Source of the DNA: an uncultured bacterium
Lineage (GTDB): Bacteria > Abyssobacteria > SURF-5
Direction of reading: 5' to 3'
DNA: 26,346 nucleotides
Assembly (NCBI GenBank): GCA_964607485.1
Contig: CAZSKP010000054.1
Location: forward strand, 1-26,346
Shown here: in pieces, positions 1 to 26,346 of the stretch
Layout of the letters: each line of letters opens with the position of its first letter
How positions within the stretch are numbered: position 1 is the first letter of the stretch
Made by a program: the position numbers and the translations under genes
The notes under the pieces: model-generated
What the model saw: the letters and a program-made list of their open reading frames with translations, nothing else
What the model was told of the DNA's origin: nothing
Database searches by the model: none

Positions 1-13
1 CCCGCCTTTCAAT

Positions 14-41
14 AAAAAACGGCGGGCGCCATCCCCCGCCG
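14..41 (-). terminator. Intrinsic terminator downstream of pilin 1
   Basis: 7-bp GC stem CGGCGGG (20-26) / CCCGCCG (35-41) with an 8-nt loop. The A6 tract at 14-19 reads U6 on the minus strand. It lies about 70 nt past the pilin stop. Confidence 0.8.
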
Positions 42-108
42 GGGGTAATGCCGACCGGGTTCCCTATGGTTGAACTGGCCCTTGCCAGCTTCCTAGCACA
101 CCTGCCTA

Positions 109-615
109 TTAGCTACCGACCGGTGGGAAAGCGGTTGCCGACGGCGGAGTGTCCGTCGCGCGGACGCCAGCTCGACCGGCCACGTCGCTTCCACGCAGCA
201 CGCCGGACTCATCGATGATAAACGTGCGGTTTCCAGTCTGCCCAAACACCACCGGGCTTGCCGAACCGAACCACTGCACCTCGTCGGTGTTCGTGTTTCC
301 ACTGGTGGTAATCGCGAAAGTATATCCCGACTTCGTACCGCCGCCCAGCACCTCGTCAATATAGGGCGGAGTGGCGTTGGACAACTGCGCGAGGCCGGCG
401 AATTCGCCCGTGCCATCGCCGTCGGCATCAGTGCCAGCACCCGACTGGAACGTGCTCTGCGCGCTCGACATGGTCCTCATCGCGCCGATTGCCGCGGATT
501 CGTTTGAAGCCAGACGCGCACGCAGCAAGTTCGGAATCGCGATGGCGGCTATGATGGCGATAATCGCCACGACGATCATCAACTCAATCAGCGTAAAACC
601 TTTGTTGCCTCTCAT
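109..615 (-). CDS. pilA: Type IV pilin, probable major pilin (class III signal peptide; DUF2950-like head)
   Basis: MRGNKG|FTLIELMIVVAIIAIIAAIAIP with G-1/F+1/E+5. Strong SD AAGGAGGT at 622-629, own sigma54 promoter and terminator. No Cys; DADGDG motif; Ser/Thr-rich. Confidence 0.9.
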   Translation of the reverse strand: MRGNKGFTLIELMIVVAIIAIIAAIAIPNLLRARLASNESAAIGAMRTMSSAQSTFQSGAGTDADGDGTGEFAGLAQLSNATPPYIDEVLGGGTKSGYTFAITTSGNTNTDEVQWFGSASPVVFGQTGNRTFIIDESGVLRGSDVAGRAGVRATDTPPSATAFPPVGS

Positions 616-744
616 GTTCTTACCTCCTTACTGTGATGGGATAGCATTTGTCAATTTACAATGCCATTACACTGTACTCTCTCCAACCCTATTGCCTCAC
701 CTCCCGCCTGCATAAGCATTGCTTTTCATTCCAAGATGAGAATG

Positions 745-761
745 AGCAATTTGCATACCAA
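745..761 (-). promoter_or_regulatory. Sigma54 -24/-12 promoter for pilin 1
   Basis: Minus strand reads TTGGTATGCAAATTGCT: GG-N10-GC, close to the TGGCAC-N5-TTGC consensus. Intergenic and correctly oriented; PilS/PilR are encoded in the locus. Confidence 0.85.
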
Positions 762-863
762 CCTGCCCCAACGCCTCCTCTTCACCAACGGCCTGAACGC
801 GGAAATTGCCGTCAATAAAGGGAAAAAGCAGCCAAATTCTCGGTCTAACATGTGCGTTGAACC

Positions 864-943
864 CGTCCATTTTCCCCATGTTCCAACAGCCTTTCTTCAT
901 GTACTTCATGACAAAAACCGTCGCTGGACGTCGATTTTCGGCA
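864..943. promoter_or_regulatory. Candidate enhancer (UAS) boxes for a sigma54 activator, probably PilR
   Basis: Three related 15-mers: CGTCCATTTTCCCCA (864-878), TGACAAAAACCGTCG (909-923) and CGTCGATTTTCGGCA (929-943). The last two form an imperfect inverted pair (11/15). They lie about 100-180 bp upstream of the -24 element. Confidence 0.45.
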
Positions 944-944
944 T

Positions 945-1469
945 TCACTGAGACACCGCAGGATAGTTACCCCCAAAGGCAGGGGCGGCGGTCAGCCGCG
1001 TTGCGGGGGTTCCAGCAGCGCCCACCACACCGCCTACATCGCTTCCTCTTAACACGCCCGATTCGTCGATGTAGAAAGTCCTGTTGCCACTCCGACCCTT
1101 ACTGATGGGAAAGGCAGTCGCCTCCCACAATATTTCGTCGCTGTCGGGAACGCCCGTCGTAGTAACCGAAAAAAGATAGCCCGACTTCTGTCCGCTGCCC
1201 AGGCTGTTGTCTATAAACGCAGGCACCGCGCTGCTCAACTGCGAGAACGAGCCGAATTCCCCGATGCCGTCCCCATCAGCATCCGTCGCGCTCATGCCCT
1301 GGAAGGCTATTTGCGCGCTCGACAGCGTCCTCATCGCGCCGAGGGCGTTGGCCTCATTCGCCGCCAACTTGGAGCGCAGCAGGCGGGGTATCGCTATTGC
1401 CGCAAGGATGACGATGATCGAAACGACGATCATCAACTCGATCAACGTAAAACCGGAATTCCTCTTCAT
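945..1469 (-). CDS. Type IV pilin paralog (pilin 2)
   Basis: MKRNSG|FTLIELMIVVSIIVILAAIAIP. Collinear with pilin 1 (MRTxSSAQ, TDADGDGxGEF, KSGY, GNRTFxIDESGVLRGSDV). No Cys; SD-like GGGAG upstream. Confidence 0.9.
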   Translation of the reverse strand: MKRNSGFTLIELMIVVSIIVILAAIAIPRLLRSKLAANEANALGAMRTLSSAQIAFQGMSATDADGDGIGEFGSFSQLSSAVPAFIDNSLGSGQKSGYLFSVTTTGVPDSDEILWEATAFPISKGRSGNRTFYIDESGVLRGSDVGGVVGAAGTPATRLTAAPAFGGNYPAVSQ

Positions 1470-1518
1470 AAACTATTTCTCCCATTGGTATTTCAGAAAT
1501 ATTTCGGATAGGCCAAAG

Positions 1519-1535
1519 AGCAAGAACTGTACCAA
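1519..1535 (-). promoter_or_regulatory. Sigma54 -24/-12 promoter for pilin 2
   Basis: Minus strand reads TTGGTACAGTTCTTGCT (GG-N10-GC) in the 75-bp gap upstream of pilin 2. Confidence 0.8.
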
Positions 1536-1544
1536 ATACTTACA

Positions 1545-3938
1545 CTACTTTACGGTGGGCAGAGAATCGAGGATTGGAGACATGCGTGGATCATTCGAGG
1601 CTAAGTCATAAATATCTTTGTAATCAAGACTTAGAGCTTTCCCAAGGCTGCCGGAAGAACCCGTCCTGTCACCCTCCAGCGCCTGCAGACAAGCAAAGTT
1701 GTACCAGTTCTGGGCGTTGTCGGGCTCGAGCTCGACTGCCGTTTTCAGTAACTTTCTCGCACTTTCCGTTTCTCTTAGCCTGAGATAGACCACCCCAAGA
1801 GACGAGAGAACTTCGGGGGAGTCGGGCTTGAGCCGGAGAGCTTCTTGGAACATCTCTGCCGCCTTCCTGTTCTTCCCCATGTCGGCGTAGCAGAGCCCAA
1901 GGTTATGGTAATCCTCGAAACTGGGAACGTCGGAGGAAATCGCCCGGCGAAAATAGGGAACAGCCTTTCGGGCTTCGCCACGATTCAGGAATGCCTGTCC
2001 CACATTGTGGTTCGAGGCGGCATCGTCCGGATTGGCGCGGAAGGCCGCGAGAAATTTCTCGAACGCCTCGTCCTCTTCCCCGCGCTCGGCGAGTATTGCG
2101 CCGATGTTGTTCAACGCGCGCGAGTCGTTCGGGTAGAGCCGCAACGAATCTTCATAGAAGCGCTCGGCCGCAGCGATGTCGTTGTTCCACTGATAATAGA
2201 CGCCATAGTTGAATAGATGGTTCCCGTATATCCTTCCCGCCGCGAGGTCGTGGCCTATGCGCTCCCCTATCTCGACAGCATTCGGGACATCCGAAACATC
2301 TGAGGAAACCTTCTCGCCGGCCGGAAGGATTTGAAAAACCAAATGATGGGGGACAAACTGGTCCATCAGCAGTTGATTGGATTCAATCCCTTCCCAGAAT
2401 ATCGGAAACTTGGAGACGTTCATTTCGTAGAAGAGTTTGAAATAGGAATTTGCAAACCACGGCAATCCGTCTTTACGCGCGTGAAGGTGAGACGGACGAA
2501 CGCCTTCATCGCTCTCATAGTGAAATTCCTGGGGTATGTTCAACTCCGGATACCGGCGGCGGATTTGGTCCAGGTAGCCGGGCCTGGTCAATCCGTTCCG
2601 CGTGATGACCTTCACGTCGGTGCGGTAGTTCTCGCAGTACTGGAGGTACCAGCTTATGAACAGCGGATCGGCCGTCCCCGTTATGAGGACGGCGTCATGC
2701 GGGAGAGACGACAGCAGAGACTCGCCGTACTGTTTGGCGTACCGGTATCCCCGTTTATTGTTTTCCGGAAAATGAACGATGAGAAGAGCAAGGAAGAGCA
2801 GAACGGCCGCGCAGTGGAACGACCGCGCCAGAAGCCTTCCCCGCACGCCCGACAACGCCGAGGCGGCGCGCTCGGCCCATCCGCAAAGAGAGGCTGTGCC
2901 GAAGCCGAGCCAGATCGTAAGCATCAGCACCGCCGGCACGAGATACGCCGAGATGAACGCGCTGTTGAGGCTCACGAGAAAGAGAATCAGAATGACGATG
3001 GCCCCATATCCAATCACCGCTCTCTTTCCCGTTTTCCACAGTCCCAGCGCGCCCGCCAGCGCCAGCGCACACCCGGGCAGAGTCAGGTCGGAGAGAAACA
3101 AGTGGACAATGCTGCGGAGGCCCCGCGCAAAATCCACAAGGCCGGGAAGCCGCAACAGATTGGAGCTGTACTGCTGGGCAGTCACAACCCACAGGAAATT
3201 CTTGAGCGTTTCCGGATTCCCCCAGTCTATGGCGGGGTCGAACCGCGAGCGAAGCGGAAGATACGCGTAAACCGAAAGGCCGAGCAGGAACAGCGCGACC
3301 ATCGCGAGCAGCCTGGCGGGCTTGAAAAGCTTCAGGCGCAGGCCGGACAACAGAATGAAGGCCACAGAAGGCGCGAAAAACAGTCCGGCCACGTGGTTGG
3401 TGAAGCTCAGTCCGTAAATGAAGCTGAAAGCAAGGAGCCGCCGCGTCAACCGCGGGGAGTCCGGACCAGCCGCCTCGATTCGAAATGCCAGCAACGTCAC
3501 TGTCAACATGAAAAACGAGTGCAGCGTCGTCGTCTCGGCGACGACGGACTGCTCCCATAGTGTAGAAGAAAACGCGCCGCATAAGGCCGCGGTCACGCCT
3601 GCAAAATTCGCAAAGCGTCCAATTCGCTCTTCCCGCCGCACCAGCTCGCGAACAATCTGAAACAGCATCGCGCACGTGAGCGCTCCGAAGAAGGCAGACA
3701 TCAGGTTGACGCGATACGCCGGAGAACCGAGCGGGACAAGCGTGAACAGCTTTCCGAGAATCGCGTAGAGAGGATGGCCGGGCGGATGCGGGATGCCGAG
3801 CGTGTAACAGGCGGCGATCAACTCGCCCGCGTCGTCCCAGTACACGGTCGGACAGAGCGTGTATGCGTACACGAAAAGAACCATTCCGAAAAGCGCCGCT
3901 GCAATGAAAAGGTGTGAGCGGGTCTTGAGCACATTCAT
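1545..3938 (-). CDS. DUF2723/TMEM260-like multi-pass GT-C glycosyltransferase with C-terminal TPR array (copy 1)
   Basis: N-terminal TLCPTVYWDDAGELIAACYTLGIPHPPGHPLY...GSPAYRVNLMSAFFGA and later DWGNPETLKNF match the DUF2723 signature. Many hydrophobic segments, followed by a soluble domain and multiple TPRs ending WYNFAC...DP. Confidence 0.85.
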   Translation of the reverse strand: MNVLKTRSHLFIAAALFGMVLFVYAYTLCPTVYWDDAGELIAACYTLGIPHPPGHPLYAILGKLFTLVPLGSPAYRVNLMSAFFGALTCAMLFQIVRELVRREERIGRFANFAGVTAALCGAFSSTLWEQSVVAETTTLHSFFMLTVTLLAFRIEAAGPDSPRLTRRLLAFSFIYGLSFTNHVAGLFFAPSVAFILLSGLRLKLFKPARLLAMVALFLLGLSVYAYLPLRSRFDPAIDWGNPETLKNFLWVVTAQQYSSNLLRLPGLVDFARGLRSIVHLFLSDLTLPGCALALAGALGLWKTGKRAVIGYGAIVILILFLVSLNSAFISAYLVPAVLMLTIWLGFGTASLCGWAERAASALSGVRGRLLARSFHCAAVLLFLALLIVHFPENNKRGYRYAKQYGESLLSSLPHDAVLITGTADPLFISWYLQYCENYRTDVKVITRNGLTRPGYLDQIRRRYPELNIPQEFHYESDEGVRPSHLHARKDGLPWFANSYFKLFYEMNVSKFPIFWEGIESNQLLMDQFVPHHLVFQILPAGEKVSSDVSDVPNAVEIGERIGHDLAAGRIYGNHLFNYGVYYQWNNDIAAAERFYEDSLRLYPNDSRALNNIGAILAERGEEDEAFEKFLAAFRANPDDAASNHNVGQAFLNRGEARKAVPYFRRAISSDVPSFEDYHNLGLCYADMGKNRKAAEMFQEALRLKPDSPEVLSSLGVVYLRLRETESARKLLKTAVELEPDNAQNWYNFACLQALEGDRTGSSGSLGKALSLDYKDIYDLASNDPRMSPILDSLPTVK
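3822..3845. repeat. 24-bp exact repeat shared by the two DUF2723 genes (second copy 6212-6235)
   Basis: CTCGCCCGCGTCGTCCCAGTACAC occurs at both sites and encodes VYWDDAGE on the minus strand. Confidence 0.85.
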
Positions 3939-6322
3939 CCCGGAACCCTCTCTTTCGAGAGATCATCAGAGAATTCTCTCAAGTCGGCGTCATCCCGCGC
4001 CCGTTCAAGCATCGCGTCTCCACCGACCTCGACCGAGCGTCTCAGTGCGCTCAGCGCGCTCTCACGGCTTCCGACACGGGCATAATACTTGGCCAGCGCG
4101 AACAAGCCGGCAGCGGAATTCGGGTCCAGCTCCAGCGCCCTGTCCAGAACGGTCTTCGCCTCGTCGAGCCGTCCGGTCTGAATATAGACAGAGGCAAGTC
4201 CTCTGAGAGCAAATACATAGGTTGGTTCGACCTCGAGCGCCTCCTCGAATTTTTCGGCCGCGTCCTCGTTCTGGCCCACGAGTAAGTAGAGCTGGCCCAT
4301 GGCGGTCATCGCCTCGTAGTAACTCGGACACAGACGCGTCGCCTTGCGATACGCCAAGAAAGCGTCACCGAACCGGCCAAGGTTTCTGTACGCGTTTCCG
4401 AGCCCGTAGTAGGCGGTGGCCATGTAGGGGTTTCCCCGAACAGCGAGGCGATACTGACGAGCCGCCACGTCGTGATGACCGGCGCGCGCCTCTATCCTGC
4501 CGAGGTTGTATCGGCTGATGGGAAAATCCGGATTGAATTTCAGCGCGAGCTCGATCGCCCATCTGGAGAGGTCGTCGCGCCCCAACTCTTCAAACATGAG
4601 TCCTATATTGTTAAGCTCCACGGGGTATATTTCCTGCGCGACCTTGTCCCTCTTCATTGAGGGATTGCGCAGGAGAAATTCCAACTCGGAATCCCAAAAC
4701 TCGCGATTACGGACCAGCATCTCGTCGTCCAATACCACCGGCTGGGGAGAATAGCGACTCACAATGCCCTGTGGAACGAGATTCCGCGAAAAAGGGAGGC
4801 CGCGCGAGATAATTCCCCAGTAGATCGGCCGTCGCTTGCAGTTCTCATCCAGGATGGCCTGAATCTTCAGATACTTTCTCATCTCCGGGGTATCACCCTC
4901 CGAAAGACGACTTGCGACATCCTCAGCGGCCGGAAGAAGGAGGTCGGGATATTGTTCCATTACCTGCGAGCTGAGCGCGTTGTTCCCAGATAACCACGTG
5001 GGCTCTATGACCATCAGGTCGGGCCGCCGGTTCTCGCAATGAATAAGATACCAGAGTATGAACAGCGCATATCCGTCAACGGTAAAGAAAGCCGAGTCTT
5101 TGGGCAACCGGTCGAGAATCTCTTCACCGTAGCGCAGGGCGTACAGGTCGTCGCTTCGGTCCATATCTTTGAAATGCATTGTCAGGGGGAGCACAAAGCT
5201 TAAAGAGAGGGCCACGCAGAGCGTCGGGCTCACAACCATGGCGACCGACCGAGCCCTGATTCGCCCCGAAAGTCGGATTATCCATCCAAACGATTGCTGA
5301 AGGCCCACCCCTATCCAGATTGCCATGAGGGCCAGCGCGGGGATGAAATACGCAGAGATGAACGCCGTGTTAAGCTCGATGTAGAAGAGGACCATGATGA
5401 CCAGCAGGCTGAATATGACTACCCGCCTCTCACCCCGGAGGAGCGTCCACGCTCCCACTACTCCCAACGCGCAGCCCACGACGGTGAACTGATGAAGCAG
5501 ATCCTGTCCACGAAGGTAAAGGTTCGCCGCTATGGCAAACACATTCGGTTCGCTGAGAAGATTCGGAGAAAACTGTCTGGCCGTCACTACCCAGAGGAAG
5601 TTCGTCAGGTTCTCCGGGTTGCCCCAATCGAGCGGCGGGTTGGCCAGCGACCTTATGGGCAGGTACGCATACACCAGCAATCCGACTGCCGCCCAGAACA
5701 GCATCTTCAGCAGAGTGCGCGGCATGAAAAGGCGCTTTCCATACGTTGCTATGAAAATGTATGCGAAGGCCGGGAAGAAGAAAACCCCCGCCACGTGATT
5801 CGTGAGGCTGAACCCATACAGGAAGCTGAACAGGCAGAGCGACCGCGACTCGTTCTTCCAAATGATCCCGCCCGACGCCATGCGAAATGCGAGAAGGGTG
5901 AGCAGCATCATGAAGAAGCAATGGAGGGTCGAGTTTTCGGCAACCGTGGCCTGGTCCCACACGGTGGGCGAGAACGCGAAGAAAAACGCCCCTCCCAGAG
6001 CCGCCGCCGGCTTCCACAAGCTCTCCTCGAGCCGCTCGCCGATTATCAGATACACGAGCAGACAACTGACCGCCCCGAAGAACGCCGACATGAAATTAAC
6101 GCGCCATGCTACCGACCCCGCCGGTATCAGGGTGAACGCCTTACCGATGAGCGCATACAGGGGATGGCCCGGGGGATGCGGGATACCGAGCGTGTAAGCC
6201 GCGGTTATCAGCTCGCCCGCGTCGTCCCAGTACACCGTCGGGCAAAGTGTGAGGGTGTAGACGACCAGGGAGAAAGCAAACGCAAGCCAGCCCACTCGCT
6301 TTCCAAAGGTCGAGAGGTTCAT
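3935..6322 (-). CDS. DUF2723/TMEM260-like GT-C glycosyltransferase with TPR array (copy 2)
   Basis: TLCPTVYWDDAGELITAAYTLGIPHPPGHPLY...WRVNFMSAFFGA, LTNHVAG and DWGNPENL motifs, then TPRs. Its stop overlaps the copy 1 start (ATGA at 3935-3938), and it abuts the GT2 stop. Confidence 0.85.
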   Translation of the reverse strand: MNLSTFGKRVGWLAFAFSLVVYTLTLCPTVYWDDAGELITAAYTLGIPHPPGHPLYALIGKAFTLIPAGSVAWRVNFMSAFFGAVSCLLVYLIIGERLEESLWKPAAALGGAFFFAFSPTVWDQATVAENSTLHCFFMMLLTLLAFRMASGGIIWKNESRSLCLFSFLYGFSLTNHVAGVFFFPAFAYIFIATYGKRLFMPRTLLKMLFWAAVGLLVYAYLPIRSLANPPLDWGNPENLTNFLWVVTARQFSPNLLSEPNVFAIAANLYLRGQDLLHQFTVVGCALGVVGAWTLLRGERRVVIFSLLVIMVLFYIELNTAFISAYFIPALALMAIWIGVGLQQSFGWIIRLSGRIRARSVAMVVSPTLCVALSLSFVLPLTMHFKDMDRSDDLYALRYGEEILDRLPKDSAFFTVDGYALFILWYLIHCENRRPDLMVIEPTWLSGNNALSSQVMEQYPDLLLPAAEDVASRLSEGDTPEMRKYLKIQAILDENCKRRPIYWGIISRGLPFSRNLVPQGIVSRYSPQPVVLDDEMLVRNREFWDSELEFLLRNPSMKRDKVAQEIYPVELNNIGLMFEELGRDDLSRWAIELALKFNPDFPISRYNLGRIEARAGHHDVAARQYRLAVRGNPYMATAYYGLGNAYRNLGRFGDAFLAYRKATRLCPSYYEAMTAMGQLYLLVGQNEDAAEKFEEALEVEPTYVFALRGLASVYIQTGRLDEAKTVLDRALELDPNSAAGLFALAKYYARVGSRESALSALRRSVEVGGDAMLERARDDADLREFSDDLSKERVPG

Positions 6323-7057
6323 CTAAGCACCGGCGTTTCGCTCGGACCGCAGGTAAACGGCCCTGTGAAAGGTTCGCTTCCACCAGAATCCGAACAGGTC
6401 TTTCACCGTTCTCCATATGACCGCGGCGCTTCCGCAGGCCGCCTTGCCGCCCGAGCGGGGAACGTAGGTGATGTCAACCTCCCGGAGGCGGTATCCGAGG
6501 TCCCGCGCCTTTATCATTATCTCGGCCGTTATGAAGACGCCCCGCGACTCGATGCTCATCCGCTTGAGCATCTCTCTTCGGTACATATGGATGTAGTTGA
6601 ACTGGCGTTCCTTCATGCCGAACAACAGCTTTATGAGAGCGATATTAACGAGCGAAACGAACTTTCGGGCGAGCGAATAATCACGGCGGTCGGAACGTAT
6701 CCCGACGACGAGGTCGCACTCGCGCGAGGCATCGATGTACTTGTGAAGCTCGTTGAGGTCGAGCGCGAGGTCGGCTGGAATGAATATCACGAACTCGCCC
6801 CGGCTGGCCTCGATTCCTGTGAAAACTCCGCTGCCGGGGCCGAGGTTGCACGGATGATCGATCAATAGGATGCGGGCGTCGGCTTCGGCGAGCTCAACGG
6901 CAATGGCACGTGTGCGGTCGGTGCTTCCGTCGTTCACGATGATTATCTCGAAACTTGTCGAGAGCTCATCGAGCTTGTGGGCGACGAGTGTGACCGAGGA
7001 GCGGAGGTTGGCCTCTTCGTTGAAAGCGGGCACGACGACGGACAGGTAAGGTCTCAT
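6323..7057 (-). CDS. GT2 glycosyltransferase, Dpm1/polyprenol-phosphate sugar synthase-like (244 aa)
   Basis: LSVVVPAFNEE, IIVNDGSTD, IPADL (DxD variant), GIRS and EVDITYVPRSGG. Start moved to ATG 7057 (GGAGG upstream) because the longer ORF-track version overlaps the acyltransferase; GTG 7066 is an alternative. Confidence 0.85.
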   Translation of the reverse strand: MRPYLSVVVPAFNEEANLRSSVTLVAHKLDELSTSFEIIIVNDGSTDRTRAIAVELAEADARILLIDHPCNLGPGSGVFTGIEASRGEFVIFIPADLALDLNELHKYIDASRECDLVVGIRSDRRDYSLARKFVSLVNIALIKLLFGMKERQFNYIHMYRREMLKRMSIESRGVFITAEIMIKARDLGYRLREVDITYVPRSGGKAACGSAAVIWRTVKDLFGFWWKRTFHRAVYLRSERNAGA

Positions 7058-7062
7058 TCCAT

Positions 7063-7572
7063 TCACCGCCTCCGAATCAATCTTGCCGGAACCCCGCCGA
7101 CCACCGTGTACGGTTCCACGTCGCGACACACAACCGCGCCGGCGCCCACCTGGGCTCCCTTTCCCACCGTTACTCCGGGAAGGAGCACCGCCGCCGTGCC
7201 GATGTCGGCGTCGTCCTCGACTGTGACCGGCTTGAACACGATGGGCGTGTGGAGTATCGGCATGGAAACGTCCTTGCCCTCGTGATGCGAAGTGATTATC
7301 CTCACCCCGGGGCCTATACCGACGTTCGAGCCGACTATCAGGCCGCCTGCGCTGTGGAAGAAGCACTGCTGGCCTATCCACGTGCCGCTTCCTATCACCA
7401 TCTTGTTCTTGTGGTATCCCTTCAGAATGGTGTTGTGCCCGATATAGACATCGTCGCCGATCTCGATGTTTTCGGGATGGAAAATGAGCACGCCCGCCTC
7501 AAACACAACGTCTTTGCCGAGGCGGGCCAGCTTTGAAATATCCGGCGCTCCGCTGCCGTGAGATTTCGCCAT
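7063..7572 (-). CDS. Hexapeptide-repeat (left-handed beta-helix) sugar acyltransferase
   Basis: Repeated IG-x-x-V-x-IG units, a TSHH motif and the C-terminal VGAGAVVCRDVEPYTVVGGVPARLIR typical of the Maa/LacA/WcaF-like family. Confidence 0.9.
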   Translation of the reverse strand: MAKSHGSGAPDISKLARLGKDVVFEAGVLIFHPENIEIGDDVYIGHNTILKGYHKNKMVIGSGTWIGQQCFFHSAGGLIVGSNVGIGPGVRIITSHHEGKDVSMPILHTPIVFKPVTVEDDADIGTAAVLLPGVTVGKGAQVGAGAVVCRDVEPYTVVGGVPARLIRRR

Positions 7573-7617
7573 TGTAACGCCCGATCGTTTTGCGCTCTGT
7601 TTCCTGGCCTTTTTCCT

Positions 7618-8655
7618 CTAGAGATGCTCCGCCACGTGCTCGACCGGTTCCCTGTGTTCGTGAACCAATCCGGGCGTCTTCCCGCTTTCCATCTGCGATC
7701 GATACCAGTCGATGGTGCGGGTCAGCCCTTCGTTCAAATCGACTTTGGGCCGAAAGCCCAACAGCTCGGTCGCCTTCTGAATGCTGGGTATCCTGAGCTC
7801 GACGTCCACATAGTCCTTCTTGACAACGACGATCTCGGAGCTTGAGCCGACGAGCGCCTTTATCTTCTCCGCAAGCGTGGCAATGGTGACGGTGCCCCTC
7901 GGGTTGCCTATGTTGAAAACGTGGCCCACCGCCTCGGGCCTTGTGAGCGTCAGCAGTATTCCGTCCACCATGTCGTCGATGTAGCACCACGCCCGTATCT
8001 GGTTGCCGTCGCCATGCACTTCGAGCGGCTGGTTGCTGAGAGCGCGGACGACGAACGTGTGGATCGCGCCCGCCCCGACCTGCCTGGGGCCGAACACGTT
8101 GAACGGACGGATCGAGACAGTGGGCAGGCCCGTCTCCTTCCCATAGTTGTGCACGAGATGCTCCGCCGCCAGCTTGCTGACGGCATAGGTCCAGCGCGCC
8201 TCGCCGACCGTCCCGAGCGTTGTGGCGCTCATCTCCTCGGCGTGATACACGTGGGTGCCGAACACCTCGCTCGTGGAGAAGTCAACGAACCTTTTCACAC
8301 GGGGGCCGTGCGCGACGGTGGCCTCGAGAACGTTGTACGTGCCAATGAAGTTTATCTTCATCGTCCTCGAGGGTACGCGGAGCACGGTGTCCACGCCCGC
8401 TATCGCCGCGAGGTGGAGCACCATGTCGGGGTCGGTCGTCTTCATGATCGAGCACAACTTCTCGTGGTCGAGCACATCGCCGTGAATGAAAAACAGGTTC
8501 GGATGCGTCCATGCAGGCGAGTCTTTCAGGGCATTGCGGTGCCCGTTATCGTACACGACTATCCTGTTGTGCTCCAGCAGCCTGTGAACAAGAGTCGTTC
8601 CGATGAACCCGGCGCCGCCGGTCAGGAATATCGTCTTGCCCCGTATTTCCTCCAT
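7618..8655 (-). CDS. NAD-dependent NDP-sugar epimerase/dehydratase/decarboxylase (extended SDR)
   Basis: TGGAGFIG, HLAA, STSEVFG, YAVSK (YxxxK) and RPFNVFGPRQ motifs. Confidence 0.9.
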   Translation of the reverse strand: MEEIRGKTIFLTGGAGFIGTTLVHRLLEHNRIVVYDNGHRNALKDSPAWTHPNLFFIHGDVLDHEKLCSIMKTTDPDMVLHLAAIAGVDTVLRVPSRTMKINFIGTYNVLEATVAHGPRVKRFVDFSTSEVFGTHVYHAEEMSATTLGTVGEARWTYAVSKLAAEHLVHNYGKETGLPTVSIRPFNVFGPRQVGAGAIHTFVVRALSNQPLEVHGDGNQIRAWCYIDDMVDGILLTLTRPEAVGHVFNIGNPRGTVTIATLAEKIKALVGSSSEIVVVKKDYVDVELRIPSIQKATELLGFRPKVDLNEGLTRTIDWYRSQMESGKTPGLVHEHREPVEHVAEHL

Positions 8656-8683
8656 GTTCTCGGACTGTTCCTTTCTCAGCTCA

Positions 8684-9919
8684 TCAGGGATTAATCAGGG
8701 TCGAAAGCTTGAATATCGGCATGAACAGGGCCAGCACCATTCCGCCCACCACGACGCCGAGGAACAGTATCAGCAACGGCTCAATGAGCGAGGTCAGGCT
8801 GGCGATGGTCGCCTCCACCTGTTGGTCATAGAACTCGGCTATCTTTGAAAGCAACTCGTCGAGCGAGCCGGTTTTCTCGCCCACGTCGATCATCCGGGTG
8901 ACCATCAACGGAAACACGCCGCTCCGGGCCAGAGGCTCGGCGATCGTCGCGCCCGCCTTGATGCTCGACTGCGAATTCTTCACGGAGCGGGAGAGGACCT
9001 CGTTACCGATCGTCCGCTCGACTATCTCCAGCGCCGCGAGCACGGGCACGCCGCTTCGGGTAAGCGTGGACAGGGTGCGCGCAAACCGCGATACCGCCAC
9101 CTTCCTGAACAGCGCGCCGAACACCGGCAGCCTTAGCTTTAAGGTGTCGAACTGCATTCTGCCCGCGGCGGTGGAAACATAGTACCGCAGGGCAATACCG
9201 ATTGCAATGGCGATGCCGACTACAATCAGAATGTAGCTGCGCAGGACGTTGCTCACTTTGATGAGCATGAGTGTGGGCACGGGCAGAGTTCCCCCTAAGC
9301 TGCTGAATATGTCCTGAAACTTCGGCACGATAAACACGAGCAGGCCCGTCGCTATGACCACGACTATGACAAACGCCACGACCGGATATGTCATCGCGGA
9401 ACGGATCTCTCGCTTCAGCTTCTCGGTGGCCTCGAGGTACTCGGCAAGCTGCACGAGAATCCCGTCCAGATTGCCGCTGGCCTCACCCGCGCGGACCATG
9501 CTGGTATAGAGTTCCGGGAAGACCTTCGGGTGCTTCCTGAGCGCATCCGAGAACGTCAACCCGGCTTCGATGTCCTGCCCTACCTGTGTGAGCACGCGTT
9601 TGAAGTTCACCGATTCGGTCTGCTCTATCATGATGTCAATTCCCTGAAGGAGCGGCAGGCCGGAGTTGACCATGGTTGCGAGCGAGCGGGTGAACAACAG
9701 CATTTCTTCCGCTTTTACCTTCTTCCCCTTCATGGTGCCCGTGATGACGTCCTTGCGCGAGCCGGCCGCGGCTCCGCCGGAACGGCCGTCGGCCACGGAC
9801 GTGGGCACGAGCCCCTTGCTCCTCAATTTCTGGAGCAACTCCTGCTTATTATCGGCCTCCATCATGCCGGAGAGGCTGTTGCCCGATTTGTCGCGGGCCG
9901 TGTACTGAAACGTCGCCAT
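8684..9919 (-). CDS. pilC: Type IV pilus platform protein PilC (GspF family)
   Basis: FTRSLATMVNSGLPL, RAGEASGNLD, SAMTYP, GEKTGSLD and LIEPLLI motifs; 411 aa with TM segments. Confidence 0.95.
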   Translation of the reverse strand: MATFQYTARDKSGNSLSGMMEADNKQELLQKLRSKGLVPTSVADGRSGGAAAGSRKDVITGTMKGKKVKAEEMLLFTRSLATMVNSGLPLLQGIDIMIEQTESVNFKRVLTQVGQDIEAGLTFSDALRKHPKVFPELYTSMVRAGEASGNLDGILVQLAEYLEATEKLKREIRSAMTYPVVAFVIVVVIATGLLVFIVPKFQDIFSSLGGTLPVPTLMLIKVSNVLRSYILIVVGIAIAIGIALRYYVSTAAGRMQFDTLKLRLPVFGALFRKVAVSRFARTLSTLTRSGVPVLAALEIVERTIGNEVLSRSVKNSQSSIKAGATIAEPLARSGVFPLMVTRMIDVGEKTGSLDELLSKIAEFYDQQVEATIASLTSLIEPLLILFLGVVVGGMVLALFMPIFKLSTLINP

Positions 9920-9961
9920 TGATGATCCCTCCCGTCTGGATTGAAGAACGTCTCGTTCAGT

Positions 9962-11347
9962 TTAGTTTTCCTTGCCCTTCATGTTGTACTTCTCCAGCTT
10001 GTATCTAAGCGACCTCGGTGAGAGCTGAAGCAGCCGGGCCGCCTTCGTCTGCGAGTTGGACGTCCGCTTCATGGCCTGTTTAATCAGCGAACGCTCAAAG
10101 GCCTCTACGCGACTGTTCAAGTGTATTCCCTCCGAGGGGAATTCAGCCGCGTAAGGCTCCTCCACCGCCGAATCGCACAGCTTCCTCGGCAGGTCATGGG
10201 GCTCTATCGCGCCGCCGTTGCACAATGCGGCCGCCCTCTCGATCACGTTTTCGAGTTCCCTCACGTTGCCCGGCCAGCGGTACTGTTCGAGTATCTTCTC
10301 GGTCTCGGGCGAGATGGAGATCTTTCTGCCGGCGCGCACGCAGAATTCCTGGAGGAAATGCCTGGCCAGCAACAGAATATCCTCGCGCCTCTCCCGCAGC
10401 GAGGGCACGTACAGCGGAATGACATTGAGACGATAGTAGAAATCCTCCCTAAACTTCCCCTCAGAGACCACCTTTTCGAGGTCCTTGTTCGTCGCGGATA
10501 TGAGCCGAACGTCCACGGAAAAATCCGAGGCGCTGCCGACGGGACGTATCTTCATCTCGTCGAGAACCCTCAGAAGCTTCACCTGCAGGGCCATGCTTGT
10601 CTCGCCTATTTCGTCCAGGAACAGGCTGCCGCCGCTGGCCACCTTAAACAGTCCGTCTTTGTGAGAAATGGCGCCGGTGAACGCGCCCTTGACATGGCCG
10701 AACAGCTCGCTCTCGAGCAGATTCTCCGGAATTCCGCCGCAGTTTATCGCCACAAACGGCTTGTCGCTCCGAGCGCTGCAGTTATGTATCGCCTTGGCGA
10801 CGAGTTCCTTTCCCGTTCCGCTTTCGCCCCGTATCAGCACGGTGCTGGACAGGCAGGCCACCTTGTGTATCAGATCCTTCATGTCGTTCATGGGGGTGCT
10901 GTTTCCCACCAGGTCATCCAACCTGCCGATTTTCTTCAGTTCCGAGCGGAGCACTTTGTTTTCGGCGCGAAGCTTCCTGCTCTCGAGCGCCTTCTCGACA
11001 ATCAGCTTGAGCTCATCGTTCTTGAACGGCTTAATCAGGTAGTCGTACGCCCCCAGCTTCATGGCCTCGACGGCGGAGTCGACGGAACTGTGAGCCGTTA
11101 TGACGATGGAGGGAATGAACCCGTCGGAATGTTGAGCCTGTTTGAGAATCTTGATGCCGCCATGCCTGTCCTCGTTCAGCCAGAGGTCGGTAATCAGAAG
11201 GTCCCACAGTTCCTCTCTCAGCTTCTTTGAGGCCTCCTCGTAGGACTCGACTCCCTGCGCCTCGTACCCCTGCTTTTCGAGCATTATGGCCAGCAACTCC
11301 CGCATGCTCGGTTCGTCTTCGACTATCAGAATTCGATATCTTTCCAT
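9962..11347 (-). CDS. pilR: Sigma54-dependent response regulator PilR (REC-AAA+-Fis HTH)
   Basis: REC (IVEDE, ITD, KPF), GESGTGKE, ESELFGHVKGAFTGA, FLDEIG, WPGNVREL and an HTH. Adjacent to the PilS-like kinase. Confidence 0.85.
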   Translation of the reverse strand: MERYRILIVEDEPSMRELLAIMLEKQGYEAQGVESYEEASKKLREELWDLLITDLWLNEDRHGGIKILKQAQHSDGFIPSIVITAHSSVDSAVEAMKLGAYDYLIKPFKNDELKLIVEKALESRKLRAENKVLRSELKKIGRLDDLVGNSTPMNDMKDLIHKVACLSSTVLIRGESGTGKELVAKAIHNCSARSDKPFVAINCGGIPENLLESELFGHVKGAFTGAISHKDGLFKVASGGSLFLDEIGETSMALQVKLLRVLDEMKIRPVGSASDFSVDVRLISATNKDLEKVVSEGKFREDFYYRLNVIPLYVPSLRERREDILLLARHFLQEFCVRAGRKISISPETEKILEQYRWPGNVRELENVIERAAALCNGGAIEPHDLPRKLCDSAVEEPYAAEFPSEGIHLNSRVEAFERSLIKQAMKRTSNSQTKAARLLQLSPRSLRYKLEKYNMKGKEN

Positions 11348-11357
11348 TTTTCTTCCT

Positions 11358-12986
11358 TCAATCTTGTCTGGGCAGCACGACTGTTACCGTGGTCCCCTTC
11401 CCCCTGGCGCTCTCCACATCGATCGAGCCTCCATGCGAGGCAACTATCCTGTGGGCGATCGCCATGCCTAGGCCGACTCCTCTCGGCTTCGTCGTGTAAA
11501 AAGGGTCAAAGATTCTTTCCACCTCCTCAGGAGCCAGCCCACAGCCGTCATCTTCCACAAAAACGCTGGCATAGCCCGGCGGGCTATCATCCGCTCCCGC
11601 ACGGACCCGCAGCGTACCCCCCGCGGGCATCGCCTCTATGCCGTTCTGAACGATGTTCAACAGAGCTTCCCTTATCTGGCTGCAGTCGCCCGTCACGCAT
11701 CCGAGGCCATCCGGATACTGCCTGAGAATGGAAATGTCTCCATTGCAGAAGCACCGCTCTGCCAGTTGCACGACCTCGTCCAGAATCCGGCGCATGTCGC
11801 ATTGTTCTCTTGCGCGAGGGCCTGTGCCGACAAACTCGAGAAAGTCAGTAACTATCCTGTTCAGTTGGTCGCACTCCCTCGTCGCTATCTTGATCAACTG
11901 CCCGTTTGTCCCGTCGAGGAGCAGGTTTTCGGCAAGCTCCTGAACGGCTCCCCTGATTGAGGCCACGGGGTTTCTGATTTCATGCGCGAGGACGGCAGAC
12001 ATCTCGCCGACCGCGGCCAGCCTGTCGGACCTCCTCAGCCTTTCCTCCATCCGCTTGAGTTCGGTAAGGTCTATGAAACTCGCGACCGCGCCCATGAGCT
12101 TCTTGGCGCCGTTTCGTATGGGCGACACGGTTATTCCGACGGGAATCGATTCACCGTCACCCCGGCTCACGGCGACCTCTCGGCTCTGGTATTCTTTCTG
12201 TTCGGCTATCGACTCCTCCAGCGGGTTGGGTTGGCCGTCAGCCACGGGGAACACGCACGAAACGTGTTTGCCGGCGGCCTCCGACCACGGGCGCCGAAGC
12301 AGGTTCGAGCCCGCCGGATTCAGAAACGTGACGATGCAGTCGCGGTTCACGCTCATGAATCCGCTCGAGAAGCTGTTCAGAATGTTCTGCTGGAACGATT
12401 CAAGCAGTCCGACCTGGCGAGACAGACAGCCGGCCAGGAACGCCGTCAGGTAAAAGGCAAAGACCTTCATCCCGGTGTAGGCCCACATGTCGCCCGAGAC
12501 CATCGGAGGCTCGCTCCACCTGAAGGCGGACTCGGGGACGACATAGCCGCTTTGCTCCAGAAGCATGATGAGCAGAAAGAGCGCCGAACACATCGTGGCG
12601 ACAAGAACGCTCCAATTGAACGAAAGCAGGATGGCGGCCGACAATATTGCGGCGATATACAGGAAGGCGAAAACGCTTTTGCCGCCGCCCGTCACGACGA
12701 CAATGGCGCTTATCAGGATGAGGTCGGCGCACAGCAGGAGAAAGGAGAAGCGAATCGACGGATTGTAGCCGGCCGCCAGAATGACCATAACGATCAACGA
12801 CTCGATCAGCGCGATGACGAAGATCGCGAAAAGGTAGTACGTATACTGGTCGGACTCCGTCCCGCTCCTGATGTGCAGCGCCAAGCACAGAAGGGCGACG
12901 ATCGACACGATCATTGCACGAGCCAGCGCAAACCGTTTCAGGATCAGCTTGCCCTGCTCCACATCGGTCTTGAAAGGATCGATCAT
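11358..12986 (-). CDS. pilS: Membrane sensor histidine kinase PilS
   Basis: About six N-terminal TM helices, PAS, AHEIRNP H-box, N-box, DDGCG and FDPFYTTK/GVGLG. Located in the pil locus. Confidence 0.85.
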   Translation of the reverse strand: MIDPFKTDVEQGKLILKRFALARAMIVSIVALLCLALHIRSGTESDQYTYYLFAIFVIALIESLIVMVILAAGYNPSIRFSFLLLCADLILISAIVVVTGGGKSVFAFLYIAAILSAAILLSFNWSVLVATMCSALFLLIMLLEQSGYVVPESAFRWSEPPMVSGDMWAYTGMKVFAFYLTAFLAGCLSRQVGLLESFQQNILNSFSSGFMSVNRDCIVTFLNPAGSNLLRRPWSEAAGKHVSCVFPVADGQPNPLEESIAEQKEYQSREVAVSRGDGESIPVGITVSPIRNGAKKLMGAVASFIDLTELKRMEERLRRSDRLAAVGEMSAVLAHEIRNPVASIRGAVQELAENLLLDGTNGQLIKIATRECDQLNRIVTDFLEFVGTGPRAREQCDMRRILDEVVQLAERCFCNGDISILRQYPDGLGCVTGDCSQIREALLNIVQNGIEAMPAGGTLRVRAGADDSPPGYASVFVEDDGCGLAPEEVERIFDPFYTTKPRGVGLGMAIAHRIVASHGGSIDVESARGKGTTVTVVLPRQD

Positions 12987-13002
12987 CTTGTTGACCTGTC
13001 TC

Positions 13003-14067
13003 TCAGAATCCCTTTCCCATGAGCCTCAGAAGATCTTCCTGATTCATGCTGCTCTCCAGGGCCTGCTCGTAAGAGATTTGACCGTTCTTGTACAGCTTGT
13101 GAAGGCTCTGGTTCATCGTCTGCATGCCGAGCGCTCCGCCCGTGCTTATGGCGGAATATATCTGATGCAGCTTGTCCTCACGCACAAGACTTCTTATGGC
13201 AGGGGTCGCCACCATGATCTCCAGCGAGAGCACCCTCCCGTTCATGTCCTTTCGTGGAAGCAGCTTCTGAACGATCACGCCCTCCAGCACGAAGGAGAGC
13301 TGCGTGCGCACCTGCAGCTGCTGATGCGGAGGGAAGACGTCGACCATTCGGTTGATGGACTGAGTGGCGTCATTGGAGTGGAGTGTGGCGAAGACGAGGT
13401 GCCCCGTCTCGGCGACGGTCAGCGCCGCCTCTATTGTCTCGAGGTCGCGCATCTCTCCGATCATTATCACATCGGGGTCCTGCCTGAGAATATGCTTCAG
13501 GGCCGCCCCAAACGAGTGAGTGTCGGCGTACACCTCGCGCTGGTTGATGATGCTCAGCTTGTGCGCGTGCAAATATTCAATCGGGTCCTCGATCGTCACC
13601 ACATGGCAGCGCCTTTCGAGGTTGATCTTGTTGATAAGCGCGGCGAGCGTCGTGCTCTTGCCGCTGCCCGTGGGCCCGCATACGAGAATCAACCCCTGCT
13701 GTCTCTCGGCCATTTCGCGGACGCACTTGGGCAGTCCCAGATCTTCAAAGCCCGGCACCTCGTAAGGGATAGTACGTATCGCGGCACTCACCGAACCGCG
13801 GTCAACGAAGAGGTTCACGCGAAACCGGCTCAGCCCCTTTATCCCAAACGACATGTCGAGTTCCTTTTCTTTCTCGAATTCCTTTATCTGATGCTCGGTC
13901 AGGATGCTGTATGCAAGGCTTTTCGTCGCATCCGGAGTGAGGGGATCGGCATCCATCGGATACAGCTCTCCGTCGATTCGAAGCTGTGGTGGAAGGCCCA
14001 CGACGAGGTGAAGGTCGGAGGCGTTGTTTTCGATTATCTGCTGACACAATTCTTCAAGCTGCATCAT
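13003..14067 (-). CDS. pilT: Retraction ATPase PilT
   Basis: ASDLHL, GPTGSGKST, TIEDPIEY, LRQDPDVIMIGEMRD, AETGHLVFATLH, AIRSLVRE (AIRNLIRE-like) and GMQT. Confidence 0.95.
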   Translation of the reverse strand: MMQLEELCQQIIENNASDLHLVVGLPPQLRIDGELYPMDADPLTPDATKSLAYSILTEHQIKEFEKEKELDMSFGIKGLSRFRVNLFVDRGSVSAAIRTIPYEVPGFEDLGLPKCVREMAERQQGLILVCGPTGSGKSTTLAALINKINLERRCHVVTIEDPIEYLHAHKLSIINQREVYADTHSFGAALKHILRQDPDVIMIGEMRDLETIEAALTVAETGHLVFATLHSNDATQSINRMVDVFPPHQQLQVRTQLSFVLEGVIVQKLLPRKDMNGRVLSLEIMVATPAIRSLVREDKLHQIYSAISTGGALGMQTMNQSLHKLYKNGQISYEQALESSMNQEDLLRLMGKGF

Positions 14068-14085
14068 AGGATTTCTCCGTTCGTT

Positions 14086-14099
14086 TCGACAATTGTCGA
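14086..14099. promoter_or_regulatory. Perfect 14-bp palindrome in the pilT leader, candidate operator
   Basis: TCGACAATTGTCGA lies immediately upstream of the pilT SD (GGAG, 14075-14078). Confidence 0.4.
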
Positions 14100-14202
14100 G
14101 AGGTGACCGTGAACATTAGTGGCGACCTGTGGCAATTTTTGTACTCGCCAAATTTCAAAAATGTGGCCTATTATGGATATTTTTTCCGGAAATCCGTAGT
14201 GG

Positions 14203-14219
14203 AGCAATTCCTGTGCCAA
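14203..14219 (-). promoter_or_regulatory. Sigma54 -24/-12 promoter upstream of pilT
   Basis: Minus strand reads TTGGCACAGGAATTGCT, essentially consensus, in the 247-bp pilB-pilT gap. Confidence 0.88.
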
Positions 14220-14314
14220 ATTTTGTAACTCCCGCCATAACCGGCCCTGTGGGGCGGATGTCGGCGCTGCGAAACGTTGCAAATGAGGACGAAATGAGGG
14301 AAATCGGCCCGGGT

Positions 14315-16030
14315 CTAATCCGGGGCGGTGACACGGAGGGTTTCCTCCAGGGTGGTGAGTCCGCCTTTCACCTTCGTAAGCCCGACCTGCCGAAGAGTGA
14401 GCATACCGTTTTCGATCGCCGTGCGCTTTATCTCTCCGGAGGGAGCGGAGGCCATTATGAGGTCCTGGATATTTTCCCTCACGCGCAGGACCTCCAACAG
14501 CGCGACCCTGCCGCGATAGCCCGTCTCACCGCAACGCGGGCATCCCTGACCTTTTGAGAGGACGATCTTCTCGCCCGACTCCGAGTGGAATTGCGCCCTT
14601 CTGAGCACCTGTTCGGGCACCCGGTACGATTGCCGGCAATCGGGACAGATTTTTCGGACGAGGCGCTGCGCCGCGGCCATGAGCATCGAGGAAGCGATGA
14701 GGAACGGCTCCATCCCCATGTCGATAAGCCTCGTGATCGCACCGGGAGCGTCGTTGGTGTGGAGTGTGCTCAGCACGAGGTGGCCGGTGAGAGCCGCTTT
14801 GATGGCTATGTCGGCCGTCTCTTCGTCACGAATTTCTCCGACCATGACGATGTCGGGGTCCTGACGCAATATCGACCTGAGACCGGAGGCGAAGGTGAGC
14901 CCCACTTCAGGCTTGGCCTGCACCTGGTTGATGCCGTGGAGATTGTACTCCACCGGGTCTTCGACGGTTACTATGTTGACGTCCAGCTTGTTCAGCATGT
15001 GGAGCGCAGAGTACAGGGTTGTCGTCTTACCGCTGCCGGTCGGGCCGGTGACGAGGATGATTCCATTCGGGCTGCCAAGGCTATCGCGAAAATCGTTGAG
15101 CGGTTGTTCCTCGAAGCCGAGCTTGTCCAGGTCGAGCTGGAGGGCGCCCTTGTCGAGGATTCGAATAACGACCTTTTCGCCGAAGCAGGTGGGAAGCGTC
15201 GATACACGGAAGTCTATCTCCCGGCCTTCGAACTTTATCCGAAAGCGGCCGTCCTGCGGAACCCGCCGCTCGGCGATGTCCATCTCGCACAAAACCTTCG
15301 TGCGTGAAACGACCGCCGCCTGGAGCCCTTTGGGCGGCGACTGGACTTCTCTGAGAACGCCGTCCACGCGGTATCGCACACGAACCTGTTTTTCAAACGG
15401 CTCGATATGGATGTCGCTCGCTCCCTCCTTTATAGCGTTGACGAGAATGAGGTTAACAAGCCGGATGACGGGCGCCTGCTCGACCTCTTTCTTCAGATGA
15501 CTTATGTCAATTTCTCCCTTATCCTCCAACAAGGTGACGACGTCCGCCTGGGCGTCTCGGAGGATATCCTCGTAGTCGTCGGTCTCCGAATCGCCGCCGC
15601 CGTAGTAGCGGTCGATCGCCTTCTTCACCTCGGAATCCAGACACACGACGGTCTCGATCTCGTGTCCGGTAAGCATTCGGACATCGTCGACGGCGACGAT
15701 ATTCAACGGGTCGGACATCGCGATCGTCAGCGAGTTGCCCGTCCGTGCGACCGGTATCAGGTGGTATCGCTTCGCGATGCCGTCGGGCACCTCGGCGAGC
15801 ACCTCGGCCGGAATCTCGTAGCTTTCAACCCGAAGATGGGGGATGCCCAACTGCTCGCTCAGGGTAATGACAATGTCCTCCTCACTGACGAGGCCGGAAT
15901 TGATCAGAATCGCAACGAGCGGTTGGCCGGTTCGTCTCTGCTCATACAACGCCTGAGAGAGCTGCTCGGACGTCAGCAATCGTTCTTCGAGCAGGATGTC
16001 GCCCAAACGCTTCTTGAGAGTTTCAACCAT
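14315..16030 (-). CDS. pilB: Assembly ATPase PilB with N-terminal MshEN-like domain
   Basis: KRLGDILL...QL...L..Q, ASDIHIEP, GPTGSGKTTT, LRQDPD, LTGHLVLSTLHTND, a tetracysteine motif (CPDC...CPRC) and GYRGR. Confidence 0.95.
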   Translation of the reverse strand: MVETLKKRLGDILLEERLLTSEQLSQALYEQRRTGQPLVAILINSGLVSEEDIVITLSEQLGIPHLRVESYEIPAEVLAEVPDGIAKRYHLIPVARTGNSLTIAMSDPLNIVAVDDVRMLTGHEIETVVCLDSEVKKAIDRYYGGGDSETDDYEDILRDAQADVVTLLEDKGEIDISHLKKEVEQAPVIRLVNLILVNAIKEGASDIHIEPFEKQVRVRYRVDGVLREVQSPPKGLQAAVVSRTKVLCEMDIAERRVPQDGRFRIKFEGREIDFRVSTLPTCFGEKVVIRILDKGALQLDLDKLGFEEQPLNDFRDSLGSPNGIILVTGPTGSGKTTTLYSALHMLNKLDVNIVTVEDPVEYNLHGINQVQAKPEVGLTFASGLRSILRQDPDIVMVGEIRDEETADIAIKAALTGHLVLSTLHTNDAPGAITRLIDMGMEPFLIASSMLMAAAQRLVRKICPDCRQSYRVPEQVLRRAQFHSESGEKIVLSKGQGCPRCGETGYRGRVALLEVLRVRENIQDLIMASAPSGEIKRTAIENGMLTLRQVGLTKVKGGLTTLEETLRVTAPD

Positions 16031-16052
16031 GAGATGGTCCCTATCGGTTTGC

Positions 16053-17441
16053 CTAGGCCTCGGTCGTCTTGAACAGGTGTTTCAGTATCTCCTGCGCCAG
16101 CTCCAGCGTTATTTCGTGACCCACCAGCGACGAATAAGCCAGCAGCTTCTTGAGCGCGCCTTCCAGTTCCCGAATGTTCGACGGAATCGACTTGGCCAGC
16201 AGCTCCAGCACATCGTCGGTCACGCTCGCCCCGGCGGCCTCGGTCCTCTGCCGGAGGATGGTGAGACGCGTCTGAAAATCCGGCTCCTCCAGACATGCCA
16301 CGACGCCGCCCTCGAACCGGGAGATGAGCCGCTGTTCGAGCCCTTCCAGTTTTTTCGGAGGAACGTCGCTGACAAGTATTATCTGTTTTTTCCTGTTATA
16401 AATGGCATTGAAAATATTGAAGAATTCCTCCTGGGCACGCGTCCTGCCCGAGAGGAACTGAATGTCATCGACTATCAACAGGTCCACGCCGTTGTAGCGT
16501 TCTCGAAACTCCTTCATTCGGTCGTGCTCGACTGCGTCGAGCATCTCGTCGATAAACCGGCTGGCGGGAGCGTAGACCGCTCCCATCTCGCCCTCACGGC
16601 GCACAACTTCGTTGCCAATTGCGTTGGAGAGATGGGTCTTGCCCAGGCCCGTATTGCCGTATATGAAGAAGGGGTTGTATTCGGACCCCGGAGATTCGGC
16701 GATCGACCTTGCAAGCGCATAGGTGAACGAGTTGGCTTCGGCCACTACAAAGTTGTCAAACCCAAACCGTTCTATGAGGCCGTCCTCGGGTGGCGTCTTC
16801 TGTTTTTCGGGCGGCGCCTTCTTCCGAGGTTTCTCGGGTTTCTCCTGCTTCTCCTGTTTCTTCGAGGGCGGCCCACCGGCCGGTTTCTCCTGCTCTGCAG
16901 CGGGCTCCTCGAGCTCCTCGGAGATTTCCAAGTGTGCCTGTGTGACTTTCCTTTCTTTTGAACCGTATATCTTTGCGTAGAGGTCCTTGAAGTCGGCCCA
17001 TGAACAGAGGATCGGCTTTATCCGAAGCTTCACCGTCTGCTTGACCTTCTCCAGAGCCTCGACATCGAGCGGGTTGACCATGGCGACGGTAAGAAGTGTC
17101 CCCAGCTTGTCAATCGGAAGGAGCTTGTACTCGTAACAGACCTCGGCCGGGATCAATTCCGCGACCTCGGAGCTTACCTGCAGATTGGACAGTTTCAGAT
17201 GAGGAATGCGGCACTGCCGAACGAGGAAGCCAATGAGTTCGTCCTCGGTGACGTATTTCAAGCGTACCAGGACTTCGCCCAGAAACAGACCGCTTGACTG
17301 CTTCTCCCGAAGCGCCTCCTCGAGTTGCGGGCGGGTAATGACATCTTCACGAATCAGCAGTTCGCCGAGCTTCTTGTTTGCTCCCTTCATGTCTCTTGCA
17401 CATCTTTCTGGAGAGGATTGGTTTACAGATATCCCATCCAT
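16053..17441 (-). CDS. Fusion of a PilB/GspE-type N-terminal (MshEN-like + N1) domain with a DnaA domain III AAA+ module; no DnaA domain I or IV
   Basis: aa ~23-160 resemble the PilB N-terminus (KLGELLI..., LTVAMVNPLD). aa 161-220 form an E/K/P linker. aa 221-462 contain FDNFVV, YNPFFIYGNTGLGKTHL, LLIVDDIQFL, QEEFFNIFN, RLISRF and NIRELEGAL, and the protein stops just after the AAA+ lid. An alternative start at 17390 is possible. Confidence 0.88.
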   Translation of the reverse strand: MDGISVNQSSPERCARDMKGANKKLGELLIREDVITRPQLEEALREKQSSGLFLGEVLVRLKYVTEDELIGFLVRQCRIPHLKLSNLQVSSEVAELIPAEVCYEYKLLPIDKLGTLLTVAMVNPLDVEALEKVKQTVKLRIKPILCSWADFKDLYAKIYGSKERKVTQAHLEISEELEEPAAEQEKPAGGPPSKKQEKQEKPEKPRKKAPPEKQKTPPEDGLIERFGFDNFVVAEANSFTYALARSIAESPGSEYNPFFIYGNTGLGKTHLSNAIGNEVVRREGEMGAVYAPASRFIDEMLDAVEHDRMKEFRERYNGVDLLIVDDIQFLSGRTRAQEEFFNIFNAIYNRKKQIILVSDVPPKKLEGLEQRLISRFEGGVVACLEEPDFQTRLTILRQRTEAAGASVTDDVLELLAKSIPSNIRELEGALKKLLAYSSLVGHEITLELAQEILKHLFKTTEA

Positions 17442-17492
17442 CCTCTCCCTTCATCGTCGAATGGGATTCGCTTTCACCCAGTCCGTCCCCGT

Positions 17493-17521
17493 TTGACTTA
17501 AGTTAGTGATTCCGATATAAT
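17493..17521 (+). promoter_or_regulatory. Sigma70-type promoter for the hybrid kinase
   Basis: TTGACT (17493-17498), a 17-bp spacer and TATAAT (17516-17521), 60 nt upstream of ATG 17582. Confidence 0.85.
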
Positions 17522-17581
17522 TACATCAGATGTTCGATTAGATCGAATACAGCGCTCCGGCTTCGGAGCCGGTGCTCAAAA

Positions 17582-19579
17582 ATGAAGCATTCTTTCGTCA
17601 AAATTGTCCCGTCACGCCTGATGGTCGTCGGGCTCGGCACGACGTTGTTCGTGCTGTGTATCACGGCCATCACAATGCTTTTCCCCGGCCTGATAGGCCG
17701 AGAGAGACTCGCCGACAGGCTTGTAAGCGGCCTGCAGTCGGTGGCTCCCCTCGAATCGGGCGATATCACAGAGCAAAACCTCGACCACACACTGTTTGCC
17801 ATATTTCAATCCAATAAAGCGAGCAGAAACATCTCGTACCTGCGCTTCGTAGACCTCAACGACGGCACGATCTTCACTTTCGACGAAAAAGGAACTCGCA
17901 AACCCTTCGGCCGGGCAGAACCGGACATATGGGCAGACCTCATGAACAACCAGAGGGCCATCAACATCGATAGCGGCAAATTCGAGATCTTTCGTGTCGT
18001 CTCTCCTAAACTGCCCATTGCGATAAATCTCGGCATAGAGCCCGAGGTTGCCTATGAGATTGAATCACAGCGACGTCTTTCCGCCATTGTGGGAAGCATA
18101 ATCCTTGCCACTGGGATAGGAATCCTGATAATGATATGGCAGACGCGACAGATAGAAGAGGCAAAAGGCGAGTTGGAGCTTGTTTTAGCGAACACCGCGG
18201 AACCCATCCTCATGGTTGACAATTATTGTCGTTTGGTGTTCGCAAACGGACCGGCCCGTGCGCTTTTAGGACAGCCGAAGGCGAAGACTTTCAAGAATCG
18301 TCCTCTGCTCCCCCTCATCAAGAATTCGGACAATCGCGAATTCTTCGCAAAAATGCTTGGCGACGAGCAATCCGACCTCAACGAACTCGAGACGACGTTC
18401 CCCGGCTACTCCGACAAGGTGACATTCCGGGCGGGTGTGCTGGATGTGAAGACCGAGGTCGGGCGACCTTTGGGCAAGCTGCTTGTGCTCAGGGACATGA
18501 CTCTGGAAAAGAGACTGGAAGACAAAAAAGTTTCACAGACCATACACGAACTGAAAGGGATGCTGGGCGAGGTGAAAGGATTCATCCGCCAGGTGCTCGA
18601 GAGCATAGACGGAGAATCGCAGCGAGAGCAGCGGGCGTTCCTGAACATATGCCTCGAAAAACTCGAACGATGCTACGACACGGTGGCCGCGATGGTCAGG
18701 TCGATCGTGAGCGCGTTCAAGCCCCAATCGTTCGAACTCAGGCTGCGCCACTCGGATTTGACCGAAATACTCAAATTCAACGTGGCCGACTTCGGCTCAT
18801 CGCTCGAAAAAGAGAAGGCCGAAGGGTGCAGGCTGGAACTGAGCCTGCCCGAAAAACTGCCCACCGTGTGCTGCGACCCGAACGCCATCTCGCGCGTCAT
18901 CGCAAACTTGCTCCTGAACGCCACGCAGCACTGTCCCCGAGGAACCATCGTGGTCGCGGCGAAGGAGAAGGACGAAATAGTGCAGGTCTCGGTGAGCGAC
19001 ACAGGGAGCGGAATACCGAGTGAGAACCTGGAAAATATCTTCGAACCCCACGTGAGCTACAGGAACGAAGGCTCCGGATTGGGCCTCTCGATATGTCGCG
19101 ACTTCATAAAGGCGCACGGTGGAGAAATGTGGGCGGAGTCCGGTGGCAAAGGAAAGGGCAGCGTCTTCCACTTCACGCTTCCCAAATCGAGACCCGTCAT
19201 CCTGTCTTCCGACCCGACGCTCACAAGCAGATTGGAGTCGGGATGCAAGAGCAACGGATATCACCCGGTCGTGTTGCGGGATTTCCTGGCGGCCACACGG
19301 AGGGTGGCCGAGATAAACCCGAACGCCATATTCCTCGACCTCGACATGCAGGATACCATTTCCGGAACATCGCTCGCATACCGTCTGAAGAAGACGGGCG
19401 ACACGGCGAAAATCCCGATAATAGCGTTCGCATCAAACGTATCGGACGCCCAATCCGAACTCAGCAGATACGAGGGAATCACACTGGAGACATGCCTGCA
19501 GAAGGAGTTCTCTGAAGAGGAGCTGTGGTCGGCCATGGGAACCGTCGAGGCTTACTGGTATCTGGCGCAAAGTGTCTGA
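17582..19579 (+). CDS. Hybrid sensor histidine kinase (TM-extracytoplasmic-TM-PAS-HisKA-HATPase-REC)
   Basis: Two TM segments and a PAS domain (FANGPA...RDMT). H-box IHELKGML, NLLLNA, DTGSG, GSGLGL and GSVFHFTLP, then a C-terminal receiver (IFLDLDM, IPIIAF). Confidence 0.9.
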   Translation: MKHSFVKIVPSRLMVVGLGTTLFVLCITAITMLFPGLIGRERLADRLVSGLQSVAPLESGDITEQNLDHTLFAIFQSNKASRNISYLRFVDLNDGTIFTFDEKGTRKPFGRAEPDIWADLMNNQRAINIDSGKFEIFRVVSPKLPIAINLGIEPEVAYEIESQRRLSAIVGSIILATGIGILIMIWQTRQIEEAKGELELVLANTAEPILMVDNYCRLVFANGPARALLGQPKAKTFKNRPLLPLIKNSDNREFFAKMLGDEQSDLNELETTFPGYSDKVTFRAGVLDVKTEVGRPLGKLLVLRDMTLEKRLEDKKVSQTIHELKGMLGEVKGFIRQVLESIDGESQREQRAFLNICLEKLERCYDTVAAMVRSIVSAFKPQSFELRLRHSDLTEILKFNVADFGSSLEKEKAEGCRLELSLPEKLPTVCCDPNAISRVIANLLLNATQHCPRGTIVVAAKEKDEIVQVSVSDTGSGIPSENLENIFEPHVSYRNEGSGLGLSICRDFIKAHGGEMWAESGGKGKGSVFHFTLPKSRPVILSSDPTLTSRLESGCKSNGYHPVVLRDFLAATRRVAEINPNAIFLDLDMQDTISGTSLAYRLKKTGDTAKIPIIAFASNVSDAQSELSRYEGITLETCLQKEFSEEELWSAMGTVEAYWYLAQSV

Positions 19580-19673
19580 GAGGCGAGGCAGCTTTCGAGG
19601 AACCCCCGGTCATATGTCCGAACACGGGCCACGTTTAGCGAACCGCCTCACCATCCGAGGAGGCAATTGAAAA

Positions 19674-21035
19674 TTGTCCGTCAAGGGAAGCAAGATACTC
19701 ATCATAGACGATGAATTGGATACGGTCCAAAGCATCGTGAGCTTTCTGAAAGAGGAGGGCTTCGAGGTCACGGTGGCATACGACCGCCTCGAGGCCACGC
19801 GCCTGCTGAAAAAGACGGATTACGACATCGTCTTCCTGGACTGGGTGCTGGAAAGAGAGATAGGACTCGAGGTGCTGAACGCGCTGCACAGGGAATTCCC
19901 CGCACTCGACATCGTCGTGCTGAGCGAGGGCGCTTCGCTCGAAATGGCGGTCCAGGCAATCAGCCATGGGGCGTACGACATAATAAAAAAAGCGCGCGAA
20001 GACGGAACCAACCGGTGGAAAGTCCCCCCGCGCCTGCCCATCGTTCTCCACAACCTGCTTGCTCGCAGGCAGGAGCGCGAACTCGTGACACAGCAGATGG
20101 ACGAGAAGTACTACATGATCGGCGAGAGCGAGGCCATGCAGAAGCTGAGGGAGGAGATAAGGCTCATCGGCCCGAGCGACTACACCGTGCTCATCTGCGG
20201 AGAGAGCGGCACCGGAAAGGAACTCGTCGCGCACAACATCCATCGCAACAGCCCCCGCCGCGATGCTCCGTTCGTTCCGGTCAACTGCAGCGCCCTTACG
20301 TCCACCCTGCTCGAATCGGAACTCTTCGGAATAGAGAAGCATGTGGCCACCCAGGTGGACCAGCGCAAGGGCAAATTCGAACTCGCCCACGACGGCACGC
20401 TCTTTCTGGACGAAATCGGCGACCTCAGCTACGAGGCGCAGGCGAAACTGCTGAGAGTGCTCGAGGACAAGACAATTACGCGCGTGGGCGGACAGAAGGA
20501 GATAAAGGTAGATGTGCGGGTGATCGCAGCCACAAACCGCGACATGGACGCCATGATAAGAAACGAGAGCTTCAGGGAAGACCTGAGGTATCGTCTCTCG
20601 TACAGAATAAACTGTCCTCCTCTGAGAGAACACAAGCAGGACGTCAAGCCGCTGGCGGAATATCTGCTCGGACAAGCGTGCCGAGAACTTCACAAAAAAC
20701 CCATCTCCATCGACGCCGAGGCGCTCGACCTGCTCACGTCGTACTCCTGGCCGGGCAACGTACGCCAGCTCAAGAATGTCCTCCAGTGGGCGGCCGTGAG
20801 AGTGGAGCGTGTCATCGGCGCCGACCTCCTCCGAACAAATGAGGACTTGCGCGCAGCGGCTGTGACGCCTGAGGACTATGCGCAGATGAGCTTCAAGGAT
20901 GCCCTGCGCTCTTTCGAGCGCGACTTGATATCGCGCACGCTGAGCGAAAGTTCCTCGCATCGCGAGGCGGCCCAGAAACTGGGAATGGACGAGGGCAATT
21001 TCTCAAAGAAGCTTAAGGAACTCCGCCTGCGATGA
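19674..21035 (+). CDS. NtrC-family REC-AAA+-HTH regulator with an atypical GAFTGA loop
   Basis: TTG start with GGAGG SD. IIDDE/FLD receiver, GESGTGKE, ESELFGIEKHVATQV, FLDEIGD, WPGNVRQL and a C-terminal HTH. Confidence 0.9.
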   Translation: MSVKGSKILIIDDELDTVQSIVSFLKEEGFEVTVAYDRLEATRLLKKTDYDIVFLDWVLEREIGLEVLNALHREFPALDIVVLSEGASLEMAVQAISHGAYDIIKKAREDGTNRWKVPPRLPIVLHNLLARRQERELVTQQMDEKYYMIGESEAMQKLREEIRLIGPSDYTVLICGESGTGKELVAHNIHRNSPRRDAPFVPVNCSALTSTLLESELFGIEKHVATQVDQRKGKFELAHDGTLFLDEIGDLSYEAQAKLLRVLEDKTITRVGGQKEIKVDVRVIAATNRDMDAMIRNESFREDLRYRLSYRINCPPLREHKQDVKPLAEYLLGQACRELHKKPISIDAEALDLLTSYSWPGNVRQLKNVLQWAAVRVERVIGADLLRTNEDLRAAAVTPEDYAQMSFKDALRSFERDLISRTLSESSSHREAAQKLGMDEGNFSKKLKELRLR

Positions 21036-21326
21036 GCACCGGACCCGCCGCATGAGACAAGGCTATCCCGCGTTGAATCGCGCCTAGTGTTAGGCCTTCC
21101 CGTTGACCTGAAGCGCCTGAACCGAGCTTGTAGTAAGCACAAATTGTTTTGTTGAGCCCACAAAGAAACCGGCCCGATTTCGTTGAACGGTCGTTAAGCA
21201 AACCGCCCATTCCTTCTCCGCGCCGCCCTACCGAGAGATAGCTAAGCTAATGATAAATCATATCTTATGAATTTTGCACATTTCTCGCCGGACGGATATC
21301 GCCCATGGCTCCCATTGTATCGATTT

Positions 21327-21343
21327 TTGGCACAACCCTTGCA
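21327..21343 (+). promoter_or_regulatory. Sigma54 -24/-12 promoter for the receiver/Ser-Thr kinase pair
   Basis: TTGGCACAACCCTTGCA, near consensus, 40 nt upstream of ATG 21383 and preceded by an AT-rich tract. Confidence 0.88.
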
Positions 21344-21382
21344 AAAAGGAGTGAACGGAGGGTACTACGTTTGGGAGGAGAA

Positions 21383-21784
21383 ATGGCACAGGCAGAACCG
21401 CTTCGAAACGGCATCAGCGAAAACAGCGTCCTGATTATCGATGATGAAATCGAATCGTTGAGGGGAATCGTCGACTTCTTCAAGAAGAGCAAATGGAGCG
21501 TCGCAACCGCGATTGACGAGAGAGAAGCGATTCTTGAGTTTGAGCGCGTGAATCCGTGCCTCGTGCTTCTCGACTTGGTGCTCGAGAGGGAGAGCGGCTT
21601 CGAAGTGCTCAGCCGAATTCGACAGCTCAATCCCGAGAGTAAAGTCATCATAATCAGCAAGTATTTTGACTACGAACTAATCAAGCAGGCGATGAAAGCC
21701 GGCGCCATAGGCTTTGTGCAAAAGTCCGAGACGGACGTGCTCCCGTCGGGCTTTACCAGCCTCTTGAGGGGCGCAATAGCCTGA
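21383..21784 (+). CDS. Single-domain response regulator (133 aa)
   Basis: VLIIDDE, VLLDLVL, IIIS and GFVQK. Start set at ATG 21383 (SD GGAGGAG at 21374-21380); the longer ORF-track start would run through the sigma54 promoter. Confidence 0.9.
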   Translation: MAQAEPLRNGISENSVLIIDDEIESLRGIVDFFKKSKWSVATAIDEREAILEFERVNPCLVLLDLVLERESGFEVLSRIRQLNPESKVIIISKYFDYELIKQAMKAGAIGFVQKSETDVLPSGFTSLLRGAIA

Positions 21785-21851
21785 CGGCGACGTGCGGTGA
21801 CGCAAGAATCCGGCTCTGTTTCGGCTCAGCGTCAGCTAGGCAAAGGAAGGC

Positions 21852-22853
21852 ATGCTAAGAAGCAAACACTCAGAAGCGTTCGGCGAAGACAGCTTCGAAG
21901 GGGTCTATCGCCGCATCCTCAGAAAGCACGGCTACCAATTTCTGCAGGTAATCGGAAAAGGCGGCATGTCTCGCGTTGACGAGGTGCGCCACCTTCTCAC
22001 GGGAAAACTGAGAGCGATAAAACATCTCGGCCCCAATCCTCCCGCAGAGAAAGCGGAGAGGTTCAAGAGGATACTCAGGCGCGAGACAGAATACTCTTTC
22101 AACCATCCCAACGTGATGAAGGGCGTGGATTATTTCGAAGACGGAGGCAACGTCTTCTACGTGATGCCCCGCATGCAGCACAACCTGGAGCACCTGTTGC
22201 TCGACGACAAGAAATACGACATCATGTTCCTGCTCGACATCGTCATCCAGGTCGTGGCGGGACTGAATTATCTCCACCAGAACCACATCATCCATCGCGA
22301 CCTCAAGCCGTCGAACATACTGTACAATCTCAACGGCAACGGCGCCGAAGTTGTGATATGCGACTTCGGCCTGAGTCAGGACAAGATTGCCAAGTTCAAG
22401 ACCGACATGTCCCGATTCCTGGGCGGCGGGCGTCGGGCGGGCACGATGAGTTACGCGGCTCCCGAGCAAATGCGCAAGGACGGCAGATACGACAAGAGGT
22501 GCGACATCTATTCGCTCGGGCGCGTAATCGACGAACTCGTGGGCAAGAAGGCGAAGTACAGGAAGGAATTCATAAACACGTTCCAGCAGGACCGGCTGAT
22601 CGATGGCCTGTCGAGAAAAATCTATCTTTACAAGAAAGACCGACCAGCCGTGCTCGAAGGCGAAAACCGCAAGCATCTCCCCTACTCTCTGACGAGCGTG
22701 GTGCTGAGATGCCTGCAAAAGCGTCCGGAAAAAAGACCGTCCGACATCGCTCAGATATTCTATGAACTGACGAAGATTCAGCAGGAATGCCGGATGGCCA
22801 ACGGGATGGACTCTCTCCAGAAGGAGGTGCTGACCTACCGCGCCCGGGAGTGA
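21852..22853 (+). CDS. Soluble Hanks-type Ser/Thr protein kinase
   Basis: [34 protein letters not shown] and DIYSLG. No TM segment or obvious sensor domain. Confidence 0.93.
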
Positions 22854-22875
22854 GACCTTGCTTCAGAATAAGCAT

Positions 22876-22909
22876 GAGCGGCCAGAGCGAGGGCCGCTCT
22901 TTTCATTTT
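22876..22909 (+). terminator. Intrinsic terminator after the kinase
   Basis: GAGCGGCC / GGCCGCTC 8-bp stem with an 8-nt loop, followed by TTTTCATTTT, between convergent genes. Confidence 0.75.
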
Positions 22910-22964
22910 GCGCTGTGCCGACGGGCTTCCACCTTCTCCCGGGACTGTTTCCCTTTCGGCCCGT

Positions 22965-24140
22965 TCAGCCGGAATCCAGCTCTCTCGCAAGAGCGGCCAG
23001 GTAGCGGACCGCGTCCGTGAGGTTCTGCGGGTCGATATTCTCGATGCGGTCGGTCGGCTGATGCCAGTAAGGAATCTCCTCGCTGCCTTCGGGAAAAGCC
23101 ATGAGCGTGATTCCTCTCAATCCTTTCCGCGCAACCACGGCGGTCTCCGTATAGCCCGTCTTCAGGGGCATCGCCAGAATCCCCTCATCGCCGACGGCTG
23201 TTGCCGTGTCCGCCGCCGCTCGTACCAAGCCCGCGTTGCTGTAATACTTTTTCAGCATGCCCTCGTATGTAATGTACCTGAGCTGCCCGACGCCCAGACA
23301 TTCGAGGTTGACGAAGTATGCGTCCTCCAGCTCATCGCCGTGCTTGTCCAGAAAAGCCCTCATCCCGGTGAGAGCCGCCTCCTCACAACCCGTGCACAAC
23401 GCCCAGAACTCCGTCTGCTCGAGCGGGTCCCGCACGAGAAGCTCCGCCAGACTCAACACGACCGCCGCCGCCGTGGCATTGTCGTTTGCGCCCTCCGTGA
23501 AAGGGGAAAACAGGTCGCCGTGCAGCATCGCCGCCAGCATCGCGACAATGGGAACATCGAGCGCCAACGATACGGCGAGCGCAGCCCCGTGGAATCCCGT
23601 GGCCGCGCCCGAGAAGAACGCCGCCGCCTTCAGGACGACGCAGGCGACCCCCAGCATGAGCAGCCGGGACAGATGCCCGACGAGGCGCGGGTGAAACAGT
23701 ATGGGGGTGCGGTTTGTGTCGAGATGGCCGATGGCCACGAGTTTCTTCCGCACTTCCTTCTTCGGCGGAACTCTGCCGTGCACGTTCTGAGAGACTCTCT
23801 TCGGCAGAAAGTTGCTCAGCGAAAGCTTCCAGAAACTCATCTCGGCGACCATTATGTACAGTGTGGCAAGGCACAGCAGGACTGCCCAGCCCCAGAGCTT
23901 CCCTCCGGTCCAGTAGTAGAGGCCCGTCGAGGCCAGCGCCAGGCCCAGCGCGATCTCGAGCGCCCACCACAGCGAAGGCACGCTCCGAAACGTTTCGACC
24001 GAAACCTGCCGCGCGCCCATTTCTTCAAGCTTTGTGGCCGCATAGGCCGCCGCGCGCGCTTCGGCCTCTGTCGTTGGCCCGCGCGGGCCTATCTCGGCAC
24101 AGAACACCTTTACATGTTCGATCGGCTCTACTGATAACAC
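22965..24140 (-). CDS. M28-family zinc peptidase with inserted TM hairpins
   Basis: GHLDT, GANDNATA, GCEE, VNLECLG and YWHQPTD metal-ligand motifs; two hydrophobic hairpins interrupt the domain; GTG start. Confidence 0.85.
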   Translation of the reverse strand: MLSVEPIEHVKVFCAEIGPRGPTTEAEARAAAYAATKLEEMGARQVSVETFRSVPSLWWALEIALGLALASTGLYYWTGGKLWGWAVLLCLATLYIMVAEMSFWKLSLSNFLPKRVSQNVHGRVPPKKEVRKKLVAIGHLDTNRTPILFHPRLVGHLSRLLMLGVACVVLKAAAFFSGAATGFHGAALAVSLALDVPIVAMLAAMLHGDLFSPFTEGANDNATAAAVVLSLAELLVRDPLEQTEFWALCTGCEEAALTGMRAFLDKHGDELEDAYFVNLECLGVGQLRYITYEGMLKKYYSNAGLVRAAADTATAVGDEGILAMPLKTGYTETAVVARKGLRGITLMAFPEGSEEIPYWHQPTDRIENIDPQNLTDAVRYLAALARELDSG

Positions 24141-24163
24141 GCGCCTGCGCCCTCCATGGTCGC

Positions 24164-24559
24164 TCAGTCGTGCTCGCAGATCTCAAGGAGCACGCCCATG
24201 GTGCTTTTCGGATGGAAAAAAGCGATCCTCGCGCCGCCCGCTCCCGGCCTCGGCTTCTCGTCAATCACTCGAAGCCCTTTGGCTTTCAATTCTTCAAGGG
24301 ACTTCTCCACGTCGTTGACGCGAAGGGCGATGTGTTGAACCCCGACTCCCCGCTTCTCGATAAACTTGGCGAGCGCGCCCTCTGGGTCGGTTGGCTGCAA
24401 GAGCTCGAACTCGGTATCGCCGATGGGAACGAACGCGATCTTCATGCCTTCGAACTCCTCGACGTGTTCCACCTTCAGGCCGAGGGTATCGCGATAAAGC
24501 TTGAGCGCCTCTTCGAGGTCGGAAACCGCAATCCCGATGTGGTCGATCTTCTCTATCAT
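24164..24559 (-). CDS. mce: Methylmalonyl-CoA epimerase (VOC fold)
   Basis: IDHIGIAV, FELLQP, GVQHIALRV and AFFHPKSTMGVLLEICE. Confidence 0.9.
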   Translation of the reverse strand: MIEKIDHIGIAVSDLEEALKLYRDTLGLKVEHVEEFEGMKIAFVPIGDTEFELLQPTDPEGALAKFIEKRGVGVQHIALRVNDVEKSLEELKAKGLRVIDEKPRPGAGGARIAFFHPKSTMGVLLEICEHD

Positions 24560-24577
24560 TCTCGACTTCTCTCCTTC

Positions 24578-25435
24578 CTACGCTTCCTCAACCGCCTCCC
24601 TCAGAATTCGAACCGACTGAACAGGGTCAACCGTATGTACCTCCAACACCACCGGCCCGTCGAAATTCGCGGCGCGCAGCATCCGGATGACGCCGTGCAC
24701 GTCGACTATGCCCACGCCAAGCTCCTGGTGGTCGTCCATGACCCTCACCCGTTTGTCAAACAGCCTCCACGTCACATCGTGCATGTGAACCTGGCCCAAC
24801 CGCGAGCCGTATCTTCCTATGAACTCGCCGATATCCTCGTTTCTGAGCTTAATGTGCCCCACGTCCATGCAGATTTTCGTATCGAACTGTTCCACGAGCG
24901 GGAGCAGTTTTTCAAACGCGATGTACTCAAGATTCTCGATGCAGAGCCTTTCAGGCGGCACGAACTCCACTATCCGGGCCAGGCTCTCCTCCGCGCAAGA
25001 GAGGTATGCCCCGACCACCGCGCCGTCGCGCAGGCCGACAGCCATGAGGTCCTCCAGGAGGCCGGAAATATGCAGAACATACGAGATCGGCTCCAGGGGC
25101 GAGCACTGCTCGGCTATATCCTTCACAACGTCCTCCGACGCGCGCCGGATGGAATCGATGCTGGTGGTGAAATTGACGCCGCCCATGAACGGCAGATGCA
25201 CGGAGAATGTGACGCCGTCGGCTTCGCGCAACTCTCTCAGACCGCCCGAAGCTTCCTCCTTGAACCTGTCACGCAGCGGTCCGGGCAGCACCGCCACGGC
25301 CTCGCCGCTGATCTCGATGTGATCCGCACCCGCGCTCACAAGCCTGCGCGCTTCATCGGCCAGCGAGTGCTTGCCGTCGGCGCTCAAAAACGCCCGCGCA
25401 ATCTTCTTCGGCTCAATCATCGTGCCGACTCTCAT
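24578..25435 (-). CDS. Xylose isomerase/AP endonuclease 2-like TIM-barrel metalloenzyme
   Basis: SVHLPF, VLH, IENLE, MDVGH, HMHD, DHQELGVG and VVLEV metal-binding pattern. Confidence 0.85.
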   Translation of the reverse strand: MRVGTMIEPKKIARAFLSADGKHSLADEARRLVSAGADHIEISGEAVAVLPGPLRDRFKEEASGGLRELREADGVTFSVHLPFMGGVNFTTSIDSIRRASEDVVKDIAEQCSPLEPISYVLHISGLLEDLMAVGLRDGAVVGAYLSCAEESLARIVEFVPPERLCIENLEYIAFEKLLPLVEQFDTKICMDVGHIKLRNEDIGEFIGRYGSRLGQVHMHDVTWRLFDKRVRVMDDHQELGVGIVDVHGVIRMLRAANFDGPVVLEVHTVDPVQSVRILREAVEEA

Positions 25436-25535
25436 CGCATTTTCTCCCTTATCGTCTTGGTGGACCCTTGCAACAATTCGAGATGAACATGAAAAGATCG
25501 CCGGAACAACGCGACGACAGCCCCGGCTGCTGCAT

Positions 25536-26346
25536 TCACATGCCGTCGCCCGACAGATAGTCCGGGGGATAGAGGCTCTGGTAGACGACGTAGGACCTCA
25601 GAACCTTCTTGACGTATCTTCGGGTTTCGTCGGCGGGAATGCTCTCGACGAACACGTCGAAATCACCCGGCGGCGATTTGCTCATCCACTTTCTCAGGTT
25701 GGTTTCTCCCCAGTTGTACGCCGCTATCGCGAGCACCATGTTGTTGTCAAACTTGTCGAGCAGATACCGCAGGTAATAGTTGCCCAGCTCGATGTTGACC
25801 GACGGGAGAAAAAGCGCCGACTGGTCGAAGGCCGCCGGCCCGTACACCTTTCCGGCCAGCCATTCGCCCGTGCTGGGCAGAATCTGCATCAGGCCGCGCG
25901 CGTCGGAAGTGGAAATCGCGTCCTCACGGAAGTGGCTTTCCTCGCGCATGACGGCCAGCGAGAGCGCCGGTTTGATGTCATACTTCGAGGACGTCTCTCC
26001 CACCAGATCGGGATATGCCGGCGGGTATAAGATGTACTGAACCCGGGTGGCTCGGGGCGGCTCTGAAAACTTGCCCCTGAGAGACGACGCAAGACGGACT
26101 GATTTGTTGTATGACTGCCACTGGAAGAGTGCCCATGCGAGCGCGTATCTGGCGTCTGCGTCCGAGGCTTCTCGGGAAATGTCCTCAAGCTCCCATGCGG
26201 CTTCGGACAGGTGATTCAGCATGAGAAACTTCAACCGCTCCAGCGTCTGCCGGTTCCAGTAGGCCAACTGATTCTCTATCGAGGCGAACGCCGCCTCGGG
26301 GGTCTCGCCCTCGAGCGAAACGAAAGGCTCTCGGTCGAAGGCGAAC
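25536..26346 (-). CDS. Soluble lytic transglycosylase (Slt70-like), 5'-truncated by the window edge
   Basis: AVMREESHF, ARGLMQI, AAYNWG and ETRRYVKKV. The frame stays open from 26267 to the window end. Confidence 0.9.
   Translation of the reverse strand, partial: FAFDREPFVSLEGETPEAAFASIENQLAYWNRQTLERLKFLMLNHLSEAAWELEDISREASDADARYALAWALFQWQSYNKSVRLASSLRGKFSEPPRATRVQYILYPPAYPDLVGETSSKYDIKPALSLAVMREESHFREDAISTSDARGLMQILPSTGEWLAGKVYGPAAFDQSALFLPSVNIELGNYYLRYLLDKFDNNMVLAIAAYNWGETNLRKWMSKSPPGDFDVFVESIPADETRRYVKKVLRSYVVYQSLYPPDYLSGDGM

Follow-up and report, generated by a model that had tools for sequence, protein, structure and literature searches.

The window analysed here, a stretch of 26,346 nt from an uncultured bacterium (GCA_964607485.1, CAZSKP010000054.1:1-26346), carries a set of candidate glycosylation genes inside a type IV pilus (T4P) locus. 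All of these genes lie on the minus strand, and their order runs from pilC through an SDR gene, a hexapeptide acetyltransferase gene, a short GT2 gene and two PF11028 genes encoding GT-C proteins with TPRs to two prepilin genes. The gene for the T4P platform protein, pilC (8684..9919; PF00482 3.8e-63; PilC models 1e-120, below their cut-offs), forms the upstream end of a tightly packed run. The gaps from pilC to the second GT-C gene measure 28, 45, 5, 0 and -4 nt, the last four of which an earlier note on this DNA had given exactly, and a further 75 nt separate the last GT-C gene from the first pilin gene. Every gene that the earlier note had located between pilC and the two pilins is found in its place on the minus strand. 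Further pilus context is provided by pilR, pilS, pilT and pilB at 9962..16030 on the same strand (Sigma54_activat; 6TM_PilS and HisKA; T2SSE in a protein of 354 aa; T2SSE and MshEN in a protein of 571 aa).

The two GT-C proteins, GT-C B (1545..3938, minus strand, 797 aa) and its paralogue GT-C A (3935..6322, minus strand, 795 aa), score 131.1 bits (5e-38) and 118.4 bits (4e-34) against PF11028, both above the gathering score of 24.2 bits. A phmmer search with GT-C B matched human TMEM260 (PDB 9rql_A) with E=3.7e-39, aligning query residues 14-484 with residues 30-501 of the chain, and 9rql was the sole PDB match for residues 1-550 (human TMEM260 entries 9rql/9rqm/9rqn). These sequence comparisons establish both proteins as genuine homologues of the human enzyme. 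The AF2 model of GT-C B (pLDDT 91.8, pTM 0.90) has 11 TM helices (the first at 3-26, the last at 365-393), followed by strands between 417 and 537 and by TPR helices between 554 and 796. With loop 1 placed outside, the alpha/beta and TPR domains would face the periplasm. A Foldseek search with the whole model gave only TPR proteins as top matches. The TMEM260/GT-C assignment that the earlier note had proposed to check by HMM and structure prediction is thus borne out by the PF11028 scores, the homology to 9rql and a predicted fold of 11 TM helices, alpha/beta domain and TPRs.

The WDDAGE...HPPGHP motif reported in that note is present, and D36, G38, E39, H51 and G54 are invariant in all 40 aligned homologues. 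D36 and H51 of GT-C B align with D52 and H67 of human TMEM260, which the accessible part of the report on the human enzyme describes as essential donor-site residues (10.64898/2026.03.17.711096). Y257 aligns with human Y267 (Y in 25 and F in 15 of the 40 sequences), and GT-C A retains the equivalents of D36, E39, H51, R230, R439 and D441. In the same part of that report, human R264 and R355 bind phosphate and sugar and human D441 is the catalytic base (10.64898/2026.03.17.711096). Neither arginine is kept here: R264 aligns to A254 (R in 9/40) and R355, where the alignment is weak, to T341 (A in 23/40). The catalytic base aligns to A423, with D424 adjacent. An acidic residue within loop 421-425 occurs in 37/40 sequences and is missing in P0024, P0013 and P0063, of which P0024 and P0013 are orthologues of GT-C B itself. 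Because R264 and R355 are not kept, O-mannosyl transfer should not be assumed.

Judged from sequence identity, the predicted donor module is better conserved between the two paralogues than the predicted acceptor module: identity falls from 47% over the TM part to 30% over the alpha/beta domain and 25% over the TPRs. Between orthologues of the GT-C proteins, it is 60–68% in all three parts alike. Probably, GT-C A and GT-C B use one donor and serve different sites or the two different pilins.

The genes preceding the GT-C pair point to the supply of a sugar donor. The extended SDR sugar-nucleotide enzyme (7618..8655, minus strand, 345 aa; PF01370 4e-56) resembles UXS and the C-terminal part of ArnA. 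Its best named matches are UDP-glucuronate decarboxylases, ArnA decarboxylase domains follow at ~1e-30, and its PDB matches are 8vr2 (1e-112) and then human UDP-glucuronate decarboxylase (2e-43). It contains FSTSEVFG and YAVSK, which we take to be UXS/ArnA-type motifs. Hence, the enzyme looks like a UDP-glucuronate decarboxylase of the UXS/ArnA type, and these motifs and PDB matches would point to a pentose, that is, to a sugar other than mannose. The left-handed beta-helix acetyltransferase (7063..7572, minus strand, 169 aa; PF00132) matches a WcaF-family subfamily best in NCBIfam and maltose/galactoside O-acetyltransferases in the PDB; blastp found no match for it in locus L004, where the SDR and GT2 genes stand 85 nt apart. 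The short soluble GT2 (6323..7057, minus strand, 244 aa; PF00535) is a candidate polyprenyl-phosphate sugar synthase, whose short start is backed by orthologues at 100% coverage. Its best NCBIfam matches are ArnC, PgfS, PpgS, AglJ and a Dol-P-hexose transferase, all below cut-offs, and its PDB matches are ArnC (6e-14), GtrB sll0501 and DPMS. The Dpm1-like label given to it earlier agrees with this polyprenyl-phosphate glycosyltransferase type.

At the other end of the cluster, prepilin gene 1 (945..1469, minus strand, 174 aa; PF07963 N_methyl, 5.6e-9) and prepilin gene 2 (109..615, minus strand, 168 aa; PF07963 6.5e-10; leader MRGNKG/FTLIELMIVV) encode the candidate acceptors. Ser and Thr make up 17.8% and 19.0% of the two pilins versus a mean of 11.0% in 13 other window proteins, so that the description of the pilins as Ser/Thr-rich stands as an enrichment, but only a moderate one. 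Because confidence in the pilin model is low (pLDDT 54), no glycosylation site can be proposed. A sigma-54-like -24/-12 site (TGGTACAGTTCTTGCT, 1 mismatch; 1519..1534, minus strand) lies 50 nt 5' of the pilin 1 ATG, within the 75-nt gap 3' of the GT-C stop codon, and another (TGGTATGCAAATTGCT, 2 mismatches; 745..760, minus strand) lies 5' of pilin 2. The window also encodes the sigma-54 activator PilR (9962-11347). Across the whole window, 15 sigma-54-like matches were found versus 9.9 expected, which is not above chance, and the pilin 2 site is therefore suggestive by position only. A terminator-like hairpin with a T-run (20..41, minus strand; 7 G-C pairs, then TTTTTTATTG) follows 3' of the second pilin gene.

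In the window's own clade (Candidatus Abyssubacteria-like), the gene order is kept wherever the contig extends. Loci L002, L003 and L007 have pilR-pilC-SDR-AcT-GT2, three GT-C genes and two pilin genes; L010 has the same order preceded by pilB-pilT-pilS, with three GT-C genes that are only ~34% identical. L001 shows GT-C-pilin-pilin, and L004 and L005 carry the same cluster interrupted by contig ends. Pilin 1 orthologues (62–75% identity) lie directly 3' of the last GT-C gene in L001, L002, L003 and L007, and pilin 2 orthologues occupy their place in these four loci and in L010. Overall, pilus genes occur in 7 of the 8 close loci. The exception, L008, is nested in the window's clade and has two TMEM260-like genes with no pilus genes on a contig that stops 309 bp beyond them. 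Because the same arrangement recurs in relatives, the cluster is no chance juxtaposition.

The linkage extends to some distant relatives. Among 61 distant loci, 11 had T4P genes flanking the TMEM260-like gene, which lies within or next to a pilus operon in Patescibacteria, Planctomycetota, Thermodesulfobacteria and others. The arrangements include pilC-pilin-TMEM260-pilin-pilin-PilD (L049), pilC-pilin-YfhO-x-MTase-TMEM260-pilin-PilD (L035), pilB-pilT-pilC-pilin-YfhO-YfhO-TMEM260-PilD (L023), pilC-pilin-TMEM260 (L053), pilC-pilin-x-TMEM260-YfhO (L067), pilin-TMEM260+TPR (L055), pilR-pilin-..-GT2-TMEM260+TPR (L032) and TMEM260-pilB-pilT-pilC-pilS-pilR (L060); L020, L029 and L037 are the other three. 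A prepilin ORF lay at most 500 bp from the GT-C gene in 7/61 distant loci (density 0.02 per kb, binomial P 2e-4), although loci within the CPR-type clade have a common ancestry and are not independent counts. The adjacency label changes 5 times on an 87-row tree, and hence the pilin link arose or was retained in several lineages. The remaining 50/61 distant loci had neither a pilus gene in their flanks nor a prepilin motif. The 51 loci classed as negative before L020 was re-scored comprised 708 kb in total, and in 28 of the 51 one flank was shorter than 3 kb. Since the neighbours of this unlinked majority are heterogeneous, the family as a whole must have other acceptors. The synteny survey suggested earlier shows linkage in close relatives and in a minority of distant loci but not in most of the latter. 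The earlier note had named, beforehand, a lack of conserved pilin linkage in related genomes as evidence against its reading; the linkage is kept there and recurs in unrelated phyla. As a side observation, YfhO-family genes adjoin TMEM260-like genes in distant pilus operons.

The explanation that fits best, and which we consider moderately probable, is that the cluster is a periplasmic, lipid-carrier-dependent O-glycosylation module dedicated to type IV pilins, its putative acceptors, with a polyprenyl-phosphate sugar as donor. In the cytoplasm, the SDR would convert a UDP-sugar, most likely by decarboxylating UDP-glucuronate to a UDP-pentose or 4-keto-pentose, as its motifs and nearest structures suggest. 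The hexapeptide acetyltransferase may then O-acetylate the sugar, a step whose enzyme is unmatched in one relative, and the short GT2, by its family, would load the sugar onto polyprenyl phosphate. The lipid-linked monosaccharide would be flipped by some component encoded outside the cluster, which contains no flippase gene. By homology, the donor would then be bound in the 11-helix membrane module of both GT-C enzymes, while the periplasmic alpha/beta and TPR domains might hold an extended prepilin or pilin stretch, by analogy with human TMEM260 and its peptide, so that the sugar could pass to pilin Ser/Thr. The pilins may be expressed from their own sigma-54-type sites and, judging from the spacing, the enzyme genes by read-through from pilC.

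Sequence resemblance to human TMEM260 (E=4e-39) runs through the entire membrane module into the first part of the luminal domain. The parts also come in the same order, with 11 TM helices, a Rossmann-like alpha/beta domain and TPRs, as far as the accessible part of the report describes the human enzyme (10.64898/2026.03.17.711096). D52, H67 and Y267 have kept their equivalents here, whereas R264 and R355 have not; D441 falls on A423 with D424 next to it, which makes its counterpart ambiguous. In contrast to the human enzyme, which faces the ER, the bacterial proteins have a predicted periplasmic active site, and their TPR part is longer (~240 versus ~140 residues). The human donor is Dol-P-mannose, whereas the neighbouring genes here suggest a pentose-type donor, and the acceptor here cannot be an IPT domain.

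The closest functional precedent, likened here by description, is TfpW, the D-arabinofuranosyltransferase of Pseudomonas aeruginosa group IV pilins, which has the same architecture and position beside pilA. In the part of the TfpW report accessible to us, TfpW is a GT-C whose N-terminus lies in the cytoplasm; it is predicted to cross the membrane 11 times, bears an acidic DDX motif in its first periplasmic loop and has a large TPR domain in the periplasm; its gene adjoins pilA, and its polyprenyl-phosphate-linked sugar is O-linked to several pilin Ser/Thr (10.1101/2020.04.19.049825). These features, as described there, mean that the concept already has a precedent; the earlier note did list TfpW as known pilin glycosylation but underplayed an 11-TM GT-C with periplasmic TPRs beside pilA. 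Similarly, WDDAGE here follows TM1, the TPRs span 554-797, and the last GT-C gene is 75 nt from the pilin 1 start, a GT-C-pilin adjacency also seen in L001, L002, L003 and L007. The present system differs from TfpW in its two to three tandem paralogues and in a donor set of SDR, acetyltransferase and GT2, and the 23 window ORFs scanned contain no domain of TfpW's DprE1/DprE2-type donor pathway.

PglL, TfpO (PilO) and PglS likewise act in the periplasm and use a lipid-linked donor to modify pilin Ser/Thr, but they belong to another family and move preassembled undecaprenyl-pyrophosphate oligosaccharides. The PglL/TfpO family carries Wzy_C, and no Pfam or NCBIfam match to this O-antigen-ligase-type domain was found in the proteins of 109-9919. 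The tfpO gene likewise adjoins pilA, according to the accessible part of the TfpW report (10.1101/2020.04.19.049825). The systems GtrA/B/C, CsbB-GtcA-YfhO, Ppm1-Pmt and ArnC-ArnE/F-ArnT share the proposed logic of a GT2-made polyprenyl-phosphate monosaccharide transferred by a GT-C outside the cytoplasm. At 244 aa, the GT2 of the window is short and lacks the C-terminal membrane helices of ArnC and GtrB. The acceptors of those systems are O-antigen, teichoic acid or lipid A, in contrast to the pilin proposed here, and the three-component systems also differ from this cluster in that it lacks a flippase gene.

An alternative explanation, which we regard as unlikely though the strongest of those weighed, is that the acceptors are periplasmic or surface proteins other than the two major pilins, for instance minor pilins, further pilus components or a wider range of secreted proteins, and that the module lies in the pilus operon to be co-regulated. 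The presence of TPR and alpha/beta domains speaks for a protein as acceptor, by analogy with TMEM260 as described in the accessible part of that report (10.64898/2026.03.17.711096); most family members lie away from pilins (50/61 distant loci), and the two to three paralogues, whose TPR domains differ strongly, could serve several unrelated acceptors. Yet a prepilin gene is nearest or within 500 bp in 12/69 loci, CPR-type operons place the GT-C genes between pilin and prepilin peptidase, and in the close clade the GT-C genes have, apart from the pilin genes, no conserved neighbour that is a candidate for encoding an acceptor. A different substrate altogether would follow if the set mirrored arnA-arnC-arnT and moved a pentose onto lipid A, LPS core or another glycolipid. 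ArnC is indeed the best match of the GT2 in both NCBIfam and the PDB, and the SDR is matched by ArnA decarboxylase domains. However, the scores are far below the cut-offs (GT2, 65.9 bits versus 529 for ArnC; SDR, 120 versus 777 for ArnA), and the cluster has no ArnB-type aminotransferase, formyltransferase or deformylase. Moreover, the GT-C proteins are of the PF11028 and not the ArnT type, and the partner conserved across phyla is a pilin gene rather than LPS genes. The GT-C proteins also carry the alpha/beta and TPR module, which grips peptide in TMEM260 according to the accessible part of its report (10.64898/2026.03.17.711096). We therefore judge an Arn-like pathway to be improbable.

Still less credible, and in our view very improbable, is that the two large proteins work mainly as scaffolds in pilus assembly through their TPRs, in the manner of PilF/PilW/Tgl, and that their GT-C part is degenerate or accessory. 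Some homologues are named 'Tfp pilus assembly protein PilF' or 'TadD' in their source records, and TPR-only NCBIfam matches include PilW and Tgl, but these names and matches derive from TPR repeats alone and lie below cut-offs. Against a scaffold speak the invariant GT-C motifs (40/40), the sugar-donor genes that, from their spacing, appear co-transcribed, and the TPR-less TMEM260-like genes that CPR-type operons have at the same place.

If pilin glycosylation by these enzymes holds, it would give a first substrate and function to part of the bacterial PF11028 (DUF2723) family, which is large in bacteria and archaea (at least 566 confirmed stretches). In the literature we searched, bacterial DUF2723 proteins had no assigned substrate, and neither TMEM260 nor YfhO was linked to pilins. 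The hope of the earlier note to assign these proteins a function is supported by the recurrent pilin linkage, but for a subset at most, given the 50/61 unlinked distant loci. Pilin glycosylation, for which the PglL/TfpO type and TfpW are known, would gain a third enzyme class, and human TMEM260, which is linked to disease, could be studied in bacterial models. A wider proposal, to which we give distinctly less than even chances, is that TMEM260-like GT-Cs, often with YfhO- and PMT_2-type GT-Cs, are a widespread, hitherto overlooked class of pilin glycosyltransferases within T4P operons of Abyssubacteria-like bacteria, Patescibacteria (CPR), Planctomycetota and Thermodesulfobacteriota. These would transfer single sugars from polyprenyl-phosphate donors, their tandem paralogues sharing a donor module and having diverged in acceptor-gripping TPR 'hands', each for a different pilin or site, and the animal O-mannosyltransferase TMEM260 might be a eukaryotic offshoot of this bacterial protein-glycosylating lineage. 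In Pseudomonas, pilin glycans protect against pilus-specific phages, as stated in the accessible part of the source (PMC11841053), and such glycans may likewise shield the uncultured lineages considered here, CPR bacteria among them.

All genes that the earlier note had proposed as a pilin O-glycosylation system are present, on the minus strand of the window. The pilus genes pilB (14315-16030), pilT (13003-14067), pilS (11358-12986), pilR, encoding a sigma-54 activator (9962-11347), and pilC (8684-9919) are followed by genes for an extended SDR (7618-8655), a hexapeptide acetyltransferase (7063-7572), a GT2 of 244 amino acids (6323-7057), two TMEM260-like GT-C proteins that end in TPRs (protein A, 3935-6322; protein B, 1545-3938) and two prepilins (pilin 1, 945-1469; pilin 2, 109-615). 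The cluster ends at a strong terminator-like hairpin (41-20, minus strand). From pilC to the second GT-C gene the intergenic gaps are 28, 45, 5, 0 and -4 nt, the last four reproducing the values reported before, and 75 nt separate that gene from pilin 1. The pilins had also been called Ser/Thr-rich; they are enriched, but moderately so (17.8% and 19.0%, versus a mean of 11.0% for 13 other proteins of the window).

Within the 75-nt gap, TGGTACAGTTCTTGCT, located 50 nt 5' of the pilin 1 ATG, departs from the sigma-54 -24/-12 pattern at a single position, and pilin 2 is also preceded by a sigma-54-like site, with two mismatches. The number of matches across the window does not rise above chance (15 versus 9.9 expected), and hence only the positions before the pilins, together with PilR, count as suggestive.

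The proposed relationship of the two DUF2723 proteins to TMEM260 is borne out by their scores against PF11028 (TMEM260-like; 131 and 118 bits, cut-off 24.2) and by the sole PDB match of residues 1-550 of protein B, which is human TMEM260 (9rql/9rqm/9rqn; E=3.7e-39, aligned residues 14-484). An ESM Atlas search returned PF11028 clusters alone. Residue roles in the human enzyme follow the available text of the structure preprint (10.64898/2026.03.17.711096), in which D52 and H67 are essential. By alignment these correspond to D36 and H51, both invariant in 40 of 40 homologues. Human Y267 corresponds to Y257 of protein B, which is Y or F among homologues, while R264 and R355 align with A254 and T341 of protein B, so that neither residue is kept. 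The catalytic base D441, as described in the same preprint text, aligns with A423 of protein B, with an Asp adjacent; an acidic residue is found in this loop in 37 of 40 sequences, and is absent from two orthologues of protein B.

An AlphaFold2 model of protein B, built from the 40-sequence alignment (pLDDT 91.8, pTM 0.90), contains 11 membrane helices, a small alpha/beta domain and ~240 residues of TPR. This order matches the 'wrist, palm, fingers' architecture that the preprint text gives for human TMEM260 (10.64898/2026.03.17.711096). With the WDDAGE loop outside, the modelled C-terminal domains would be periplasmic. When the full model was compared with the PDB by Foldseek, TPR proteins crowded the results and nothing could be learned about the GT-C part; 'PilF' and 'TadD', names that some homologues bear in their source records, were set aside as TPR-driven. 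Co-folding of full protein B with mature pilin 1 (score 0.00 against a mark of 0.32, no controls) carries no weight in either direction.

Identity between proteins A and B falls from 47% in the membrane (donor) module to 30% in the alpha/beta domain and 25% in the TPRs; among orthologues all three modules stay at 60-68%. Better conservation of the donor module than of the acceptor domains between the paralogues fits a single donor and different acceptor sites or pilins.

The donor would presumably be made by the three smaller enzymes. The closest structure to the SDR is PDB 8vr2 (1e-112), an entry without a functional name for which our literature search found no paper, followed by human UDP-glucuronate decarboxylase (2e-43). 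The SDR contains FSTSEVFG and YAVSK, and we take its STSEV to be of the UXS/ArnA type, as opposed to the STDEV of 4,6-dehydratases. The acetyltransferase is of the maltose/galactoside O-acetyltransferase type, and the best matches of the GT2, all below family cut-offs, are ArnC, GtrB (sll0501) and archaeal Dol-P-mannose synthase. The cluster has enzyme classes in common with the Arn pathway, but not family membership. While the homology of the enzymes is established, we infer the substrate, sugar and acceptor of the following route. The SDR would convert a UDP-sugar, probably UDP-glucuronate, which may then be O-acetylated and would be loaded onto polyprenyl phosphate by the short GT2. The lipid-linked sugar would be flipped by a component encoded elsewhere, as the cluster holds no flippase gene, and its final transfer, onto Ser/Thr of the pilins, would be the periplasmic task of both GT-C enzymes.

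Among working systems, Pseudomonas aeruginosa TfpW comes nearest as a precedent, likened here by its described layout rather than by sequence. TfpW is reported (10.1101/2020.04.19.049825) to have 11 predicted TM segments, to carry a DDX motif in periplasmic loop 1 and to extend a TPR domain into the periplasm; the gene adjoins pilA, and a polyprenyl-phosphate-derived sugar is O-linked to several pilin Ser/Thr. PglL/TfpO-type enzymes are of another family, and the cluster encodes no equivalent of them. Literature on pilin glycosylation and GT-C enzymes covered TfpW, Neisseria and TfpY. In the literature searched we found no bacterial function for PF11028/DUF2723 or link of it to pilins, no TMEM260 work on bacteria by title or abstract among the papers listed, no study joining TMEM260 with pilins and no link between YfhO and pilins. 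The main text of the Abyssubacteria genome paper makes no mention of pili or glycosylation.

Conserved linkage to the pilins in related genomes, on which the earlier note had staked its proposal, was found in the close clade of Candidatus Abyssubacteria-like relatives. A genome scan, with 40 hand-picked hits from 120 listed as query alignment, yielded 69 loci with TMEM260-like genes (8 close-clade, 61 distant; L001, L002, etc.), whose ORFs were compared with the window proteins by blastp and scanned for prepilin N-termini. Among relatives with a name, the top matches come from MAGs of Candidatus Abyssobacteria, at 66% and 56% identity. L002, L003 and L007 read pilR-pilC-SDR-acetyltransferase-GT2-GT-C-GT-C-GT-C-pilin-pilin, with three GT-C paralogues versus two in the window and L004. 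The complete order from pilB and pilC through three GT-C genes to both pilins recurs in L010, whose GT-C genes have only ~34% identity to those of the window. L001 starts within the last GT-C gene and continues into both pilins, L004 and L005 carry the same cluster truncated by contig ends (blastp found no acetyltransferase match among the L004 ORFs), and L006 is a 3.6-kb fragment with acetyltransferase, GT2 and GT-C only. L008, nested in the window's clade, has no visible pilus genes on a contig ending 309 bp past the genes.

Pilus genes also flank 11 of the 61 distant loci. Placed within the pilus operon, the TMEM260-like gene stands in the orders pilC-pilin-TMEM260-pilin-pilin-PilD (L049), pilC-pilin-YfhO-x-methyltransferase-TMEM260-pilin-PilD (L035), pilB-pilT-pilC-pilin-YfhO-YfhO-TMEM260-PilD (L023), pilin-YfhO-x-TMEM260-pilin (L037), pilC-pilin-TMEM260 (L053), pilC-pilin-x-TMEM260-YfhO-methyltransferase-TMEM260 (L067), pilin-TMEM260+TPR (L055), pilR-pilin-TPR-GT2-TMEM260+TPR-x-GT2-PMT_2 (L032), pilC-x-pilin-YfhO-PMT_2...TMEM260+TPR (L029) and TMEM260-pilB-pilT-pilC-pilS-pilR (L060). 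These assignments include Pfam searches of 70 of the 89 greedy ORFs from ten such loci, the remainder being mainly ORFs already named by blastp plus a few short ones. In L020 (Hydrogenedentota) the TMEM260-like gene converges on a gene 20 bp away (6213-7223, minus strand) whose DUF1559 product has a prepilin-type N-terminus; the ORF of this product has an earlier in-frame start 5' of the prepilin motif.

In L023, L029, L035, L037 and L067, from CPR-type (Patescibacteria) and other MAGs, YfhO-family or PMT_2-type GT-C genes and a methyltransferase gene lie between pilin and prepilin peptidase and adjoin the TMEM260-like gene, so several GT-C families seem to have been recruited to pilus operons. 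On an Armatimonadota contig (L018, 18-13999), seven tandem TMEM260-like genes have no pilus genes in their vicinity.

In seven of the 61 distant loci, no more than 500 bp separate the GT-C gene from a prepilin ORF (binomial P = 2e-4, for a null density of 0.02 prepilins per kb over all distant flanks that is already inflated by the link itself). In a quick maximum-likelihood tree of 87 GT-C modules (85 from loci, two from the window; ORFs <430 aa or with <45% coverage, and thus L030, L053 and L066, left out), the pilus-linked genes fall in the Abyssubacteria-like clade, which has L055 as its neighbour, in a clade of L067, L023, L049, L035 and L037, and on single branches. Strict adjacency requires five changes on this tree; because loci within a clade share ancestry they are not independent, and we count about four independent adjacencies. 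The other 50 distant loci have no pilus link in their flanks and no prepilin motif; of the 51 counted as negative prior to the re-scoring of L020 (708 kb in total), 28 have <3 kb on one side. Pfam searches of 125 of the 155 neighbour ORFs of non-linked loci (the others short or contig-cut, one very long, and five more) gave no N_methyl domain. Those neighbours are heterogeneous, with Der GTPase and PlsY in five Hydrogenedentota loci, DUF4159 in three Elusimicrobia loci and GT2 genes in four loci, so that other acceptors must exist for the TMEM260-like family taken as a whole. For the window's own cluster, the gene arrangement described earlier stands and the pilin-glycosylation reading is plausible. 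Glycosylation of the putative acceptor pilins, with a sugar that we likewise infer, by a TPR-bearing GT-C enzyme, here of the TMEM260 family, seems to us somewhat probable.

The pilin structure model (pLDDT 54) is too poor for placing candidate sites. N-glycosylation at the conserved 'GNRT/SF' stretch was dropped, since L003, L007 and L010 do not keep the Asn. Both pilins lack cysteine and have a conserved V/I-T-T-T/S-G strand, a Pro/Ala/Gly-rich C-terminal tail that is disordered in the model, and a conserved D-x-D-x-D/N-G-x-G-E-F/Y loop that resembles a calcium-binding loop.

Elsewhere in the window, ORFs 19635-20960 (minus strand, 441 aa) and 22908-24134 (plus strand, 408 aa) find no family match in Pfam or NCBIfam at E<=0.001. 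The sigma-54 consensus TGGCAC-N5-TTGCW occurs twice without mismatch, at 14203-14218 (minus strand), 136 nt upstream of pilT, and at 21328-21343 (plus strand), within the 5' end of the response-regulator ORF 21305-21784; the receiver domain of this ORF begins only at residue 42, so its true start may be later. Directly upstream of pilB, 16053-17441 (minus strand) encodes a 462-aa protein with an N-terminal MshEN c-di-GMP-binding domain (PF05157, 3e-17; NF053729, 5.6e-16) and a DnaA-type AAA+ ATPase domain (PF00308, 2.6e-56), and partial homologues occupy the same position in L005 and L010.

Follow-up and report, generated by a model that had tools for sequence, protein, structure and literature searches.

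The stretch of DNA analysed here (26,346 nucleotides, hereafter the window) carries on its minus strand a gene, X (16053..17441), whose product joins an MshEN receptor domain to the ATPase core of DnaA and is tied to the pilus extension motor. Since X lies directly upstream of pilB in every X locus inspected, its most likely role is in regulating the pilus, not in replication. MshEN-DnaA domain III proteins form a conserved, uncharacterised family present in several phyla; the earlier note, made from the letters alone, knew of no characterised protein with such an architecture, and a full-text literature search likewise found no paper on the fusion. Very few output types are known for the MshEN c-di-GMP receptor domain, and the only roles that we know for the DnaA ATPase core are those in DnaA itself and in Hda-type inactivators.

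Domain make-up and family of X

In the 462-residue product of X, Pfam recognised MshEN (PF05157) at residues 78-163 (E 3e-17, 62.8 bits against a cutoff of 23.1) and Bac_DnaA (PF00308) at residues 224-381 (E 2.6e-56, 190.7 bits), and an MshE-type c-di-GMP motif at residues 24-76 was recognised by the NCBIfam model NF053729 (58.1 bits, cutoff 38). Neither DnaA_N (PF11638, domain I) nor Bac_DnaA_C (PF08299, domain IV) appeared in the Pfam search; the MshEN domain stands where DnaA domain I would be, and the C-terminus of X aligns with the domain III/IV boundary, at about residue 372 of E. coli DnaA. The T2SSE ATPase domain (PF00437), which Pfam found in the adjacent pilB (E 3.3e-144), was not found in X. 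From the N-terminus, with all coordinates on the minus strand, X is composed of an MshEN_N subdomain with two c-di-GMP-binding motifs of 24 residues each, 5 residues apart (residues 24-76; 17214..17372), an MshEN C-subdomain of the PilB N1D/GSPII type identified by Pfam, PDB sequence and fold matches (residues 78-163; 16953..17210), a disordered Lys/Glu/Pro-rich linker of about 55 residues with pLDDT below 50 in the predicted structure (residues 165-217; 16791..16949) and a DnaA-type AAA+ module with domains IIIa and IIIb, recognised by Pfam as well as by sequence and fold matches (residues 218-462; 16056..16790). The motif coordinates were confirmed by translating the DNA. The anatomy read earlier from the sequence, in which a PilB/GspE-type N-domain replaces DnaA domain I and is followed by a flexible linker and an intact domain III without domain IV, was therefore borne out by the Pfam, NCBIfam and fold matches.

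Alignments with homologues cover X only from about residue 17-19 onwards, and the homologues start near residue 18, so that the likely alternative start, an ATG at 17390 (minus strand) yielding 445 residues, may be the true one. Immediately 5' of the ATG at 17441, at very short spacing, lies a GGGAGAGG stretch. The choice of start codon has no effect on the architecture.

PDB sequence matches of the N-domain are PilF, PilB and MshE, and the predicted structure matched 9g1w (TM 0.82) and 5htl (TM 0.74); its fold matches include c-di-GMP-bound MshE and PilF GSPII domains. With the MshEN receptors V. cholerae MshE, T. thermophilus PilF, M. xanthus PilB and E. coli NfrB, X shares the tandem 24-residue motif scaffold and the C-subdomain, and it passes both PF05157 and NF053729. 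It differs from them in its output, a DnaA-type AAA+ module in place of a T2SSE ATPase or glycosyltransferase. The main text of the study that defined the 24-residue motif and reported mutant data (PMC5013675) names ATPase, glycosyltransferase, REC, HD-GYP, CheA, CheX, cyclase and Ser/Thr kinase partners of MshEN; DnaA is not among the partners in that main text, and the architectures in its supplementary Table 4 could include it. According to that study, the hydrophobic residues and G11/G40 are critical for c-di-GMP binding, charged residues shift affinity less than 5-fold, and the MshE G40I variant binds c-di-GMP poorly, if at all.

Both motifs of X keep the two glycines, every hydrophobic position and the right 5-residue spacing, and X accordingly carries what its sequence identifies as a PilB-type MshEN (N1D) domain with a conserved, putative c-di-GMP-binding scaffold. 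Measured against the published relaxed pattern, X has mismatches at position 10 in each motif and at position 1 in motif 2, and with these three mismatches c-di-GMP binding by X is not assured. The position 1 mismatch, a Phe replacing Arg/Lys/Pro, sets the family apart from the known MshEN receptors and is a family signature, being present in 140 of 159 members. Leu occupies position 6 of motif 1 in all 159 family N-domains, and the two motif glycines are kept in 140/159 and 151/159, respectively.

In a homologue search with X, MshEN plus Bac_DnaA, without Bac_DnaA_C, was found in 118 of the 120 best near-length matches and in 41 of 112 longer matches. MshEN precedes the ATPase in 166/166 family members; none of these 166 has a domain IV, and no MshEN-bearing match has PF08299 among its listed domains. 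The tail after the ATPase has a median of 5 residues, the linker ranges from 26 to 738 residues, and giant members contain two DnaA modules per chain. The ESM Atlas holds two MshEN plus Bac_DnaA clusters, with 72 and 56 members, in which Hydrogenedentota is the commonest phylum. Both domains of X are under strong purifying selection: comparison of the window with four related loci (L001-L004) gave pN values of 0.10-0.16 in both domains and 0.45-0.55 in the linker, with pS saturated at 0.69-0.79. The three ways in which the fusion could have proved trivial, as listed beforehand, all failed. Misassembly and a singleton are ruled out by the same domain order in all 166 members from many independent assemblies, and relaxed selection by the low pN of the domains relative to pS. 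A triple fusion with the PilB ATPase, which would have provided a Rosetta-stone link, was not seen among the 112 longer matches, which is weak evidence of absence.

The ATPase module and its relation to DnaA

The ATPase motifs reported earlier as intact were all present when checked by translation (minus strand throughout). Walker A (GNTGLGKT, residues 262-269; 16635..16658) has K268 and T269 in 125/125 family modules; Walker B (IVDDIQ, residues 323-328; 16458..16475) has D325 in 125/125 and D326 in 124/125; sensor I Asp359 (16365..16367) is found in 125/125. Within box VII (16317..16331), R371 (E. coli R281) is conserved in 125/125 and the arginine finger R375 (E. coli R285) in 124/125, and sensor II R424 (E. 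coli R334; 16170..16172) is kept in 124/125. The basic residue equivalent to Lys243 is also conserved across the 125 modules. Judged by these residues, the DnaA-derived AAA+ module of X has an intact predicted ATP site and an intact trans-acting arginine finger.

The module is a complete domain III that includes the initiator-type helical insert. Its alignments are gapless both with E. coli DnaA 138-371 (38% identity across the full BLASTP alignment) and with B. subtilis DnaA 89-348, and its predicted structure matches DnaA domain III (PDB 8bv3, 8btg, 2z4r, 1l8q and 3r8f) with TM 0.93-0.94 at 1.3-1.8 Å. Unlike DnaA, X has neither domain I nor the DNA-binding domain IV, is encoded in a pilus operon and scores 329.1 bits with the DnaA equivalog model TIGR00362, under the cutoff of 343.9 and over model positions 74-342 of 437 only. 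In trees, the MshEN-linked AAA+ modules (n=39) fall outside the true-DnaA clade; 35 of the 39 form one group (SH-aLRT 98), and a topology test does not reject monophyly of the full set (p-AU 0.755).

Like Hda/HdaA, X has a DnaA-related AAA+ module that keeps the arginine finger and is not followed by domain IV. It differs from Hda in its low identity (25% to E. coli Hda, gapped), its sub-cutoff score with TIGR03420 (91.5 against 194.8 bits), its poorer fold match (TM 0.70-0.78, rmsd 3.4-5.7 Å) and its 150-residue MshEN domain. As noted before, no Hda-type clamp motif is evident: a scan of X with four generic clamp-binding patterns gave no match. An identity as a helper ATPase of the IstB/DnaC type was rejected, given 64.4 bits against a cutoff of 200 for NF038214, 25 against 357 for DnaC, and 37.3 bits for Pfam IstB against 190.7 for Bac_DnaA over the same residues.

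Because the module is 38-45% identical to domain III of real DnaAs without indels, contact between X and DnaA is possible, as far as sequence can tell. X could then act as a c-di-GMP-gated antagonist or modulator of DnaA, Hda-like in action though not of the Hda family, which would sit head-to-tail on ATP-DnaA and either insert its arginine finger or cap the filament, coupling c-di-GMP and pilus state to initiation. The gapless alignments and close fold match speak for such a role, as do the conserved arginine finger, box VII Arg and Lys243 equivalent, which make domain III-domain III contacts in DnaA according to PMC5742627, the source for the roles of box VII, the arginine finger, AID-1 and the H/B residues. 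AID-1 (E. coli R227), described there as a conserved residue of the same interface, points the other way: the five commonest residues at this position in the 125 family modules are C/A/S/G/N, with no Arg among those listed, and X itself has N317. The poor Hda match, the missing clamp-binding motif, the placement of MshEN-linked modules outside the true-DnaA clade and a conserved neighbour that is pilB, not dnaA or dnaN, also argue against it, and the two DnaA modules per chain in giant members suggest self-pairing. We consider a DnaA antagonist distinctly unlikely. Slightly less probable again is a broader version, in which X would be a c-di-GMP-gated mimic of the DnaA ATPase at the pilus motor that caps or destabilises ATP-DnaA oligomers or stimulates hydrolysis, and in which the MshEN-, TPR- and zinc-ribbon-linked DnaA domain III proteins would make up an unrecognised family of initiator-derived regulators. 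If true, the DnaA-mimic reading would provide a direct molecular link from surface or pilus state to replication initiation.

The module might alternatively handle ssDNA taken up through the pilus in natural transformation by means of its DnaA-type ssDNA surface, since DnaA domain III binds ssDNA through its H and B motifs (PMC5742627) and X has a Leu (L301) at the H-motif position and an Arg (R335) at the B-motif position. Against this, the B-motif position (E. coli R245) is divided, among the 125 family modules, mainly between Glu (54) and Arg (50), with Gln in 11 and Lys in 7, and the H-motif position (E. coli V211) varies between Leu (55), Ala (19), Ser (8) and others, compared with Ile or Val in 47/47 true DnaAs; the Ser/Thr that adjoins the H-motif position in 44/47 true DnaAs is Ala in 119/125 family modules. 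The window contains no competence genes, and we regard ssDNA handling as extremely improbable. Taken at the level of residues, the origin-unwinding positions of DnaA (AID-1 and the H/B motifs) are not kept in the X family. The residue after the sensor I Asp also diverges, being Arg in 44/47 true DnaAs and Val in 60, Lys in 55 and Arg in 5 of the 125 family modules.

Linkage of X to pilB

The gap between X and pilB is exactly 22 nt (16031..16052, minus strand; coordinates checked by translation), as the first reading had it. The downstream pilB (14315..16030) encodes a type IVa pilus extension ATPase of 571 residues (TIGR02538, 710.6 bits, over the cutoff), and is followed on the same strand by pilT for the retraction ATPase (13003..14067; Pfam and NCBIfam) and by the rest of the conserved operon (8684..12986), comprising pilS (11358..12986), pilR (9962..11347) and pilC (8684..9919). 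No terminator-like sites were found on the minus strand between 12900 and 17700, and X is probably co-transcribed with pilB. Rfam gave no match at the gathering score in the whole window, hence no riboswitch or other known RNA near X, and no sigma-54 promoter was found upstream of X, the 27 pattern matches in the window (mean 22.85) being not above chance.

The synteny check called for in the earlier note showed pilB directly downstream of X in 7/7 loci (the window, L001-L005 and L010, of which L010 is truncated by the end of its contig). pilT comes next in all six loci that extend to that point (the window and L001-L005), and pilS-pilR-pilC follow in five (the window, L001, L003, L004 and L005). 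As the genes upstream of X differ in L005 (mutL, miaA) and L010, the conserved link is that of X to pilB. The seven loci represent only about three independent lineages, five of the loci being 71-73% identical relatives.

Such adjacency bears on whether X is a generic signalling AAA+ switch with an output unrelated to pili, its place beside pilB being a lineage-specific accident. Among the 112 longer matches, the DnaA domain III module is also fused to TPR arrays (42/112) and zinc ribbons (5/112), and the TPR form at L020, the sole context inspected among these sister architectures, has no pilus genes and lies among rhamnosidase, PhzF-like, oxidoreductase, STAS and HEAT genes, so the output of the module may be generic. 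The adjacency to pilB, however, recurs in three lineages with 45-73% identity to X and with different upstream genes, and the N-domain of X is specifically of the PilB type, which leaves a generic switch very unlikely.

The PilB partners themselves have a peculiar c-di-GMP site. In the second c-di-GMP motif of the window PilB (15851..15922, minus strand), within its own MshEN domain, the equivalent of MshE G40 is Val39 (15914-15916). The motif-2 glycine is absent from 7/7 X-linked PilBs (V, V, A, V, V, P and P) and present in 57 of 84 background PilB representatives; the PilB of L010 has lost the motif-1 glycine as well. X keeps both critical glycines while each of the seven linked PilBs is without that of motif 2, a correlation that is suggestive at best because five of the seven loci are 71-73% identical relatives. 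The window PilB still passes the NCBIfam c-di-GMP motif model (58.8 bits).

When a complex of the X N-domain and full-length PilB was predicted, three runs scored 0.57, 0.60 and 0.56 (median 0.57), the best of three controls reaching 0.00; at least 93% of contacts agreed between the runs, and the pLDDT of the partner was at least 79. The mark used for this score is reached by 116/157 solved complexes and 2/215 mismatched pairs, counts that hold only roughly here, since own alignments were used; with a score no higher than 0.60, the mark is reached by only 18 of the 157 solved complexes and by both passing mismatches. The prediction lends weak support to an X-PilB complex, and its score may reflect likeness to the solved PilF, in which several MshEN-type domains and an ATPase are present in one chain.

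The likeness between the two N-domains (29% identity over 143 residues, gapless) also allows that X is a competitive decoy, whose N1D-like domain would occupy the docking site of the PilB N1D at the pilus base (PilM or PilC) and thereby inhibit extension, the AAA+ module controlling only the availability of X itself. A full PilB-type N1D would suit this purpose; N1D-type domains dock partners in solved structures, such as PilB(N)-PilZ (7lkm/7lko) among the fold matches, and the adjacency of X and pilB in 7/7 loci fits a decoy as it fits a regulator of PilB. On the other side, there is no pilM within the window, the weak complex signal was obtained with PilB itself, and the complete, strongly conserved ATPase machinery speaks for a role beyond passive titration. 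We take a decoy to be unlikely.

Proposed regulation of PilB

We tentatively propose, as the best of the readings although at somewhat less than even odds, that X is a c-di-GMP-responsive, ATP-dependent oligomerising regulator of PilB. X would be an accessory protein dedicated to regulating the extension motor of the type IVa pilus: c-di-GMP would bind its MshEN domain, which would dock on PilB or on the site used by the N1D of PilB, and the ATP-bound AAA+ modules would assemble head-to-tail and come apart after hydrolysis. The outcome would be a multivalent scaffold or switch, timed by its nucleotide state, through which the c-di-GMP level gates the assembly or activity of PilB. As the X-linked PilBs are without a glycine that c-di-GMP binding requires, X may act in trans as the c-di-GMP sensor of the pilus motor.

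A working analogy for this putative mechanism is provided by PilZ-FimX of Xanthomonas (PDB 7lkm/7lko), which docks on the PilB N-domain and, like X in the model, would bring c-di-GMP information to a non-sensing PilB. Its folds and domain logic are unrelated to those of X, for which binding to PilB is weakly supported in silico. If the trans-sensor model is true, it would explain a c-di-GMP response of PilBs with a degenerate site and add an ATP-timed oligomeric regulator to the cofactors of PilB. Of the three functions offered in the earlier note, the repurposed pilus regulator gained support from the 7/7 adjacency to pilB and the degenerate PilB site; co-polymerisation with DnaA and ssDNA handling were weakened by the AID-1, B-motif and H-motif positions of the 125 modules.

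Whether X acts on the pilus motor or on DnaA, members of the family widely bear the wrong name 'chromosomal replication initiator protein DnaA', an error that can misdirect the calling of origins and of dnaA in metagenome-assembled genomes.

Architecture of gene X and its family

Gene X (16053-17441, minus strand) is an ORF of 462 amino acid (aa) residues. Pfam assigns residues 78-163 to MshEN and 224-381 to the DnaA ATPase domain, and neither DnaA_N nor Bac_DnaA_C is matched. The NCBIfam model for the 53-residue MshE-type c-di-GMP motif gave a further hit at residues 24-76 (58.1 bits, cutoff 38). The DnaA equivalog model scored 329.1 bits, under its cutoff of 343.9, and covered only the central positions 74-342 of 437, while the Hda model reached 91.5 bits (cutoff 194.8). 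A sequence search of solved structures aligned residues 200-459 without gaps to B. subtilis DnaA 89-348, and matched residues 22-160 to the N-domains of PilF, PilB and MshE. E. coli K-12 DnaA shares 38% identity (103/274) over the whole alignment, in which residues 228-461 equal E. coli DnaA 138-371, gapless and with an offset of exactly 90, so that X stops at the domain III/IV junction; E. coli Hda shares only 25%, with gaps. The true start is likely to be Met18 at 17390, because the homologues begin there. The ATPase motifs that the earlier note had read in X were located at their positions, its 22-nt gap between X and pilB was confirmed, and, in line with its reading, none of four generic clamp-motif patterns occurs in X.

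An AlphaFold2 model built on a family alignment of 68 sequences (numbering from Met18) has a mean pLDDT of 84.8; two domains are modelled with confidence, and the linker between them (147-201) falls below 50. In Foldseek, its C-terminal half matched DnaA domain III (8bv3, TM 0.93, 1.8 Å; 2z4r, TM 0.94, 1.3 Å) and, clearly more poorly, Hda (TM 0.70-0.78, 3.4-5.7 Å), and its N-terminal half matched PilF GSPII-A (TM 0.82) and MshE with bound c-di-GMP (TM 0.74).

The same architecture recurs widely. PF05157 and PF00308 occur together in 118 of the best 120 near-length matches, the exceptions being one truncated entry and one true DnaA, and in 41 of 112 matches of 810-2310 aa; PF08299 is absent from every MshEN-bearing match in both sets, as the earlier note had described for X. 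MshEN comes first in 166/166 members with both domains, with a linker of 26-738 aa (median 195) and a tail of median 5 aa beyond the last ATPase module. Abyssubacteria, Poribacteria, Nitrospiraceae and Hydrogenedentes/Hydrogenedentota are among the source names. Some members are mislabelled 'chromosomal replication initiator protein DnaA'; the other database labels are 'ATP-binding protein', 'DnaA/Hda family protein' and 'hypothetical protein'. In the ESM Atlas, two clusters without a name, one of 72 and one of 56 members, have the two domains in 100% of their proteins. Between the window and four fetched loci matching X (L001-L004), non-synonymous differences per site are 0.148-0.156 in MshEN and 0.105-0.133 in the ATPase domain, rising up to 0.45-0.55 in the linker, against saturated synonymous differences (0.69-0.79). 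The recurrence of the architecture and the low non-synonymous differences in both domains exclude misassembly, a singleton fusion and relaxed selection.

Eight giant forms (P0121-P0128) of ~1,870-2,000 aa carry MshEN and two DnaA-III modules ~1,200 residues apart, with no Pfam match in the intervening stretch. Sister forms lacking domain IV were also found. Long TPR arrays accompany the DnaA module in 42 of the 112 long matches, from Sumerlaeota, Hydrogenedentota and Poribacteria (proteins P0171-P0224), one of which (locus L020, 5955-8732, plus strand) has neither pilus nor replication genes as neighbours. Zinc ribbons are joined to the module in 5/112. In P0162, P0165-P0167 and P0169, the ribbons are C-terminal to DnaA domain III, and the long N-terminal regions have no Pfam match. 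These sister architectures suggest a reading in which X is a generic switch and its adjacency to pilB accidental, which we consider very unlikely.

Residues kept and lost in the DnaA module

As a reference for 125 family modules we used 47 true DnaAs drawn from the fetched loci, a set biased towards candidate-phyla-radiation bacteria. The family modules retain the Walker A Lys/Thr (125/125), the Walker B Asp-Asp (125 and 124 of 125), the sensor I Asp and box VII Arg (both 125/125), and the arginine finger and sensor II Arg (both 124/125). At AID-1 (E. coli R227), Arg is found in 28/47 DnaAs and is not among the five commonest family residues (C, A, S, G and N). The H motif (V211) is Ile or Val in 47/47 DnaAs and in the family Leu (55), Ala (19), Ile, Met or Ser (8 each), and the B motif (R245) is Glu (54), Arg (50), Gln (11) or Lys (7). 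The residue after sensor I is Arg in 44/47 DnaAs, compared to Val 60, Lys 55 and Arg 5 in the family, and that after the B motif is Ser/Thr in 44/47 DnaAs and Ala in 119/125 family modules. According to the DnaA review (PMC5742627), these residues serve ssDNA binding and unwinding-competent DnaA-DnaA contacts. The residues kept and changed thus suggest that ATP binding, hydrolysis and the head-to-tail arginine-finger contact are preserved in the family, and that the origin-opening specialisation is not. Handling of ssDNA by X appears highly improbable, given the unconserved H and B motifs.

What makes an Hda-like action of X on DnaA a candidate is the 38-45% identity that the module still shares with DnaA, together with its retained arginine finger; such an action is nevertheless quite unlikely, as AID-1 is lost, the clamp motif is missing, the giant forms carry tandem DnaA modules and the conserved neighbour is pilB.

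In trees of modules thinned to <70% identity, the MshEN-linked modules stand outside the true DnaAs, which all fall in one group with no MshEN or TPR forms inside (FastTree local support 98). IQ-TREE, from both runs of which one very long row (P0226) was omitted, united 35 of the 39 MshEN-linked modules, including X (SH-aLRT 98). The giant forms, whose two modules lie in separate parts of the tree, account for the remaining four; a single clade of all 39 was not rejected (p-AU 0.755), and the constrained tree had a likelihood above that of the quick free search. The TPR forms also group together, as a single clade (support 99).

The putative c-di-GMP sensor domain and the pilus motor

Of the 80 fetched loci, just six (L001-L005 and L010) contain the fusion, the remainder being ordinary dnaA genes matched via domain III. 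As in the window, pilB directly follows the X homologue in 6/6, the contig of L010 ending inside pilB; pilT is next in L001-L005, and then pilS-pilR-pilC in L001, L003, L004 and L005. Since pilB is constant while the upstream genes differ in L005 (49% identity; mutL and miaA) and L010 (45%, Hydrogenedentes), pilB is the conserved partner of X.

Both 24-residue motif scaffolds are strongly conserved in 159 family N-domains. Position 6 of motif 1 is Leu in 159/159, the two motif glycines are kept in 140/159 and 151/159, and the closing Gln of motif 2 in 136/159, with Phe at motif-2 position 1 (140/159) as a family signature. At three positions, none of them hydrophobic, X departs from the relaxed pattern as published. 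In the MshEN-defining paper (PMC5013675), a change of any conserved hydrophobic residue lowered affinity >10-fold, G11L and G40I bound poorly, if at all, and altered charged positions shifted affinity <5-fold. With the hydrophobic and glycine scaffold conserved, c-di-GMP binding by X is plausible. In the neighbouring PilB, the G40-equivalent position (15914-15916) is occupied by Val; the PilBs of L001-L004 carry V, A, V and V there, and those of L005 and L010 carry Pro, with L010 having Pro at the first glycine too. This glycine is thus found in 0/7 X-linked PilBs versus 57/84 unrelated PilB representatives, a correlation that is suggestive, not proof, since it represents only about three independent lineages. 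One idea is that X might sense c-di-GMP on behalf of a motor lacking its own site.

Complex prediction with the X N-domain (residues 1-152 from Met18, family alignment) and full-length PilB (90-row alignment) gave a median score of 0.57 (0.57, 0.60 and 0.56), compared to 0.00 for the best of three controls, with at least 93% contact agreement between runs and partner pLDDT of at least 79. The score mark is passed by 116/157 solved complexes and 2/215 mismatched pairs (approximate counts, own alignments used), of which only 18/157 solved complexes and both passing mismatches score ≤0.60. The prediction lends weak support to a contact between X and PilB; the score may come partly from likeness to solved PilF, which has several MshEN-type domains and an ATPase in one chain.

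From the observed architecture, conservation, gene order and motif states, the best-supported reading, which we hold tentatively, is that X serves the pilus extension motor as an accessory factor that responds to c-di-GMP and oligomerises in an ATP-dependent way: c-di-GMP would bind its N-domain, X would dock on PilB, and ATP would drive its self-assembly. A decoy, which would differ from this only by its opposite sign, is unlikely. Like the earlier note, which knew of no characterised protein with this architecture, we found no published description in full-text literature searches, and DnaA has 0 occurrences in a PilB-cofactor review. We take the protein to represent both a novel MshEN output and a novel DnaA paralog family.

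Other features of the pilus locus

The minus-strand order is X, pilB, pilT, pilS, pilR, pilC, an epimerase, a family-2 glycosyltransferase, two TMEM260-like/TPR proteins and two pilins, with no terminator-like site on this strand within 12900-17700. Between pilC and the pilins (1545-8655, minus strand), the NAD-dependent epimerase, the glycosyltransferase and the two ~795-aa TMEM260-like O-mannosyltransferase/TPR proteins look like a pilin glycosylation module.

Exact sigma-54 cores (TGGCAC-N5-TTGC) lie in the pilB-pilT spacer (14204-14218, minus strand) and at the start of a small receiver-domain ORF (21328-21342, plus strand), and one with a single mismatch precedes the first pilin gene by ~50 nt (1520-1534, minus strand). 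The pattern search of the window found none upstream of X, and its 27 matches are not above chance (mean 22.85).

Divergent from X (17582-22853, plus strand) is a second group of signalling genes, for a hybrid histidine kinase/receiver, a sigma-54 activator, a single receiver and a Ser/Thr kinase; a sigma-70-like promoter (17493-17521, plus strand, 11/12 match) faces the kinase gene, and the kinase and activator pair is also upstream of the X homologue in L001, L002 and L004. Beyond them, 22908-25486 (plus strand) holds a pair of large ORFs (408 and 590 aa) that overlap and have no Pfam match, to which a 589-aa ORF of L002 (10408-12177), also without a Pfam match, may be related.
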